NCBI GenBank assembly: GCA_023269615.1
Contig: JAHFSY010000003.1
Span: forward strand, 87,665-151,664
Reading direction: 5' to 3'
Length of the DNA: 64,000 nt
Origin: Verrucomicrobiota bacterium
Lineage (GTDB): Bacteria > Verrucomicrobiota > Verrucomicrobiia > JABWAM01
Part shown: one piece after another, positions 1-64,000 of the stretch
Numbering within the stretch: position 1 is the stretch's first letter
How the letters are laid out: each line of letters begins with the position of its first letter
Notes under the pieces: generated by a model
Told to the model about the DNA's origin: nothing
Databases searched by the model: none
Seen by the model: only the letters and a program-made list of their open reading frames with translations
Made by a program: the position numbers and the translations under genes

Positions 1-1
1 G

Positions 2-310
2 ATGGCCGAGAGCGGGATCTTTCCTCATTTGAAAGGCATGTCGCACGGCGACGAGATGGAGACATCGAGCCTGTTGCATCTGCGCCCCGAAACCGTCCGC
101 CTGAAACTCGCGGTGGACCCGAAGGTGGAGCCTGACCGCGAGATGCTGAGATATCTGCCATTCAAGGAGTTCAGCAAATGGACGCATTCCGGAGTGCCGA
201 CGAAATCGTCTGCGGCGCAGGGGCGTCGCGCGATCGAGTTCATGATCTCCCATTGCGTGAAAACCATCCGCAACTCGATTCGCAAAGTCGGATCGCGGCA
301 GAAGAAATAA
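2..310 (+). CDS. Creatininase-family amidohydrolase, C-terminal part (5' end lies outside the window)
   Basis: The motif 'MSHGDEMETSSLLHL' matches the creatininase HGGxxETS block. The ORF is open to the window start. Confidence 0.5.
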   Translation: MAESGIFPHLKGMSHGDEMETSSLLHLRPETVRLKLAVDPKVEPDREMLRYLPFKEFSKWTHSGVPTKSSAAQGRRAIEFMISHCVKTIRNSIRKVGSRQKK

Positions 311-502
311 AACCGGGGCGATCATTCTTGCGCTTCTTGTGCCTCTTCGTGGGCATATTCCGAAGCACCGAACGCAGAGATTGGCCGCGAAGAGGCGCAA
401 AAATCACAAGGCTGCCAACAGCAACTCCATGCCCACTCCAGATGCGTAAGCCCTGCGCTTTGCGGTTGCATGAGGGGCAAAAGCAGATAGATTGATGATT
501 CC

Positions 503-1012
503 ATGACCGCTGCACCCCAGTTGGCTTACGACTCAAAGATCGAGGGCAATGTCGTGGTCACGCGCCTGGATTCGGCGGTCAACTGGGTCCGTAAAAATTC
601 GCTCTGGCCGATGCCCCTGGGGCTGGCCTGTTGCGCGATCGAGTTGATGGCGGCGGGCGCTTCGCGGTTCGACATCGCGCGCTTTGGCGCCGAGGTGATG
701 CGCTTTTCGCCCCGTCAGGCCGACCTTCTCATTGTGGCGGGCACGGTCACCTATAAGATGGCTTCTGCGGCTAAACGGATTTACGACCAGATGCCCTCCC
801 CGAAATGGGTGATTGCGATGGGCGCGTGCGCTTCCACGGGCGGCATGTATCGCAGCTATGCGGTGTTGCAGGGCATTGACCAGCTTCTGCCGGTGGACGT
901 TTACATTTCCGGCTGCCCGCCGCGACCCGAGGCCCTGCTCGAGGGCTTGATGAAGCTTCAGAGAAAGATCGAGATGGAGCCCTCACTGCAGAGGCTCAAA
1001 GTGGCGTCGTAG
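503..1012 (+). CDS. nuoB: NADH-quinone oxidoreductase subunit B (NuoB/Nqo6, 20 kDa Fe-S subunit)
   Basis: Carries the 'GLACCAIE', 'GACASTGG' and 'SGCPP' N2-cluster cysteine motifs. It is 169 aa with full-length similarity to NuoB. No other nuo gene is adjacent. Confidence 0.9.
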
Positions 1013-1063
1013 AAACGCGGAACGGGGAATGCCGGGTTCCGACTTCTGGATTCTGACTCCTGA

Positions 1064-1918
1064 CTACTTTTCTTGTGGCTTCATCTTCACCTCGCTCCAT
1101 TCCTTTTTTGCGTCCGTGAGGTCGGCGAGAAATGCCTTGTTGGACATCAGGATGTCCATGAGCTGATGCGCCAGGAGCTGCCCGGCGGCGGTATCGCTGG
1201 TGAAGTGGAAGCCGGCCATTTCGCGATCCCATGCCACGCGGAAGGCTTCGCGCTCAAAATCCTTCGCACCTTCCGGTTTGAGTTCACGGAAGATGCTGGC
1301 AAGCACGTGCATCTGGGTGGAGTGGCCGCTTGGGTAGGCGGGGTAGGGCGGAATTTCGATGGCGGGTTTGATGCGTGGATCGAGGGCGGACGGGCGCGCC
1401 CGCAGGTATTTTTTCTTGAGGATGAGCTGGATGGCCAGCACGTCCAGCATGGTGTTTTGGAGCAGCCGTTTGGTGGCCGGCATCTTCGACAGCTTGAAAT
1501 GCTCGTCGAGCAGCCAGCCAAACGAATCGATGCCATTGCCCACTTCGCGCTTGATGTCGGTGAGATGCTGGTCGGTGCGCTTTGACTGAAGATCGAGGAT
1601 GTAATCCAGTTCTGCCCGCGTGCGCGCGGAGGTGTTGGCTGGATAATCCGGCAGGACGACATGCTTGTCCCAGTCCCCCAGATAAGCCATCTTGCGCGTG
1701 CCGTATTGCTTGAAGAAGTCCTGCCAGGCCGGATTCGAATCAGGATAGCGCAGAGCTTCCATCTTCTCATCCAGCGGTTTTGTGGGCGCACCCGAAAGCT
1801 TGGAATAGGGATCGCTCTCCGTCCGAAACACGGGGTCCTTGAACAGGGCACGGCTTTGGGCAAGGGAGGCAAGCGGGAGGGCGGCGGAGAGCAGGAGAAT
1901 CATCAAGCAGTGTTTCAT
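1064..1918 (-). CDS. Secreted PAP2-family acid phosphatase/haloperoxidase-like protein
   Basis: PAP2 signature motifs KX6RP ('KKKYLRARP'), 'PSGHS' and SRX5HX3D ('DREMAGFHFTSD'). N-terminal signal peptide 'MKHCLMILLLSAALPLASLA'. Confidence 0.7.
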   Translation of the reverse strand: MKHCLMILLLSAALPLASLAQSRALFKDPVFRTESDPYSKLSGAPTKPLDEKMEALRYPDSNPAWQDFFKQYGTRKMAYLGDWDKHVVLPDYPANTSARTRAELDYILDLQSKRTDQHLTDIKREVGNGIDSFGWLLDEHFKLSKMPATKRLLQNTMLDVLAIQLILKKKYLRARPSALDPRIKPAIEIPPYPAYPSGHSTQMHVLASIFRELKPEGAKDFEREAFRVAWDREMAGFHFTSDTAAGQLLAHQLMDILMSNKAFLADLTDAKKEWSEVKMKPQEK

Positions 1919-1932
1919 GTGCGATGGCCTTG

Positions 1933-3255
1933 TTAAGGGATCTTGTTTGGGCGGGTGTTTCCTGCGGCGGTCGGCTCGGATTGGGACAGGTAACCCAGCA
2001 GCACGAAAATGGGCCACGAATTGCCCGCCATGTAAAGGTCATAGTCCACGAGCGAATGCAACGCGAAGACCGCGCACGCGCACCATATGAGAAGGGGGGA
2101 AATCCGTTCGCGGGAAGGTGCGAGACGCCAGCGGCGCAGCCAGAGCAGGAGGGTGCCCGGCAGCCAGAGCGCAAAAGTCACGAATCCCGGCAGGCCGCTG
2201 TCCGACCACATTTGCAGATAGTTATTGTGAACCAGGCGCGTCTCCTCCGCCTCGGGGGATTTGTAGCGCGGGTACATGGCTTGGAAAGTGCCGGGCCCGG
2301 TTCCGAGCAGGGGGTGCTCGCAGCCGATGTGTGCCGCAGCCTTATAGTATGCCAGGCGCGATGACCCGCTGGTCTCAAACCATTCCACCACGGAGCCGTG
2401 GCCGTGCCACAGATAAAAAATCGTCAACAGCCCGAAACAGATCACCGAGGGAACCAGCAGCGTCAGCAGGCTGCGGCGGGTGCTCCAGATAAAGGCGGCT
2501 GAGGCCAGGATGACGAACACGGCCAGGCTGGCCCTGGACTGGGATTTCCAAAGGCAGAAAAACAGGGCGGCTGACATGGCGGCCCCCACGATGCGGCGCC
2601 CCCTGCGTTCACTGGCACCCTCCGCATTCCAGCACCACCAGCCACCAATAAAGAGTGCTGCTGCCGCCCATGCGCCGAGTGCGTTGGGTGAGGTGAAAGT
2701 GGCAAAAATCCGCTTCATTTCGAGACGATGGAGCAGGTCTGTCTGCTGGGCGGTGGTGGATGGATGCTCCCGCACCATCCGTTCCATGGCTTCAAATCCC
2801 ACTGAAAGCTGAATGAGCCCGCTGGCCGTCACCAAAACGCCCGCAGCCAGCCAGCCGAATGCGAGCCAGTCCAGGTCATTGCGGTCGCGAATCATCCGCG
2901 CGCCCAGCCAGAAGGCGGCGGCGAGGCTGAAGAATAATCCAAGGACGGAACCGCTCGTTGTGGCGTCCACGCTTGCACCAGTGGAGAAGCACTGGGCCAC
3001 CAGAAAACCCAGCGGCATCCATCCCCAGCGGATGCTCCATGATTCCTTTCCCGCAACCATGACTGCAGCTGCAAGGAGCATCACCCACAGGACGTGGAAA
3101 ACGACGATGGGCCACGGCTGGAAAATCCAGTTCGCCAGGCCGGAAGGCCAGGGAGTGAGATGGTGGAGAACGGCGGCCTCGGTGAATTTCAAGGGGGCGA
3201 GAAACGATAGCGCGGCAATGCCGATCACCACTTTGTTCCGATGGGATTTGCTCAT
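1933..3255 (-). CDS. O-antigen ligase (WaaL/Wzy_C) family polytopic membrane protein
   Basis: Has 10 or more predicted TM helices. The periplasmic-loop motif 'HNNYLQMWSDSG' is typical of the O-antigen ligase domain. Start taken at the MSKSHRN codon. Confidence 0.6.
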   Translation of the reverse strand: MSKSHRNKVVIGIAALSFLAPLKFTEAAVLHHLTPWPSGLANWIFQPWPIVVFHVLWVMLLAAAVMVAGKESWSIRWGWMPLGFLVAQCFSTGASVDATTSGSVLGLFFSLAAAFWLGARMIRDRNDLDWLAFGWLAAGVLVTASGLIQLSVGFEAMERMVREHPSTTAQQTDLLHRLEMKRIFATFTSPNALGAWAAAALFIGGWWCWNAEGASERRGRRIVGAAMSAALFFCLWKSQSRASLAVFVILASAAFIWSTRRSLLTLLVPSVICFGLLTIFYLWHGHGSVVEWFETSGSSRLAYYKAAAHIGCEHPLLGTGPGTFQAMYPRYKSPEAEETRLVHNNYLQMWSDSGLPGFVTFALWLPGTLLLWLRRWRLAPSRERISPLLIWCACAVFALHSLVDYDLYMAGNSWPIFVLLGYLSQSEPTAAGNTRPNKIP

Positions 3256-3290
3256 AATTATGACGGAAAACAGTAGGCTCCATAAACGTT

Positions 3291-3310
3291 CAAAAAAAAA
3301 CAAAAAAAAG
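3291..3310. repeat. A9-C-A8 homopolymeric tract in a divergent promoter region
   Basis: 'caaaaaaaaacaaaaaaaag' lies between the O-antigen ligase (minus strand) and an OMP gene (plus strand) in a 60 percent GC background. Confidence 0.4.
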
Positions 3311-3350
3311 TATTGCCAGACTTCACCATATTCATTAATCTTTGCGCCCT

Positions 3351-4325
3351 ATGAAAAAAATCAAAGTTTTTACCCTTTCCGTTCTTTCCATTTCCATGCT
3401 GTTTTGGGCCAACTATCGCTCTGCGATCGTCGGCGTCGGAGCAGCAAACATGCTTTGCCTGATCAGTCAGGCGTCCATGTACAACATCCCTACTGCGGAC
3501 GAGGCGGCAGACCGTGCCACCACCCAGAATAGCAGCCCCAGCATGACGCAGTCCGATGGCACGATCGGTGCCTTGGGCGGCTCGCTTGCCAGTCCTCGCG
3601 GAAACGGCAAGGGCTTCCAGTTCAAGAATCCCGTGGTGACCCCTGGGTTTTCGTATCGCTCGTACGATGACGGTGCGACTGGCGGGTTCGCCGGCAATGA
3701 AATGGGCGGCGACATCAGCATGGACGCTGACATCTACGACGGCCTGATCGCGGGTCTCTTTTACCAGCACCTCTATCGTGGCGGCTCCAACCAGTTCGCC
3801 ACCAGCGAGCGTCTCGAATCAAACGGAATCTCCCTCTATGCGGGCAAGCGTTTCTTCGACCTGATGAACGTCGGCTTGTCCTACAACCACGCCTGGACCG
3901 ATCATCGGCTGACTCGTGGCGTGACCCGCAACCTGGATCGCGATTCCGATGGTTTCACGGTATTGTGGGGTGCCAGCGATCGCATGGGTCACTGGAGCTG
4001 GAATGTGACTCCTTCGCTCACCTACGTGCACGATGCCTATTCCAAGCAGAAGGCCTTGGACACCTCCCGCATGACCGTGGGCATGGGGCTCAACTATGAT
4101 GCCGCGAAGTGGCTCACTGTGGGCGGCGCGCTCAATTACAACGTGTTCCTCCAGCAAGATTCGTTCACGGGTGGGGCTCTCGATAATGACTACATCACCA
4201 TCGGGCCTCGCTTGCGGTTCATCCCCCTGGAGAACTTCGCCATCAACTTGGATTTCGACGACCAGGAAGGCTTCAAGAACTACCGTTCCTACGCAGCTCA
4301 CATCGGATTTGAATACGCATTCTGA
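3351..4325 (+). CDS. Hypothetical outer-membrane beta-barrel protein
   Basis: Signal peptide, alternating amphipathic beta-strand pattern, and C-terminal 'FEYAF' ending in an aromatic residue. Confidence 0.4.
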   Translation: MKKIKVFTLSVLSISMLFWANYRSAIVGVGAANMLCLISQASMYNIPTADEAADRATTQNSSPSMTQSDGTIGALGGSLASPRGNGKGFQFKNPVVTPGFSYRSYDDGATGGFAGNEMGGDISMDADIYDGLIAGLFYQHLYRGGSNQFATSERLESNGISLYAGKRFFDLMNVGLSYNHAWTDHRLTRGVTRNLDRDSDGFTVLWGASDRMGHWSWNVTPSLTYVHDAYSKQKALDTSRMTVGMGLNYDAAKWLTVGGALNYNVFLQQDSFTGGALDNDYITIGPRLRFIPLENFAINLDFDDQEGFKNYRSYAAHIGFEYAF

Positions 4326-4355
4326 TCCTGGGTTTGCTTCTCACCTGGGTTTCCA

Positions 4356-5405
4356 TTGAAAAAACTCCTTCACGCCCTTGCGGGCCTTCTGGCCCTGCAA
4401 GCGGCGTCGGTGTTTGCCGACGATAATAAGTTCGAGTCATTCTCCATTCAGAAGGTGAGTGGGAGTGCCTCGAAGATCAAGGCGGCCGGGGCTTCCGACT
4501 TCAAGGCGGCCCAGCCAAGCGAAACCTACAAGGCTGGATCGGTTGGGAAAACGGGCGACCAGAGTACCATCACGATCGCGTTTGACGCCGAGAACCAATT
4601 CCGTCTCCTGCCCAACACCGAGGTTTCCATTTCCACTTCCACGCGGGATCCCAAGTTCCGTAAAGTCGTGGACCTGACGATGGAAAAAGGAGGGGTCAAG
4701 GTGGACCTCGATAATTTTCCTAAAAATTATCAGCTCAGGGTCCAGACTCCCACAGCCGTATGCGGCGCAGTTGGAACAAGATTTGAGGTGACGAGCAGCA
4801 AGGACGGCACATCAAACAATTTTCAGTGTGACCGCGGCTCGATCTCCGCCAAGTCCATTGATGACAATGGTTTTGATGCGCCCGTGATCAGCAAGGGGCA
4901 GACCCTTCAGGCCAAAGCCGCACCGGGCAAGGACAATTCCTACACGCAGCTCAGCACCCAGGGCGGCGACATGCAGGTTGCGGTGGGATCATCCGAAAAA
5001 GTCAACGTGGCTGAAAACAGTTCGTTTGAGTACGCGAAGGAACGTGGTAACAACCCGGTCGCCCTGCATGTCAAAAAGGGCAGCGTGGGTGGCAATAAGG
5101 AAGGCCACTATCTTGTGGATGGTGACAAAGTTCAGGATTTCGCAAAGAAAGAAAATGGCCCCGCCCTTATGGACGATTATATCGTTGCCGCGCAAAAGGA
5201 AGGCGATACCAAGGCCAAACTGGGCATGGCGAAGGATGACGCAACAAAGGAAAAGTTGGAGGAACAGCTCGACAGGGACGCCAAGGATGCCAATGAAAAA
5301 CGGAAGGCCATGATGGAATTCCGACGGGTTCTTGGTGATACGATTGGCAGCGGATTGCGCCAGACGATGGGTGGGAGTCGTCCTACGTCGTCGATGGGAC
5401 ACTGA
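4356..5405 (+). CDS. Secreted hypothetical protein with a Lys/Glu/Asp-rich C-terminal tail (TTG start)
   Basis: Classic signal peptide 'MKKLLHALAGLLALQAASVFA'. No recognisable catalytic motifs. Charged, repetitive C-terminus. Confidence 0.4.
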   Translation: MKKLLHALAGLLALQAASVFADDNKFESFSIQKVSGSASKIKAAGASDFKAAQPSETYKAGSVGKTGDQSTITIAFDAENQFRLLPNTEVSISTSTRDPKFRKVVDLTMEKGGVKVDLDNFPKNYQLRVQTPTAVCGAVGTRFEVTSSKDGTSNNFQCDRGSISAKSIDDNGFDAPVISKGQTLQAKAAPGKDNSYTQLSTQGGDMQVAVGSSEKVNVAENSSFEYAKERGNNPVALHVKKGSVGGNKEGHYLVDGDKVQDFAKKENGPALMDDYIVAAQKEGDTKAKLGMAKDDATKEKLEEQLDRDAKDANEKRKAMMEFRRVLGDTIGSGLRQTMGGSRPTSSMGH

Positions 5406-5457
5406 GTTGGTGCGGGCGTTCGTTCCCGCTTCTGTATCATTTCATGGTGTCCCTTCC

Positions 5458-6294
5458 ATGTTGCTTCGTAACCTCCTGGCGTGTTGTCTTGGTCCGTTGC
5501 TGGCACCTTTCGTCCTGTCCGCGCCACCCTACGAATGGGCCACACCGGTCCGGCTGACCTCGGCCACCTGCACGGAATTTTCCGGGGTCAGCAGCCTTCC
5601 TCTCACCGCGGAGACGGTTTCTTTGCTGAAATTCTCTGCGGACAACGGTCTCGCCCTGCCCATGCGCGGGAGTGATGTGTGGAGCAATGGCTCGGGCGAC
5701 GAGATGTTGAAATGGCTGGGCTCCCTTGCAGAACAAAACCAGCCCGACACCACGCTGATTCTCTATTTCTCGACGCATCAGCTCAAGGACGGAAACACCC
5801 GCTTTACCGATGGCCCCGACCTGGAGCCGACACGACTGGTGGACGCCATCAACAAGGCTGCTGGACATTACAAGCGGGTTCTCTTCATCAACGACAGTTG
5901 TTACGGCACTGCGCTCGAAAGGGGCGGGAGTTTTGCAGACAATGTCATCCGGCTTTATTCCGCGAGGAGCGACGAGCTTTCCATGGAATTCAAATTCAAC
6001 AAGGGCCCCTACGGGCTGGAGGAATTTGTGGAGAAGGAGAGGGTTTTTCTTCGCGCCAACTGGAATTGGGATCCACCCGGCATGGGCCTCCTCGGAATCA
6101 TGGGACTCAAGGCCGGACTGCATTTCCGCGAGGAATCCCCCGCCACGATTGACCTCCAACATTTTGTAGATGAGTTGAGCCGCTTCCGTGATCTCTATAA
6201 CGAGGAAATCCGGCAGGCACGCGCCCAGCACCTCACGCTGATCCCCGCCAGCGCCAATTTCGACATCCTGAAACGCTCGCATCCCCCGGAGTAG
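5458..6294 (+). CDS. Caspase-like (peptidase C14/CHAT-type His-Cys dyad) domain protein
   Basis: 'LILYFSTHQ' matches the caspase His block and 'FINDSCYG' the catalytic Cys block. Hydrophobic N-terminus. Lies directly upstream of the CHASE2 cyclase. Confidence 0.4.
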   Translation: MLLRNLLACCLGPLLAPFVLSAPPYEWATPVRLTSATCTEFSGVSSLPLTAETVSLLKFSADNGLALPMRGSDVWSNGSGDEMLKWLGSLAEQNQPDTTLILYFSTHQLKDGNTRFTDGPDLEPTRLVDAINKAAGHYKRVLFINDSCYGTALERGGSFADNVIRLYSARSDELSMEFKFNKGPYGLEEFVEKERVFLRANWNWDPPGMGLLGIMGLKAGLHFREESPATIDLQHFVDELSRFRDLYNEEIRQARAQHLTLIPASANFDILKRSHPPE

Positions 6295-6309
6295 GTTTCC
6301 AGGCACACC

Positions 6310-8784
6310 ATGAAGCGATCCCATCGAGCCATCTTTCTCATCTGTGTGATCATCTGGCTCATTGCCGCCGGGGCGATGCAATTCGGATGGGTCGAAAACC
6401 TGGAAATGAAGACCGTGGATGCGAGGTTTCGTCTTCGTCATCTAGTGATGAAATACTTCAAATGCGTCACGGTTTCCGACCAGGTGATTCTCGTGGGGGT
6501 GGACGAAAAATCGGTGGATCCCTTGAACAGCCACGCCGACCGATGGGGCGTCGGGGGCTGGTTGACCCGCGACCACTGGATTGATGCGTTGGGCCCGCTG
6601 GTCAATCATTTCAAGCCCAAGGTGGTGGCTTACGACATCATTTTTTCTCCGTTTCGCACCCCACATCGAGTCCAGGACAAGTCGGGCGGCGATGATACGC
6701 TGGTTGATACCACTCTGCAGAAAAGCAAGGAGACATTTTCAAAGCTGATCAATGATCCGGATTTTCCAAGAATCAAGTTGCTCAACCTGCTGGATGAAGC
6801 CTGCAACACGACCATGGCGTCCAGGTTTTACGACATTGAGGATTCCCGTGCTGCCGGCAAGACGATGCCTCATTTCATCACGGCTTGCTCGTTAACCTAC
6901 ACGAATATTGATCACGCGGTATTGTGGGACCCGTTGAAGGAGTCGGACAAGAAGAAGATTGGGCGGCTGGTGCCACGGCAAATTTCCTCCGAATGTCTCG
7001 GGCCGGTGCCATCGGACTATCTCTATGGACACAACGCGGGACTCCCCTTCGACGATCTGGTGGATTCCCCGATCCGCATGGCCTCCATCAATGTCCCGCG
7101 CGATGAGGACGGCACCTTGCGGCGTGTCCCCCTGGTGATCGGGTTCCGCAATCCGCTTGATGGAGACAAACCTGTATTCATCCCGTCCATGTCGCTCATG
7201 GCGTGCCTGATTTATCTTGGCCTCGACGCCGATCCATCCCAGTGGAAGGGTGATCCCAGGTCTCCCCAGGGCATGCACGTGGACTTTGGCAGGGAGCTTC
7301 ATGTGTGGGCTCCCGGGCGGGACATCCGGATCCCCATTGATTCGCAGGGAAGGATGTTTTTGAATTTTGCCGGCACGATCCCGGATTATTACCAGGTTCC
7401 CTACGTGGCGGTTTCGGATTACGGCGAGGTGCTGGCCGCGGAAAACTCGCTGAGTCCGGAACAGCGAAAGCAGGCGGAGGTGGCGCTGGACACCGCCCAC
7501 CGGATGCAGAAACGGTTGCAGGGCAGGATTGCCCTCATCGGATTGACGTTCACCGGTGGCACCGACGTGGGGCCATGCGCGGTGGATTCCAACACGCCGC
7601 TGGTTTTCATTCACATGACGGCCATTGACAATATTCTGCGGGAGAGTTTTTTGCGTCCGATGAACCATGCCTGGACCGTGGCGCTGCTCACCGTGTTGCT
7701 GGGGTTGATCGGCTGGATCAACACGCATCGCAGCGCAGGGGCGTCGGCGCGCAACACGGTGGCGTTATTGCTGGGCACGGAGCTCATGGCGTTGGTCTTG
7801 TTTTTTGCGAACATCACGATCGTGCCGATGATGGTGACAGGGTTGCCCATGCTGGTCGCCGTTGGGGCCATCTCGCTTTTTCGCTACGGGGTGGAGCAAA
7901 AGGGAAGAATGGAAATCCGGAAAAAATTCTCGGCGATGGTTTCTGGAAAGGTGCTCCAGTACATGGAGGAGCATCCGGAAAAAATTTCCGGCGAACGCCG
8001 CGAAGTCACGATGTTCTTCTCGGACGTGGCGGGTTTCACCAGCATGTCCGAAAAACTTTCGCCGGAAAAACTCGGCAAGATTCTGAACGATTACCTCACG
8101 CCCATGGCTGACCTGATCCTGGCTCATGATGGCTACTTGAATAAATTTGCAGGGGACGGGATCATGGCCGTATGGGGCGTGCCTTACCCGGATCTCAACC
8201 ACGCCTCGCTGGCCTGCATGGCCGCGTTGCAACAACAGGTGAAGATTCAGGAGTTGAAGCCTGTTTTTCGCGAGCAATTCGGTTTGGAGTTGAAGGTCCG
8301 CATGGGATTGAATACGGGTGTGGTTTCGGCGGGAAACATGGGGTCCAAAAACCGCTACGAATACACGGTGATGGGCGACGCCGTGAATTTTGCAGCGCGC
8401 CTCGAGCCTTCCAACAAGGAATACGGCACCTCCATCATGATCGGCGAACAAACGCATCTTGAGGCGAAGGATGTGGTCATCACGCGACGTCTCGACCGCC
8501 TTGTGGTCACGGGCAAGACGGAACCCGTGCAGGTGTATGAGCTGGTGGGTCGCAAAGGGGATGTTTCCGAGGAAAAGATTCGCGGTCTCCGGGTCTTCGA
8601 GGAGGGTTTGGAATTGTATTGGAAGCGCGAATGGGAGAAGGCGCTGGAGGCGTTTCATGAAACACAGCGTCTCATCCCGCACGATCCCCCTGCCCAGGTT
8701 TTCATCCATCGGGCCAAACATTTCCAGTTGCATCCCCCGCCCGAAGGCTGGAAGGGCGAATACAAACGCGCCAGCAAGGATTGA
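6310..8784 (+). CDS. CHASE2 sensor-domain class III adenylate/guanylate cyclase with a C-terminal TPR-like region
   Basis: N-terminal TM plus a large extracytoplasmic CHASE2-like region, then TM helices, then a cyclase domain ('FFSDVAGFTSMSE', 'FAGDGIMAVWG', 'YTVMGDAVNFAARLE'). Confidence 0.8.
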   Translation: MKRSHRAIFLICVIIWLIAAGAMQFGWVENLEMKTVDARFRLRHLVMKYFKCVTVSDQVILVGVDEKSVDPLNSHADRWGVGGWLTRDHWIDALGPLVNHFKPKVVAYDIIFSPFRTPHRVQDKSGGDDTLVDTTLQKSKETFSKLINDPDFPRIKLLNLLDEACNTTMASRFYDIEDSRAAGKTMPHFITACSLTYTNIDHAVLWDPLKESDKKKIGRLVPRQISSECLGPVPSDYLYGHNAGLPFDDLVDSPIRMASINVPRDEDGTLRRVPLVIGFRNPLDGDKPVFIPSMSLMACLIYLGLDADPSQWKGDPRSPQGMHVDFGRELHVWAPGRDIRIPIDSQGRMFLNFAGTIPDYYQVPYVAVSDYGEVLAAENSLSPEQRKQAEVALDTAHRMQKRLQGRIALIGLTFTGGTDVGPCAVDSNTPLVFIHMTAIDNILRESFLRPMNHAWTVALLTVLLGLIGWINTHRSAGASARNTVALLLGTELMALVLFFANITIVPMMVTGLPMLVAVGAISLFRYGVEQKGRMEIRKKFSAMVSGKVLQYMEEHPEKISGERREVTMFFSDVAGFTSMSEKLSPEKLGKILNDYLTPMADLILAHDGYLNKFAGDGIMAVWGVPYPDLNHASLACMAALQQQVKIQELKPVFREQFGLELKVRMGLNTGVVSAGNMGSKNRYEYTVMGDAVNFAARLEPSNKEYGTSIMIGEQTHLEAKDVVITRRLDRLVVTGKTEPVQVYELVGRKGDVSEEKIRGLRVFEEGLELYWKREWEKALEAFHETQRLIPHDPPAQVFIHRAKHFQLHPPPEGWKGEYKRASKD

Positions 8785-8823
8785 TTCTGGCCGATTCCGT
8801 AAAAAGTCCCCTTTAAAGTCGGC

Positions 8824-8852
8824 TTGCCCCAGGACCTTGAATCGGGTATAGT
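8824..8852 (+). promoter_or_regulatory. Sigma-70-like promoter candidate (TTGCCC-N17-TATAGT) upstream of nifS
   Basis: Hexamer spacing read directly from the sequence. Lies 30 nt upstream of the nifS ATG. Confidence 0.25.
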
Positions 8853-8881
8853 GAAAAGTCCCACCCGAAAAGGACCTCCGT

Positions 8882-10144
8882 ATGCCTGTATTGCCCAAAG
8901 ACATCATCTATCTCGACAACAATGCCACCACGCCTGTCGCTCCCGAGGTGGTGGATGTCATGATTCCCTTTCTGCGTGATTTCTGGGGCAACCCGTCAAG
9001 CGCCTACAGTTTCGGAAGCCAGGTCCATGCGTACGTCGAAAAAGCCCGCGACCAGGTCGCCGCCCTCATCGGCGCCGATCCCAAGGAAATCTTTTTCACC
9101 TCCTGCGGCACCGAAAGCGACAATTCGGCGATCAACTCGGCCCTCGAAGTCACGGGCAAAAAGAAGATCGTCACCACCGCCGTCGAGCACTCCGCCCTCA
9201 TCAACCAGTGCGAAAAACTCCAGAAGAAGGGGATCGAGGTGGTCTTCATGCCGGTGCGCCCCGATGGGACACTCGATTTCAAGGAGGTCGAAAAGGCCGT
9301 GGACGAGGACACCGCCATCTGCAGTGTCATGTGGGCCAATAACGAAACGGGCGTGATCTATCCCGTCGAGGAAATCGCCGAGTTCTGCAAGCTCAAGGGC
9401 GTGCTCTTCCACACGGACGCCGTCCAGGCCGTTGGAAAGATCCCGATCAATCTCAAGAAGAACAAGATCGATATGCTCTCCATCGTGGGACACAAGCTCC
9501 ACGCGCCCAAGGGCGTCGGCGCACTCTACATCCGCCGCCGCACGCGCTACTCGCCCACGATCATCGGCGGGCAGCAGGAGCGCGGCAAGCGCGGCGGCAC
9601 TGAAAACGTGGCCTCCATCGTCGGCTTCGGCAAGGCATGCGAACTCGCCGGGCAGCGCATGGACGAGGAAAATACGCGCGTGAAAGCGATGCGCGACCGC
9701 CTCGAAAAAGCCATCCTTGAAAAAATTCCCGACGTGTTCGTCAACGGTGATCGCAAGCACCGTCTGCCCAACACGGTGAACTTTGCATTCGATTTCATCG
9801 AGGCCGAGGCAATCCTGCTCATGCTCGACAAGACCGGCATCTGCGCCTCGTCGGGTTCAGCCTGCACCACGGGTTCGCTCGACCCCTCCCACGTGTTGAA
9901 AGCCATGGGCCTCACGCCTGCGCGCGCCCGCGGCGCCGTTCGCATCAGCCTTTCCACCTACAACACCGACCGCGACATTGACAAATTGATCGAGGCGCTC
10001 CCTCCCATCATCAAGAGACTCCGCGCCATGTCCCCCTTGAGTCGCGAGCATCGTGACAACGACAGCTACGATGTCGCCGCCGCCCGCGCCAAATTCGAGG
10101 AGGAGCAGGTGAAGGAAGCAAAAAAAGAGCTCACTTCAGCCTGA
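8882..10144 (+). CDS. nifS: Cysteine desulfurase (NifS/IscS, class V aminotransferase)
   Basis: 'IIYLDNNATTP', 'SIVGHKLHAPKGVGALYIRR' (PLP-Lys) and 'SSGSACT' (catalytic Cys loop). Has a 30-aa charged C-terminal extension. Confidence 0.9.
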   Translation: MPVLPKDIIYLDNNATTPVAPEVVDVMIPFLRDFWGNPSSAYSFGSQVHAYVEKARDQVAALIGADPKEIFFTSCGTESDNSAINSALEVTGKKKIVTTAVEHSALINQCEKLQKKGIEVVFMPVRPDGTLDFKEVEKAVDEDTAICSVMWANNETGVIYPVEEIAEFCKLKGVLFHTDAVQAVGKIPINLKKNKIDMLSIVGHKLHAPKGVGALYIRRRTRYSPTIIGGQQERGKRGGTENVASIVGFGKACELAGQRMDEENTRVKAMRDRLEKAILEKIPDVFVNGDRKHRLPNTVNFAFDFIEAEAILLMLDKTGICASSGSACTTGSLDPSHVLKAMGLTPARARGAVRISLSTYNTDRDIDKLIEALPPIIKRLRAMSPLSREHRDNDSYDVAAARAKFEEEQVKEAKKELTSA

Positions 10145-10149
10145 CTGAC

Positions 10150-10209
10150 GTAGCCGAACTCGCAAGAGTTTGGCGGCAGGGGATCCGCGTTCTGGCGAAC
10201 GCAGCTACA
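10150..10209. repeat. REP-like palindromic element (TGTAGC...GCGTTCGCCAGAACGCGGATCC family), copy A
   Basis: The arm 'ggatccgcgttctggcgaacgcagctaca' is the reverse complement of the arm seen at 33005 and 34575. Located between the convergent ends of nifS and dxr. Confidence 0.5.
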
Positions 10210-10217
10210 ATCCGTGG

Positions 10218-11357
10218 TTATTTCGCCGCTTCCTCACGCGCCCACTGATCCGCAGCGATGATCGTATCCAGCGGGGCGTGTTCGATGGTTTTATGTGCGG
10301 AAAGAACGCGCCCCACGGTTTCCCAGATCTGCGGAAAACGAATTTCACCTTTCACAAATCGCTCGACGGCGATTTCATTGGCGGCATTAAAGACGGCGGG
10401 CGTGGTGCCTCCCCGCTCACCGGATTCGCGGGCAAGCCGCAACGCGGGAAATCGGTCGTGGTCGGGCATTTCAAATTGTAATGAGGCCATGCGGTTGAAA
10501 TCTGCCTCGGGAAGGGTGTTGGCGACGCGGTCGGGATAGGTGAGCGCAAACTGGATCGGCAGCCGCATGTTGGGTTCGCAAAGCTGGGCAAGAAGCGAGC
10601 CATCCACAAATTCCACCAGCGAATGAATGATGCTCTGGGGATGGATCACCACCTGCACCCGGTTCATCTCGATGTCGAAAAGCCAGCGCGCCTCGATCAT
10701 CTCGAGCCCCTTGTTCATCATCGTGGCCGAATCAATCGTGATCTTCCCCCCCATGTTCCAAGTGGGATGTTTGAGTGCGTCAGCGAGCGTGATCTTGTCA
10801 AAGTCGGCCTTGGGCGTTTTGCGAAAGGGGCCGCCGGACGCGGTGAGCCAGAGGTTGCGCACTTCGTGGTTGGGTTTGCCGTCGAGGCATTGCCAGATCG
10901 CGTTGTGCTCGCTGTCCACGGGCAGGATGCGCACGCCCTTGCGTTTTGCGGCGGTGGTGACGGCCTCCCCGGCCATCACGAGAATTTCCTTGGAGGCGAC
11001 CGCGATGTCCTTGCCCGCCTCGATGGCTGCGAGCGCGGGCCGGAGTCCGGCCGTTCCCACGATCGCGATGAGGACGACATCAGCCTCGGGCATCGTGGCA
11101 AGTTCGATCAACCCCTCGGGACCAGAGGAAAGGCGGGTTGCGCCATTCACCTTGGAGCGGAGTTCCGAGAGCTTGTCGGATTTGAAGACGCATGCGGCGG
11201 AAGGTTTGCAGGTGTTGATCTGCCTCGCAAATTCATCCACGTTGCCGCCGCCCGCGGCGAGCCCGACGAGCCGAAGCCGGTCCGGCAGGTCTTCAACAAC
11301 CTTGAGCGTGCTCTGACCGATCGAGCCCGTGGAGCCAAGAAGAACAACGCGTTTCAT
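10218..11357 (-). CDS. dxr: 1-deoxy-D-xylulose 5-phosphate reductoisomerase
   Basis: 'VVLLGSTGSIGQSTL' NADPH-binding N-terminus and full-length Dxr similarity (379 aa). Confidence 0.9.
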   Translation of the reverse strand: MKRVVLLGSTGSIGQSTLKVVEDLPDRLRLVGLAAGGGNVDEFARQINTCKPSAACVFKSDKLSELRSKVNGATRLSSGPEGLIELATMPEADVVLIAIVGTAGLRPALAAIEAGKDIAVASKEILVMAGEAVTTAAKRKGVRILPVDSEHNAIWQCLDGKPNHEVRNLWLTASGGPFRKTPKADFDKITLADALKHPTWNMGGKITIDSATMMNKGLEMIEARWLFDIEMNRVQVVIHPQSIIHSLVEFVDGSLLAQLCEPNMRLPIQFALTYPDRVANTLPEADFNRMASLQFEMPDHDRFPALRLARESGERGGTTPAVFNAANEIAVERFVKGEIRFPQIWETVGRVLSAHKTIEHAPLDTIIAADQWAREEAAK

Positions 11358-11498
11358 GAGATTTCATCGTAACGGATGCGAGAGGCAGTTCAAGAACGGA
11401 AGGTCTCGCGCAACCCGCGCTACGCCGTAGGCCTGGCGAGGCGAGAGGCGCAAAGGAAGAAGAGAGTTTTCACGCAGCGGTCGCTGCGTGAAAATTGC

Positions 11499-11545
11499 TG
11501 TCCTGTTAATCTTGGAAATCCAGTCAATCCTGTCAAAAAATCCGA
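11499..11545. repeat. Solo copy of the CCTGTCA/AATCCTGTCAAAAA repeat family
   Basis: 'gtcctgttaatcttggaaatccagtcaatcctgtcaaaaaatcc' shares the AATCCTGTCAAAAA(T)TCC core with the right IR of the GxxExxY cassette at 59075..59089. Confidence 0.35.
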
Positions 11546-11556
11546 TGGGATCGAAA

Positions 11557-12951
11557 TCAACTTGCGCGGAAAAAAAGCCACCACACGGCGACCAGCATGG
11601 GCAGCAGGATGGGCAGGGTGAATTTGAAGATGAAGCCGAAAAAGGAAGGAACCTTCACGCCGGCATGCTCGGCGATGCTCTTCACCATGAAATTCGGGCC
11701 GTTGCCGATGTAGGTGCAGGCGCCAAAGAAAACCGCGCCGATGCTGATCGCGGCGATGTACTTCGCGTAATTCACCAGGAGCCATGCGATTTGGATGTCG
11801 GAGTCTGTCGGGCTCGAAACATTGTGATGAGTGATGAAATCCGCAGTGCTGCTTTCCGGAGTTGGTACAAATGCGGACACGACGATGCTGGGTTCGCTCA
11901 CGATGTGACGGATGTTTTCAATCGTTTGAGGAGAAGGGCCGTAAATGCCTCCCGCCGCGCTCAGGAAATTCAGGTACGTTGGCGCGTTGTCGAGCACCGA
12001 GGAGAGAGAGCCGCTTCCCCAGTAGAAACTTGATACAGAATGGATGCCGAGGCCCCGGGCATTTGCTTCCAGCCAATCGAGCGCGGGCATCATGGTCATG
12101 AAGATTCCCGCGAACAGGATCGCCACTTCGCGCACGGGCTTCCATGAGAAATCATTTCTCTCGTAAATCTCCGGGTCGGTGAAGAATCGCGAGGCGATCA
12201 TCGCAATGATCATCATGATCTCGCGCAGAAACATGGGTGACTGGATGAAAAGCGACCACAGGATCAGCCCGATCATCGCAATGTTGGGAAGCCCCTCGAT
12301 CTTCCATGTTTTGTTTTCGGTTTCCTTTTCGCGGACGGACTCGGGCGCACGACGGAAATTCAAGGTGTCCACGATGAAAAACACGACGAGCAGCCAGGCG
12401 ACACCCACGCTCCACATGGGAAGGAGTTCGTACAATGTCCACATGAACGGGATGCCCTTGAGAAATCCGAGGTAAAGCGGCGGATCACCAATGGGCGTGA
12501 GCGCGCCGCCGACATTGCTCACGATGAAGATGAAGAAGACAACGTGGTACGAGGTGATCCGGTATTTGTTGGCCCGCAGGTAGGGGCGGATCAGCACCAT
12601 CGAGGCGCCCGTCGTGCCGATCAGGTTGGCGAGGACGGCGCCGAATCCGAGAAGCAATGTATTGAGAAGCGGCGTGGATTCACCCTTTACGCGGATGAGA
12701 ATGCCGCCCGAGACGACGAACAGGGCACCCGTGAGGCAGATGAAGCTGAAATAATCATGGGCGCTTTCCAGTGGCCGCCCCGTCTGTTTGAGAACGACAA
12801 GATAATACCCCAGCGTCAGGAGCGAGAGGACGAGTACGACCTTGGGATAATGACGTTCCCACCATTCGTGGGCGAGCAGGGGCATGATCGCGATGCAGCC
12901 GAGCAGGACCGCGAAGGGCAGGATCATCCACGGATTGACGGAGGGATGCAT
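11557..12951 (-). CDS. Ion-transporter superfamily permease (ArsB/NhaD/CitMHS-like)
   Basis: 464 aa, about 12 TM helices, with the internal duplication typical of ArsB/NhaD-fold anion/cation permeases. Confidence 0.55.
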   Translation of the reverse strand: MHPSVNPWMILPFAVLLGCIAIMPLLAHEWWERHYPKVVLVLSLLTLGYYLVVLKQTGRPLESAHDYFSFICLTGALFVVSGGILIRVKGESTPLLNTLLLGFGAVLANLIGTTGASMVLIRPYLRANKYRITSYHVVFFIFIVSNVGGALTPIGDPPLYLGFLKGIPFMWTLYELLPMWSVGVAWLLVVFFIVDTLNFRRAPESVREKETENKTWKIEGLPNIAMIGLILWSLFIQSPMFLREIMMIIAMIASRFFTDPEIYERNDFSWKPVREVAILFAGIFMTMMPALDWLEANARGLGIHSVSSFYWGSGSLSSVLDNAPTYLNFLSAAGGIYGPSPQTIENIRHIVSEPSIVVSAFVPTPESSTADFITHHNVSSPTDSDIQIAWLLVNYAKYIAAISIGAVFFGACTYIGNGPNFMVKSIAEHAGVKVPSFFGFIFKFTLPILLPMLVAVWWLFFRAS

Positions 12952-12952
12952 G

Positions 12953-12990
12953 AGGAGAATGAAGAATGAAAAATGAAGAATGAAAAATTA
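12953..12990. repeat. GAATGAA octamer-repeat element (AATGAAGA/AATGAAAA tandem), copy R1
   Basis: 'gagaatgaagaatgaaaaatgaagaatgaaaaatta' lies immediately 5' of the transporter start codon. Confidence 0.6.
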
Positions 12991-13080
12991 GAAATTATCC
13001 TGAAACAAACAGGGGTCGCGGACGGCCACGTGAAACGTGGTGAACATCGCCTCTCACATTTGGATTCCACGCTCTGCGTT

Positions 13081-14274
13081 TTAAAACTGCTTCGACATCT
13101 GGGCGAAAAACTCCTGGCCGCCATTGCCGTTGCCGCGCTGGGCGTTGATGCCGTAGCCGTAGCCGAAGAGCCACTGGGTTTCCCACCATCCGTTGAAACT
13201 TACGCCGGTGCCCACGCCCGACCAGAGATGGACTGCGCGGTCGGGGATGTCGCTGCGTTTGGTCATCGCGCCATCGCCGTAGAAGTGCAGGGCGAGCTCC
13301 TGCTCGTTGTGAAGGGGGACCACGTAATCGAGATTCAAAAGGGCGTAGTCCTCGGCGAAAATTTCACGCGTGTAATACCCGTGCATCACGAGCGCGTTGG
13401 GCCAGCCCGTGAGGGCGCCGCCGAGCTTGAACGCGGCAAGGCGGTCCACGCCATTGCCCACGCCGCCGCCGAATTTTGTGACGAGCTTCTGGTCGTCGAA
13501 GGACCCGGCCACATACGTGCCATCCATCGAAAACTTCTGGAACTGCGAAGGCGAATCCCAGCGGTTGGGCGGCCCCCAGGCGCGCCAGTGGTCGCGGAAG
13601 GTGGCCTCGAACCCGAAATTGAAGTCCCATCCCGTCGGTGAAAAATTGGAACGCTTGAGGGTGCCCGTGCCACCGCCAAATTTAGCCGATTGGAACATGC
13701 CGCTCGTCGCGATCTGGAACGTGGGCGCGGTGTCGTCATCGTGATAATATTCCTCGTAACCGTTTTCGTAGGTGGCGCGCAATTTGGCAATCTCCGTGAA
13801 GTTGGCCACGATGTGTTGCTGCACAAACACGCGTCCGCCGTAACGTTCGACGCCCATGCGGTTGCCGAGCCGAAGCTGTCCGCGGTTGTACTCCTCGAAG
13901 CGCCCCATGGTCTGCCACGACCCGCCAAAGCCCAGGTCGGTGTTGTCGGCGATCAGGCCGCGCATCGTGAGCTCGACGTCACCGACCACGCCCGCAAAGA
14001 CGAGCTTGAAATCGGTTGAGGGACAGGGCCACGAGGTGCGTTTCCAGAGAAAATATCCGTAGCCCAGGGGATAACCCCTTCCATCATCCACGGGCCAGGA
14101 AACGCCGGCGTGGAGGGATTTGCGGTCATTGGCAGCTTCGGATGCCTCCGCCCCGGTCTCCTTGAGCGATGGCTGCGCGCGAAGACGCGCCTTTTCCGCG
14201 GGCTGATCCGCAATGGCAGCGCCGGCGAAGGCAAGTGCCGCGAGAAAGAGGGGAAATCTGAGCCTGTGAAACAT
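13081..14274 (-). CDS. Hypothetical outer-membrane beta-barrel/porin-like protein
   Basis: Signal peptide 'MFHRLRFPLFLAALAFAGAAIA', Gly/aromatic-rich alternating strands, C-terminal '...MSKQF'. Confidence 0.45.
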   Translation of the reverse strand: MFHRLRFPLFLAALAFAGAAIADQPAEKARLRAQPSLKETGAEASEAANDRKSLHAGVSWPVDDGRGYPLGYGYFLWKRTSWPCPSTDFKLVFAGVVGDVELTMRGLIADNTDLGFGGSWQTMGRFEEYNRGQLRLGNRMGVERYGGRVFVQQHIVANFTEIAKLRATYENGYEEYYHDDDTAPTFQIATSGMFQSAKFGGGTGTLKRSNFSPTGWDFNFGFEATFRDHWRAWGPPNRWDSPSQFQKFSMDGTYVAGSFDDQKLVTKFGGGVGNGVDRLAAFKLGGALTGWPNALVMHGYYTREIFAEDYALLNLDYVVPLHNEQELALHFYGDGAMTKRSDIPDRAVHLWSGVGTGVSFNGWWETQWLFGYGYGINAQRGNGNGGQEFFAQMSKQF

Positions 14275-14386
14275 AAAGGGGCGTTAACCCTACGCGAACC
14301 CGGTGGCGGAAGCAATCCTTACGAGGAAATATACGCTGGTCGCAATCATTTGAAAATTTGATGTTGTCTGGTAACGATCATGTTGT

Positions 14387-15031
14387 ATGCTATGCAACTC
14401 GATGAAAACGCAGCTTCCCCCCCATAAACGATGGGACATCATTGAAATCCAGGTGGCGGACCGCATGAGGCGGTTGCGGCATGACAAGGGTTTGACGCTG
14501 CGGGGGCTGGCCCGGGCATCGGGGATTTCCGAGGCTTATCTGTCGCGCGTGGAGAATCACAAGGCATCGGTCACCATTGCGGGGTTGCAACGGCTGGCGC
14601 GGGCGCTGGGGGTGGCCATCTCGGTGTTTTTCGAGGGAACGGGCACCAACCCGACCATCAATGTCTGCCGCGCCGGGCACGGCCACAAGGGGCAGCTCCG
14701 TGGCCCAAGGGGATTTCCGTACGAGCTCATGGCGGCTGAAAAGAAGGGGAAGCTGATGGAACCCCTGCTCCTGGATGTCACCTCCGGTTCGCGGCAAATG
14801 CCGTTGAAAGCCCACTCAGGGGAGGAGATGGACTTTGTTCTTGAGGGAGAATTCGAACTGCTTTACGGCAAGGAGAAGATCCGTTTGAAGCAGGGGGACG
14901 CGGTTTATTATGACGCCACGATTCCGCACGCGGCGAGACCAGTGAAGGGAAGCTCCTGCCGCCTTCTGGTCGTGGTCGCGTCGCGCGAATATCTTTTTCA
15001 CGGGGACCTCACACGCCTGCTCAAGGGGTGA
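14387..15031 (+). CDS. XRE-family HTH transcriptional regulator with C-terminal cupin sensor domain
   Basis: HTH_3 motif 'LTLRGLARASGISEAYLSRVENHK'. The C-terminal cupin region includes 'GDAVYYDATIPHA'. First gene of the plus-strand catabolic supercluster. Confidence 0.75.
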   Translation: MLCNSMKTQLPPHKRWDIIEIQVADRMRRLRHDKGLTLRGLARASGISEAYLSRVENHKASVTIAGLQRLARALGVAISVFFEGTGTNPTINVCRAGHGHKGQLRGPRGFPYELMAAEKKGKLMEPLLLDVTSGSRQMPLKAHSGEEMDFVLEGEFELLYGKEKIRLKQGDAVYYDATIPHAARPVKGSSCRLLVVVASREYLFHGDLTRLLKG

Positions 15032-15053
15032 CCCGTCTCACATCAACCCATCA

Positions 15054-15905
15054 TTGAAAGGAAAAACCATGAAACTTAAATTCGCCGGCGCCGATTTCAC
15101 CTTCCCGCTTCTGCCCCATGACAGCGCGCTCGACATTGTCGCCCTCCTCGGTGTGCAGGGCGTGGACATTGGTGTATTTGGCGGACGCTCGCATATCCGT
15201 CCAGAAAACATTGTCAAGGACCTCGCCGGCTCGGCTCGGGAGCTTTCCGCGAAGGTGCGTGACCGCGGACTTGAGTTTGCGGACATTTTTTTGATTCCCG
15301 GCGCGTTTGAGGTTCTCGCGCCAAACCACATAGACCCGAAGGAACGCCGCAAATCGCGGGACCTTTTCCTGCGCATACTTGAGTTCACCGCGCGGCTGAA
15401 TGCCCGCCACATGGGCGGCCTGCCGGGCACTCCCTGGAAGGGGGAGTCGGGCGCAACCTCCTTGAAGCGCAGTTCCGAGGAGCTGGCGTGGCGGGTGACG
15501 CGCGCGCAGGAAATGGGCATCACCTTCTCAGTGGAAGCGCACATCGGCTCGATCGTGCCGTCGCCCGAGGAGGCGCTGCGTCTCGTGAAGATGACGCCCG
15601 GGCTTACGCTGACGCTGGACTACACGCACTTCACGCGGGTGGGGATCCCCGATTCGAGAATCGAGCCGCTGGTTGCGCACGCCACGCATTTCCACGTGCG
15701 TGGCGGATGCAAGGGGCGGCTTCAGGCACCATTCAAAACCAACACGATTGATTACGCGCGGGTCCTCAAGGCGATGAAGAAATCAAATTATCCCGGCTAT
15801 CTTGGGCTCGAATATGTCTGGATTGACTGGGAACATTGCAATGAGACGGACAATCTCTGCGAGACGATCCTGTTCCGTGACTTCTTGAAATCCGTAAAAC
15901 TGTGA
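15054..15905 (+). CDS. Sugar phosphate isomerase/epimerase (xylose-isomerase-like TIM barrel)
   Basis: AP-endonuclease-2/xylose-isomerase-like TIM-barrel pattern, about 283 aa, with conserved E/H metal ligands ('SVEAHIG', 'LGLEY'). Confidence 0.65.
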   Translation: MKGKTMKLKFAGADFTFPLLPHDSALDIVALLGVQGVDIGVFGGRSHIRPENIVKDLAGSARELSAKVRDRGLEFADIFLIPGAFEVLAPNHIDPKERRKSRDLFLRILEFTARLNARHMGGLPGTPWKGESGATSLKRSSEELAWRVTRAQEMGITFSVEAHIGSIVPSPEEALRLVKMTPGLTLTLDYTHFTRVGIPDSRIEPLVAHATHFHVRGGCKGRLQAPFKTNTIDYARVLKAMKKSNYPGYLGLEYVWIDWEHCNETDNLCETILFRDFLKSVKL

Positions 15906-17032
15906 AGATCCGCTCCATCACGGCGCATCCGCTGCGCTATCCCGAGCCGCATGACCATGGGGTGATCCGGTACGTGACCCTCGCGCGCGTGGAGGCCGAG
16001 GATGGAACGGTGGGTTGGGGTGAGTGCATTTCGCAGTTTCCTGAATCGTGCCTCGCCACGAAGATCATCATCGAGCAGGGCTATGCCCCGTTGCTCATCG
16101 GACAGGAGGCGCTGGATGTGGAGGCGCGCTGGGAGCAGATGAACAACCGCATCTGGTGGTATGGGCCGCAGGGCATCGCGGCTTTTGCGGTCAGTGCCGT
16201 GGACATGGCTCTTTGGGATTTGAAGGGCGGGCTGCTCAAGTTGCCGGTTTGCAATCTCATCGGCGGAAGGCTCTGCAACCGCGTCTCGGCGATGGCTTCC
16301 ATTCATCTCGACATGGACAATCTTGATTGGACGGTCAACGAGTTCCGCTGGTTCCGGGAGCAGGGTTACAAGATTGTGAAGGGCGGGTGGGGAACGCGTC
16401 CCGAGTCGGTGTTTGGAACGAATCGCAAACGTGATCTCGAGCTTGTCCGACGAATCCGCGGGGTGATTGGTGAGGATCTCGACCTGGTGCTGGACGTGCT
16501 TGGCGGGCGTGTGCGTTGGGACGTCAAGGAGGCCGAAGATCGCCTTCACGAGCTGGAACCGTATCGCCTGCTCTGGATCGAGGAACCATTGCCGCCGCAG
16601 GATTACAAGGCGCATGCATTGCTGCGGAGCCGCACTCGCACGCGGATCGGGACAGGTGAACAGGAATGGAATCTGGATGGATACCGCCGCATGATGGAGG
16701 CGGGCGGCGTGGATGTCGTGCAGATGGATCCGGGCCGTTGCCATGGCATTACGGGTTGCATCAAGGTGATCAAGCTTGTCGAGGCGGCAAACCTCCGGTG
16801 GACCGCGCACACGTGGAGCAGCGCGCTCAACACTGCCGCAAGCGTTCACCTGCTGGCCACCTCGCCCAAACATGGGTGGACGATGGACTTCAAGCCGCAC
16901 GAATCGCCGATGCAGCACGAGCTCGTGAGCGATCCGTGGATTCAGAAGGATGGCTTTATTGAAGTCCGCAACAATCCCGGCCTTGGTGTCACGGTGCGGG
17001 AGGACATTGTGAAGAAATACGAATTTTCCTGA
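15902..17032 (+). CDS. Enolase-superfamily sugar-acid dehydratase (mandelate racemase/muconate lactonizing enzyme family), GTG start
   Basis: MR/MLE N-terminal capping domain plus a barrel with 'KGGWG', 'WIEEP' and 'DVVQMD' metal-ligand blocks. Confidence 0.8.
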   Translation: MKIRSITAHPLRYPEPHDHGVIRYVTLARVEAEDGTVGWGECISQFPESCLATKIIIEQGYAPLLIGQEALDVEARWEQMNNRIWWYGPQGIAAFAVSAVDMALWDLKGGLLKLPVCNLIGGRLCNRVSAMASIHLDMDNLDWTVNEFRWFREQGYKIVKGGWGTRPESVFGTNRKRDLELVRRIRGVIGEDLDLVLDVLGGRVRWDVKEAEDRLHELEPYRLLWIEEPLPPQDYKAHALLRSRTRTRIGTGEQEWNLDGYRRMMEAGGVDVVQMDPGRCHGITGCIKVIKLVEAANLRWTAHTWSSALNTAASVHLLATSPKHGWTMDFKPHESPMQHELVSDPWIQKDGFIEVRNNPGLGVTVREDIVKKYEFS

Positions 17033-17034
17033 AC

Positions 17035-17823
17035 ATGAAACGCTTTCAAGACAAGGTGGTGATCGTAACCGGGGCTGCGAGTGGAATGGGTCGCGCGCTT
17101 GCACTTCTCGTCGTGCGCGAGGGCGGATCGGTCGTGGCCGCGGATCTCAACGCGGACGCCTTGGACAAAATCCCGGCTGAGGCTATGGAAGCCTCGGCAC
17201 GCATACGAACAATCTCCTGCGACTCCAGCGATGCCACCACCGGCAAACTCCTCGCCGACGCCGCGATCTCGAGCTTCGGACGGATTGACGGCTTCGTGCC
17301 GTGCGCGGGCATCATTCGTTTTGTCTCCGTCCGCGAACTGCCACCCAGGCAGTGGGATACGGTGCTCAACCTCAATCTGCGCGGCGTTTTTTTCCAGATC
17401 CAGGCCATCGGTGCGGCGATGATCGCGGGCGGCCACAAGGGTTCGATCGTCGCCATCTCCTCCACCTCGTGCGACGGAGCACGTCCCAACAACGCCGACT
17501 ACGGAGTGAGCAAGGCCGGGATCAATCACATCACGAAAACCTTTGCTTTGGAGTTTGCACCGGCAGGCATCCGTGTCAACGCCGTGAGCCCGGGCGTGAC
17601 CGAAACGGCAATGTGGTCTCAGGTTGATCGTGAGCGCGGTGCATTTCTTGGACTGCCGCCGGGCCAGCTCACGGAAAAGATGGTCTCAGAAATCCCGATG
17701 GGCCGGAGTTGCAAGCCCGAGGAGATCGCCTCGGTCATTGCGTTTCTGCTCACAGAGGAGGCATCCTACGTTACAGGCCAGATCATCACCGTGGATGGTG
17801 GCTTCAAATTGAATCACCCTTGA
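17035..17823 (+). CDS. SDR-family NAD(P)-dependent oxidoreductase (paralog 1)
   Basis: 'VVIVTGAASGMGRA' Rossmann motif, catalytic 'YGVSKAG', and 'PGVTETAM'. Confidence 0.85.
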   Translation: MKRFQDKVVIVTGAASGMGRALALLVVREGGSVVAADLNADALDKIPAEAMEASARIRTISCDSSDATTGKLLADAAISSFGRIDGFVPCAGIIRFVSVRELPPRQWDTVLNLNLRGVFFQIQAIGAAMIAGGHKGSIVAISSTSCDGARPNNADYGVSKAGINHITKTFALEFAPAGIRVNAVSPGVTETAMWSQVDRERGAFLGLPPGQLTEKMVSEIPMGRSCKPEEIASVIAFLLTEEASYVTGQIITVDGGFKLNHP

Positions 17824-17834
17824 AATTCTCAAGC

Positions 17835-19067
17835 ATGAAAACATCCCTTCCGCACATTGAGGAATTGGTTGGAACGCCGGAATTTTTCAAAAATCCATAT
17901 CCTGTTTATGCCCGTCTCCGGACGGAGGCGCCGGTTTACTGGTGCGCAAAGTGGAAGAGCTGGCTTATAACGCGCAACGACGACGTGATGAACATCATGC
18001 GCGATCCGCAGACATTTTCCAACGTGGGGCGTCATACCCTGCTCATCGACCAGTTGGAGGACTCATCGCGCTCGCGGCTGGAGGCGCTTCGGAAGCATTT
18101 TCAGGGGCGGGGAATCGTCAATTGCGATCCACCAGACCACACGCATTTGCGCAAGCTGGCGAACAAGGCATTCACACCGGGAATGATCGAGGCCTTGCGC
18201 CCCCGCGTGGAGCGCATCATGCAGATGCTCATCGACCGCATCGAGTCCGGGAAACCGTTCGACATCATCAGCTCCATCTCCTTCCCGCTGCCCGCCATCG
18301 TGATCTCGGAAATGCTCGGCGCGCCACGCGATGATTGGGAGCGCCTCAAGAACTGGTCGGAAGGCATCACCTCCTTCTCCCAGTCGGGAAAGGTGATGAT
18401 GGATCGTGCCGTTCACGCGGACCAGTGCATCCGCGAACTCACCGCGTACTTCAGCGATCTCATCCAGCAGCGGCGGAAAGAGCCAAGGGACGACCTGATC
18501 AGCACGCTCGCGGCGGTGAGCGAGGATGGTGAGACGCTGAACGACGGGGAGCTCTTTGACACGTGCGTGACACTGCTCATCGCGGGGCATGAGACGACAA
18601 CGAGCCTGGTCGGGAACGGGATGCTGGAATTGCTGCGCGACCCGGTCCAGTTGAACATGTTGCGCGAGGAGCCTGGGCTGATGAAATCAGCCGTCGAGGA
18701 GATGTTGAGGTTTCATTCACCGGTCCTCCTCATGCATCGACGCGTGGCGAAGGACACCACTCTTCGGGGACACGAAATTGCGAAGGGCGATCTGATTTAC
18801 ATGGTTCTCGCCTCGGCGAACCGCGATCCCGAGGTGTTCACCGAGCCCGACCGGTTCAACATCCGCCGTCCCACGTCGGAGAACAAGCATGTGGCGTTTG
18901 GATACGGCATCCATTTTTGCCTCGGCGCGCCGCTCTCACGGATGGAGGCACCCGTCGCCATTCGCGCCTTGTTGACACGTTTTCCCAACCTGCGACTGGA
19001 CGGTGAGCCGCATTGGAAAGCCAACGCCATGGTGCGCTTTCTCGAACACCTGCCGGTCCGCAACTAA
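17835..19067 (+). CDS. Cytochrome P450 monooxygenase
   Basis: Heme-binding loop 'FGYGIHFCLGAPL', 'AGHETT' I-helix and 'EEMLRF' ExxR motif. Confidence 0.85.
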   Translation: MKTSLPHIEELVGTPEFFKNPYPVYARLRTEAPVYWCAKWKSWLITRNDDVMNIMRDPQTFSNVGRHTLLIDQLEDSSRSRLEALRKHFQGRGIVNCDPPDHTHLRKLANKAFTPGMIEALRPRVERIMQMLIDRIESGKPFDIISSISFPLPAIVISEMLGAPRDDWERLKNWSEGITSFSQSGKVMMDRAVHADQCIRELTAYFSDLIQQRRKEPRDDLISTLAAVSEDGETLNDGELFDTCVTLLIAGHETTTSLVGNGMLELLRDPVQLNMLREEPGLMKSAVEEMLRFHSPVLLMHRRVAKDTTLRGHEIAKGDLIYMVLASANRDPEVFTEPDRFNIRRPTSENKHVAFGYGIHFCLGAPLSRMEAPVAIRALLTRFPNLRLDGEPHWKANAMVRFLEHLPVRN

Positions 19068-19077
19068 CCCCCCCATC

Positions 19078-19560
19078 ATGATACGACGATTTCACCACGC
19101 GGGCTTTACGGTTTCCAATGTGGATGCCGCCGAGCGATTTTTCACAAAAAACTTCGGCATGCGCCGCATCGGCGGTGGCGTGTACGATCTCCCCTACATG
19201 CGGCGGCAGGTGGGTTTCCCGAATGCCATCCTGAAAGTGGCCGTGATGGCGTTTCCCGAGGGAAAATCCTGGTCGCAGGTGGACCGCGTCGAGCTCATCG
19301 AGTACCTGCGCCCGAAGGGGAGGCCTGTCGGCACGGACACCAACCGGCCTGGTGGCGCGCACCTCTGCTTCCTCGTGGACGACCTTCACTCGATATACAA
19401 AAAGCTTCGCAGGCGCGGCGTGCGCTTCAAGTCGTCGCCCAATCACGTGACTTTCGGAATCAACAAGGGAGCGTGGGCTGTCTATTTCAACGGGCCTGGC
19501 GGGATCGCCCTTGAGCTGTTTCAACCACCGCCCAAAACCAAACAAAGGAAAAAATCATGA
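19078..19560 (+). CDS. VOC/glyoxalase-family protein
   Basis: 'MIRRFHHAGFTVSNVDAAERFFTKNFG' is a typical VOC beta-alpha-beta-beta-beta N-terminal module. 160 aa. Confidence 0.55.
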   Translation: MIRRFHHAGFTVSNVDAAERFFTKNFGMRRIGGGVYDLPYMRRQVGFPNAILKVAVMAFPEGKSWSQVDRVELIEYLRPKGRPVGTDTNRPGGAHLCFLVDDLHSIYKKLRRRGVRFKSSPNHVTFGINKGAWAVYFNGPGGIALELFQPPPKTKQRKKS

Positions 19561-20687
19561 GTGCCAAGGTATCCAAAGTCGGAATTCTCAGCCAGGACCA
19601 GATCAACGTTGCAGCCCGGCGTCCGCAATCGCGCAAACGCAAGGCGCGCATCGGGTTCATTGGCGTTGGCTGGTGGGCCACCACCAACCACATGCCGGTG
19701 CTGCTTGCGCGAAAGGACGTGGAACTTGTCAGCGCCTGCGGGCTCGACCCCGCGCTCAACAGGAAGCTCCAGCGCGACTTTGGTTTCCAGCACACGACGG
19801 CCAATTACCATGAGCTGTTGAAGCAGGACCTCGACGGCGTGATTGTCGCGTCGCCACATCGTTTCCATGGGGAACACACGCTCGCCGCGTTGAAGGCCGG
19901 CTGTCACGTGATGGTGGAGAAGCCGATGGCGACCAGCGCGACCGAGGCCCGCGCCATGGTGGCGCTGGCGAAGAAAAAACGCCTGCATCTCATGGTTCCG
20001 TACGGCTGGCATTACCGCCCCATTGGGATCAAGGCCCACGAACTCATGATGAAAAATCCCGTGGGCGAGATCGAGTATGTCCTTTGCCACATGGCGTCCC
20101 CTGTCAAAAATCTGATGTCAGGCAAGTCGTTTGATTTCATGGCGGGCTCCTACGTCGGCGCGAAACTCTCCACGTGGTCTGATCCCCGGGTTTCACACGG
20201 CGGCTATGGGCAGGGTCAGCTCTCGCACGCGCTCGGCCTGATGCTCTGGCTCACGGGTCTTCGCGCAAAGACCGTTTATGCGAACATGAACAACACGAAG
20301 TACTCGAAGGTGGACATGTATGATGCCCTCAGCGTTCGTTTTGACAATGGGGTCGTCGGATCAATCTCGGGCGCAGCGACGCTCCCGATGGGCACGCCGG
20401 GCGTGTTCCAGCTCGACGTCCGCATCTTCGGCAGCAAAGGGGTCCTCATCGTGGACATCGCCCGCGACCACGTCTCGCTGCACACGCACAAGGGACGTCA
20501 CGAGACGGTTCCTCTCAAGCCCGGCGACGGCGCATATCAGTGCGACACTCCGCCGCATCAATTCGTGGAGCTGATCCTCGGCCTGACGAAGGTGAATCCC
20601 TCTCCTGGAGAAGTCGGGATGCGTGCCACGGAAATTTTACACACCGCTTATCGGTCCGTGAAGAGTGGTCGGGTGGAAAAGGTATAA
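19557..20687 (+). CDS. Gfo/Idh/MocA-family NAD(P)-dependent oxidoreductase (sugar dehydrogenase-like)
   Basis: 'IGFIGVGWWA' Rossmann block, 'EKPMATS' catalytic block and a C-terminal alpha/beta domain. Confidence 0.85.
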   Translation: MSAKVSKVGILSQDQINVAARRPQSRKRKARIGFIGVGWWATTNHMPVLLARKDVELVSACGLDPALNRKLQRDFGFQHTTANYHELLKQDLDGVIVASPHRFHGEHTLAALKAGCHVMVEKPMATSATEARAMVALAKKKRLHLMVPYGWHYRPIGIKAHELMMKNPVGEIEYVLCHMASPVKNLMSGKSFDFMAGSYVGAKLSTWSDPRVSHGGYGQGQLSHALGLMLWLTGLRAKTVYANMNNTKYSKVDMYDALSVRFDNGVVGSISGAATLPMGTPGVFQLDVRIFGSKGVLIVDIARDHVSLHTHKGRHETVPLKPGDGAYQCDTPPHQFVELILGLTKVNPSPGEVGMRATEILHTAYRSVKSGRVEKV

Positions 20688-20696
20688 CGGGCAGTC

Positions 20697-21485
20697 ATGA
20701 AACGTTTCGCGAGCAAGGCGGTGATCGTGACCGGGGCCGGAAGCGGCCTCGGTCGCGCCGTCGCGCTTCGCGTGGCCAAGGAAGGAGGCTCCGTCGTGGC
20801 CGCGGACTTGAACGCCGACGCACTGGGAAAACTCGCGGCCGGGGTTTCGGAACCTGGCGTGCGCATTCACACGGTTGCGTGTGATGCCGGTGAGCCCACG
20901 ACGGGACAACGCCTGGCCGATGCTGCAATCAAGGAGTTTGGGAGGATCGATGGCTTCGTTCCGTGCGCGGGCATCATCCGCTTCAAGCCCGTCACAGAAC
21001 TTGATCTTGCCCAATGGGACTCAGTGATGAACCTCAATCTGCGTGGCGCATTTTTTGCCGTGCAGGCAGTTGCCAACACCATGATCGCGCGGGGATGCGT
21101 CGGGTCCATCATCAACATTTCATCGACATCGGGCGACGGACCGCGTCCCGACTGTGCGGATTACGGAATCAGCCGCGCGGGGATCAACCACATGACGCGC
21201 ACCTATGCGTTGAAGCTGGCGCCGAAGGGAATCCGCGTCAATGCGGTGAGTCCCGGCGTGATCGAAACGGCGATGTGGACGCAGGTGGATCGCGAGCGCG
21301 GGGCGATGCTTGGATTGAAGCCCGGGGAATTGATCCGGAAAATGGAGCAGGAAATTCCGATGGGACGCGTGGGAACGGCGGACGAAGTCGCCTCGCTCAT
21401 CGCATTCCTGCTCTCGGAGGAATCATCCTACGTGACGGGCCAGATCATCACGATTGATGGCGGCTACAAACTGAACCATGCGTGA
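20697..21485 (+). CDS. SDR-family NAD(P)-dependent oxidoreductase (paralog 2, collinear with the SDR at 17035)
   Basis: Nearly collinear with the other SDR ('VVAADLNADAL', 'IDGFVPCAGIIRF', 'YGISRAG'). Confidence 0.85.
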   Translation: MKRFASKAVIVTGAGSGLGRAVALRVAKEGGSVVAADLNADALGKLAAGVSEPGVRIHTVACDAGEPTTGQRLADAAIKEFGRIDGFVPCAGIIRFKPVTELDLAQWDSVMNLNLRGAFFAVQAVANTMIARGCVGSIINISSTSGDGPRPDCADYGISRAGINHMTRTYALKLAPKGIRVNAVSPGVIETAMWTQVDRERGAMLGLKPGELIRKMEQEIPMGRVGTADEVASLIAFLLSEESSYVTGQIITIDGGYKLNHA

Positions 21486-21487
21486 GC

Positions 21488-21538
21488 AAATGAAGGCAAA
21501 TGAAGAATGAAAAATGAAGAATGAAAAAATAGAACTGA
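21488..21538. repeat. GAATGAA octamer-repeat element, copy R2
   Basis: 'aaatgaaggcaaatgaagaatgaaaaatgaagaatgaaaaaatag' lies immediately after the SDR stop. Confidence 0.6.
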
Positions 21539-21625
21539 AAGACTCGGCGGAATATTTTTCGTGCTGGATCATCCGTTAGGCGAATGGGATAGCAGAATAA
21601 GCTGGGACATTTTTCATTTATTTTT

Positions 21626-23020
21626 ATGCGCATCGCATACCTGCCATTTTACGTGAATTACTACGAGGGCATCTGCCCGGATTTTCCGCGCGAGAAGACG
21701 GAAGCGGCCCGGCGTTGTGCCGGCGTGCTGGCGAAGCATGGCGAGCTGGTCTGGGATGGAAAGTTGATTTGCGACGTCGCGCAGGCGGAGGCCGCGGGAA
21801 AAGCGCTGGCCGGCCAGCAGCTCGATTGCGTGGTGGTTTTCACGAGCATCGCGGTATTTGGCGGAATTCCGTGGGCTGCGTTGAAGCACATTCAAGCGCC
21901 CATCCTCATCTGGAACGCGCAGGCGATCCCGAGTGTGGGGAAGGGCTACACGATGGTGGAGATCGTGCGCAACACGGGGCAGATCGGGACGCAGGCCCTC
22001 GCCAATACGCTTCTGCGCGAGGGGAGATGGTTCCGCGTGGTGACGGCGTATGAGAAAAGCCCGCGGACCGCGGCGGAACTCAAAAAGTTTTTCGGAGTCA
22101 TCCACGCCGTCTCTGCCGTGAAACGGGCCCGCCTACTCGCCGTGGGCGAATCGTTTCCGATGATGACGGATATTCTCATGGACGAGGCCGACCTTGCGAA
22201 ACACATCGGGGCAAGTGTCACGCATGTTTCAAACGCGGAACTCACCAGCCGTTACGAGTCGGTGCCCGATGGAGCCGTGAAAAAGACCATGCTTGAGATG
22301 AGGAATTCAAACCAGGTGAAGGAGTTGACGGAGGACGAGATTGTGCGCTCGTCGCGCCTTTGCGCGAGCCTCGACTCGCTGGTCGGGGAACATCGTGCCG
22401 ATGCGGGCACGCTCAATTGTCATGTGGGGGTTTGTTTGAGAAATCCAAAAATCGGCGTCACCGCGTGCTACAGCCTGGGTGTACAGAACAGCCAGGGACG
22501 TCCGTTCACCTGCACCGGGGACCTGCCGACGGCGGTGGCGATGCTGTTGCTCAAAAAAATGACGGGCATTGCGATGTACACCGAGGTGCAGGTGATGGAT
22601 GAGAAGCGGCGTGCGATCGTGATTGCGAATTCCGGCGAAGGCGAGGAAGGCATCCGCCGTCCCGGCTCCAAATCGCAGGTGCGCGGCAACACGAATTTCA
22701 AGGGGGTTCATGGGCGCGGCGCTTCGTTCGCGTATGCGTTGAAACCCGGTCCCGCCACGGTCATCAGCTTCACGCCTTCGCCGAAGAGCGCGAAGCCGTT
22801 CCGGCTCATCGTTGCCGAGGGGGAGATCTTGAAGGAGACATTGCCCGATGCCGGCGCGCTGGCCGGATTTTTTCGCTTTGCCCATGCCGACCTTCACACG
22901 GGTTACACGCGCTGGCTCGAGGCGGGTGCCGTGCACCACGCGGGAACCACCACGGGCCACTGGGCGCGTGAGCTTGCCGCGGCTGCGGAATTGCTGAACA
23001 TCGAATGCGTCCAAATCTGA
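21626..23020 (+). CDS. L-arabinose/L-fucose isomerase-family protein
   Basis: 464 aa. The N-terminal domain is arabinose-isomerase-like ('GESFPMM') and the C-terminus resembles the FucI/AraA C-terminal domain. Confidence 0.55.
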   Translation: MRIAYLPFYVNYYEGICPDFPREKTEAARRCAGVLAKHGELVWDGKLICDVAQAEAAGKALAGQQLDCVVVFTSIAVFGGIPWAALKHIQAPILIWNAQAIPSVGKGYTMVEIVRNTGQIGTQALANTLLREGRWFRVVTAYEKSPRTAAELKKFFGVIHAVSAVKRARLLAVGESFPMMTDILMDEADLAKHIGASVTHVSNAELTSRYESVPDGAVKKTMLEMRNSNQVKELTEDEIVRSSRLCASLDSLVGEHRADAGTLNCHVGVCLRNPKIGVTACYSLGVQNSQGRPFTCTGDLPTAVAMLLLKKMTGIAMYTEVQVMDEKRRAIVIANSGEGEEGIRRPGSKSQVRGNTNFKGVHGRGASFAYALKPGPATVISFTPSPKSAKPFRLIVAEGEILKETLPDAGALAGFFRFAHADLHTGYTRWLEAGAVHHAGTTTGHWARELAAAAELLNIECVQI

Positions 23021-23025
23021 TCATG

Positions 23026-24141
23026 AAAAAACAAATCATTCTTCCGCAGGTCGAGTTGAACATGGAAAGCTGCACGGTCGTGCGCTGGCTGGTGAAGGCC
23101 GGCGACGCCGTGAGGGCCGAGCAGCCGATCATGGAAGTTGAAACGCAAAAAGCCGTGGTGGAGGTTCCGTCCTCCGACGCCGGTTTCATCCGCAAACTCT
23201 GCGTGAAGGAAGGAGACTCGATTGGTGAGAAAGCGTTGCTCTGCATCGTCACCGACGCGGCCGACGAGCCGTTTGATTCTGAAGCTCCGCAGGCTGTAGC
23301 CGCGGTCGTTGACCGCGGTGGATCGGAAAGACCGCGGTCAACGACCGCGGCTACAGAGGAAGGCGGCGGAATCAAGGCCGCGCCCGCTGCGCGCAAGCTT
23401 GCAAAAGATCTCGGCGTTGATCTGGGAAGCGTGAAGGGCACCGGCCCGGGCGGAAGAATCACCGTCGAGGATGTGCAGGCATTTGATCCGAAGCTCCGTG
23501 CTTCCGTGTCCTCCGTCGTTGATTTCGTATCCCGGGTTGCAGGGGATTGGAATCCGCTTCCTGCTTCCCGCATCGCCCTCAACGCCCAGATGACAAAATC
23601 GCTTGCGGAGATTCCGCAGATCCACATCGTGCGACAACTGGATGTTGCGGCGATTTCAGTCAAGGCCGAGGGCGTCACCTTCACGCACCGGCTCGTTTGT
23701 GCCGTTGCCGCGGCGCTGGTGCGTCATCCTGCGCTTCGCATGGTCCTTGATCGCGATCGCGTGAAGACGGAACCCGTGAGCGTGGCGGTGGCGATGGACA
23801 CGCCGCGCGGACTGGTGGCGCCCGCGTTGCGGAATGCTGACAAACTTTCCCTGCAGCAGGTTGCCGCGGCGACCAAGGATTTTCGTGCGCGCGCCGAGGC
23901 GGGGACGCTGAAGCGCGACGAACTGGTGAACGCGCCTTTTGCGATCACCAACCTCGGAATGCTGGGGGTGGATTTCTTCAGCGCGTTTGTGTTTCACGGG
24001 CAGACCGCGGTCCTTGCCGTGGGGCGTTCGGTCGGGGGCAAGGCATGGTTCAGCCTTGCCGTGGACCATCGCATTGTGGATGGCGCGGAGGGGGCGAGAT
24101 TCCTGGAGACGCTGCAGCAGCAAATGCAAAATGCAGAATGA
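23026..24141 (+). CDS. 2-oxoacid dehydrogenase E2 (dihydrolipoamide acyltransferase): lipoyl domain, PSBD and catalytic domain
   Basis: Lipoyl domain with lipoyl-Lys in the variant block 'EVETQKAVVEV'. PSBD 'ARKLAKDLGVDLGSVKGTGPGGRIT'. Catalytic 'DHRIVDGAEGARFL'. Confidence 0.8.
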   Translation, partial: KKQIILPQVELNMESCTVVRWLVKAGDAVRAEQPIMEVETQKAVVEVPSSDAGFIRKLCVKEGDSIGEKALLCIVTDAADEPFDSEAPQAVAAVVDRGGSERPRSTTAATEEGGGIKAAPAARKLAKDLGVDLGSVKGTGPGGRITVEDVQAFDPKLRASVSSVVDFVSRVAGDWNPLPASRIALNAQMTKSLAEIPQIHIVRQLDVAAISVKAEGVTFTHRLVCAVAAALVRHPALRMVLDRDRVKTEPVSVAVAMDTPRGLVAPALRNADKLSLQQVAAATKDFRARAEAGTLKRDELVNAPFAITNLGMLGVDFFSAFVFHGQTAVLAVGRSVGGKAWFSLAVDHRIVDGAEGARFLETLQQQMQNAE

Positions 24142-24155
24142 AGAATGCAAAATGA
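24121..24155. repeat. GAATGAA/AATGCAG repeat element, copy R3, at the E2/sucC-like junction
   Basis: 'caaatgcaaaatgcagaatgaagaatgcaaaatgag' encodes the E2 C-terminus 'QMQNAE' and the sucC-like start. Confidence 0.6.
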
Positions 24156-25363
24156 GATTACTTGAACATCAAGCGAAGAAGTTGCTGGCTCAATTTGGCC
24201 TGGCTTTCACGCGGTCGGTGGTCGTGAGCAGTCCCGAAGCCGCTGTTGATGCGGCAAAACAGCTGCAGAATTTTTCATTTTTCACTTTGCATTCTGCATT
24301 TGTTCTCAAGGCGCAGGTGCCTTTTGGTGGCCGGGGGAAGGCGGGTGCGGTTCGTTTTGCTGTGACGCCCGACGATGCGCGACGCGAGGCCGGAGAATTG
24401 CTCGCCATGAATTTGCGCGGGGTCCAGGTCACGAGCGTTTCCGTCGAGGAGAAGCTGGCGTTCACGAGGGAATTTTATGCGGGCGTGGCATGGGACACGC
24501 AGGCGAAACTGCCTGTTGCATTGCTCAGCATCGCCGGTGGTGTGGAGGTTGAGCAATCTTCGCATGAGAACCTGGCGCGACGGGCCTTTGATCCATGGAT
24601 GGGACTTTCCCCTTACATCGGGCGCGAGATGGCGGCGAGTGTCGGGCTGAAGGGAAGGACTCTCTCGGGCATGGGTGCGTTCCTTGAAAAACTCGCGCAG
24701 GCATTTCTTGCCTGTGATGCCGTGACGATGGAAATCAATCCTGTCGTGGAAACGACCGATGGCGTGCTCATCGGGCTCGATGCGCATGTGGAGATCGAGG
24801 ATGACGCCGCGTATCGGCAGAAGGAACGCCTCGCGGCCATTGGTGACATTGCGCCGACGGCGACGGGTCGCGCGCCCACGGCGCTGGAATTGGAATCGCA
24901 GAGGATCGACGCCATGGATCACCGCGGCGTGGCCGGGCGCGTGGTGGAATTTGATGGAGACCTGGCCCTTTTGATCGGCGGAGGTGGCGCGAGCCTGACC
25001 GTGTTCGACGCGGTGAGGCGCCACGGCGGCAAGCCCGCGAATTATTGCGAGGTCGGCGGCAACCCCACGGAAGAAAAGGTGGCGGCGTTGACCGCCCTGC
25101 TGCTTTCAAAAAAGGGCGTCAAAAAAATGGCTGTCATCATGAACGTGGTCAACAACACGCGTGCGGACGTGATGGCCCGGGGGGTTTTGATGGGAATTGA
25201 AAAAGCGGGACGAAAGCCGTCCGAGGCGATTTCCGTGTTTCGCATTCCCGGTTCGTGGGAACAGGAGGCGCGGGATCTCCTGGCCAAGGCGGGTGTCCGG
25301 GCGCTCGGGCGTGAAATCTCACTCGATGAGTCAGCTAGATTGGCGGTGCAACATGTTGCTTGA
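24152..25363 (+). CDS. Succinyl-CoA synthetase beta-subunit-like ATP-grasp ligase (ADP-forming acid-CoA ligase beta)
   Basis: 'MRLLEHQAKKLLAQFGL' N-terminus and 'VLKAQVPFGGRGKAG'. Carries a 12-aa in-frame insertion 'QNFSFFTLHSAF' encoded by an inverted copy of the GAATGAA/AATGCAG repeat. Confidence 0.75.
   Translation: MRLLEHQAKKLLAQFGLAFTRSVVVSSPEAAVDAAKQLQNFSFFTLHSAFVLKAQVPFGGRGKAGAVRFAVTPDDARREAGELLAMNLRGVQVTSVSVEEKLAFTREFYAGVAWDTQAKLPVALLSIAGGVEVEQSSHENLARRAFDPWMGLSPYIGREMAASVGLKGRTLSGMGAFLEKLAQAFLACDAVTMEINPVVETTDGVLIGLDAHVEIEDDAAYRQKERLAAIGDIAPTATGRAPTALELESQRIDAMDHRGVAGRVVEFDGDLALLIGGGGASLTVFDAVRRHGGKPANYCEVGGNPTEEKVAALTALLLSKKGVKKMAVIMNVVNNTRADVMARGVLMGIEKAGRKPSEAISVFRIPGSWEQEARDLLAKAGVRALGREISLDESARLAVQHVA
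24265..24308. repeat. Inverted copy (R3b) of the GAATGAA/AATGCAG repeat lying in-frame inside the sucC-like CDS
   Basis: 'cagaatttttcatttttcactttgcattctgcatttgttctc' is the reverse complement of the R3/R4-type sequence. Confidence 0.55.
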
Positions 25364-26243
25364 TCCAAAAGCGGGAATCCTCGTCCAGGGCATCACGGGC
25401 CGCGAAGCCACCGGAATGGTGGAGGACGCGCTTGCGTACGGAAGCCGGATTGTCGCCGGGGTCACGCCGGGAAAAGGAGGCCAGCAGGTTCACGGTGTGC
25501 CGGTGTTCGACACCGTGGCTGAGGCGGTCGCAAAGCATCAGCCGACGGTGAGCGTGATTTCCGTTCCCGCGCCGGCGGTTCTTGATGCGGCGCTGGAGTC
25601 GTTTGCGCACGGGATCCGGCTGTGCCTCATCATGTCGGAGCGCGTGCCACGACTCGATACGTGCAAGCTGGTGGAGGCCGCGAAACGCGTGGGATGCACG
25701 GTCATCGGGCCCAACACGCTGGGGCTCATCTGTCCGGGCGTTGCGAAGCTGGGCACGATCGGCGGGCGTCTCGACAACGTCAAACAGTCGTTCAAGTCCG
25801 GGAAGGTGGCAGTGCTTTCGCGGAGCGGGGGGATGACGACGGAGATCGCAAGTTTTCTCACAAGCCGCGGCATCGGGCAGAGCATCGCGATTGGCGTGGG
25901 AGGCGACCCGATCATCGGCGCAAATTTCACGGAGCTGATCGAGTTGCTGGAGAATGATTCCTCGACGGACGCCGTGGTGATCTACGGGGAACCGGGCGGG
26001 GCGGCGGAGGAGCAGCTGGCGGAGAGGTTGAAAAAGAAACCGAGTCGCCTGCGCATCAATGCTTTCCTGTCGGGTCGTTTCGTGGATGATCTGGAGGGAG
26101 TGCGCTTCGGCCATGCGGCGGTGATCGTGGAGGGAGGCCGCGGCTCGGTGCGGGGCAAGGCGGCGGCGCTGCGCGAAGCGGGCGTGTTTGTGGCGGATGC
26201 GTTTGATGACATCTTAAAAGGACTGCAGGCAAATGCAGAATGA
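25353..26243 (+). CDS. Succinyl-CoA synthetase alpha-subunit-like (CoA-binding, phospho-His) ligase subunit
   Basis: 'ILVQGITGREA' CoA-binding block, 'CTVIGPNTLGLI' and phospho-His block 'FGHAAVIVEGGRGS'. Confidence 0.75.
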   Translation: MLLDPKAGILVQGITGREATGMVEDALAYGSRIVAGVTPGKGGQQVHGVPVFDTVAEAVAKHQPTVSVISVPAPAVLDAALESFAHGIRLCLIMSERVPRLDTCKLVEAAKRVGCTVIGPNTLGLICPGVAKLGTIGGRLDNVKQSFKSGKVAVLSRSGGMTTEIASFLTSRGIGQSIAIGVGGDPIIGANFTELIELLENDSSTDAVVIYGEPGGAAEEQLAERLKKKPSRLRINAFLSGRFVDDLEGVRFGHAAVIVEGGRGSVRGKAAALREAGVFVADAFDDILKGLQANAE

Positions 26244-26262
26244 AGAATGAAGAATGAAAAAT
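26230..26262. repeat. GAATGAA/AATGCAG repeat, copy R4 (left inverted repeat of the 4HB cassette)
   Basis: 'caaatgcagaatgaagaatgaagaatgaaaaat' encodes the sucD-like C-terminus 'QANAE' and the 4HB start 'MKNEK'. Confidence 0.6.
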
Positions 26263-26612
26263 ATGATCTGGTTCCGAGGACCAAGGCATTCGCATTGCGA
26301 GTGATCAAAATGTATCTGTCTTTGCCAAATACCACGTTGGCCCAGGTTTTGGGAAAACAGGTGTTGCGATCAGGAACATCCGTGGGAGCAAATTATCGGG
26401 AAGCAAACCGTGGCCGATCGAAAGCGGAGTTCATATCCAAGATGGGAGATTGCCTCAAGGAACTCGACGAAACGGATTATTGGCTCGATTTGCTGGTGGA
26501 GTCCGCGCTGGTTTCAAAATCAAAAATGGAGGAATTAATTGACGAAACCCATCAACTTACCGCCATCCTTATCACCATCATCAACAAAGCCAAAAAGAAT
26601 GATGAGCAATAA
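26247..26612 (+). CDS. Four-helix-bundle protein (TIGR02436 / 23S rRNA intervening-sequence protein family)
   Basis: 121 aa. 'VLRSGTSVGANYREANRGRSKAEFISKMGDCLKELDETDYWLDLL' matches the conserved 4HB core. Flanked by inverted GAATGAA repeats. Confidence 0.75.
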   Translation: MKNEKYDLVPRTKAFALRVIKMYLSLPNTTLAQVLGKQVLRSGTSVGANYREANRGRSKAEFISKMGDCLKELDETDYWLDLLVESALVSKSKMEELIDETHQLTAILITIINKAKKNDEQ

Positions 26613-26662
26613 AATGAAGGTCAGCCATTCTTCATTTTTCACTTTTCATTCTTCATTTTCTT
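26612..26662. repeat. GAATGAA repeat, copy R5 (right inverted repeat of the 4HB cassette, opposite orientation)
   Basis: 'ttcttcatttttcacttttcattcttcatttt' is the reverse complement of the forward repeat. Confidence 0.6.
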
Positions 26663-27640
26663 ATGAGCACACGACAACTCAGTATGGCGGAAGCCATCAA
26701 CGAAGCGATCCGTCACGAGATGCGGCGCGATCCCAACATCATCCTGCTCGGGCAGGACATCGGAAACTACGGCGGCACGTTCGGCGTGTACAAGGGGCTG
26801 TTCGATGAGTTCGGCCCCGAGCGCGTGCGCGATGGACCGCTTTGCGAAGCGGCGACGGCCGGATTCGGCGTCGGGCTTGCGATCAGCGGAATGCCGACGA
26901 TCGTGGAGATCGAGTTCATGGATTTCATGACGCTTGCATCCGACGCGATGTGCAACCAGGCGGCGAAGATGCGTTACTTCTTCGGCGGCCAGGTGAAGGT
27001 GCCCATGATCATCCGCACGCCGATCGTGAACCGCCTCGGCCTTGGCGCGCAGCACTCGCAAAGCCTTGAGGCATGGATGATGCACATTCCCGGCTTGCGC
27101 GTCATCATTCCCTCGAACGCAGCTGATGCGAAGGGGCTGTTGCTGACAGCGATCCGCGAAGGAAATCCGACGGTGTTTGTCGAGCATGTACGCTTGTATC
27201 CGTCAAAGTCCCCCGTGGATGATGCCGACACGCCGATTCCGCTCGGCAAGCTGCGCGTTGCGCGCGAGGGAAAGGATGTGACGATTGCGACCTACAGCGG
27301 CATGGTGAAGCCTTCGCTGGATGCGGCGATCAATCTTGCGAACGATGGCATCGAGTGCGAAGTGCTCGACCTGCGCACGCTTGCGCCGCTCGATCGCGAG
27401 GGAATTTGCGCATCCGTGAAAAAAACCGGGCGGCTTGTCGTGGCGCATGAGGCGGTGAAGACCGCGGGGGCGGGGGCGGAGATTGCGCAGACAGCGATGG
27501 AGGGCGCGTTCGATTATCTGCAGGCGCCGATCCTGCGCGTGGCGTCGAAAGACCTGCCGATCCCGACCGGGAAACTGCAGGACCTCGTTTATCCGAACAG
27601 TGCGGATGTGGAGACGGCCGTGAGAAAGGTGATGGAATAA
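26663..27640 (+). CDS. 2-oxoacid (pyruvate/acetoin-type) dehydrogenase E1 component beta subunit
   Basis: Transketolase-like pyrimidine-binding and C-terminal domains ('EIEFMDFM', 'RTPIVNRLGLGAQHSQS'). Confidence 0.85.
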   Translation: MSTRQLSMAEAINEAIRHEMRRDPNIILLGQDIGNYGGTFGVYKGLFDEFGPERVRDGPLCEAATAGFGVGLAISGMPTIVEIEFMDFMTLASDAMCNQAAKMRYFFGGQVKVPMIIRTPIVNRLGLGAQHSQSLEAWMMHIPGLRVIIPSNAADAKGLLLTAIREGNPTVFVEHVRLYPSKSPVDDADTPIPLGKLRVAREGKDVTIATYSGMVKPSLDAAINLANDGIECEVLDLRTLAPLDREGICASVKKTGRLVVAHEAVKTAGAGAEIAQTAMEGAFDYLQAPILRVASKDLPIPTGKLQDLVYPNSADVETAVRKVME

Positions 27641-27658
27641 TTTGTTGAAAGGAAAATC

Positions 27659-28621
27659 ATGAAACACCAACCCGACATGAAAACGCTGCTCCACTGGCAT
27701 GAGCAGATGTGGACCATCCGTTATTTCGAGGACAACGCCATCAGCAGTTTCCGCAAGGGGCACTTCACCGGAAGCACTCATCCGTGCATTGGCCAGGAGG
27801 CGATCGCCGTCGGAGCCGGCGCGGCTTTGAAGCCGACCGACCAGGTGCTTGCAACTTATCGCGGTCATGGTCATGCGCTTGCGCGAGGGCTGGATCCCAA
27901 GCGCCTCATGGCCGAGCTTCTTTGCAAGGAGACCGGTTGCAGCGGGGGGCGTGGAGGATCGATGCACCTGTGTGACGTGAGCAAGGATTTCTGGGGGACG
28001 AATGCCGTGGTGGCCGCGCACATTCCCATCGCGGGCGGCGTGGCGCTTTCCAACAAGCTGAAGAAAAACGGACGCGTGACAGCCGTCTTCTTTGGCGACG
28101 GCGCCACGTGCGAAGGGGCGTTCTTTGAGACGCTGAACATGGCGACGCTCTGGAAGGTGCCGCTGGTGTTTGTATGCGAGAACAACGGGTTTGCGATTTC
28201 CGTGCCGACGCACATGGCGATCCCGATCGAAAACATCGCACAGCGCGCGCAGGGATTTGGCCTGCCCGGGGTGACGGTGGATGGAAATGATCCTCGTCAC
28301 GTTCACGAAGCCGTGAGCGCCGCCGCGGAACATGCGCGTCGAGGCGGTGGGCCGACGCTGGTGGAATGCAAGACCACGCGATGGGAGCGGCACAGCGCGA
28401 TCTCGGCGGGCAAGTACGAAAACGAGGATGAGGCGATGAAGTGGAAGAAGGTGGATCCCATTCCCCGCTTTGAAAAATTCCTGAAGGATCATGGCGTCAA
28501 GGCCGCGAAGCTCGATGAACAGCGCGAGCGCGCAAAAAAGCTGAACGACGAGGCGTTGGAGTTTGCGATGAAGAGCGACCACCCCAAGACGGAAACAGCC
28601 GGCGATTTTGTGTTTGCATGA
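27659..28621 (+). CDS. 2-oxoacid (pyruvate/acetoin-type) dehydrogenase E1 component alpha subunit (TPP-binding)
   Basis: TPP motif 'VFFGDGATCEGAFFETLNMA...VCENNGFA' and 'YRGHGHA'. Confidence 0.85.
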   Translation: MKHQPDMKTLLHWHEQMWTIRYFEDNAISSFRKGHFTGSTHPCIGQEAIAVGAGAALKPTDQVLATYRGHGHALARGLDPKRLMAELLCKETGCSGGRGGSMHLCDVSKDFWGTNAVVAAHIPIAGGVALSNKLKKNGRVTAVFFGDGATCEGAFFETLNMATLWKVPLVFVCENNGFAISVPTHMAIPIENIAQRAQGFGLPGVTVDGNDPRHVHEAVSAAAEHARRGGGPTLVECKTTRWERHSAISAGKYENEDEAMKWKKVDPIPRFEKFLKDHGVKAAKLDEQRERAKKLNDEALEFAMKSDHPKTETAGDFVFA

Positions 28622-29460
28622 AAACCATCCGGTTCGACCAGATTCGCGACGCGATCGCCGGGTTGTGCCAACGGGCCAACTTCGAGCTGACTGCGGACAT
28701 GCGGGCCGCGCTGCAGGCGGGTGTCGAGCGGGAAACAAGCCCGTTGGCGCAAAATACGTTGAAGAGGATCCTGCAGAACGCCGACATCGCGAAGGAGCGT
28801 TCCCTGCCCATGTGCCAGGACACGGGGCTCGTCATCGTGTTTGTCGACGTGGGGCAGGACGTTCATATCGAGGGGGGCACGCTGCGCGACGCGATCAACG
28901 AGGGGGTGCGCCACGGATACAAGGAAGGTTTTCTACGCGCGTCGGTGACGGGCGACCCGATCCAGCGCAAGAACACGGGAGACAACACGCCCGCCGTACT
29001 CCACACGGAAATTGTTCCGGGGGATGCATTGCGTCTCCAACTTCTTGCAAAGGGCGGAGGCTGTGAAAACATGAGCCGCTTCAAGATGCTGACGCCGGCT
29101 GACGGGCGCGATGGAATCGTAAATTTCGTTGTTGAAACCGCAAAGCTTGCCGGCCCGAACGCGTGTCCGCCGATTGTGGTGGGCGTAGGCATCGGTGGAT
29201 CGTTCGAGTATTCCGCTGTGCTGGCGAAGAAATCATTGCTGCGCAAGATCGGCGAACGCAGCGCGCTCCAGCACGTGGCGGAACTGGAGGCGGACATTTT
29301 GAAAAAGGTGAATGAAAGCGGGATTGGGCCGCAGGGTTACGGCGGAAAGACCACCTCATTGGCCGTGCAGATCGAGGTGGCGGCGTGCCACGTGGCGAGC
29401 CTGCCGGTGAGCGTCAACATCGAGTGTCATGCGCATCGTCACCAGGAAGTGACGCTGTAA
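28618..29460 (+). CDS. Fe-S hydro-lyase alpha subunit (class I fumarate hydratase / L(+)-tartrate dehydratase TtdA family)
   Basis: 'MCQDTGLVIVF', 'NACPPIVVGVGIGG' and 'IGPQGYGG' blocks shared with TtdA/FumA N-terminal domains. Confidence 0.85.
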   Translation: MKTIRFDQIRDAIAGLCQRANFELTADMRAALQAGVERETSPLAQNTLKRILQNADIAKERSLPMCQDTGLVIVFVDVGQDVHIEGGTLRDAINEGVRHGYKEGFLRASVTGDPIQRKNTGDNTPAVLHTEIVPGDALRLQLLAKGGGCENMSRFKMLTPADGRDGIVNFVVETAKLAGPNACPPIVVGVGIGGSFEYSAVLAKKSLLRKIGERSALQHVAELEADILKKVNESGIGPQGYGGKTTSLAVQIEVAACHVASLPVSVNIECHAHRHQEVTL

Positions 29461-29495
29461 ATGAAGAATGAAGAATGCAAAATGAAGAAAACGGA
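29461..29495. repeat. GAATGAA/AATGCAG repeat, copy R6, at the hydro-lyase alpha/beta junction
   Basis: 'atgaagaatgaagaatgcaaaatgaagaaaacg'. Confidence 0.55.
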
Positions 29496-30045
29496 AATTA
29501 ATTTGCCGCTGGCGGTTGATGTCGCGAAGGCGTTACGGATAGGCGATGAGGTTGAGTTAAACGGGTATGTTTATACCGGGCGGGACCAGGCTTGCGCGCG
29601 GATGTTTGAAATGCTCCAGGGCGGCGAAAAACTACCGATCGAACTGGAGGGGCAGTTGATTTATTTTGTCGGGCCGTCGCCTGCGAAGCCGGGGGAAGTG
29701 GTTGGATCTGCCGGGCCGACCACGAGCGGGCGCATGAATCCGTTCCTGCCGAAATTTCTGGGCCTCGGGCTGCGCGGATTCATCGGCAAGGGATATCTCT
29801 CGCAGGAGGTGAAGGACGCGCTGGTGAAACATGGCGGCGTTTATTTTGGCGCGATTGGAGGCACGGGCGCGCTGCTGTCTGAATGCATTGAATCGGTCGA
29901 GGTGATCGCATTCCCCGAGCTGCTCAGCGAGGCAATCCATCGGATGAAATTCAAAAGGTTTCCCGCCGTGGTGTTGAATGACGCCAGCGGCGGAGATCTG
30001 TATGCACAGGCGATGAAGTCGGAACAAACAACAGAAAATCCATGA
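29482..30045 (+). CDS. Fe-S hydro-lyase beta subunit (class I fumarate hydratase C-terminal / TtdB family)
   Basis: 'GPTTSGRMNPF' and 'GKGYLSQEV' match TtdB/FumA C-terminal domain blocks. Confidence 0.8.
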   Translation: MKKTEINLPLAVDVAKALRIGDEVELNGYVYTGRDQACARMFEMLQGGEKLPIELEGQLIYFVGPSPAKPGEVVGSAGPTTSGRMNPFLPKFLGLGLRGFIGKGYLSQEVKDALVKHGGVYFGAIGGTGALLSECIESVEVIAFPELLSEAIHRMKFKRFPAVVLNDASGGDLYAQAMKSEQTTENP

Positions 30046-30055
30046 AAGGACCAAA

Positions 30056-30373
30056 ATGAAATCAATCGGACTGGTATTGAAATTGCGGCCGGGTTGTTAT
30101 GACGAGTACAAGAAAAGGCACGACGAACTCTGGCCCGAGATGGACGTGGCGTTGAAGTCGTTTGGCATCAGCATGGTGATCTATCGGCACGAAGACCTTC
30201 TGTTTGTCCACGAGACGGCGCCCTCCGAGGAGTCGTTCAAGAAGATGGGCGCGCACGCCATCACCCCGCGCTGGAACAAGCACATGGCCGAGGTGTTGCA
30301 GACGAACGAGAAGGGCGAGCTCATCTTCATCATCTCGCCGCTGGCGTTTGCGTTCGGGGTGTTCAAGGAATAG
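30056..30373 (+). CDS. rhaM: L-rhamnose mutarotase (RhaM/YiiL family)
   Basis: 105 aa. 'YKKRHDELWPEMDVALKSFG' closely parallels the RhaM block '[20 protein letters not shown]'. Confidence 0.7.
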   Translation: MKSIGLVLKLRPGCYDEYKKRHDELWPEMDVALKSFGISMVIYRHEDLLFVHETAPSEESFKKMGAHAITPRWNKHMAEVLQTNEKGELIFIISPLAFAFGVFKE

Positions 30374-30395
30374 GCGCTTCCGCGAATTCATCCAC

Positions 30396-31544
30396 ATGAA
30401 AATCAAACACATCGAGGCGATTCCACTGGTCCGCAAGCTGGAGAGCATTTTCCAGGGCGGCACCTACAAGATCACGAGCCGCAATACCATCGTCACTCGC
30501 GTGGAGCTTGACAACGGCGTCATCGGCGAAACCTTTGGCGGTGACGAGGACCAGTACCAGTTTGACGTCTGCCGGATCGTGAACGACATCTTCGCTCCCC
30601 AGCTCATTGGCAGCGACGCGCGCGACGTGGAAGCACACTGGGAGCGTATGTGGGCGACGAACATTGACCTGAACAACCGCGGCATTCACTCGCTGGATGT
30701 CGCGAAGCATTGCGTCCACGCCCAGGCGATCGCGGCGGTGGACATCGTGTTGTGGGACGCTCTTGGAAAATCGCTGAAGCAGCCGGTTTACAAATTGCTC
30801 GGTGGTTTCCGTGATCGCGTTCCCGTGATCGCGATCGGCGGCTACGTGATGAAGGGGAAGACGCTGGCCGACCTGGGACCGGAGATCGAGTATTACAAGG
30901 AGCAGCAGATTTTCGGGATGAAATTGAAAGTCGGCAAACTTTCCGTGGAGGAGGACATCGAGCGGACGCGGCTGGCGCGCAAGGTGGGCGGTCCGAAGTT
31001 TCATCTTTGCACTGATTCGAATCAGTCGTGGGTGGTGTCCGACGCGATGAAATTTGCGCGCGGGGTGCAGGATTTGAATCTCGCATGGCTCGAGGAGCCC
31101 GTGCGCTGGCACGACCAGATCGAGGGCAACGCGCGTGTGCGCACGCTGGGCATTCCCGTCAATGCGGGCCAGGGCGAATGTTCGCGACACGGCTGCCGCG
31201 AACTCGTGGTGCGCGGCGCGGTGGACATCCTGAACGTGGACGCGACGATTGCGGCGGGGGTGACGGAGTGGAGGCGCGTCGCCGGGATGGCGCATTGTTT
31301 CGGCGTGGGCATGGCACATCACGAAGAACCGCAAGTCGCATTGCATCTGCTTGCCGGCGTGGCGAATGGATTGTGCGTGGAGATTTTTCCGAACTACCAA
31401 CGAGACCCGATGTGGTTTGATCTCCCAGCGAAACAGCCCACAGTCAAGGATGGCTTCATGCATCTGCCGGACGCCGCTGGTTTCGGCTTTCCGCTCCGCG
31501 CCGACACGATCCAGCAATGGCGCCAGGCGGTTCCAAAAAGCTGA
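30396..31544 (+). CDS. Enolase-superfamily dehydratase/racemase (MR/MLE family), second copy
   Basis: MR/MLE capping domain plus a barrel ('KLKVG', 'WLEEP', 'ILNVD'). Confidence 0.8.
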   Translation: MKIKHIEAIPLVRKLESIFQGGTYKITSRNTIVTRVELDNGVIGETFGGDEDQYQFDVCRIVNDIFAPQLIGSDARDVEAHWERMWATNIDLNNRGIHSLDVAKHCVHAQAIAAVDIVLWDALGKSLKQPVYKLLGGFRDRVPVIAIGGYVMKGKTLADLGPEIEYYKEQQIFGMKLKVGKLSVEEDIERTRLARKVGGPKFHLCTDSNQSWVVSDAMKFARGVQDLNLAWLEEPVRWHDQIEGNARVRTLGIPVNAGQGECSRHGCRELVVRGAVDILNVDATIAAGVTEWRRVAGMAHCFGVGMAHHEEPQVALHLLAGVANGLCVEIFPNYQRDPMWFDLPAKQPTVKDGFMHLPDAAGFGFPLRADTIQQWRQAVPKS

Positions 31545-31559
31545 GCGGCGGCAAACCAG

Positions 31560-32162
31560 ATGAAAACATGCCAGGAAATTATTGTGCCGCCGAGGTCGGG
31601 CAGGGCTTTCACTGTGCGTGCTGGCCAGACTGTGCGGATTGTGGATCTCGAGGGCAGGCAGCCGGGGGACCTTGTTGTCTTCAAGGCTGACGATCTTGCC
31701 GTCAAGATGTCGCAGGCGCGGACGCGGGTGGAGAGCCGCAAGGTTGCCGCGACGCAGGGGGACAGCCTGTGGACGAACACGTTCCCTCCCGAGGTCATGT
31801 TGACGATTGTCGGCGACACGCACGGCTCACACGACCTGCTGTATCCTCCGTGTTGCCGGTATGCATTGGAGAAGAGATTCGGGGTTTCGCGTGACGGATG
31901 CCTTGAGAACCTGGCGAAAGCTCTGGAAGCCTGGGGTGTGAAACCGCACGAAATCCCCGACCCACTGAATCTATTTTTTTCTGTTTCCGTGGACGATGTG
32001 GGTGGCATGAAGGTCTGTGAGCCGATGTCCAAAGCAGGAAGTTCGATTGATTTGCAGGCCAAAATGGATTGCATCGTGGCGGTTGCAACGTGCTCCGTTC
32101 CATTCCCCGCCAAGGAGCACACGGGATATCGCATCACGATTGGCGAGACATCATCGCTGTGA
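31560..32162 (+). CDS. DUF1989 (urea-carboxylase-associated) family protein
   Basis: 200 aa. 'RSGRAFTVRAGQTVRIVDLEGRQPGDLVVF' is the typical DUF1989 N-terminal block. Confidence 0.55.
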   Translation: MKTCQEIIVPPRSGRAFTVRAGQTVRIVDLEGRQPGDLVVFKADDLAVKMSQARTRVESRKVAATQGDSLWTNTFPPEVMLTIVGDTHGSHDLLYPPCCRYALEKRFGVSRDGCLENLAKALEAWGVKPHEIPDPLNLFFSVSVDDVGGMKVCEPMSKAGSSIDLQAKMDCIVAVATCSVPFPAKEHTGYRITIGETSSL

Positions 32163-32173
32163 GTCAGCGTCCG

Positions 32174-32956
32174 TCATCTCTCAATTTTCCGGATCGCGTC
32201 CGCGTCGCCCTTTGCCAGCCTGGCTTTGAGAAAATCGCCTTGTTGTGGCATTTCGAGGTGAAGGTTGGCGGTGTGATCCACCGCGATCTTCACGCCGTGC
32301 ATGCTGAAGGACGTCACGTGCCCGCCCCGGCTCTTGTCCTCGGATAGAAAATGGAGATGGTAACCCGGGACATTGATTCCCTGGGTGTAATCGGGGAACC
32401 GGAATCCGACCATGGTTCCCTTGATGTTTTTGAACTCGAAGAGAGACTGCTCCTCCACGACTTCCAGAAGGGGGCGGTACGGCTTTTTTTGTTTTGGAAC
32501 GCTGCGCGCCTTGATCAGGTCGAAGTGGCCTTCAACCTTCACCGAGTAAAAAAGATTGGTCGAGGGCACGACCTTGTCCAGCTGGCGGCCAAACTCCTCG
32601 TAGCTCATGGGCGTCGCCACGGACAGGTGCGCCTCGGGCTTGAAGAATGTGACGAGCGCGAAGGGTGTCTTTTGTTGTGGCTTCACCGCGTTTGCCTTGC
32701 CGGAGGAAAGGATCTGGTAAAAATTACCGTCGAAGGCGATCATCTCCCCGTCGAGCGCGTTGAACGTGCCGAGGCCGAAATCGCCGTGGGCGGCCAGTTC
32801 GCGATAGGAAAGGTTCCCGTCATAGATTCCTTTCAGCAGGGAGTTCAGGAGCGAGCTCTGGAAGATTTCGTGTCCCTTGTCTGCCTCGGCATGGAGGCGG
32901 GTGTGTTCGTGGCGATGCGAGTGCAGCGCCCGGATGAATTTTGTTTCGACGCTCAT
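32174..32956 (-). CDS. budA: Alpha-acetolactate decarboxylase
   Basis: 'GLGTFNALDGEMIAFDGNFYQ', 'GTMVGFRFPDY' and 'GYHLHFLSEDK' are ALDC conserved blocks. Confidence 0.7.
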   Translation of the reverse strand: MSVETKFIRALHSHRHEHTRLHAEADKGHEIFQSSLLNSLLKGIYDGNLSYRELAAHGDFGLGTFNALDGEMIAFDGNFYQILSSGKANAVKPQQKTPFALVTFFKPEAHLSVATPMSYEEFGRQLDKVVPSTNLFYSVKVEGHFDLIKARSVPKQKKPYRPLLEVVEEQSLFEFKNIKGTMVGFRFPDYTQGINVPGYHLHFLSEDKSRGGHVTSFSMHGVKIAVDHTANLHLEMPQQGDFLKARLAKGDADAIRKIER

Positions 32957-33004
32957 GGAGGGGCAATGATAGGGGGGATTGACCGTGGATTCCACAGATT
33001 TTCA

Positions 33005-33075
33005 TGTAGCCGCGTTCGCCAGAACGCGGATCCCTGGGCAAAAGCAGAAACCACGCTCTGGCGAGCGTGGCTACA
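33005..33075. repeat. REP-like palindromic element (TGTAGCCGCGTTCGCCAGAACGCGGATCC arms), copy B
   Basis: The two arms are reverse complements of each other, separated by a 17-nt spacer. Located upstream of fumC. Confidence 0.55.
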
Positions 33076-33156
33076 GGGCATCTGGCAGCCTGAAAGATTT
33101 CTTGGTGTCGCGGCGTTCTGATGCTTCAATTCTTTCCCGTAAATTCCATTTCAATC

Positions 33157-34569
33157 ATGAAAACGACCCCCACTTCCGCAAAACAAACCACACGAACCGA
33201 GAGCGACAGCATGGGCACGATTGAAGTGTCCACGAGTGTCTACTGGGGCGCGCAGACCGAGCGCTCGCTGCTGCATTTTGACATTGGACGCGACGTGATG
33301 CCGCCGGAGCTGATTCGTGCGCTTGGGATTTTGAAAAAGGCCGCGGCGCTGGTGAACCGCGACCTCGGCAAGTTACCGGAGGACAAGACGCGGCTCATCG
33401 CACAGGCTGCTGATGAAGTCATTGCCGGCAAGCTCGACGACCAGTTTCCGCTGCGCATCTGGCAGACGGGCAGCGGCACGCAGACCAACATGAATGCGAA
33501 CGAGGTGATTTCCAACCGCGCCATCTCGATCGCAGGTGGGGAGATGGGTTCCAAGAAACCCATTCATCCCAATGACCACGTGAACATGTCGCAGTCATCG
33601 AACGACACATTTCCCACGGCGATGCACATTGCGGCGGCCGAGCGCATGCACAACGACCTGATTCCCGCGATCCAGGGTGTCGCGGACGCGATCAATGCCA
33701 AGGCAAAGGAGTTTGCAGACGTGGTGAAGATTGGACGGACCCATCTGCAGGATGCGACACCGGTCACGGTGGGGCAGGAGATGTCCGGCTGGGCAAACAT
33801 GCTGGAGCGGGACATCGTGCGTTTGAAGCTGGGGCTTGACGGCATTTACGACCTGGCGATCGGGGGCACGGCGGTGGGGACCGGCCTGAACGCGCATCCG
33901 GAATTCGCGCAACGCGCGGCCGCGAAGATCGCGGAGTTGACGGGACTGCCGTTCCGGTCACACCCCAACAAATTCACGGCGCTGTCGGCGCACGATGAAC
34001 TGGTGTTTGCGCATGGGGCGATCAACACGCTGGCGGGATCGCTGATGAAGATTGCGAATGACATCCGCTGGCTGGCGTCCGGTCCGCGTTGCGGGCTGGG
34101 AGAGCTGAACATTCCGGAGAACGAACCGGGCTCCTCGATCATGCCGGGCAAGGTGAATCCCACCCAGTGCGAGGCGATGACGATGGTCGCCGTGCAGGTG
34201 CATGGAAACAACGCGGCCATTTCATTTGGCGGGTCGCAGGGGAACTTCGAGTTGAACGTGTACAAGCCGGTGATGATCCACAACTTCCTGCATTCGGTCA
34301 CCCTGATCCACGACGCGTGCCATGGCTTTGTGGATTACATGATCAAGGGCATCACGCTGAACCGCGCCCGCATTGACGCTTCGGTGAAAAACTCGCTGAT
34401 GCTCGTGACGGCGTTGAATCCGCATATTGGGTATGACAAATCCGCCAAGATCGCGCACACCGCTTTTGTGGATGACAGCAGCCTGCGCGAAGCGTGCGTG
34501 AAGCTGGGATTCCTGAGCGGTGAGGATTTCGACAAGTTTGTGAAACCGGAGCAGATGACGCATCCGTGA
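33157..34569 (+). CDS. fumC: Class II fumarate hydratase (aspartase/fumarase superfamily)
   Basis: '[20 protein letters not shown]' signature and N-terminal '[18 protein letters not shown]'. Confidence 0.85.
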
Positions 34570-34574
34570 GTGAT

Positions 34575-34637
34575 TGTAGCCGCGTTCGCAAGAACGCGGA
34601 TCCGGAGGGGAACCACGCTCTGGCGAGCGCGGCTACA
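34575..34637. repeat. REP-like palindromic element, copy C
   Basis: 'tgtagccgcgttcgcaagaacgcggatcc...ccacgctctggcgagcgcggctaca', immediately downstream of the fumC stop. Confidence 0.55.
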
Positions 34638-34701
34638 TGACTGAATGCCGGATTGCGGTTGTTTTTGGCGGCTGATTTGGTTTAGCTAAAATTCTGTTTT
34701 T

Positions 34702-35832
34702 ATGAAATATCGAATCAGCTTTGGTCATATCGAGATCGGCAGGACGGCGCGGAAATACCTGGGCGAGGCGATCCAGCGTCACTGGGTTTCCGAGGGGCGC
34801 AATGTGCGGCGGTTCGAGGCCGGGTTCGCCAGGAAATTTGGCTATAAGCACTGCGAGGCGACCAGTTCGGGGACGGACGCCGGCATCGTTGCCTTTGCGG
34901 CGCTATACGACCGCGGCGCAAAGCGCGGGGATGAGGTTATTACTCCCGCTCTCGCATTTGTCGCCACGGCCAACTGCATCCTCGCAGCCGGGCTCAAGCC
35001 AAGATTTGTGGACGTGGAGCTCGGTACACTCAACATCGATCCCGCGAAAATCGAGGAGGCGATCACGCCGCGCACGCGTGCGATCCAGGTGGTGCACACG
35101 ATGGGGCGTCCATGCAAGATGGGGTCGATCCTCAAGATTGCCCGGAAGCACAAGCTTGCCGTGATCGAGGATTGTTGCGAGGCGCATGGCGCGACGCTCA
35201 ACGGCAAGGTGATCGGCTCGTTTGGACTCGCGGGGCTTTTCAGTTTTTACGCCGCCCACATGATTTGCAGTGGCGAGGGCGGGATGATTTCGACCAGCGA
35301 CGCGGGTTTTGCGGCGCTATGCCGTTCGGTGCGCAGTCACGGCCGACGGGGCGGCCAGCTCTACTTTGCGTTCGACCGCATCGGCTTCAATTCCAAAATG
35401 AACGACCTCGAGGCGGCTGTCGGGCTCGAGGGGCTGTCGATGTTCGACTGGACTTTCAGCACCCGGCGCAAATACCTGGCGCGTCTTCACAAACTGCTCG
35501 CCCCACTCGAGGACCGGCTCATCTTGTATCGTGACGGGCCCGGCGAAGTGATCTGTCCCCACGCGTATCCCATCGTGATGCGCGACCCGAAGAAATCCAT
35601 GGACGAACTTTACCAGCTACTCGAAAGCAAGGGGGTGCAGTGCAAGACGCTTTTCGGAAGCCTTCCCACGCAACACCGGGCGTTTGACTTCATGAAGATC
35701 CGCAAGGGCAGCTTCCCGGTCTCGGAGCGGATCGGCCGCACAGGGCTCCATTTTGGGGTTCACCAATACCTCAAGGAAAAGGATCTCGAGTTCGTGGCCG
35801 GCATCATCAAGTCCTACTTCAGAAGAAAATAG
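34702..35832 (+). CDS. DegT/DnrJ/EryC1/StrS-family PLP-dependent sugar aminotransferase
   Basis: Consistent with the 'DAGIVAF', 'VIEDCCEAHGA' and 'SFYAAHMICSGEGGMI' (PLP-Lys replaced in the dehydratase subfamily) blocks. Confidence 0.8.
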   Translation: MKYRISFGHIEIGRTARKYLGEAIQRHWVSEGRNVRRFEAGFARKFGYKHCEATSSGTDAGIVAFAALYDRGAKRGDEVITPALAFVATANCILAAGLKPRFVDVELGTLNIDPAKIEEAITPRTRAIQVVHTMGRPCKMGSILKIARKHKLAVIEDCCEAHGATLNGKVIGSFGLAGLFSFYAAHMICSGEGGMISTSDAGFAALCRSVRSHGRRGGQLYFAFDRIGFNSKMNDLEAAVGLEGLSMFDWTFSTRRKYLARLHKLLAPLEDRLILYRDGPGEVICPHAYPIVMRDPKKSMDELYQLLESKGVQCKTLFGSLPTQHRAFDFMKIRKGSFPVSERIGRTGLHFGVHQYLKEKDLEFVAGIIKSYFRRK

Positions 35833-35860
35833 CTTTGCTTTTCGTCCAGCCATTGCCGCC

Positions 35861-36661
35861 ATGAAATCCGCCCAGATTCTCAAGCAGAAAATCCAGGGCA
35901 ACACCCTCACGACTGGTCTTCTCGCCACGTTTCATCTCTGGCCCGGGCTCGTCGAGATGGCGATGGATGCCGGCCTCGACTACCTGATCGTGGACCTGGA
36001 GCATGTGACGTTTGGCGATGAGCTTGTGATCCAATGTTGTTCGTTGGGGAGGTTGATGAATTTTCCGGTCCTGATCCGCCCACCCAACACGAACGCGGAC
36101 ACGGTCCGCCTGCTCATGGACAAGGGACCTTGCGGCATGCTGCTTCCCAGCATTCACACGGTGGAGATGCTCAACACGGTCCAGGAGGGCGTGTACATGC
36201 CGCCGCGCGGACGGCGCCGGCCCGGCGGCCACGGCAACAAATGGGTGAAGGATGTGAATTATGCGACGTGGAAGCGCGAGGTGGAGGATGATCTCATCAT
36301 GCTTCCGCAAATCGAGACCCAGCAGGGCGTGAAGAATGCGGAGGCGATCGCGGCGCATCCGTTGACCACGGCCATCGCGATCGGCCCGTACGATTTATCA
36401 GCGGACATCGGTTGCTGCTGGGAACCGCAGAATTCCACGTTGCTGGGCTCCATCGAGAAGATTCGCGAGGCGGGCCGCAAGGCGGGCAAGAACATGTGGA
36501 TGATCGGTGACGGCCCCACGCTCGTGCAGCGAGGTTTCACATTCCTGTGCATCACCGAGGCTGCGATGTTCCTGCAGGCGTCGCTCACCAACCTGGTGAA
36601 GCAGGTCAAAGGCGGCGGAACTGCGACGACAGCCGCAACGCCCGACAAACCGTTGCCTTGA
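35861..36661 (+). CDS. HpcH/HpaI-family aldolase (2-keto-3-deoxy-sugar-acid aldolase-like)
   Basis: 'LDYLIVDLEHV', 'VLIRPP' and 'LPQIETQQGVKNAEAIAA' blocks of the HpcH/HpaI/RhmA fold. Confidence 0.75.
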   Translation: MKSAQILKQKIQGNTLTTGLLATFHLWPGLVEMAMDAGLDYLIVDLEHVTFGDELVIQCCSLGRLMNFPVLIRPPNTNADTVRLLMDKGPCGMLLPSIHTVEMLNTVQEGVYMPPRGRRRPGGHGNKWVKDVNYATWKREVEDDLIMLPQIETQQGVKNAEAIAAHPLTTAIAIGPYDLSADIGCCWEPQNSTLLGSIEKIREAGRKAGKNMWMIGDGPTLVQRGFTFLCITEAAMFLQASLTNLVKQVKGGGTATTAATPDKPLP

Positions 36662-36671
36662 TTTTCAAAAC

Positions 36672-37907
36672 ATGACGACGACCGAACTTGAAATCGCGGA
36701 TGCGGCCTCGCGGGGCGTTCCTTCGGGCGAGGGGGTGGGCGAGCACCTGGTCTTGAACATGGGGCCTTCGCACCCGAGCACGCACGGGGTGCTGCGGATC
36801 ATTCTCGAGCTGGACGGCGAGGTGATCACGAAGGCGACGCCAGACATCGGCTACCTTCATCGCGGGGACGAGAAGATTGCGGAGAACATGACGTACACTC
36901 AGTTCATCCCGTACACGGACCGCCTGGATTATCTTGCCCCGCTGGCCAACAACGTGGCGTACGTGCTTGCGGTGGAAAAACTGCTGGGCGTGCAGGATCG
37001 CTTGACGCCGCGATGCCAGCATATCCGCGTGATGTGCTGCGAGCTGGCGCGCATCTCGGCGCATCTCCTGGGGATTGGCGCGCTGGCGATGGACACGGGA
37101 GCGCTGACCGTTTTTCTTTACACGTTCACGCAGCGCGAGACGATTTACAACCTGATCGAGGCGCTGACGGGCGCGCGCTTCACGACATCGTACACCCGGG
37201 TGGGCGGGTTGAGCCGTGATTTGCCGGAGGGCTGGCTCGACGCCGTCCGCAAATTCATTCCCGAATGTTGGAAGGCGATTGACGAGGTGGACCATCTGCT
37301 CACGCGCAACCGCATCTTTGTGGACCGCACGCGCAACGTGGGCGTGCTGAGCAAGGCGGATGCGATCGAGTACGGCGTCACGGGCCCCAACCTGCGCGGC
37401 TCCGGGGTTGCGTTCGACCTGCGCAAGGATCATCCATACCTGGCGTATCCAGAATATGATTTTGAGATCCCCGTGGGTTCCGTGGGCGATTCGTACGACC
37501 GCTACCTGGTGCGCATCGAGGAGATCCGCCAGAGCCTGCGCATCCTCAAGCAGGGGGCGGCGAACATGCCGGGCGGGCCGATCAACATTTCCGACAGCAA
37601 GACGGTGCTGCCGTCCAAGGAGAAGGTGCTCACGAAGATGGAGGAATTGATCCACCAGTTCATCCTGGTGACGGAGGGATTTGACGCACCACCGGGGGAG
37701 GTTTATTTCGAGGCGGAAAATCCGAAAGGCCAGCTTGGGTTTTACATTCACAGCAAGGGCGGGGGCGTGCCGCACCGGTTGAAAATTCGGGCGCCTTCGT
37801 TTGCCAATCTCAGCGTGCTTCCAAAACTTCTGCCCGGCAACATGCTGAGCGATGCCACCGCCATTTTGGGAAGCATTGATTTTGTGATGGGGGAATGTGA
37901 CCGGTGA
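36672..37907 (+). CDS. nuoD: NADH-quinone oxidoreductase subunit D (NuoD/Nqo4, 49 kDa)
   Basis: 'GPSHPSTHGVLRI' and 'RVGGLSRDLP', with C-terminal 'GSIDFVMGECDR'. It is an isolated gene. Confidence 0.9.
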   Translation: MTTTELEIADAASRGVPSGEGVGEHLVLNMGPSHPSTHGVLRIILELDGEVITKATPDIGYLHRGDEKIAENMTYTQFIPYTDRLDYLAPLANNVAYVLAVEKLLGVQDRLTPRCQHIRVMCCELARISAHLLGIGALAMDTGALTVFLYTFTQRETIYNLIEALTGARFTTSYTRVGGLSRDLPEGWLDAVRKFIPECWKAIDEVDHLLTRNRIFVDRTRNVGVLSKADAIEYGVTGPNLRGSGVAFDLRKDHPYLAYPEYDFEIPVGSVGDSYDRYLVRIEEIRQSLRILKQGAANMPGGPINISDSKTVLPSKEKVLTKMEELIHQFILVTEGFDAPPGEVYFEAENPKGQLGFYIHSKGGGVPHRLKIRAPSFANLSVLPKLLPGNMLSDATAILGSIDFVMGECDR

Positions 37908-37914
37908 GAAAGAG

Positions 37915-38096
37915 GGGACAGGTGACAGGAGACAGGAGACAGGAGTCAGAATTCGGAATCCAGATGCGAGGTGTCATTGAAGTTGGACATGCTTTGATTT
38001 CAGAAGCTGGGTTTCGTAACAGCGCATCTTCATTTGACGGTTCGGAATTCATGCCACGTCACCCTTCTGTCGCCTGTCACCTGTCACCTGTCACCT
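37915..38096. repeat. Inverted-repeat element built from tandem 7-mers (GACAGGN x3.5), CCTGTCA family
   Basis: Left arm 'gacaggtgacaggagacaggagacagg' at 37915..37945. Right arm 'cctgtcacctgtcacctgtcacctgg' at 38065..38096, the reverse complement with 2 mismatches. Confidence 0.55.
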
Positions 38097-38115
38097 GGGC
38101 ACCAGGGTCCGCCCG

Positions 38116-39384
38116 ATGAAATTCCTTCTTGCCACCTGGGGTTCTTCCGGCGATTTGCATCCCTTTCTCTCGCTGGGAGCGGAGCTGGTGCGGCGGGGGC
38201 ATTCGGTGAAACTGGTCGGGCTGGATTCATGGGCGGATCGGGTCCGATCCACGGGGATGGAATTTGTGCCATCGGGCTCGGATGTGCAACTCGAGGAGAT
38301 GAAACGGCATCCCGAGGTTTTTTCGCCGCGAAACCTGGGGCTCACCTCCCTGCGCGCGTTGATGAGGGATTTTGTGGCGCCCTCCTTTGCTCCCATGGCG
38401 GGGGCGATGATCGATGCGGCGAAAGATTGCGATTGCCTGGTGTCACACAGTTTCGTGCTGGTGTCGCCGCTGGTGGCGGAGAAGACAGGGGTCCGCTTCG
38501 CGTCGGTGAGCCTGGCGCCGGGCGTGATCCCGAGCCGTTGTTCGATGCCATCCGGCGCGCTGCTCGATCCGTTTCGTGGCGTCGTGGGAGAATGGATCAA
38601 CCGGGGCATCTGGCAGATTGGAAAGTGGATGAGCCGTCCGAGCGTGGACCCGATGTTGAACGAGTTCCGTGCCTCGCAGGGATTGCCTCCGGTGAAGGAC
38701 GCGATTTTCACGAGCGTGTCGCGCGAACTGCACCTCCAACTCTACAGCAAGAACTTTGCCCCTCCCGAGCCCGACTGGCATCCGTCGCTGAAGCAGGCGG
38801 GTTTTTGTTTCTGGGACGAACCGGAATCATGGACGCCGCCCGGGGAGTTGCTGCGCTTTCTGGAGGCGGGCCCGAAACCCATCCTGTTCACCCTGGGGAC
38901 GAGCGCGATTTTCAGCCCGATGGGATTTTACGAGGCTGCGGCGCAAGCCGTGCGGGGGACGGGCCATCGGGCGATTCTCCTGACGGGACTGGCGGAGAAC
39001 GCGCCCCGCGATCTGCCACCGGAAGTGTTGGCCGTGAATTATGCGCCTTACGGATGGATCATGCCGCGATGCGCGGCGGTGTCACACCAATGCGGGATTG
39101 GCACATCGTCACAGGCGTTGCGTGCGGGGCTGCCTTCCATTTTATGCCCGTATGCCTTTGACCAGCCGAACAACGCAATGCGAATCCAGGGGTTGGGCGC
39201 AGGGGTGGTGCTTCCGAGAAACCGTCGTGGCCCGGAGGATTTGCGCGTGGCGATTGGGCGGATCATGGGAGAGCCGGGTTTTCGTCAGTCGGCCGGCAAA
39301 ATCGCGCGCGGCATCGCGGCAGAGAACGGCCCCTCCGTTGCGGCGGATGAGCTGGAGCGGTTTGTGAAGAAGAAAACCAGCTGA
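38116..39384 (+). CDS. GT1-family UDP-glycosyltransferase (MGT/UGT-like)
   Basis: 'LLATWGSSGDLHPFLSLGAEL' N-terminus and C-terminal 'HQCGIGTSSQAL' donor-binding block. Confidence 0.75.
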   Translation: MKFLLATWGSSGDLHPFLSLGAELVRRGHSVKLVGLDSWADRVRSTGMEFVPSGSDVQLEEMKRHPEVFSPRNLGLTSLRALMRDFVAPSFAPMAGAMIDAAKDCDCLVSHSFVLVSPLVAEKTGVRFASVSLAPGVIPSRCSMPSGALLDPFRGVVGEWINRGIWQIGKWMSRPSVDPMLNEFRASQGLPPVKDAIFTSVSRELHLQLYSKNFAPPEPDWHPSLKQAGFCFWDEPESWTPPGELLRFLEAGPKPILFTLGTSAIFSPMGFYEAAAQAVRGTGHRAILLTGLAENAPRDLPPEVLAVNYAPYGWIMPRCAAVSHQCGIGTSSQALRAGLPSILCPYAFDQPNNAMRIQGLGAGVVLPRNRRGPEDLRVAIGRIMGEPGFRQSAGKIARGIAAENGPSVAADELERFVKKKTS

Positions 39385-39445
39385 TGGATCACATTCCAAT
39401 TTAAAGGGTTGCAATCCAAGGGTTGGAAAATAGAGTCTGGACATC

Positions 39446-40237
39446 ATGGAATGGTATTACGCTGAAGGAGAAAACCGGGTTGGGCCTGTTTCTGATACCG
39501 ATATGAATGCGCTGGCTACGTCGGGAAAAGTCCGCCCGGAAACGCTGGTCTGGCATGACGGCATGGCGGGATGGCAGCCGTACTCGAGTGTTCGCCCGGG
39601 TGGGGCGCCCGCGACGGCGCCGGGACTTCGCCTCAAACCATACGCGGCCCCCGAGGCCACGTTACCGGGTTCCCAGACACCCCACGCTTGTTCGGTGTGC
39701 GGCAAGCCTTTTCCCGCGGACGAGATGATCCAGTATCAAAACTCGTGGGTGTGCGCGGCATGCAAGCCGATTTTTTTTCAGCGGGTGAAAGAGGGGGCCA
39801 GTGTGCCGGGCGTGATGGACTACGCCGGCTTTTGGATTCGCGTGGGGGCGCGTTTTGTGGACGGAATCATTCTGTACGTGGTGAACACGCTGGTGGGCGT
39901 GGTGGCGGGCGCCGGCATCGCGGCCGGTGGCAGTCGGAGCGCGCTCCACGTGGGCCTGCAAATCATTCTCATGTTCATTGGCATCGGCATCGGCGCCGCG
40001 TACACGATCTGGTTTACCGGCAAGTACGGGGCCACCCCCGGCAAGATGGCTTGCAAGATCAAAGTGGTCCGCGCAGACGGCAGCCCGCTGACCTACGGCC
40101 GCGCCTGCGGCCGGTATTTTGCGGACATGGTGAACGGATTAACGCTGGGAATCGGCTACATCATGGTGGCCTTTGACGAGGAGAAGCGCGGCTTGCACGA
40201 CCGCATTTGCGACACCCGAGTGATTCGAATCCCGTGA
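39446..40237 (+). CDS. RDD-family membrane protein with N-terminal DUF4339 (GYF-like) domain
   Basis: 'MEWYYAEGENRVGPVS...LVWHDGMAGWQPY', then a zinc-ribbon, then an RDD domain ('GFWIRVGARFVDGIILY', 'RGLHDRICDTRVIR'). Confidence 0.6.
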   Translation: MEWYYAEGENRVGPVSDTDMNALATSGKVRPETLVWHDGMAGWQPYSSVRPGGAPATAPGLRLKPYAAPEATLPGSQTPHACSVCGKPFPADEMIQYQNSWVCAACKPIFFQRVKEGASVPGVMDYAGFWIRVGARFVDGIILYVVNTLVGVVAGAGIAAGGSRSALHVGLQIILMFIGIGIGAAYTIWFTGKYGATPGKMACKIKVVRADGSPLTYGRACGRYFADMVNGLTLGIGYIMVAFDEEKRGLHDRICDTRVIRIP

Positions 40238-40824
40238 CCGCCACCCTCTTTTCACTCGACTGCCCGAAATGCGGCGACCCGATTTCCCCGACGGCCTGCA
40301 ACACCGGAGAGATGACGCCCTGCGGGCGATGCGGCACGCGCTACCAGGCGCTTGTATTTCCGGCGATCCTCCGGACATTCGAGATGCCCGCCGCAGGCGC
40401 GGGCGTGATTCAGGCGGAAGAGTCGAGCTGCTATTACCATTCCGCAAAAAAAGCGGTGACGGTCTGTGAAAGTTGCGGAGTCTTCCTGTGCGCCCTCTGC
40501 GATGTGTCGCTCAACAACCAGCATCTTTGTCCCAAGTGCATCGAGAAGGGAAAGGCAAAGGGACGGATGAAACACCTGGAGAACCAGAGAATATTGTATG
40601 ACGACATGGCATTGCGGCTCGCGCTCTACCCTGTCCTGCTGGTGATCACCGTGTATTTCACATTCATGACCGCCCCGGCCGCCCTCTTCATCGCCATCCG
40701 TTACTGGAACGCCCCGGGCAGCATCATTGGGCGAAGTAAATTCCGCATGGTCCTTGCCATCCTTTTTGCCACGCTCCAGATCCTTGGCTGGATCATGCTG
40801 TGTGTCTGGTTTGCAACCCATTGA
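40207..40824 (+). CDS. Zinc-ribbon membrane protein (hypothetical); start uncertain
   Basis: Two CxxC pairs ('CPKCGD', 'CGRCG'; 'CESCG', 'CPKC') followed by 2 TM helices. Confidence 0.4.
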   Translation: MRHPSDSNPVTATLFSLDCPKCGDPISPTACNTGEMTPCGRCGTRYQALVFPAILRTFEMPAAGAGVIQAEESSCYYHSAKKAVTVCESCGVFLCALCDVSLNNQHLCPKCIEKGKAKGRMKHLENQRILYDDMALRLALYPVLLVITVYFTFMTAPAALFIAIRYWNAPGSIIGRSKFRMVLAILFATLQILGWIMLCVWFATH

Positions 40825-40833
40825 AATTTCCAC

Positions 40834-41859
40834 ATGGCACGACAACCCAAGGAATATGTTCGCCTGCCTGGCCGTGGCCAGAAAGTGGTCGGTGTCCTGA
40901 GTGCCGGGAGAACCAGCCTGTGGCTTGGGAATGACCACCTGCTGCATGTCTCCGACCAATGGTTCACTGAAACCTACAAGCGGTTTTATTTCCGCGACAT
41001 CCAGGCCATCATGCTCCGCAAAACGCGCGCTGGAAAAATCATCAACCTGGTTTGCGGCCTGGTGGCGCTGCTGGTTTTTCTGTTTCCGCTTGCCGGGAAA
41101 CTGTATTGGGCATGGGATGCGGCCGGCATGATCGTGGGCGGTTGCTTCGGGGGATTTTTTCTTCTCATCGTCGTCGTCAACAGCCTCATGGGCCCCACCA
41201 GCTCGTGCAAACTCAAGACGGCGGTGCAGTCGGAGGAACTCCCCTCGCTGGCCCGCCTGTGGAGGGCGCGCAAGGTGTTGCGCATCCTGAGGGCCAGGAT
41301 CGATGCAGAGCAGGGCGTTCTCAGCCAGGAGGAGATCGCGTCCAATCGTGAAGCCATTCTCGCAGCTGGCGCGCTTGGGGCGGGGAATCCGCTCAAGGCC
41401 GCGGGCCCCCCGGAACTCATGCGGCACTGCGACGACCGTTTTCATGCGGCCATGCTTTACATCCTGTTGTTCGACGGCGTCCTGACCATCATCAATATTT
41501 TCATCCAGAACAAGCTGATCGATGCGATCTCCGCGTGCGTCCTCCTGGGCGGGATCACCTGCATGACGACCGCCCTCTTCAAGCAGCAGCGGAGCGACCT
41601 GCCTTCGGGATTGAAAAATCTGACCTGGGCCACCCTGGCATACACGGTTGCCTTCATGATTGTTGCAATCGGCTATGGGGTGATCCTGGCCCTGGAGAAT
41701 CCCGGGAAAATCGGGACCCAGCTTTCGCCATTCGATCATCCCGTGATCATGGCCATGGACCTGGTCTCGGCCATCTGCGATTTTTCGATTGGCGGATGCG
41801 GCGTGTACCTGCTCCAGAAATTCCGCCGTGAATCAGCGGCGCCCGACGCCCAGCCTTGA
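40834..41859 (+). CDS. Hypothetical polytopic membrane protein
   Basis: At least 6 predicted TM segments and no recognisable motif. Translationally coupled (ATGA overlap) to the next gene. Confidence 0.4.
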   Translation: MARQPKEYVRLPGRGQKVVGVLSAGRTSLWLGNDHLLHVSDQWFTETYKRFYFRDIQAIMLRKTRAGKIINLVCGLVALLVFLFPLAGKLYWAWDAAGMIVGGCFGGFFLLIVVVNSLMGPTSSCKLKTAVQSEELPSLARLWRARKVLRILRARIDAEQGVLSQEEIASNREAILAAGALGAGNPLKAAGPPELMRHCDDRFHAAMLYILLFDGVLTIINIFIQNKLIDAISACVLLGGITCMTTALFKQQRSDLPSGLKNLTWATLAYTVAFMIVAIGYGVILALENPGKIGTQLSPFDHPVIMAMDLVSAICDFSIGGCGVYLLQKFRRESAAPDAQP

Positions 41860-42182
41860 TGCAACATCTCGCACAACAACGCTGCCACCATCACCTCGCC
41901 CGCGAGGCGGTGGCACGCTGTCCCGAGTGCGCGCGGTTTTTCTGCCGCGAGTGCATCACGGAGCATGACGACCGGGTGATCTGCGCCACCTGCCTGAAAA
42001 AAATCACGGGCGCGTCCGGCGGGAGGAAACAGCGCCTGCGTGGCGTGATGACCCTGGCGTACGCGCTCTTCGGGTTCCTGTTCCTGTGGATGTTTTTTTA
42101 TTGCATCGGCCAGGGGCTGCTTTCGATGCCCTCCTCGTTCCATGAGGGAACGCTCTGGAAAAAAATTCAGGACGAGCCCTGA
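41856..42182 (+). CDS. Small zinc-ribbon membrane protein (hypothetical)
   Basis: 'CPECARFFCRECI...CATC' followed by 1 TM helix. Confidence 0.4.
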   Translation: MMQHLAQQRCHHHLAREAVARCPECARFFCRECITEHDDRVICATCLKKITGASGGRKQRLRGVMTLAYALFGFLFLWMFFYCIGQGLLSMPSSFHEGTLWKKIQDEP

Positions 42183-42204
42183 CCTCCCATCTGGAAGGGT
42201 CTTC

Positions 42205-43869
42205 ATGAAACAGGCGAGATCAAAAAACCAGAGGTGGCGCAACAAGGGGGCGCTGGAACTTGTGGAGGAATCAGTCCACCTGCTGCGAATGGCGCCGCTG
42301 GGATTTTTATTCAGCTATTACACGGGCAGCCTGCCCTTCGTGCTGGGGCTTTTGTTTTTCTGGGCGGACATGAGCCGCAGCGCATTCGCGGGGCGGCATT
42401 GCGCACGGGCCGCTTTTTTTCTGGCGCTGCTCTATCTCTGGATGAAGTGCTGGCAGGCGGTGTACGCCGGCCAGCTTCGGGCGCGCGTGGCAGGATCGGA
42501 ACCCGTGCGATGGAGCGTGTCGCGTGTTGCGCGCATGCTCGCGACCCAGTCCATCGTGCAACCCACGTGCATGGTTGTGCTCCCGATCTCCTTCCTGATC
42601 ACCCTGCCCTTTGGATGGGTGTATGCATTTTACCAGAACCTTTCGGTGACGGGCGATGGCGGGGAGGAGAATGTGCGGGAGTCGGTACGGAAGGCGTCGC
42701 GGCAGGCGTCGCTCTTTGCGGGGCAGAACCACCTTCTGATCGTGATCCTGTTCTCGTTCGGCGTGGTGATTTTCATGAACCTGACGCTTGCCTTGTTCAT
42801 GCTGCCGCATTTGCTCAAAATGTTTTCCGGCGTGGAGAATCTTTTCACGCGGAGCGGGATGAACATGCTGAACAGCACCTTCTTTGCGGTGACCGGCGGC
42901 CTGACGTACCTGTGTGTGAACCCGCTCATCAAGGCGGCCTACGTGTTGCGCTGTTTTTACGGCGAGTCGTTGCAGACGGGCGCCGATTTGCGGTCGGATC
43001 TGGGGCGTTTCGCGCGTGCGCCGCGCACCCTGGTGGCGGCGCTGGCGATTTTCGTGATGATGTCCGTGTGTGCAATGGCCGATGACCCGGCGGGCGGGAC
43101 TCCGCCTGCGAATGTGGAGGCCGGCGAACTGGACCGTTCGATCCGCGAGGTGATTGACCGACCCGAATACACGTGGCGTCTGCCGAGGGAAAAGCTGCCG
43201 GAGGATGACGTCGAACGGGGATTCGTCGGAAAATTCATGGATGACGCGCTCAACACCATCAAGGAACTCCTGCGGCCGATCAAGGTCTGGATAAAGGATA
43301 CGTTGGCATGGATCGAGGACTGGATGAAACGGCATTCGCCTGATCCGCAACCGCACGAACGTGGATCGTGGGACTGGCATTTCACGGCCCAGGCCTTGAT
43401 TTTCGCCCTGCTGGCGCTCGTGGCGAGCATCCTGGCCATCCTGCTGTTGAGAATGTGGCGGCGGCGGCGCATGTCGTCGCCCGAGGTGGTTGGACGAGCC
43501 GTGGCGGCAGCACCGGACCTGACGAAGGAGGATGTGCAGGCCGACGAGCTTCCGTCGGACGAATGGCTGGCCCTCGCCCGCGAGTTGCTGGCGAAGGGCG
43601 AGCTGCGCCTTGCGTTGCGCGCATTTTACCTCTCGACGCTTGCCGGGCTCGCGCAGCGGGAGATCATCACGCTCGCCCGGTTCAAGTCCAACCGCGACTA
43701 CGAGGGCGAGGTGAAGAGGCGCGCCCATTCGCAGCCGGAAGTGATCGAGGCCTTCGCGCAGAACATGACCGTCTTCGAAAGCGCATGGTACGGGATGCAT
43801 GAGGTGACCCGCGAGGCGGTCGAACATTTCATCACGAACCATGAAAGGATCCAGACCCATGCGTCGTGA
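42205..43869 (+). CDS. DUF4129-domain membrane protein
   Basis: N-terminal multi-TM region. The C-terminal segment 'LAKGELRLALRAFYLSTLAGLAQREIITLARFKSNRDY' matches the DUF4129 core. Confidence 0.55.
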   Translation: MKQARSKNQRWRNKGALELVEESVHLLRMAPLGFLFSYYTGSLPFVLGLLFFWADMSRSAFAGRHCARAAFFLALLYLWMKCWQAVYAGQLRARVAGSEPVRWSVSRVARMLATQSIVQPTCMVVLPISFLITLPFGWVYAFYQNLSVTGDGGEENVRESVRKASRQASLFAGQNHLLIVILFSFGVVIFMNLTLALFMLPHLLKMFSGVENLFTRSGMNMLNSTFFAVTGGLTYLCVNPLIKAAYVLRCFYGESLQTGADLRSDLGRFARAPRTLVAALAIFVMMSVCAMADDPAGGTPPANVEAGELDRSIREVIDRPEYTWRLPREKLPEDDVERGFVGKFMDDALNTIKELLRPIKVWIKDTLAWIEDWMKRHSPDPQPHERGSWDWHFTAQALIFALLALVASILAILLLRMWRRRRMSSPEVVGRAVAAAPDLTKEDVQADELPSDEWLALARELLAKGELRLALRAFYLSTLAGLAQREIITLARFKSNRDYEGEVKRRAHSQPEVIEAFAQNMTVFESAWYGMHEVTREAVEHFITNHERIQTHAS

Positions 43870-45238
43870 TTCCAGATGGATGTTCGTACTCCTGCCACTC
43901 ATCGTGGCCCTGTTTGCGTTTGGCCTGGCGCAGCTGTTGCGGCTGCGGTTTGAGACGGGCGATGCCTATCCGCCCTACTCCTCGCTGCGTTCCGATCCGC
44001 TCGGGACGCGGGCATTTTACCAGAGCCTTGAGCGCCTCGACCGTGTTGCGGTCGAGCGCAATCACCTGCCGCTCGAAAAACGGCACGACGACGCGCCCAC
44101 CACGCTTTTTCTTTTCGGCTTGGATGTAACCAGCATGAATTACATGATGGAGCAGGAAGTGCTCGATCTGGAGACGCGCGTCCGTGCTGGTGAACGCCTT
44201 GTCCTCACCTTCCTGCCTGTCAGTCAAAAACCAAACCTGATCCGCTGGTTGGACAAACAGGAGAAGGAAGAGTTTGAAAAAAACGAGAAGGAGCGGATGG
44301 AAGGGGAAAAGAATGCGGCTGGAACAAATGAAACTGCAAAAGTGGAATCGCCGGTGAAGGAGGATCCTCTGGCGCAGCAGCCCCCGCCGGCTGGGGAGAA
44401 ATCGGAAGAACCTGCACCGGCGGAACAGAAACGGCCCGCGACGAAACATGCCTCCAAGGACACCCTCGATCCATCGGGTGAATCTCTTTCATTGAAGCAG
44501 CGATGGGGGGTTGGCTTCGATTACTCGGATTTGAAAGCCACTCCTGATGACAAGCCCGTGCCGGAGACTGCATTGAAGAAGGATGCGCCGGATGAATTTG
44601 ACAAGGTGTCCTGGCACTCGGCGCTTTATTTCAAGGACCTCACGTCCGACTGGCGCGTGGTGTACGTTCGCGGAGAGCTTCCGGTCATGATCGAGCGCAA
44701 GCTGGGTGCGGGCACCATGGTGCTGGTTTCCGACTCCTATTTTCTGAGCAACGAGGCGATGCGCAACGAGCGCCACCCCCCGCTGCTGGCCTGGCTGGCC
44801 GGGCCCCATCCAAAAATCATTTTCGACGAGACACATCTTGGCGTGCACGAAGACCAGGGCGTGGCGCTTCTCATGAGGAAGTACCGCCTGCACGGCCTTT
44901 TCGTGGGACTCTTCCTGCTGGCAGGGCTTTTCATCTGGAAGAACTCGTTCAGTTTCGTGCCGCCTCACGAGGACGAGCGCCAGGAGGAGGCGCAGGGTTT
45001 TGCGGCGGGACGCGACGACGAGTCGGGCTTCGTCAATCTCCTGCGCCGCAACATTCCGGCCTCGGCCATTTTGAAAACCTGTTTCGACGAGTGGAACAAG
45101 TCGTTCAGCCACCTTCGCAAACTCCCCGCATCCGACGTGGGGCGCATCCAGTCAGAAATCACCCAGCCTCCCTCGAAGGAGCACAACCCAGCAACCAGCT
45201 ACAACGCCATCACCCAAATCCTGGCGGAAAGGAAATAA
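43859..45238 (+). CDS. DUF4350-like membrane-anchored protein
   Basis: N-terminal TM, a central acidic/Lys-rich insert, the DUF4350-like block 'IIFDETHLGVHEDQG' and a C-terminal TM. Confidence 0.5.
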   Translation: MRRDSRWMFVLLPLIVALFAFGLAQLLRLRFETGDAYPPYSSLRSDPLGTRAFYQSLERLDRVAVERNHLPLEKRHDDAPTTLFLFGLDVTSMNYMMEQEVLDLETRVRAGERLVLTFLPVSQKPNLIRWLDKQEKEEFEKNEKERMEGEKNAAGTNETAKVESPVKEDPLAQQPPPAGEKSEEPAPAEQKRPATKHASKDTLDPSGESLSLKQRWGVGFDYSDLKATPDDKPVPETALKKDAPDEFDKVSWHSALYFKDLTSDWRVVYVRGELPVMIERKLGAGTMVLVSDSYFLSNEAMRNERHPPLLAWLAGPHPKIIFDETHLGVHEDQGVALLMRKYRLHGLFVGLFLLAGLFIWKNSFSFVPPHEDERQEEAQGFAAGRDDESGFVNLLRRNIPASAILKTCFDEWNKSFSHLRKLPASDVGRIQSEITQPPSKEHNPATSYNAITQILAERK

Positions 45239-45239
45239 C

Positions 45240-46208
45240 ATGGAACCCGTGAATACCAATGAATTGAAGGAAGTGCTCGCCAAGGCGCGGCAGGAGGTGG
45301 CCAAGATCATCATCGGCCACCAGGACATCGTGGACAAGGCGCTGATCGTCATCATCACCGGCAGCCACGCGCTCATCGAGGGTGTGCCCGGGGTGGGCAA
45401 GACGCTTCTCGTCCGCACGCTTGGGCATGTGCTGGGTTGTGATACGGGCCGCATCCAGTTCACGCCCGACCTGATGCCCTCGGACATCATCGGCACCAAC
45501 GTCTTCAACCTGCAGAAAAATGAATTCACGCTGGTGAAGGGGCCGGTCTTCACCACGTTCCTGCTGGCGGATGAAATCAACCGCGCGCCTGCGAAGACAC
45601 AGTCGGCCTTGCTGCAGGCGATGCAGGAGAGGCTGGTGAGCATTGACCGCGAGACGCACCGTCTTTCGGAAAACTTCACGGTCTTTGCAACGCAGAACCC
45701 GATCGAGTACGAGGGCACCTATCCGTTGCCCGAGGCGCAAAAGGACCGCTTCATGCTGAAAATCTCGATGGGCTGTCCCGGGCGCGAAGAGGAGCTTACG
45801 CTCGCGCAGCGGATGCTGGGAGGAAAGTCGCCCGAGGCCGCGCTTCGGGACGGACAGGTGCAGACGGTGATTCACAACGATGCGCTCTCACGTCTGCGAA
45901 AATCCCTGGATGGAATTCTGATGAAGGAGGAGCTTGTGGGTTACCTGGTGGACCTGGTGAGGGGGACACGCACGCACACGAGCATCCTCGTGGGCGCGGG
46001 CCCTCGCGCCACGCAATCCCTCCTCCTCGCCAGCCGCGCGTACGCGGCGTTGTCAGGGCGCGATTTTGTGACGCCCGACGACATCAAGGCGATGGTGACC
46101 CCCGTGCTCGAACACCGCGTGATCCTGCGTCCCGAGTTTGAGATCGAGGGCGTGACGGTGGGCGAAGTAATCCAGCAGATCGTGCAGGGAGTGGCGGTGC
46201 CACGCTGA
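45240..46208 (+). CDS. MoxR-family AAA+ ATPase
   Basis: Walker A 'GVPGVGKT', Walker B 'LLADEINRA' and 'TQNPIEYEGTYPLPEAQKDRF'. Confidence 0.9.
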   Translation: MEPVNTNELKEVLAKARQEVAKIIIGHQDIVDKALIVIITGSHALIEGVPGVGKTLLVRTLGHVLGCDTGRIQFTPDLMPSDIIGTNVFNLQKNEFTLVKGPVFTTFLLADEINRAPAKTQSALLQAMQERLVSIDRETHRLSENFTVFATQNPIEYEGTYPLPEAQKDRFMLKISMGCPGREEELTLAQRMLGGKSPEAALRDGQVQTVIHNDALSRLRKSLDGILMKEELVGYLVDLVRGTRTHTSILVGAGPRATQSLLLASRAYAALSGRDFVTPDDIKAMVTPVLEHRVILRPEFEIEGVTVGEVIQQIVQGVAVPR

Positions 46209-46210
46209 AG

Positions 46211-47554
46211 ATGGAATTCAGAAAATCCGCCCCCATGCTCCTTCCCCAAAATCGTCTTCTTCTCTGGGTCGGCTTCGCGTTGCCGTTTGCGGCGATCGGG
46301 ATGATGACGTCGTCAGCCGCGGTGGTTTCGATTTCGGTGATAGCGCTGCTGGTCGTGGTGGCGGGCGTGGACGCGGCGATGGCGCGCGGGCAGCTTCGGG
46401 GGATCCGCGTGGAGCTTCCCGACGTCGTGCGTCTTTCCAGAAACCGCGAAGGGACGATTGCCCTGAGGATCCACAGGGAGGGGACGAACGCCCGCATGGT
46501 GCGGGTGGGGCTGCCATTCCCGAGGGAGATCAGCACGCCGAACGAGGATTTCCGCGTGGCCCTTCCCGAGGGCGCGGCTTGTTCGCAGATCGCGTGGCCC
46601 TGCACTCCCTCGAAGCGCGGCAATTACCGGCTGAGCCGGTGCCAGCTGGAGGTTTCGTCCCCCATGGGATTCTGGAGTGCACGCAGTGCAATGGAAGTGG
46701 CGTCGGAGATCCGGGTTTATCCCAACCTGCTCGACGATCGAAAGCGGCTTGCGGCGATCTTTCTCAACCGCGGAAGCTTCGGCGTTCACGCGCAACGGAT
46801 GATCGGGCAGGGGCGCGATTTTGAAAAGCTGCGCGATTACATTCCCGGCGACAGCTACGACCAGATCCACTGGAAGGCGACTGCGAAGCGCGGCTGCCCG
46901 GTGACGAAAGTCTTCCAGGTTGAGCGGACGCAGGAGGTCTATGTCATTCTCGATTACTCGCGTTTGAGCGGGCGGAAGCTGGACAACGACACCGTGCTTG
47001 AGCGATTCATCACTGCGGCGCTGGTGCTGGGCCTGGTGGCGGAGCAGCAGGGCGATCTCTTCGGCCTGCTGACGTTCAGCGACCGGGTGAGTGGCTTCGT
47101 GCGCGCGCGCAACGGGCGGGCGCATTACGATTCCTGCCGCGACACGCTCTACACGCTTCACCCGAAGCGGGTGACACCGGACTTTGCTGAAGTCTGCGCC
47201 TTCATCCGCCAGCGCCTGCGCCGCCGCGCCCTGCTGGTGTTTCTCACCGACCTCGATGACCCCGTGGTCGCCGAGAGTCTCGTCAAGAATGTGGATCTCA
47301 TCGCGCGCCAGCATCTGATCCTCATCAGCGCCGTGCGTTCGCGCAATGCGGAACCCATTTTCAAATCCGAAAGCGCGGCTTCGCTGGACGACGTATATCG
47401 TCACCTGGGAGGGCATCTGTTGTGGCAGCGCGCCCGCGAGGTGGGGAAAGTGCTGCAGCGCCACGGCGTGCGCATGCTGCACCTGGACGATGAGAAAATG
47501 AGCGCGCAACTCGTGTCGCAATATCTCACCATCAAGCAAAGGCAGTTGCTGTGA
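46211..47554 (+). CDS. DUF58-domain protein (VWA-like partner of MoxR)
   Basis: 'GRDFEKLRDYIPGDSYDQIHWKATAKRG' is the hallmark DUF58 block. Has an N-terminal TM pair. Confidence 0.8.
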   Translation: MEFRKSAPMLLPQNRLLLWVGFALPFAAIGMMTSSAAVVSISVIALLVVVAGVDAAMARGQLRGIRVELPDVVRLSRNREGTIALRIHREGTNARMVRVGLPFPREISTPNEDFRVALPEGAACSQIAWPCTPSKRGNYRLSRCQLEVSSPMGFWSARSAMEVASEIRVYPNLLDDRKRLAAIFLNRGSFGVHAQRMIGQGRDFEKLRDYIPGDSYDQIHWKATAKRGCPVTKVFQVERTQEVYVILDYSRLSGRKLDNDTVLERFITAALVLGLVAEQQGDLFGLLTFSDRVSGFVRARNGRAHYDSCRDTLYTLHPKRVTPDFAEVCAFIRQRLRRRALLVFLTDLDDPVVAESLVKNVDLIARQHLILISAVRSRNAEPIFKSESAASLDDVYRHLGGHLLWQRAREVGKVLQRHGVRMLHLDDEKMSAQLVSQYLTIKQRQLL

Positions 47555-48570
47555 TCATCGATGTGCAAAAATTCGTGGAATCGGAGCGTACCCAGTGGGA
47601 ATCATTGGAGGCATTCCTGAAGCGCCTTGAGGCGGACCCCGATTACCGTATGGATCTCGCGGCGTTGCAGGAATTTCATCATCTCTACCGCAGGGCATCC
47701 GCGGACCTTGCGAAAATCTCGACTTTTGCCTCCGAGCAGGAAATCCGGCGTTACCTGGAGACGCTCGTTGCGCGCGCGTACGGCGAGATCCATGAAACGC
47801 GCGAGAAGCCGCACCGCCTCAAGCCGGTGGACTGGTTTTGCCGGACTTTCCCGCGGACATTCCGTCGTCACGTGCGTGCGTTCTGGCTTTCGCTCGCCAT
47901 CACGCTGGCGGGTGTGGCGTTTGGCGGCCTGGCGCTTGCGCTCGACCCGGAGTCCAAGGGTGTGCTTCTGCCCTTCTCGCATTTGCAGGGTGATCCTGCC
48001 GAGCGTGTGAAGCAGGAGGAGGCGAGCCTTGGTCAACGGCTGGAAGGGGGGAAGACCAACTTTTCATCGTTCCTGATGACCCACAACACGCAGGTTTCGA
48101 TTTTCACGCTCTCGCTTGGCATGACGTGGGGAGTGGGCACGATTGTGATGCTTTTTTATAACGGCGTGATCCTTGGCGCGGTGGGGATGGATTACATCCT
48201 GGCGGGGCAGACGAAATTTCTCCTTGGGTGGCTGATGCCGCATGGCGTGATTGAAATTCCGGCGATCCTGCTGGCGGGACAGGGCGGGCTGCTGCTGGGA
48301 GGCGCGTTGATTGGATGGGGAAGCCGAGCCTCGCTCCGCGCGCGCCTGCGAGCGGTGGGGCCGGACCTCGCCACCCTGATCGGCGGAGTCGCCGTGATGC
48401 TTGTGTGGGCCGGTTTCATCGAGGCGTTTCTCTCGCAGTATCACGAGCCGATCATTCCGTACGCGGCGAAGATCGCCTTTGGGGCGGTTGAACTCGCGCT
48501 CCTGGTCGCGTTTCTCAGCATGGCGGGACGCAAGGCAGGCAAGGACGAAACATTGAATGCGAAACTCTGA
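47551..48570 (+). CDS. Stage II sporulation protein M (SpoIIM/DUF95)-like membrane protein
   Basis: N-terminal soluble helical region followed by 5 or more TM helices ('LMTHNTQVSIFTLSLGMTWGVGTIVMLFYNGVILG'). Confidence 0.65.
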   Translation: MIIDVQKFVESERTQWESLEAFLKRLEADPDYRMDLAALQEFHHLYRRASADLAKISTFASEQEIRRYLETLVARAYGEIHETREKPHRLKPVDWFCRTFPRTFRRHVRAFWLSLAITLAGVAFGGLALALDPESKGVLLPFSHLQGDPAERVKQEEASLGQRLEGGKTNFSSFLMTHNTQVSIFTLSLGMTWGVGTIVMLFYNGVILGAVGMDYILAGQTKFLLGWLMPHGVIEIPAILLAGQGGLLLGGALIGWGSRASLRARLRAVGPDLATLIGGVAVMLVWAGFIEAFLSQYHEPIIPYAAKIAFGAVELALLVAFLSMAGRKAGKDETLNAKL

Positions 48571-49343
48571 TGCCTGGAACAAAAACCAACACGCTGGTCA
48601 TCCAAACCTCGGAGGGAATCGCATTTCCGCTGCTGCTGGCCAGCCCCGTGACACGGTTTCTGGCGTGGGCGATTGACGCCCTGTGCATCCTGGCGTTTTG
48701 CAATATTTGCAGCGCGGCGCTTGGATTTTTGAAATTCATCAGCTGGGACATCGCCTCGGCGGTCACGATCCTGGCGTACTTCGCCATTTCCATCGGTTAC
48801 GCCATGACGCTCGAGTGGTACTGGCGCGGGCAGACGGTTGGGAAGCGGGTGCTCCGCCTGCGCGTGGTGGACGCCCAGGGGTTGCGGCTGCAAATGAGCC
48901 AGGTCATCATCCGCAACCTGCTGCGGTTTGTGGATTGGCTGCCCGCGTTTTACATGGTGGGCGGGCTCGCGTGCCTGGTCAGTCATCGCGCGCAACGCCT
49001 TGGCGATCTCGCGGCCAACACGATTGTGACGCGCCACCCGCGCCTGACGGAGCCCGATCTCGAGCAGATCCTCGCGGGCAAATACAATTCCTTCCGCGAG
49101 CATCCGCATCTCGCCGCGCGGTTGCGCCAGCGAGTGTCGCCCGAGGAGGCGGGCATCGCGTTGCAGGCGTTGATGCGCCGCGACGAACTCGATCCCGTGG
49201 AGCGCGTCACCCTGTTTGAGCAGATCGCAAATCATTTTCGCGAGGTCCTCCGATTTCCCCAGGAAGCCACGGATGGGATCACGGATGAGCAGTATGTGAG
49301 AAACGTGGTGGACGTCCTGTTCCGCACGAAAATGAATCCCTGA
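48570..49343 (+). CDS. RDD-family membrane protein
   Basis: 'RFLAWAIDALCILA', 'YWRGQTVGKRVLRLRVVD' and 'QRLGDLAANTIV' RDD motifs. Confidence 0.7.
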   Translation: MPGTKTNTLVIQTSEGIAFPLLLASPVTRFLAWAIDALCILAFCNICSAALGFLKFISWDIASAVTILAYFAISIGYAMTLEWYWRGQTVGKRVLRLRVVDAQGLRLQMSQVIIRNLLRFVDWLPAFYMVGGLACLVSHRAQRLGDLAANTIVTRHPRLTEPDLEQILAGKYNSFREHPHLAARLRQRVSPEEAGIALQALMRRDELDPVERVTLFEQIANHFREVLRFPQEATDGITDEQYVRNVVDVLFRTKMNP

Positions 49344-49380
49344 TTTCCGTCGGGCAGCGTTTGTGTTACCCTTCCGTCGC

Positions 49381-51843
49381 ATGAAGAGGAAACCTGAATT
49401 GATCGCGCCTGCGGACAACATGGAATGCGCGCGCGCCGCCGTGGCCAACGGCGCGGATGCGGTTTACTTTGGCCTTCCGCGTTTCAACGCGCGCATGCGG
49501 GCGGATAATTTCACGGCGGAGGAATTGCCGGAGCTCGTGCGCTTTCTTCATGCGCACCATGTCCGGGCATTCGTCACCTTCAACACGCTCATTTTCACGG
49601 GGGAACTCGACGACGCGGAAAAGCAGTTGATCCTGCTCGACCGCGCCGGTGTGGACGTCGTCATCGTGCAGGACCTCGGCCTCGCGTGGCTGGCGAAGGA
49701 ACTCGGCGTGCGCATGGCGGTGCATGGTTCCACGCAGATGACCATCACCTCACCCGAGGGCGTCCGCTTCGCGCACAAGCTCGGGCTCCAGCGCGTGGTG
49801 CTCGCGCGGGAAACCTCGCTGCGCGAGCTCGCGAAATTTGAAAACCCGGAAGTTTCGCTTGAAACGTTTGTGCACGGCGCACTTTGCGTTGCGTATTCGG
49901 GTCAGTGCCTGACCAGCGAAGCGCTCGGCCAGCGCAGCGCCAACCGGGGCGAATGCGCGCAGGCGTGCCGTCTTCCATACGGGCTGATCGTGGACGGTGC
50001 GTTGAAGGAACTCGGCGACCGCCGCTATCTGCTTTCACCGCAGGACCTCGCGGCGGTGCATGAAATTCCGGAACTCATCCGTCTCGGCGTCACGGGCTTC
50101 AAGATCGAGGGGCGTCTCAAGACCCCGGAATACGTGGCGGCGACCACGCAGGTTTATCGCAAGGCCATTGACGCGGCGATGAAAGGGGTGGGCGATGTTT
50201 CGAAGGAGGACGAATACCAGCTAGAGATGGCCTTCTCGCGCGGGCTGTTTTCGGGGTGGATGCATGGGGTGAACCACCAGAAACTGGTGCATGCGCGCTT
50301 TGGAAAAAAGCGCGGTCCGTTTGCAGGGCTGATCACGCGCGTCGGAACGGAGAGCGTGGAGGTGAAGCTTGAAACTCCGTTGCGACCCGGCGATGGAATT
50401 GTCTTCGACACGGGCGGCGACACCGACCAGGAGCAGGGCGGGCGCGTGTACGAAATCCGTGGAAGCCATCTGTACTTCAAGCATGGACATCTGGATTTTT
50501 CGAGGATCAAGCCCGGCGACCGCGTGTGGAAGACAAGCGATCCGCAGCTCGAACGCGCGTTGAAAAAAACATTTGAAGGCGACATTCCCGAGCCCCGGGC
50601 GAACGTGGATTTTCAAGTGTCAGGCGCCGCTGGCAAAACGCTCGTGATCGAGGTGGTTGCGGGGGGCGAAACATTTCGGGCTGTTTCCACGATGTTGTTG
50701 CAGGCGGCGCTCAAACGGCCACTGACGCCAGAAATGCTTGGCGAACAATTGGGACGGCTGGGAGAGACACATTTCACACTCGGAAAACTTATCAGCAAAC
50801 TTGAAGGTGAAGTGATCCTGCCCGTGAGCGAGCTCAACCGGATGCGGCGCGAAATCATGACGCAGATGGAAGCGGCGCATGCCGTTTCAATTCAGAAAAA
50901 GACGGACAGTGGTGGTGAGTTGAGGCCGGTTCTGTCCAGCTTGCTGGCCGGGATTTCCCGTCAGCGTGACGTGGCAGATTCAGGCCCCGTGGAGCTGATC
51001 GCACTCTGCCGCAGCATGGAGCAGATCGAGGCGGCGCTTGCGAGCGGGTGTTCGACCATCTATGCCGACTTCGAGGACATCCGCCGCTATCATGAAGCCG
51101 TGGCTAGTGTCCGCAAGAAAGCGGGCGCGGCCATCCTTCTTGCCACGCCGCGCATCCAGAAGGCGGGCGAGCAGGGATTTTTCAAGCTCATCGAGGCCGC
51201 CGGGGCGGACGGCGTCTTGATCCGCAACCTGGGCGCGCTCGATTTTTTCAAGGACAGCGCGCTGCGAAAGATCGGTGACTTTTCGCTCAACGTCGCCAAT
51301 CCACTTTCTGCCGCGCTCCTCATGCGCGAGGGGCTGGAGCGGCTCACGATTTCGTACGACTTGAATGCGGACCAGGTGCTCGACTTGCTGAAGGCGGCTC
51401 CGCCTGCGTGGTTTGAGCTGACGGTGCACCAGCACATGCCGATGTTTCACATGGAGCACTGCGTCTTTGCGGCGTTTCTGTCCAACGGCACCGACCATAC
51501 CAATTGCGGTCGTCCATGCGATACTCACAAGTTGAAGCTGCGCGATCGGGTGGGAGTGGAGCATCCCGTGAAGGCCGACGTGGGCTGCCGCAACACCGTG
51601 TTTCACGCGAGGGCGCAAAGCGGCGCCGATTATCTGCGGACGTTCATGGATGCTGGCGCACACGCATTCCGCGTGGAATTCCTCGAGGAGAATGCAACCC
51701 AGGCGCGTGCCACCCTCCAGGCCTACCGTGAACTTCTCAACGGAACAATGAGCGACACCCTGGAACTGATCCGACAATTGAACGTGGTGAAACAACTCGG
51801 AGTCACGAGCGGCACACTGACGGTGCTCGCACGGGAATCATGA
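49381..51843 (+). CDS. Peptidase U32-family protein (long form with DUF3656 C-terminal region)
   Basis: 'ELIAPADNMECARAAVANGADAVYFG' and 'FVHGALCVAYSGQCLTS' U32 blocks. About 820 aa. Confidence 0.85.
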   Translation: MKRKPELIAPADNMECARAAVANGADAVYFGLPRFNARMRADNFTAEELPELVRFLHAHHVRAFVTFNTLIFTGELDDAEKQLILLDRAGVDVVIVQDLGLAWLAKELGVRMAVHGSTQMTITSPEGVRFAHKLGLQRVVLARETSLRELAKFENPEVSLETFVHGALCVAYSGQCLTSEALGQRSANRGECAQACRLPYGLIVDGALKELGDRRYLLSPQDLAAVHEIPELIRLGVTGFKIEGRLKTPEYVAATTQVYRKAIDAAMKGVGDVSKEDEYQLEMAFSRGLFSGWMHGVNHQKLVHARFGKKRGPFAGLITRVGTESVEVKLETPLRPGDGIVFDTGGDTDQEQGGRVYEIRGSHLYFKHGHLDFSRIKPGDRVWKTSDPQLERALKKTFEGDIPEPRANVDFQVSGAAGKTLVIEVVAGGETFRAVSTMLLQAALKRPLTPEMLGEQLGRLGETHFTLGKLISKLEGEVILPVSELNRMRREIMTQMEAAHAVSIQKKTDSGGELRPVLSSLLAGISRQRDVADSGPVELIALCRSMEQIEAALASGCSTIYADFEDIRRYHEAVASVRKKAGAAILLATPRIQKAGEQGFFKLIEAAGADGVLIRNLGALDFFKDSALRKIGDFSLNVANPLSAALLMREGLERLTISYDLNADQVLDLLKAAPPAWFELTVHQHMPMFHMEHCVFAAFLSNGTDHTNCGRPCDTHKLKLRDRVGVEHPVKADVGCRNTVFHARAQSGADYLRTFMDAGAHAFRVEFLEENATQARATLQAYRELLNGTMSDTLELIRQLNVVKQLGVTSGTLTVLARES

Positions 51844-51879
51844 CGAAACCGGGCATGTAACAGCAATGAAGGGACCTTC

Positions 51880-52407
51880 ATGAATTGCCCACGATGCGGG
51901 TCGGATCAAATGGTTGGGCTGCCAAGTCATCCAAAATACAAAAGATGGATTTTGTGGTGGGAACGAATTTTCTCAACAGGAGCCTGCTTCGCCGGATGCA
52001 AAAACTGTAAAGCTCGATTCCGCGTGGAAGAATCTGTCTGGAGTGGCCTGGAAAAAACCGCCTTCGGAAGCGAACAGGAAACCATGGTGGATCAGTATCG
52101 CCATGTCTTGAACGATGACATGAAGGGTCCACAGGCTTTCATTGTTCTGGGCGGCATAAGCATCGGCATGTATTTGAACCTGGCGATTTTCAAGATACCT
52201 GGAAGTCTTGCTGGAGCATTCGTTGTCTTAATTCCAACATTCCTCTCGTGGATATTTGGATGGTGGCTTTTTCGAAAACGGCAACAAGATGGCAAAAGTC
52301 CACTCAAGGTGGTCGCATGCGTTCTGCTCGCATGGATTTTCTATGTGCTGGTATTTTTTGCAGCATGGTTCATCCACCGCCTTTTGACGGAACCACTCAC
52401 GATTTGA
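51880..52407 (+). CDS. Zinc-ribbon membrane protein (hypothetical)
   Basis: 'MNCPRCGS...CKNCKARF' followed by 3 TM helices. Confidence 0.4.
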   Translation: MNCPRCGSDQMVGLPSHPKYKRWILWWERIFSTGACFAGCKNCKARFRVEESVWSGLEKTAFGSEQETMVDQYRHVLNDDMKGPQAFIVLGGISIGMYLNLAIFKIPGSLAGAFVVLIPTFLSWIFGWWLFRKRQQDGKSPLKVVACVLLAWIFYVLVFFAAWFIHRLLTEPLTI

Positions 52408-52433
52408 AGGCCAAGAGGGTGGGAATTCAGCGC

Positions 52434-52462
52434 TTGACGATATAATATACTGTTGCTATATT
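52434..52462 (+). promoter_or_regulatory. Promoter candidate TTGACG-N17-TATATT with an embedded AATATA...TATATT palindrome (putative HigA operator); implies a near-leaderless higB transcript
   Basis: Hexamers and spacing read directly from the sequence. The -10 element ends 6 nt before the higB ATG. Confidence 0.35.
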
Positions 52463-52468
52463 AGCGCA

Positions 52469-52750
52469 GTGATAAAAAGCTTTGCCTGTCACGAGACGGA
52501 AACGATATTTCAAGGAAAATTCTCGCGACGGCTGGCCCAGGACATGCAAAAGACGGCTTTACGAAAACTTGATCAGCTTCACCAGGCCCACGCTCTGACT
52601 GACCTGGCGGCGTTGCCTGGCAACAGGCTGGAACTGTTGAAAGGTGATCGCAAGGGACAACACAGCATACGCATTAATGGCCAGTGGCGCATTTGCTTTC
52701 GATGGACTGTGGACGGTGCTGAACAAGTTGAGATCGTGGATTATCACTAA
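52469..52750 (+). CDS. higB: HigB toxin (RelE/ParE superfamily, plasmid-maintenance killer protein)
   Basis: 'LRKLDQLHQAHALTDLAALPGNRLELLKGDRKGQHSIRINGQWRICFRW...VEIVDYH' matches the HigB_toxin family end to end. Confidence 0.8.
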   Translation: MIKSFACHETETIFQGKFSRRLAQDMQKTALRKLDQLHQAHALTDLAALPGNRLELLKGDRKGQHSIRINGQWRICFRWTVDGAEQVEIVDYH

Positions 52751-52763
52751 CGAAGAATTCCCC

Positions 52764-53087
52764 ATGAACATTAAAAGCCGATTCATTCCCATTCCCCACC
52801 CCGGTGAAACATTGACTGAAGATTTCATGAAGCCGCTGGGTCTTTCCACTTATCGCGTAGCCAAGGATCTGGGGGTCCAGGCGATCACCATCAGCCTGAT
52901 ATGTCGTGGCAGGCGCGCGATCAGCCCCGAGATGGCATTGCGCCTCTCACGCTATACGGGCACCAGTCCTGATTTCTGGCTCGGACTTCAGGAAAGCCAT
53001 GACCTGCGTCTGGCTGAGCGCAAAATGTCTTCACGCATCCACCGGGAAGTCAAACCCTGCCCGATGTTGCAACATGTCGCTGCCTGA
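52764..53087 (+). CDS. higA: HigA antitoxin (XRE-type HTH addiction-module antidote)
   Basis: 'HPGETLTEDFMKPLGLSTYRVAKDLGVQAITISLICRGRRAISPEMALRLSRYTGTSPDFWLGLQ'. Lies immediately downstream of higB. Confidence 0.8.
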   Translation: MNIKSRFIPIPHPGETLTEDFMKPLGLSTYRVAKDLGVQAITISLICRGRRAISPEMALRLSRYTGTSPDFWLGLQESHDLRLAERKMSSRIHREVKPCPMLQHVAA

Positions 53088-53118
53088 CGGGATGGGGGAT
53101 GATTCCGCAACTTGACTT

Positions 53119-53250
53119 GTCTGAGAGCGTGTCCGAAAATTCAGTATTCGAGGTAGGGACGGACCGCCGGGCCGTCCGCTACGCAGCGGCGCGCCCGGCG
53201 GTCGCGCCCTACCACGAGCAAGCAACTTACTTTCCGGACACGCTCTGAGA
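53119..53250. other. About 132-nt highly structured element with nested stems (candidate small RNA, MITE or REP-like element)
   Basis: Outer 16-bp stem 'gtctgagagcgtgtccg'/'cggacacgctctgaga', middle stem 'ggtaggg'/'ccctacc', inner 11-bp stem 'gaccgccgggc'/'gcccggcggtc'. Lies between higA and a convergent gene. Confidence 0.35.
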
Positions 53251-53293
53251 TAGGCGTCAGGCCAGAATGGCGCTGAAACTGGCAACCCTCCCG

Positions 53294-54367
53294 CTATTTA
53301 TTTTCCCGGGAAGTTTTTTCAGCTTCGTTGCTGACGAGAAGCAACTGGCTCTCAGAGCCTTTGACAAGGTCGAGGATCCACAACTCAGCATTTTCCCGGC
53401 GCATCACAATACGTGATGCATCAATCCATTTGAAATCGGAGAGACTTCCCGTGGCAACCTGTTTTGAAACCTGGGTATTCGGATCGAAAAGCATCAACCG
53501 TCCTTGTGAGCGGCGCTCTCCTTTAATCTGGTCAAGATAGAGGATCCCCGTGTTGTTCCATTGAACTTCGCCGAAGTAATGGTCGAACTCGAAGACTTTC
53601 CGGCTCTGGCGGTCCTTCAGGTTCATCAGGTAATACTGCCGGACAGGTGAGCCGACGGAATAGCCAAGCTGGCTACCATCCGGTGACACGCACAGGTCCG
53701 CGATTCTTTTGTCATCATTCCGGGTTTTATCGGATTCCACGATTACGGCAGGCCCGCCTGCTCCAAGTTGTTGAAACAGGATCCTGCCGTCGCGAACGCA
53801 GAACACGCCCTTTGAGTCCTTGGACCAGCACCAGGACCAATGATCGGCATTTTCGATGACCATTGGCTGGTTGGAATGCAGGTTTAAGATCAAAAGATCG
53901 GACGTCAGATGTCCGGGTGATGTCTTCAACAGCCGCGAAAACCCCAGCCACTTGCCGTCGGGTGAGTATTTCGGACATTTGCACGTCGACGGCGCGATTG
54001 TCCGGATTTTGCCGGTTAAAAGATCCCGCTCATGGAGTTCCCCAAAATGACTTTCTGTCCCGGCAAGAAAAGCGATCTTGGAGCCGTCAGGCGACCAACT
54101 CAGGCTGTTGATGCCAACGGCGACGTCGTCGCGCCATTCGACCGCTCGCATTTCAGGCAATGACAGCATCCAGAGCCGTGCAACAATCTCGTCTTTTCCC
54201 CGTTTGTGAACACCGATGAACGCCACCTGCTTTGCATTGGGAGAAACCTCGGTTTCGCAAACCATTGTGACGGGGTCGTCTCCCCAACTCAGGAGCGGTT
54301 TGCATAAAAAAAGGCCAATGACTGCAATCGCCAGAAACCACCAGCGTTTTTTGAGGGTCCTACCCAT
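53294..54367 (-). CDS. TolB-like periplasmic beta-propeller protein (PD40/WD40-like repeats)
   Basis: Signal peptide plus repeated 'SPDGSK', 'SPDGKW' and 'SPDGSQ' PD40 motifs. Confidence 0.65.
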   Translation of the reverse strand: MGRTLKKRWWFLAIAVIGLFLCKPLLSWGDDPVTMVCETEVSPNAKQVAFIGVHKRGKDEIVARLWMLSLPEMRAVEWRDDVAVGINSLSWSPDGSKIAFLAGTESHFGELHERDLLTGKIRTIAPSTCKCPKYSPDGKWLGFSRLLKTSPGHLTSDLLILNLHSNQPMVIENADHWSWCWSKDSKGVFCVRDGRILFQQLGAGGPAVIVESDKTRNDDKRIADLCVSPDGSQLGYSVGSPVRQYYLMNLKDRQSRKVFEFDHYFGEVQWNNTGILYLDQIKGERRSQGRLMLFDPNTQVSKQVATGSLSDFKWIDASRIVMRRENAELWILDLVKGSESQLLLVSNEAEKTSRENK

Positions 54368-54481
54368 CCATGGAATGTAGAAAAAGCAGTGCTGAGAGGC
54401 AATACCACCTTAAAGGATCAACAAATGCCTTTGGAACATACTTGGCATCCGTGGTTTTTTCATCCAGCCTTAAAAAATCTT

Positions 54482-55747
54482 ATGAGCCGATACGCACTTG
54501 TTCCTGATCGGGTTTGGGATGGGTCGGCTGACCAGCCGCAGGCTGGCGTTGCCGTGGTGGTGAAGGACGGTTTGATCGAGGCGGTGAAGCCGGCGGCTGG
54601 TATTCCCCCGGATGTCGAGCAGCGCGCTTTGCCGGGGTGCACGCTGCTGCCGGGGTTGATGGATGCGCATGTGCATTACAGCTCGATGATGGGGCCGGCT
54701 TTTCTCGCGGCGGGGGTCACCACGATCCGCGACGTGGGGAATGATCTCGATTGGATTCTCGACCAGCGGGCGCGTCATGACGCCGACCCGACGGCCGGGC
54801 CCGGCATTCTTTGCTGCGGGTTTTTGCTCGATGGCACGACGGCCCATTGGAAGATCATGGGGCGGGCCCATGCGGACGGGGAGGCATTGCGAGCGTCGGT
54901 CCGCGAAGAGGTGAAGCGCGGGGTGAACGCGGTGAAATTTTATGCGAACCTGAACCTTGAAATGTTGAGCGCCGGCGTGGACGAGGCGCGCAAGTTGAAG
55001 ACCTTTTGCACGGCGCACCTTGGCGCAATCACGGCGGAGGATGCGGCGCGTGCGGGGCTCAATGAAATCCAGCATCTCACGGGCTGCGGTCCGGCATGGA
55101 AGAAGAGTTCCACCGAGGAGCAGGACATCTTCATTGACCTGATGTTGAAGCACGGGATGATCATGACGCCGACGCTGGTGGTGTGGGACCGGCTTGGGCG
55201 CGTGTCAGACCTCGTGTTTGAATTCGACAGCCGCCGCGAATGGGTGCACCCGTGTCACCTGGGAATCTGGAATGAATACAAGAGCCGCTTCGGTCCTCCC
55301 GAGGGGCGGCTTCCGCTCCAGGAACCCGTGGCTCACATGAAGCGCTGCCTGAAGCGCATGCAGGATCGCGGGCTCACGATCGCGCTGGGGACGGACACAC
55401 CTTTTCCGCATCTGGTCCCGGGTTTTAGCGTGCATGATGAGCTGGCGATGTACGTGGATGCGGGCATGAAGCCCGTCGAGGCGTTGCGTTCCGCGACATC
55501 CGTGTGCGCAAAGATTTTTGGCATCGGGTCGAAGGCGGGGCGCATTGCAGCGGGATTCCAGGCGGACATGGTTGCGGTGAAGGGAAACCCGCTGGAGCGA
55601 ATCAACCAGATTGCGAACGTGGAACTCACGGTTCGGGCCGGGAGGATGTTTCGCTCCGCCGAGTTGCTCGGTCGGATTCGCGGGCAGGCATCGGAGCAGG
55701 CCGATGACCCGATCACACGCGATCTGTTGCGATTTCTTCGGGGTTGA
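54482..55747 (+). CDS. Amidohydrolase-family metal-dependent hydrolase
   Basis: 'PGLMDAHVHY' metal-binding start, then 'HLGA' and 'ALGTDTP' blocks. Confidence 0.75.
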   Translation: MSRYALVPDRVWDGSADQPQAGVAVVVKDGLIEAVKPAAGIPPDVEQRALPGCTLLPGLMDAHVHYSSMMGPAFLAAGVTTIRDVGNDLDWILDQRARHDADPTAGPGILCCGFLLDGTTAHWKIMGRAHADGEALRASVREEVKRGVNAVKFYANLNLEMLSAGVDEARKLKTFCTAHLGAITAEDAARAGLNEIQHLTGCGPAWKKSSTEEQDIFIDLMLKHGMIMTPTLVVWDRLGRVSDLVFEFDSRREWVHPCHLGIWNEYKSRFGPPEGRLPLQEPVAHMKRCLKRMQDRGLTIALGTDTPFPHLVPGFSVHDELAMYVDAGMKPVEALRSATSVCAKIFGIGSKAGRIAAGFQADMVAVKGNPLERINQIANVELTVRAGRMFRSAELLGRIRGQASEQADDPITRDLLRFLRG

Positions 55748-55859
55748 CCTGCTTCCGTAAACATCCGTTGACATCCATGCGGGAGGGATGTACCCAAATG
55801 GGTATGCACCCGCGGAGTCACGTCCGGACGACGCCTCCCGTGCAGAACCAGCCATTCAC

Positions 55860-57410
55860 ATGACAAAAGCCGACACCGGTTCCCAGGGGAAGAGAGCGTT
55901 GCGCAAGACCATGCGCGTCCAGGCCACGAAACCCCCCGAAGGCATGGACGAGAAGATGTTCAAGGCGGCGGCGTTGGGACAGATTGTAACGCTGGAAATG
56001 CTGTTGCCCAAGGCGACGAATGTGGACTGCCGTGACGCCAAGGGGCGGACGGCCTTGATCTGGGCGGCAGCCAACGGCCACCCGTCCGTGGTGAATCTCC
56101 TCCTGGATCGCGGGGCCAACATTGAAGCGAAGGACGAACTTGGGAGAACGCCGCTGATGTGGGCATCCGAGAATGGCCATATTGCCACGGTGCGCGTATT
56201 GCTCCAGCGAGGTGCGAACATTCATTCAAAGGACAAGGAGATGGCCACGGCACTCACTCTTGCCAGTGCCAAAGACCATAAGCAAATTGTGAACCAGCTC
56301 ACGCAGGCTGGCGCGGTGCTCGGAAGCTGGAATAACTGGAACGCCAGCCCGCGAGCGCGTCCTTTACGGCAGATGCCGGGCGGCGTATTCGATTCGGGCG
56401 CGCAGCCGGCCGTGGCTGTGGGTTCCATCAATCCGAAAATCAAGCGCAACGAGCCAGGCCCTGCGCGTCGGGTTGAGGCGGAGAAAGCCGCACCGCCTGC
56501 CAGATCGCTGAAAACGATCCCCGTCAACGTAACCCGCGCCCGCGTGGAACACGGCCAGCTTGCGTCCCTTGGCGACGCGATTTCCATTTCTCTCGAGGAG
56601 AAATTGGATGAGCTGGCGCGAAATTCCGATTACAGCCGGTCCTATATCAGGGCGTTCGCCATCCCGCTGATGACCAAGGGCAAGGTGAGGATCGACAAAG
56701 GCGACCACGTTGAACGCATCGGGATGGATCCAAAAAACCTCCTCGACCACGAAGAAGCAGAGGATCTTCTTGAAAGCTATTTGATCACGTTGCCACAGGA
56801 AGCGAAGGAAGCAGGGGGTGGAGCTCGCGGCGAAGCGCAGGCGTCTTACGCTCCGGGCGCATTGAGCGTCGAGACTTCCGCCGCGGGCGATGAAATGCAG
56901 GGCGGAGCGGCCTCGACCATGCCGCCCGGCAACGCCGCCATGATGCGGGCGGCAATGGAGGGGCGCACGACCACGCTGAAAATTCTCATCGAGGAAGGCG
57001 CCGACATCAACATCCGTCTGCTGGACGGATGGACGCCCCTGATGTGCTCCGTATGGAACGGCCACGGCGAGAGTGTAAAGATCCTCCTTGAACTGGGCGC
57101 TGATCTTGAAGCCCGCGGTGCCAATGGCTGGACGGCCCTCATGATCGCCGCCTGGAATGGCCACCCTGACATCGTCCAGCAGCTCGTGGAGGAAGGTGCC
57201 AACGTGCATGCATGCGACGAAACCGGCAAGACCGTGCTGATGTGGGCTGTGCAAAACGGCAATCCCGCCAGTGTGAAAATTCTTCTCGCGAAAAAGGTGG
57301 ACGTGAATGCCATGAACAACCGCGGCAAGACCGCTCTTTATTACGCTGCGCGCGAGGAACACCCTGCCATTGTCAAGCTGCTCGAAAAAGCCGGCGCAAA
57401 AGAGTCGTAG
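55860..57410 (+). CDS. Ankyrin-repeat protein (N-terminal 3-4 ANK, low-complexity middle, C-terminal 5 ANK)
   Basis: 'GRTALIWAAANGHPSVVNLLLDRGANIEAKD', 'GWTPLMCSVWNGHGESVKILLELGADLEA' and further repeats. Confidence 0.8.
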   Translation: MTKADTGSQGKRALRKTMRVQATKPPEGMDEKMFKAAALGQIVTLEMLLPKATNVDCRDAKGRTALIWAAANGHPSVVNLLLDRGANIEAKDELGRTPLMWASENGHIATVRVLLQRGANIHSKDKEMATALTLASAKDHKQIVNQLTQAGAVLGSWNNWNASPRARPLRQMPGGVFDSGAQPAVAVGSINPKIKRNEPGPARRVEAEKAAPPARSLKTIPVNVTRARVEHGQLASLGDAISISLEEKLDELARNSDYSRSYIRAFAIPLMTKGKVRIDKGDHVERIGMDPKNLLDHEEAEDLLESYLITLPQEAKEAGGGARGEAQASYAPGALSVETSAAGDEMQGGAASTMPPGNAAMMRAAMEGRTTTLKILIEEGADINIRLLDGWTPLMCSVWNGHGESVKILLELGADLEARGANGWTALMIAAWNGHPDIVQQLVEEGANVHACDETGKTVLMWAVQNGNPASVKILLAKKVDVNAMNNRGKTALYYAAREEHPAIVKLLEKAGAKES

Positions 57411-57452
57411 GCGCTGGATTTGGACGGGTGTTTGCGTCGCAGAAATGCCGCC

Positions 57453-58469
57453 ATGAAAACGTTGCGCGAAAAAATTCTTGGGTCGGCGCGCGGCCTGGGG
57501 TTCGATGCGGCAGGCGTTGCCCCGGCGATGGCTTCCGTGCATGGCGACCATCTGGATGAGTGGCTGGCGGATGGAAAGCATGGTGACATGAACTGGCTCG
57601 CCCGCGATCCCGCGAGGAGAAAGGATGCGCGGCAACTTTTGCCCGGGGCGAAGAGCGTGATCGTGGTGGCATTGAACTATTTTGTTCCCACACGGGATGA
57701 CATCAACGACGGAGTGGTGGCGCGTTATGCGCGGGGGAGTGATTATCACAAGGTGATGGAGCGGATGTTGAAACAACTGGCGCGTGCGGTGGAGGAGATG
57801 GGCGGCGGGGGAACTGTCGCGCGGATTGCAGTGGACACATCCGCCATTCTCGAGCGCGACCATGCGCAAAGGGCGGGCATCGCATGGGTGGGCAAAAGCA
57901 CGATGGCCCTGAGCCGTGGGTTGGGACAATGGTTCCTGCTGGGGGAGGTGATCACCACGCTGGAGCTTGAGGGAGATGAGCCCGCTGTGAATCGCTGCGG
58001 CTCATGCGTGCGTTGCATCGATGCATGTCCCACGCAGGCGATCACCGCCCCGTACCAGCTCGATGCGCGAAGGTGCATTTCATATCTCACGATCGAATCG
58101 AAGGACGACATTCCCGAGGAGTTTCGTGTGGCGGTTGGAAACCGTATTTTTGGGTGCGACGATTGCCTGGATGCATGTCCGTGGAATCGTTTTGCGAAGG
58201 AGGCCGGTGTTTTCAAAAAAACGTACCGCGAGGATCTCGCAAACCTGGACCCGCGCAAAATCCTGCGGATGGAAGAGGCGGATTTCAAAATAAAGTTTGG
58301 CGGGACGCCGATCCAGAGGCTCGGCCTTGAGCGATTACAACGGAACGCGTGCGTCGTCTTGGGGAACGTGGGCATAAAGGATGACGGGCCATTGTTGCGA
58401 GAGGTTGCGTCGGAGCATCCGAGTGAGATGGTTCGTCGCCATGCCGAATGGGCGCTGCGGGTAGGATGA
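57453..58469 (+). CDS. queG: Epoxyqueuosine reductase
   Basis: 'CGSCVRCIDACPTQAI' and 'GCDDCLDACPWNRFA' 4Fe-4S motifs plus the cobalamin-domain N-terminus. Confidence 0.85.
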   Translation: MKTLREKILGSARGLGFDAAGVAPAMASVHGDHLDEWLADGKHGDMNWLARDPARRKDARQLLPGAKSVIVVALNYFVPTRDDINDGVVARYARGSDYHKVMERMLKQLARAVEEMGGGGTVARIAVDTSAILERDHAQRAGIAWVGKSTMALSRGLGQWFLLGEVITTLELEGDEPAVNRCGSCVRCIDACPTQAITAPYQLDARRCISYLTIESKDDIPEEFRVAVGNRIFGCDDCLDACPWNRFAKEAGVFKKTYREDLANLDPRKILRMEEADFKIKFGGTPIQRLGLERLQRNACVVLGNVGIKDDGPLLREVASEHPSEMVRRHAEWALRVG

Positions 58470-58482
58470 AAGGGGAGTTTTT

Positions 58483-58568
58483 GACAGGATTTACAGGATG
58501 GACAGGATTTTTCGGAGGATGAAGCCGGATTGAACAGGATTTCAGAAAAGCCCGGGCGGGCTTTTCTG
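58483..58568. repeat. Left 85-bp inverted repeat of the GxxExxY cassette (CCTGTCA-family, ends in a GC hairpin)
   Basis: 'gacaggatttacaggatggacaggatttttcggaggatgaagccggattgaacaggatttcagaaaagcccgggcgggcttttctg'. Confidence 0.7.
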
Positions 58569-58634
58569 GGGTCGTTTTTAAGAAGGCGGAAATGGATTGC
58601 GCCTGACAGGAATCCAATATACATATGTATATGT

Positions 58635-59030
58635 ATGACAAATATGGACGATTTGACTGGAGCGATCATCGGGAGCGCGATGAAGGTGCATCGGGCGCTT
58701 GGACCCGGATTTCTTGAATCAGTTTACCAGCAGGCACTTCATCATGAATTGCGGAAGAACGGGCATCATTCGGAGAAGGAGAAGGCAATGGCAGTCTATT
58801 ACGATGATGCGGTGGTTGGCGATTTTGTAGCTGATCTGATTGTTGACCAACTGATCATTCTGGAGCTGAAGGCCGTTCAGAAACTGGCGGTCAACCATGA
58901 AGTCCAGCTGGTCAACTATTTGAAGGCCACTGGATTGGATATCGGTCTCGTCTTCAATTTCGGAGGCGGCAGTCTTGAGTTTAAAAGGAAATTTCGAACA
59001 CCGCAGAAAAGCCCGTCCGGGCTTTTCTGA
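58635..59030 (+). CDS. GxxExxY protein (TIGR04256; PD-(D/E)XK nuclease-like)
   Basis: 'LTGAIIGSAMKVHRALGPGFLESVYQQAL...VDQLIILELKAV' has the GxxExxY motif and PD-(D/E)XK-like D...E-K blocks. Its C-terminus is encoded by the right IR. Confidence 0.7.
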   Translation: MTNMDDLTGAIIGSAMKVHRALGPGFLESVYQQALHHELRKNGHHSEKEKAMAVYYDDAVVGDFVADLIVDQLIILELKAVQKLAVNHEVQLVNYLKATGLDIGLVFNFGGGSLEFKRKFRTPQKSPSGLF

Positions 59031-59089
59031 AATCCTGTCAATCCGGCTTCATCCTCCGAAAAATCCTGTCCATCCTGTAAATCCTGTCA
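59005..59089. repeat. Right 85-bp inverted repeat of the GxxExxY cassette (about 97 percent identical to the reverse complement of the left repeat)
   Basis: 'cagaaaagcccgtccgggcttttctgaaatcctgtcaatccggcttcatcctccgaaaaatcctgtccatcctgtaaatcctgtc'. Confidence 0.7.
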
Positions 59090-59100
59090 AAAATTCCCCG

Positions 59101-62100
59101 TCACCTCGCCGAACGGACCAGGACCTTCTTCAAAAAGCGCGCGGTGTGGGAGGCTTTGACCCTGGCCACCTCCTCGGGTGTGCCTGCGGCCACGACGCGG
59201 CCTCCGCCTTCTCCGCCTTCGGGGCCAAGGTCCACCACGTAATCGGCTTCGGCGATCAGGTCCATGTTGTGCTCGATCACGATCGCTGTATGCCCTCCAT
59301 CCACCAGCTGGTGCAGCACGCCGATCAATTTCTCGACATCCGCAAAATGCAATCCAATCGTCGGCTCCTCCAGCACGTAAAGATTTCCCTTCGCAGCAGG
59401 CCCGCGTCCACGCATCAGCTCGCTCACCAGTTTCATCCGTTGCGCCTCGCCACCCGAGAGGGTGGGGCTGCTCTGGCCAAGCGCAAGATAGCCGAGCCCG
59501 GTATCCGCGAGAAGCTGGAGCGGTTGCGCGATGCGACGGTCGAACGAGAAAAATTCCACAGCCTCCCCGGCCGACATTTCAAGCACCTGCGCGATATTAC
59601 GGTCACGATACAGAATTTCACGAGTCTCAGTCCCGAAACGCGCCCCGCCGCATGTTTCGCATGGCACATAGGCGTCCGGCATGAAACTCATCGCCAGTTT
59701 CACGCGCCCCTGCCCCTCGCACGTGTCGCAGCGCCCGCCCGGGACGTTGAATGAAAAACGGCTTGCCGTGTAGCCGCGGATCCTGGCGGCGGGCGTGGAG
59801 GCGAAGAGCCTCCGGATTTCATCCCAGATGCCGAGGTAGGTGGCCGGGCAGGAACGGGGCGTCTTGCCAATGGGAGCCTGGTCCACCTCGTAGGCGGAAG
59901 CGATGAGGCTCGAGCCCTTGAGAATTTTCCGCCATGGTGACGATGGATGCCTGAGCCCGTGCAGCAACGTCCCTCGCACCAGTGAGGATTTGCCCGCCCC
60001 GCTTACGCCCGTGACCAGCGTCAACCGTCCCGACGGAAACCGGACACGAACCTTTTTCAAGTTGTGGAGGGTGGCTCCCGCAACTTCGAACCATTCAGCC
60101 GTCTTCAGATCGCGTCGTTTTCCACGCAGGGGATGCCGCATCGGATTGGACAGGAACTCAAGCGTCCTTGAATGTGAAATCTCAAATTTCAAATTTGAAA
60201 TTCTGGGCCTCCCAGCCCAGACGACCTGTCCACCCTGTTTGCCCGCGCCGGGGCCGAGGTCAATGATCCAATCGGCGCGGCGCATCGTTTCTTCATCATG
60301 CTCGACCACGAGAAGGGAATTGCCCCGGGCCTTGAGACGGTCGAGGACGCGGAGCAGCCGTTCGTTGTCCCGGCTGTGCAGGCCGATCGTCGGCTCGTCA
60401 AGCACGTAGAGGACACCACGCAGGTTGGAACCGAGTTGCGAAGCAAGACGGATGCGCTGGGCCTCGCCACCCGAGAGCGTGACGGCGGCGCGGCCGAGGC
60501 CGAGGTAATCGAGGCCGACCTCGCCCATGAAGCGCAGGCGCTCCACGATTTGCGGGACGATGTCACGCGCAAGTTCCCGCTCGCGTCCTGAAAGGCGAAG
60601 CCGTGAAAACCATTCGCATGCGGCGCGTGAGCTCATGGCGTTGAGCTCCGGGGGCGCGAGATCACCGACGCGAACATGGAGCGAGTCGGTTTTCAACCGC
60701 GCCCCGTGACAGCGCTCGCAGGGGTGGGCGTCCTCATCGGATGTCCGCCGCTCGATGCGCAGGTCGCGTTCCGTTTCCTCCTCTCCATCGAGGTCTTCAA
60801 GGGCGTCTTTGCCCCAGGTCACGCCGTAGCCGAAACAATCCGGACACCAGCCGGCTGGGCTGTTGAATGAAAAATCGCGGGGGTCGAGCGGCGAAAACGA
60901 CCGTGCACAGGACGGGCATGTGCGCAAAGTGCTGATGACCCGTTCGCTGTCACCGCGGGAATCGGAAAGGACGATCATGCCACGGCCCGCGCGAAGCGCA
61001 TCGCGGATCCGAGAGGCGTTGCGGGTGTTTTTTTCAAAAAGCCCATAATCGAGCTCAATCGTGTGCTCGACATAGCGCGCCAGTTTTTTTCCTCCGAGCA
61101 GGCGCGGGGTTTCGATGAAGCGACCATCCACGCGCAGGCGACCGATGCCGTGGGCGGAAGCCCATTGAATGACTTCATCGTGAAACCCTTTTCGTCCACG
61201 CACCACCGGGGCGAGGATGTGGAGCGGCTGGCGGCGCAGGGCACTGAGGATCTGGTTCACCGCGGCATCCTCGGTTTGTTCGCGGATGGGCAGCTTGCAG
61301 CGCGGGCAATGTTGAACGCCGACCTTCGCGTAGAGGAGACGGATGAAGTGGTAGGCTTCCGTGATCGTGGCCACCGTGGACTTCCAGCCGCCGCGCGTGA
61401 CGCGCTGCTCGATGGCGACGGTGGGCGGGATGCCCTCGACGCGATCCATGTCGGGGCGCGGCATCTGCTCGACGTACTGGCGCGCGTAGGTGGACATGCA
61501 GTCGAGGAAGCGCCGCTGTCCCTCGGCAAAGACGAGATCGAAGGCAAGCGTGGATTTGCCGCTGCCGCTGAGGCCCGTGATGACGACAAACTGGTCGCGG
61601 GGGATTGAGATCGAGAGATTTTTGAGATTGTGTTCGCGAGCATTTGTAATGCGAATCTCTCCGCTATCCGCAATTGTAGGGCAACGGGCCCCGTTGCCTC
61701 TCCGTCGGACGGCAAGCGGGCCGCTTGCCCTACATAAGAGCGGACGAAGATATTTCCCGGTGTGCGAGGAAGGATGTTCGGCGATGGATTCGGGGGTGCC
61801 GCAGGCGACCACCTCGCCGCCGCGGTCGCCGGCCTCGGGGCCGAGGTCAACCAGCCAGTCGGCGCATTTCACGAGCTCCATGTTGTGCTCGATGACGAGC
61901 GCGGTGTGGCCCTGGTCCACGAGCTGCTGGAGGACATCCACGAGGCGGCGGACGTCATCGAAATGCAGTCCCGTGGTGGGTTCGTCAAAGATGAGAAGCG
62001 CCCGTTGCGGGGTTTTGCGCGTGAGCGATTCGGCGAGAAATCCGCAGAGTTTCAATCGTTGCGCCTCGCCGCCGGAGAGCGTGTTGATGGGCTGCCCCAG

Positions 62101-64000
62101 TCGCAGGTAATCCAATCCCACGCGATCGAGCAGCTGCAAAGTGGCGACCGCCTGCCGTTGCAGGCGGGCCCATGTCTTTCGTTCCGAGTCGTTGTTGCCG
62201 TGGGAGGGGAGCGATTGCAGAAGGCGCGTGGCGTCGGCAATCGTGGAAGCAAGAAGATCGGCCACGTTTTTTCCGCCGAGTCGGACCTTGAGAATTTCGT
62301 CGCGGAAACGCCTCCCGTGACAATCGGGGCATTCGATCTGGACGTCCGGCAAAAATTGCATCTCCACCTTTTCGTATCCAAGCCCGCCGCATCGCGCGCA
62401 ACGGCCTTCGCCTGCATTGAACGAAAAGCTGCCGGCGGTGAAACCGTTCCGGCGGCTCTCATCGAGGGCGGCTAGCAGCTCGCGAATCGAATCCCATGCG
62501 CCGACGTACACGGCGGGATTGGAGCGCGACGTACGCCCGAGCGGGGCTTGGTCCACAAGGATGACTTCGCCCAGCGCTTCGTGGCCTGCAACGCTTTCGC
62601 AACGTCCGGGTTCGGACGAGGATTTGCCGCGCAGCGCCTGCAGTTTTTCGTAAAGGACGCGGTGCACAAGCGTGGACTTGCCGCTGCCGGAGACACCGGT
62701 GACGCAGACGAATCTCCCGAGGGGAATATCCACGGAGACGCGTTTGAGATTGTTTTCCGCAGCTCCCCGGATCGAAAGCCTCGGCGTTGTTGCATTCACC
62801 GGGCGTGTCTTTCCCGGGAGAGGGATTTTCTTATGGCCCGAAAGATAATCGAGCGTCAGGCTTTGAGATTTGAGATGTGAGATCGTCGGCTGGCCCTGCC
62901 AGACGACCCTGCCGCCCAGCTCGCCGGCGCCCGGGCCAAGGTCCACGAGATGGTCGGCGGCCCGGATGACGGAGGGTTCGTGCTCCACGACGACCAGCGT
63001 GTTGCCCCGGTCGCGCAGGGCGTGGAGCACGCGGACGAGGCTGTCCACGTCGCGCGGATGGAGCCCCACGCTGGGCTCGTCGAGGATGAAGAGCGTGTTC
63101 ACCATGGCTGAGCCGAGGCAGGTGGTAAGGTTGACGCGCTGGACTTCACCGCCCGAGAGAGTGCGTGCCGACCGGTCGAGCGTGAGGTAATCGAGCCCGA
63201 CATCGCCGAGCAGCCGAAGGCGTGAAATGATTTCGCGAATGACGAGGGCGCAGGGATCTCCCCGGGGGGTGACAAACGCTTCCACGGTGGAGCGCAAGTC
63301 GCGGATGGACATGCCGTAGAGGGCGCCGATCGTTTTTCCCGCGAGACGGTAGTTGAGGGTTTCGGGCTGGAATCGCGTCCCCCCGCATGTCGCGCAGGTG
63401 CGATAAGTGCGATAACGCGAGAGCAGTACACGCATGTGCATCTTGTAGCTTTTGGATTCGAGCCAGCGAAAATAGCCGCGCACGCCGTACCATGGGCCAT
63501 AGCCGGTGTCACCGGGATCCCCGGGGTCGCCTTCCATCACCCATGTGTGGTGTTGCGCGGGGAGGCGGTTGAAGGGAGTATCCGGATTGACGCGCCGACG
63601 CCTGCACCACTTGAGAAGGTCATCCTGGCATTCCGCCGAGACGCCGCCCTGCCACGGCTTGATCACGCCCCCGCGCAATGAGAGGGAGCGGTTTGGAATC
63701 ACGAGCGCCTCGTCAATGTCGATGGTGCGGCCGAAGCCCCGGCATTTCGGACACGCACCGACGGGGCTGTTGAACGAAAAGAGCGAAGGCGTGGGTTCGG
63801 AAAAAGAACGGTTGCATGATGCGCAATGACGTCCGCGCGAAAACGGATACGACTTGCGGCTGTTGAGCGTGATGACCCAGAGATGTCCTTTGCCTGCACG
63901 AAAGGCGGTTTCGGCGGCCTCGATGAACCGGCCGCGCTGCGACGTGGAAAGCGTGATGCGGTCCTGGATGACGGGCAACAGTGAGGGTGGAGATTTTACC
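59101..64000 (-). CDS. uvrA: Tandem-fused double UvrA (excinuclease ABC subunit A-A): two complete UvrA units in one ORF; the 5' end lies beyond the window
   Basis: Three Walker A sites ('VTGVSGSGKSTLV', 'ITGLSGSGKSTLAFD', 'VTGVSGAGKSSL'), four LSGGE signatures and multiple CxxC zinc modules. Unit 1 ends '...SHTGKYLRPLL' at the canonical UvrA C-terminus. Unit 2 begins 'IRITNAREHNLKN' at the canonical N-terminus. There is no stop codon or start codon between them. Confidence 0.85.
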   Translation of the reverse strand, partial: VKSPPSLLPVIQDRITLSTSQRGRFIEAAETAFRAGKGHLWVITLNSRKSYPFSRGRHCASCNRSFSEPTPSLFSFNSPVGACPKCRGFGRTIDIDEALVIPNRSLSLRGGVIKPWQGGVSAECQDDLLKWCRRRRVNPDTPFNRLPAQHHTWVMEGDPGDPGDTGYGPWYGVRGYFRWLESKSYKMHMRVLLSRYRTYRTCATCGGTRFQPETLNYRLAGKTIGALYGMSIRDLRSTVEAFVTPRGDPCALVIREIISRLRLLGDVGLDYLTLDRSARTLSGGEVQRVNLTTCLGSAMVNTLFILDEPSVGLHPRDVDSLVRVLHALRDRGNTLVVVEHEPSVIRAADHLVDLGPGAGELGGRVVWQGQPTISHLKSQSLTLDYLSGHKKIPLPGKTRPVNATTPRLSIRGAAENNLKRVSVDIPLGRFVCVTGVSGSGKSTLVHRVLYEKLQALRGKSSSEPGRCESVAGHEALGEVILVDQAPLGRTSRSNPAVYVGAWDSIRELLAALDESRRNGFTAGSFSFNAGEGRCARCGGLGYEKVEMQFLPDVQIECPDCHGRRFRDEILKVRLGGKNVADLLASTIADATRLLQSLPSHGNNDSERKTWARLQRQAVATLQLLDRVGLDYLRLGQPINTLSGGEAQRLKLCGFLAESLTRKTPQRALLIFDEPTTGLHFDDVRRLVDVLQQLVDQGHTALVIEHNMELVKCADWLVDLGPEAGDRGGEVVACGTPESIAEHPSSHTGKYLRPLLCRASGPLAVRRRGNGARCPTIADSGEIRITNAREHNLKNLSISIPRDQFVVITGLSGSGKSTLAFDLVFAEGQRRFLDCMSTYARQYVEQMPRPDMDRVEGIPPTVAIEQRVTRGGWKSTVATITEAYHFIRLLYAKVGVQHCPRCKLPIREQTEDAAVNQILSALRRQPLHILAPVVRGRKGFHDEVIQWASAHGIGRLRVDGRFIETPRLLGGKKLARYVEHTIELDYGLFEKNTRNASRIRDALRAGRGMIVLSDSRGDSERVISTLRTCPSCARSFSPLDPRDFSFNSPAGWCPDCFGYGVTWGKDALEDLDGEEETERDLRIERRTSDEDAHPCERCHGARLKTDSLHVRVGDLAPPELNAMSSRAACEWFSRLRLSGRERELARDIVPQIVERLRFMGEVGLDYLGLGRAAVTLSGGEAQRIRLASQLGSNLRGVLYVLDEPTIGLHSRDNERLLRVLDRLKARGNSLLVVEHDEETMRRADWIIDLGPGAGKQGGQVVWAGRPRISNLKFEISHSRTLEFLSNPMRHPLRGKRRDLKTAEWFEVAGATLHNLKKVRVRFPSGRLTLVTGVSGAGKSSLVRGTLLHGLRHPSSPWRKILKGSSLIASAYEVDQAPIGKTPRSCPATYLGIWDEIRRLFASTPAARIRGYTASRFSFNVPGGRCDTCEGQGRVKLAMSFMPDAYVPCETCGGARFGTETREILYRDRNIAQVLEMSAGEAVEFFSFDRRIAQPLQLLADTGLGYLALGQSSPTLSGGEAQRMKLVSELMRGRGPAAKGNLYVLEEPTIGLHFADVEKLIGVLHQLVDGGHTAIVIEHNMDLIAEADYVVDLGPEGGEGGGRVVAAGTPEEVARVKASHTARFLKKVLVRSAR
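61675..61734. repeat. REP-like inverted doublet (two 19-bp palindromes GGCAACGGGCCCCGTTGCC and GGCAAGCGGGCCGCTTGCC inside TGTAGGG...CCCTACA) encoding the UvrA-UvrA linker
   Basis: Verified by hand against the ORF translation: this segment encodes 'CRASGPLAVRRRGNGARCPT' between the two UvrA units. Confidence 0.7.

Follow-up and report, generated by a model that had tools for sequence, protein, structure and literature searches.

A GTAG-type REP doublet encodes most of the linker between the two modules of a double UvrA protein in the 64,000-nt stretch of Verrucomicrobiota DNA that we analyzed (the window). The doublet is a genuine REP/REPIN, and sequence comparison with relatives indicates that the fusion of the modules long predates it. 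We regard it as highly probable that the gene was fused in ancient times and that a GTAG REPIN later replaced linker codons and has been kept as a tolerated passenger.

The uvrA ORF lies on the minus strand and runs from beyond position 64000 down to a stop codon at 59101-59103, with 1632 codons visible in the window. Its frame, read from 63999, contains no stop up to the window edge, and the remaining two frames are stop-rich. Module 1 (61735..64000, minus strand, partial) ends ...SHTGKYLRPLL and was delimited by the open frame and by NCBIfam and Pfam matches. Module 2, which with its stop codon occupies 59101..61656 on the same strand, ends ...SHTARFLKKVLVRSAR and contains the UvrB-binding domain. 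NCBIfam UvrA models match the window protein in three stretches; residues 9-755 of module 1 align to positions 203-941 of the PRK00349 profile, and Pfam UvrA_DNA-bind matches residues 96-160. From the PRK00349 alignment, in which window residue 9 corresponds to profile position 203, and from alignment to the homolog P0001, about 195 N-terminal residues of module 1 lie outside the window, so the whole protein would be ~1.83 kaa. The original prediction of two complete UvrA modules in one minus-strand ORF was right as to the two modules and the single frame, but module 1 is only partly within the window, and the predicted size of about 1.9 kaa or more was too high.

Each visible module carries a GxSGxGKS Walker A motif, an LSGGE signature and an hhhhDEP Walker B motif; the Walker A motif of the first ATPase domain of module 1 is off-window. 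The modules differ in domain content and are not identical copies. Judged from the full-length ortholog P0001, module 1 is of a type that matches UvrA_inter at 27 bits and UvrA_DNA-bind at 59 bits. Module 2 matches UvrA_inter at 55 bits, and a domain search of this module for the insertion (DNA-binding) domain gave no recognizable match; at this domain it is ~115 residues shorter than solved UvrAs (9gxk, 2r6f). Its best solved-structure matches are the canonical UvrA chains 9gxk, 2r6f and 3pih, with E values of 1e-235 to 1e-247. The gene is a tandem (double) UvrA typical of Verrucomicrobiota, with two predicted ATPase modules in one chain, and the protein presumably corresponds to a covalently linked form of the UvrA dimer, the damage sensor of nucleotide excision repair.

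Chlamydiae also have a double UvrA. Like the window protein, the double UvrAs of the PVC group described by NCBIfam NF001885 / PRK00635 (an 1809-aa model that we take to be built on chlamydial UvrA) consist of two modules in one polypeptide of ~1.8 kaa. The window protein falls outside this orthologous group, since its score of 992.6 bits falls far short of the equivalog cut-off (3054), and its closest relatives are verrucomicrobial. A literature search for a named class of duplicated UvrA returned nothing usable.

The inter-module linker (61657..61734, minus strand) consists of 26 codons, read as CRASGPLAVRRRGNGARCPTIADSGE, at a site whose sequence and length are both hypervariable among 120 homologs. 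As predicted for this joint, reading the frame revealed no in-frame stop, and no ATG, GTG or TTG start is present in frame between these positions. The REP doublet accounts for 20 of the 26 codons (61675-61734) and would be translated as the peptide CRASGPLAVRRRGNGARCPT; its 60 nt make up exactly 20 codons, with the TGT at 61734-61732 forming codon 756. A search of the junction for promoter-like or terminator-like signals found none. The possibility that module 2 is expressed separately from an internal promoter was dropped, as the junction has no promoter-like site. Rfam returned no family at gathering score across the window, nor any around the junction at E <= 1.

The doublet (61675..61734) is made of two inverted 24-nt arms (61675-61698 and 61711-61734) that are 83% complementary and are separated by a 12-nt spacer (61699-61710), with their heads (TGTAG / CTACA) facing outward. 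In each arm the TGTAG head directly adjoins, at offset 0, a perfect 9-bp stem that closes on a 1-nt loop; this bears out the two inverted palindromic units originally described. The hairpin pattern of the doublet occurs twice in the window against 0.05 expected, and GTAG directly abutting a stem of 7 bp or more is seen seven times against 1.15 in shuffled sequences. Folded as RNA, the doublet reaches -49.3 kcal/mol (z = -6.1), a value equaled by none of 200 shuffles; folded as DNA, it reaches -22.2 kcal/mol (z = -4.9). The doublet thus has the GTAG-adjacent stem-loop that defines GTAG-type REPs and the inverted pair, able to form one long hairpin, that defines REPINs; it departs from the extragenic location of these elements, as it is intragenic and in frame. 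This sequence variant, of the form TGTAGGGCAA(NN)GGCCC(NN)TTGCC, is found within the 64-kb window only at 61675..61734.

Four further doublets of the same architecture are present in the window. They belong to a sister family that, as the original prediction noted, begins TGTAGC. One lies in frame in a gene for an E2 acyltransferase: at 23294..23356, a doublet of 63 nt (21 codons) whose 26-nt arms are perfect falls within the linker that separates the lipoyl and E3-binding domains of ORF 23005-24141 (plus strand), where Pfam domains at residues 10-80, 123-158 and 184-377 share one frame on either side of the doublet. The other three are intergenic and are located between convergent ORFs (10149..10209), upstream of a fumarase-class lyase gene at 33121-34569 (33005..33075), and 5 nt past the stop codon of this same gene (34575..34637). 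Three of the five window doublets are therefore intergenic, and those in uvrA and the E2 gene are intragenic and in frame. Separately, a weak match to the TGTAGC REP at 59759-59792 encodes the conserved UvrA motif IRGYTASRFSFN. As this motif is also found in P0001, we rejected the match as a REP copy and ascribe it to chance.

As originally proposed, the linker DNA is of the REP/BIME type: it has a GTAG head, a hairpin and an inverted partner, and it is part of a repeat family dispersed across verrucomicrobial genomes. In species-representative genomes, the pattern TGTAGGGCAANNGGNCCNNTTGCC yielded 109 matches in 92 stretches, compared with ~4 expected by chance. Of the 80 loci with listed titles, 74 are from Verrucomicrobiota MAGs, and more than 20 of the stretches belong to one MAG, MFD03346.bin.1.96. 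The variable stem positions are complementary in 96 of the 109 matches. The two arms in uvrA are base-for-base identical to the commonest variants of the family (48 and 18 copies), and doublets containing both of these arms, with 12-15-nt spacers, occur at five loci (L020, L041, L077, L084 and L086). Family copies lie in frame in MAG genes for an HrpB helicase (L041), a Gln/Glu-tRNA synthetase (L048), a kinase-FGE-sulfatase fusion (L068) and an ETF-QO/acyl-CoA dehydrogenase/ETF fusion (L071/L088), and the TAG frame is avoided in all of them; the CRASGPLAV reading of the uvrA doublet recurs in L086, in an ORF that is unannotated. No UvrA or E2 homolog is among the 92 REP-bearing loci.

REPINs share with the window doublet the inverted REPs, short spacer and single long hairpin, as well as a GTAG head adjoining the stem, a multi-copy family (for the window doublet, in public genomes) and compensatory stem variants (Nunvar et al., 2010, PMC2817692; Bertels and Rainey, 2011, PMC3116915). 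The doublet would presumably have been mobilized by a RAYT-type Y1 transposase. A search of the 64-kb window for RAYT-like sequence found none. In a related MAG (L020), outside the window genome, eight family copies flank a truncated Y1_Tnp-like ORF with an HVH motif. The match is weak (20.7 bits against a Pfam cut-off of 23, over profile positions 7-89 of 121), which makes the link to a RAYT tentative. Classical REPINs are extragenic and largely species-specific. In contrast, identical 24-mers of the window family recur across many diverged Verrucomicrobiota MAGs, and the copy in uvrA lies in an open frame, where it is predicted to be read as peptide.

We compared the window protein with its relatives. 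The best 120 homologs are all single proteins of 1783-2026 aa that contain both modules; their identity is 51-67%, and query coverage is 99-100%, except for P0014 (84%) and P0033 (no value). The fused forms range over Verrucomicrobiae, Chthoniobacterales, Udaeobacter and Terrimicrobium. No linker sequence is common to these 120 homologs, and the REP peptide, in any reading-frame translation, is absent from all of them. Likewise, no REP was found in the DNA that encodes the linker in the four nearest orthologs (L093, L094, L095 and L097), three of which have non-palindromic linkers and one a tandem repeat of the heptamer AAAGCTC. We also inspected 16 metagenomic loci that span the junction, of which 12 are fused, and saw no GTAG hairpin there in any. 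Long linkers of the form REDGEGP...RSFASAQ in Chthoniobacterales were considered as a possible further in-frame repeat; a 12-nt inverted repeat in L096 was all that they showed, and the fold of the whole linker is not significant (z = -1.3). Our searches found no genome closer than 66-67% identity, and a junction-centered protein scan of metagenomes gave a best match of 66% across the junction. An exact search with the E2 protein of the window had no hit, nor did a degenerate DNA pattern for a 14-residue stretch run against metagenome contigs. In all relatives examined, then, the REP is missing, and the copy in uvrA appears to be lineage-specific.

The spacing of the modules is also informative. 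The distance between the DLGPxxG and AREHNL anchors is 69 residues in the window protein, as compared to 69 in P0001, 70 in P0002, 72 in P0004, 67 in P0005 and 70 in P0009. Removing the doublet would leave 49 residues, and the minimum among 117 homologs is 59. Because the spacing equals that of the nearest relatives, and would be shorter than in all 117 homologs without the doublet, the element most likely substituted for codons of an existing linker and did not create the joint. That all 120 homologs are fused without a REP, and that the linker DNA of the closest orthologs is REP-free, argues that the fusion is older than the element. The 1995-aa Oter_2709 of Opitutus terrae and the 1809-aa NF001885 model likewise speak for an ancestral fusion.

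These data bear directly on the mechanism originally proposed, in which a REP doublet lying in, or inserted into, the spacer between two separate uvrA paralogs became in-frame and fused them, leaving the linker as a record of the event. The large share of the linker that the doublet fills would fit such an origin, as would the usual intergenic location of REPs, seen for most doublets in the window, and the existence of metagenomic relatives with split modules. In L119 and L124, a small membrane-protein ORF separates the modules, and in L123, a possible further case, a stop codon between the modules is followed 2 nt later by an ATG. However, the split forms have no REP at the junction and, in a rough neighbor-joining tree without support values, nest within fused forms, suggesting secondary fission. 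With every one of the nearest homologs already fused, their linkers unrelated and REP-free, and their spacing the same, we give fusion by the REP almost no credence; the comparison with fused orthologs that the original prediction had named as its test went against it. An artifact, in which separate or broken genes were falsely joined in frame by a misassembled or miscalled repeat, is similarly very improbable. Assemblies are error-prone at repeats, but fused orthologs have the same module spacing, the arms match canonical family copies at every base in an element of exactly 60 nt that is in frame, and independent in-frame doublets exist in the E2 gene and in genes of other assemblies.

A role for the doublet itself is harder to dismiss, but we consider it unlikely. 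As an mRNA hairpin, it could pause ribosomes between the modules or serve as a site of RNA processing or stabilization; alternatively, it could tune UvrA activity and hence the mutation rate, in line with the speculation of Di Nocera et al. that REP insertion in repair genes modulates their activity or the mutation rate (PMC3733652). The very stable fold is consistent with a function, as are the arms, which match the family consensus at every base although the linker sequence is otherwise free to change. An enrichment of uvrABCD, recBCD and polymerase genes among those tagged by REPs has been reported (PMC3733652), and the window gene adds another verrucomicrobial uvrA with a REP dimer. On the other hand, the element is missing from every relative examined, the same family occurs in frame in unrelated genes, the junction has neither a terminator-like nor a promoter-like signal, and large modular proteins offer more permissive sites. 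The intact arms in this fast-evolving linker could reflect selection on DNA or RNA structure or, equally, recent insertion. A broader proposal is that REP doublets are a recurrent source of interdomain linkers in Verrucomicrobiota, replacing old codons at constant length, and that the inter-module mRNA hairpin aids ordered co-translational folding or tunes the output of the repair protein. We hold this to be improbable; if true, selection, and not target size, would account for the over-representation of REP dimers in uvrA and other repair genes.

Under the reading we prefer, later insertion into an ancient fused gene, the REP doublet would have entered an already fused uvrA and replaced earlier linker codons at constant module spacing. 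It would have survived because its length is divisible by three, because one of its two stop-free frames is read, and because the linker is a permissive site. It would then persist as a tolerated passenger, with a predicted translation rich in Gly, Arg, Ala and Pro.

GTAG REP dimers that lie in frame within uvrA genes of Verrucomicrobiota were already published in 2013. Di Nocera, De Gregorio and Rocco (2013, BMC Genomics 14:522; PMC3733652) described in-frame GTAG REP dimers in both uvrA genes of Opitutus terrae. In Oter_2709, a double UvrA of 1995 aa annotated as "excinuclease ABC, A subunit," a REP dimer occupies residues 1601-1623 and a single REP residues 638-644; the other host gene is Oter_3168, a uvrA of 999 aa (PMC3733652). 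Intragenic GTAG REPs are a documented minority of copies, and the O. terrae dimers often encode 20-30 in-frame residues that, according to the authors, probably form flexible linkers or loops (PMC3733652). The O. terrae elements resemble the window doublet in phylum, GTAG-headed hairpins, in-frame dimers and double-UvrA host, and the peptide of the E2 doublet (VAAVVDRG...) resembles those of O. terrae GTAG-17 dimers (VAGVVDPG...). They differ in that the window stem, GTAGGGCAA(GC/CG)GGCCC..., is absent from the lists in PMC3733652, and in that the window dimer makes up most of the inter-module linker, apparently having replaced the previous one.

Rickettsia palindromic elements (RPE) also occur in frame in protein-coding genes (Ogata et al., 2000, as cited in PMC3733652). 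They are like the uvrA doublet in being palindromic mobile repeats that are tolerated in functional genes and add a peptide segment; they are longer, come from another phylum and are presumably unrelated in sequence. RPE-1 is roughly 100-150 bp in length.

As the doublet does not explain the origin of the double UvrA, the mechanistic value first claimed for it is lost. Its interest lies elsewhere. With its clear boundaries, the uvrA case exemplifies how a mobile palindromic repeat can serve as a linker in a repair protein of the essential type, in which an earlier linker was probably replaced at constant length. Together with the E2 and MAG cases, it carries the finding made in Opitutus in 2013 over to uncultured members of Verrucomicrobiota and to a family of REP sequences that PMC3733652 does not list. 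All of these cases point to interdomain linkers as the main sites at which REP elements survive inside genes.

The minus-strand uvrA frame is open from the window edge at 63999 to a stop codon at 59101-59103, a total of 1632 codons, and the remaining two minus-strand frames across the region contain many stops. Module 1 ends at SHTGKYLRPLL and is followed by the linker (CRASGPLAVRRRGNGARCPTIADSGE) and the module 2 N terminus, so that the in-frame joint of two UvrA modules described in the original prediction was read as claimed. Since ~195 residues of module 1 lie beyond the window end, the whole double UvrA would be ~1.83 kaa, rather than the ~1.9 kaa or more proposed there. Judged from P0001, a full-length ortholog, module 1 has both the UvrB-binding and insertion domains; in module 2 only the UvrB-binding domain is recognizable, and its insertion-domain region is ~115 residues shorter than in solved UvrAs. 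The two modules of the protein are thus predicted to differ in domain content. Its match to the NCBIfam family for double-length UvrA (NF001885) scores 992.6 bits and does not reach the cut-off of 3054.

The linker DNA contains two inverted 24-nt arms (61675-61698 and 61711-61734) that are 83% complementary and 12 nt apart, each with a perfect 9-bp stem and a 1-nt loop. The resulting 60-nt doublet corresponds exactly to codons 756-775. Chance would hardly produce such a structure: its hairpin pattern was seen twice, compared to 0.05 expected per window, and the folding energies are -49.3 kcal/mol for RNA (z = -6.1) and -22.2 kcal/mol for DNA (z = -4.9). No promoter-like or terminator-like signal and no Rfam family were found at the uvrA junction.

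Scanning the window for GTAG directly adjoining a perfect stem of 7 bp or more, we obtained 7 sites, compared to 1.15 in shuffled sequences, all with TGTAG at offset 0. When two imperfect partners are included, five doublets of one architecture result, in which a short spacer separates a TGTAG-hairpin from a hairpin-CTACA. One is the uvrA doublet (61675-61734), in frame in the linker; the others map to 10149-10209, 23294-23356, 33005-33075, and 34575-34637. The doublet at 23294-23356, which is 63 nt long with perfect 26-nt arms, is in frame in a plus-strand ORF (23005-24141) for a 2-oxoacid dehydrogenase E2 acyltransferase, where it encodes approximately QAVAAVVDRGGSERPRSTTAAT in the linker between the lipoyl (residues 10-80) and E3-binding (residues 123-158) domains. 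A fumarase/aspartase-class lyase gene (33121-34569) has TGTAGC-family doublets on both sides (33005-33075 and 34575-34637), the latter beginning 5 nt past its stop codon.

The window also contains other repeats. Directly past the uvrA stop codon (58472-59099), a PD-(D/E)XK nuclease family ORF (PDDEXK_3, 58530-59030) is bracketed by ~101-nt inverted repeats (58472-58572 and 59000-59099) that are 95-98% complementary and contain ACAGGATT-type short repeats and the hairpin AAAAGCCCGGGCGGGCTTTT; related sequence occurs at 11508-11543. This ORF and its repeats may constitute a small mobile or invertible cassette. Heptamer runs of GAATGAA, AAATGAA, or AATGCAG lie between ORFs over a ~17 kb stretch in both orientations (12950-12996, 21491-21551, 24115-24161, 26224-26270, and 29452-29498; inverted copies, 24270-24302 and 26627-26672) and could have a regulatory role or represent a further repeat family. 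Inverted GACAGGA/GACAGGT heptamer runs, also between ORFs (37913-37951 and 38064-38097), have 33-nt arms that are 88% complementary and ~115 nt apart. Two paralogous 262-aa ORFs (17035-17823 and 20697-21485), 3662 nt apart with DNA stretches 75-80% identical, point to a local duplication in a putative sugar-metabolism cluster.

Using the pattern TGTAGGGCAANNGGNCCNNTTGCC to scan one genome per prokaryotic species, we obtained 109 matches to the uvrA-linker family in 92 stretches, where ~4 would be expected by chance. Verrucomicrobiota MAGs accounted for 74 of the 80 loci with listed titles, and one MAG alone supplied more than 20 of the 92 stretches. Variable positions were complementary in 96 of the 109 matches, and no variants are commoner than the two uvrA arms (GCGGCCCGC, n = 48; CGGGCCCCG, n = 18). 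Doublets with this arm pair and variable 12- to 15-nt spacers occur at public-genome loci L020, L041, L077, L084, and L086. Family doublets are 56-72 nt long, and lengths divisible by three are not favored (8 of 27). As an inverted doublet of GTAG hairpins from a multi-copy family in Verrucomicrobiota MAGs, the linker DNA is a true REP/REPIN, as had been proposed. At L020 (MAG MFD03346.bin.1.96, 568-1620), eight family copies surround a short ORF that carries an HVH motif and matches Y1_Tnp below threshold (20.7 bits; cut-off, 23); it looks like a decayed RAYT. No RAYT was found within the 64-kb window, and RAYT involvement with this REP family is weakly supported.

The original prediction held that two adjacent uvrA paralogs were fused when a REP insertion or intergenic DNA came into frame, such that the linker would document the mechanism of fusion. 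The homologs argue otherwise. Each of the best 120 in the database is one protein of 1783-2026 aa that spans both modules, at 51-67% identity; they belong to Verrucomicrobiae, Chthoniobacterales, Udaeobacter, and Terrimicrobium. A closer relative was found neither among these 120 nor in metagenomes. The linkers of the 120 share no common sequence and vary widely in length, and a translation of the uvrA-linker REP in any frame is absent from all 120. Of the four closest orthologs, three (P0001/L095, P0002/L097, and P0004/L094) have no palindromic linker DNA, and in the fourth (P0003/L093) this DNA is a tandem of AAAGCTC heptamers. Likewise, no GTAG hairpin was present at the junction in 16 junction-spanning metagenomic loci, of which 12 are fused. 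These comparisons show that the fusion is old and independent of the REP. Fused orthologs with no palindrome in their linker DNA are the very observation that the original prediction named as evidence against itself, and its claim on the mechanism of fusion is wrong. On metagenome contigs L119 (291-1104) and L124 (3001-3754), the modules are separate adjacent genes with a small predicted membrane-protein ORF between them; on L123 (3001-3578), module 1 ends at a stop codon and the ATG of module 2 lies 2 nt beyond it, which may reflect a frameshift error. Since the split forms are one clade nested among fused forms (in a rough neighbor-joining tree of module 2, rooted with module 1 and lacking support values), their position suggests that they arose by later fission of a fused gene.

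How the doublet entered the linker can be judged from the distance between the DLGPxxG and AREHNL anchors. This distance is 69 residues in the window protein and 69, 70, 72, 67, and 70 in homologs P0001, P0002, P0004, P0005, and P0009, with a minimum of 59 among 117 homologs. Subtracting the 20 codons of the REP leaves 49. Because the spacing matches that of relatives and would otherwise fall below the minimum, the doublet was not simply added, and appears to occupy the place of ~20 earlier linker codons. This arrangement could have arisen if an insertion was later offset by a deletion, or through a replacement event. Not a single base is altered in either arm, although the linker is otherwise free to evolve, which suggests that the doublet arrived recently; selection on the structure may also have kept the arms perfect.

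Other repeats occur in the same inter-module linker. In P0003 (L093, ~4488-4562), ~8 tandem AAAGCTC-like heptamers with the in-frame translation SKAQSSEPKAKSSKLKAQG are another repeat type filling it. Long Chthoniobacterales linkers contain the motif (S/N)REDGEG(S/P)(R/G)NGS...RSFA..AQ(D/G)D in P0059 (L096, 13032-13077), P0024, P0040, and P0051 (variant, EDSEEPRK), whose DNA contains a 12-nt inverted repeat (GCGAAGGACCTC/GAGATCCTTCGC) and may be a different translated palindromic repeat.

In-frame palindromic repeats are likewise a classic feature of Rickettsia (RPE). For the REP, TGTAG places a TAG stop in one of three frames, and the uvrA doublet is probably tolerated because it is read in a frame without stops and spans a whole number of codons. 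Bona fide MAG genes also contain family copies in frame: an HrpB helicase, where the copy separates Helicase_C from HA2 (L041); a Gln/Glu-tRNA synthetase (L048); a kinase-FGE-sulfatase fusion, where it separates the two domains (L068); and an ETF-QO/acyl-CoA dehydrogenase/ETF fusion (L071/L088). The CRASGPLAV reading of the uvrA linker recurs in an unannotated ORF at L086.

The GTAG REP superfamily was defined by Di Nocera et al. (2013; PMC3733652), who found the most intragenic copies in Opitutus terrae (Verrucomicrobia), listed both O. terrae uvrA genes with in-frame REPs or dimers, and suggested flexible linkers or loops as the location of such inserts, speculating on effects on repair. One of the two genes, Oter_2709, encodes a double UvrA of 1995 aa in which residues 638-644 and 1601-1623 are REP-encoded (PMC3733652). 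The window E2 peptide is similar to those of the O. terrae GTAG-17 dimers (VAGVVDPG...). The stem sequence of the uvrA doublet is absent from the tables in PMC3733652 and its site, the inter-module linker, is new. The locus would thus be a new case of a type already known, in which a verrucomicrobial uvrA contains a translated REP doublet; what is modestly new is that, in a double UvrA fused long ago, the doublet appears to have replaced the linker while linker length remained constant.
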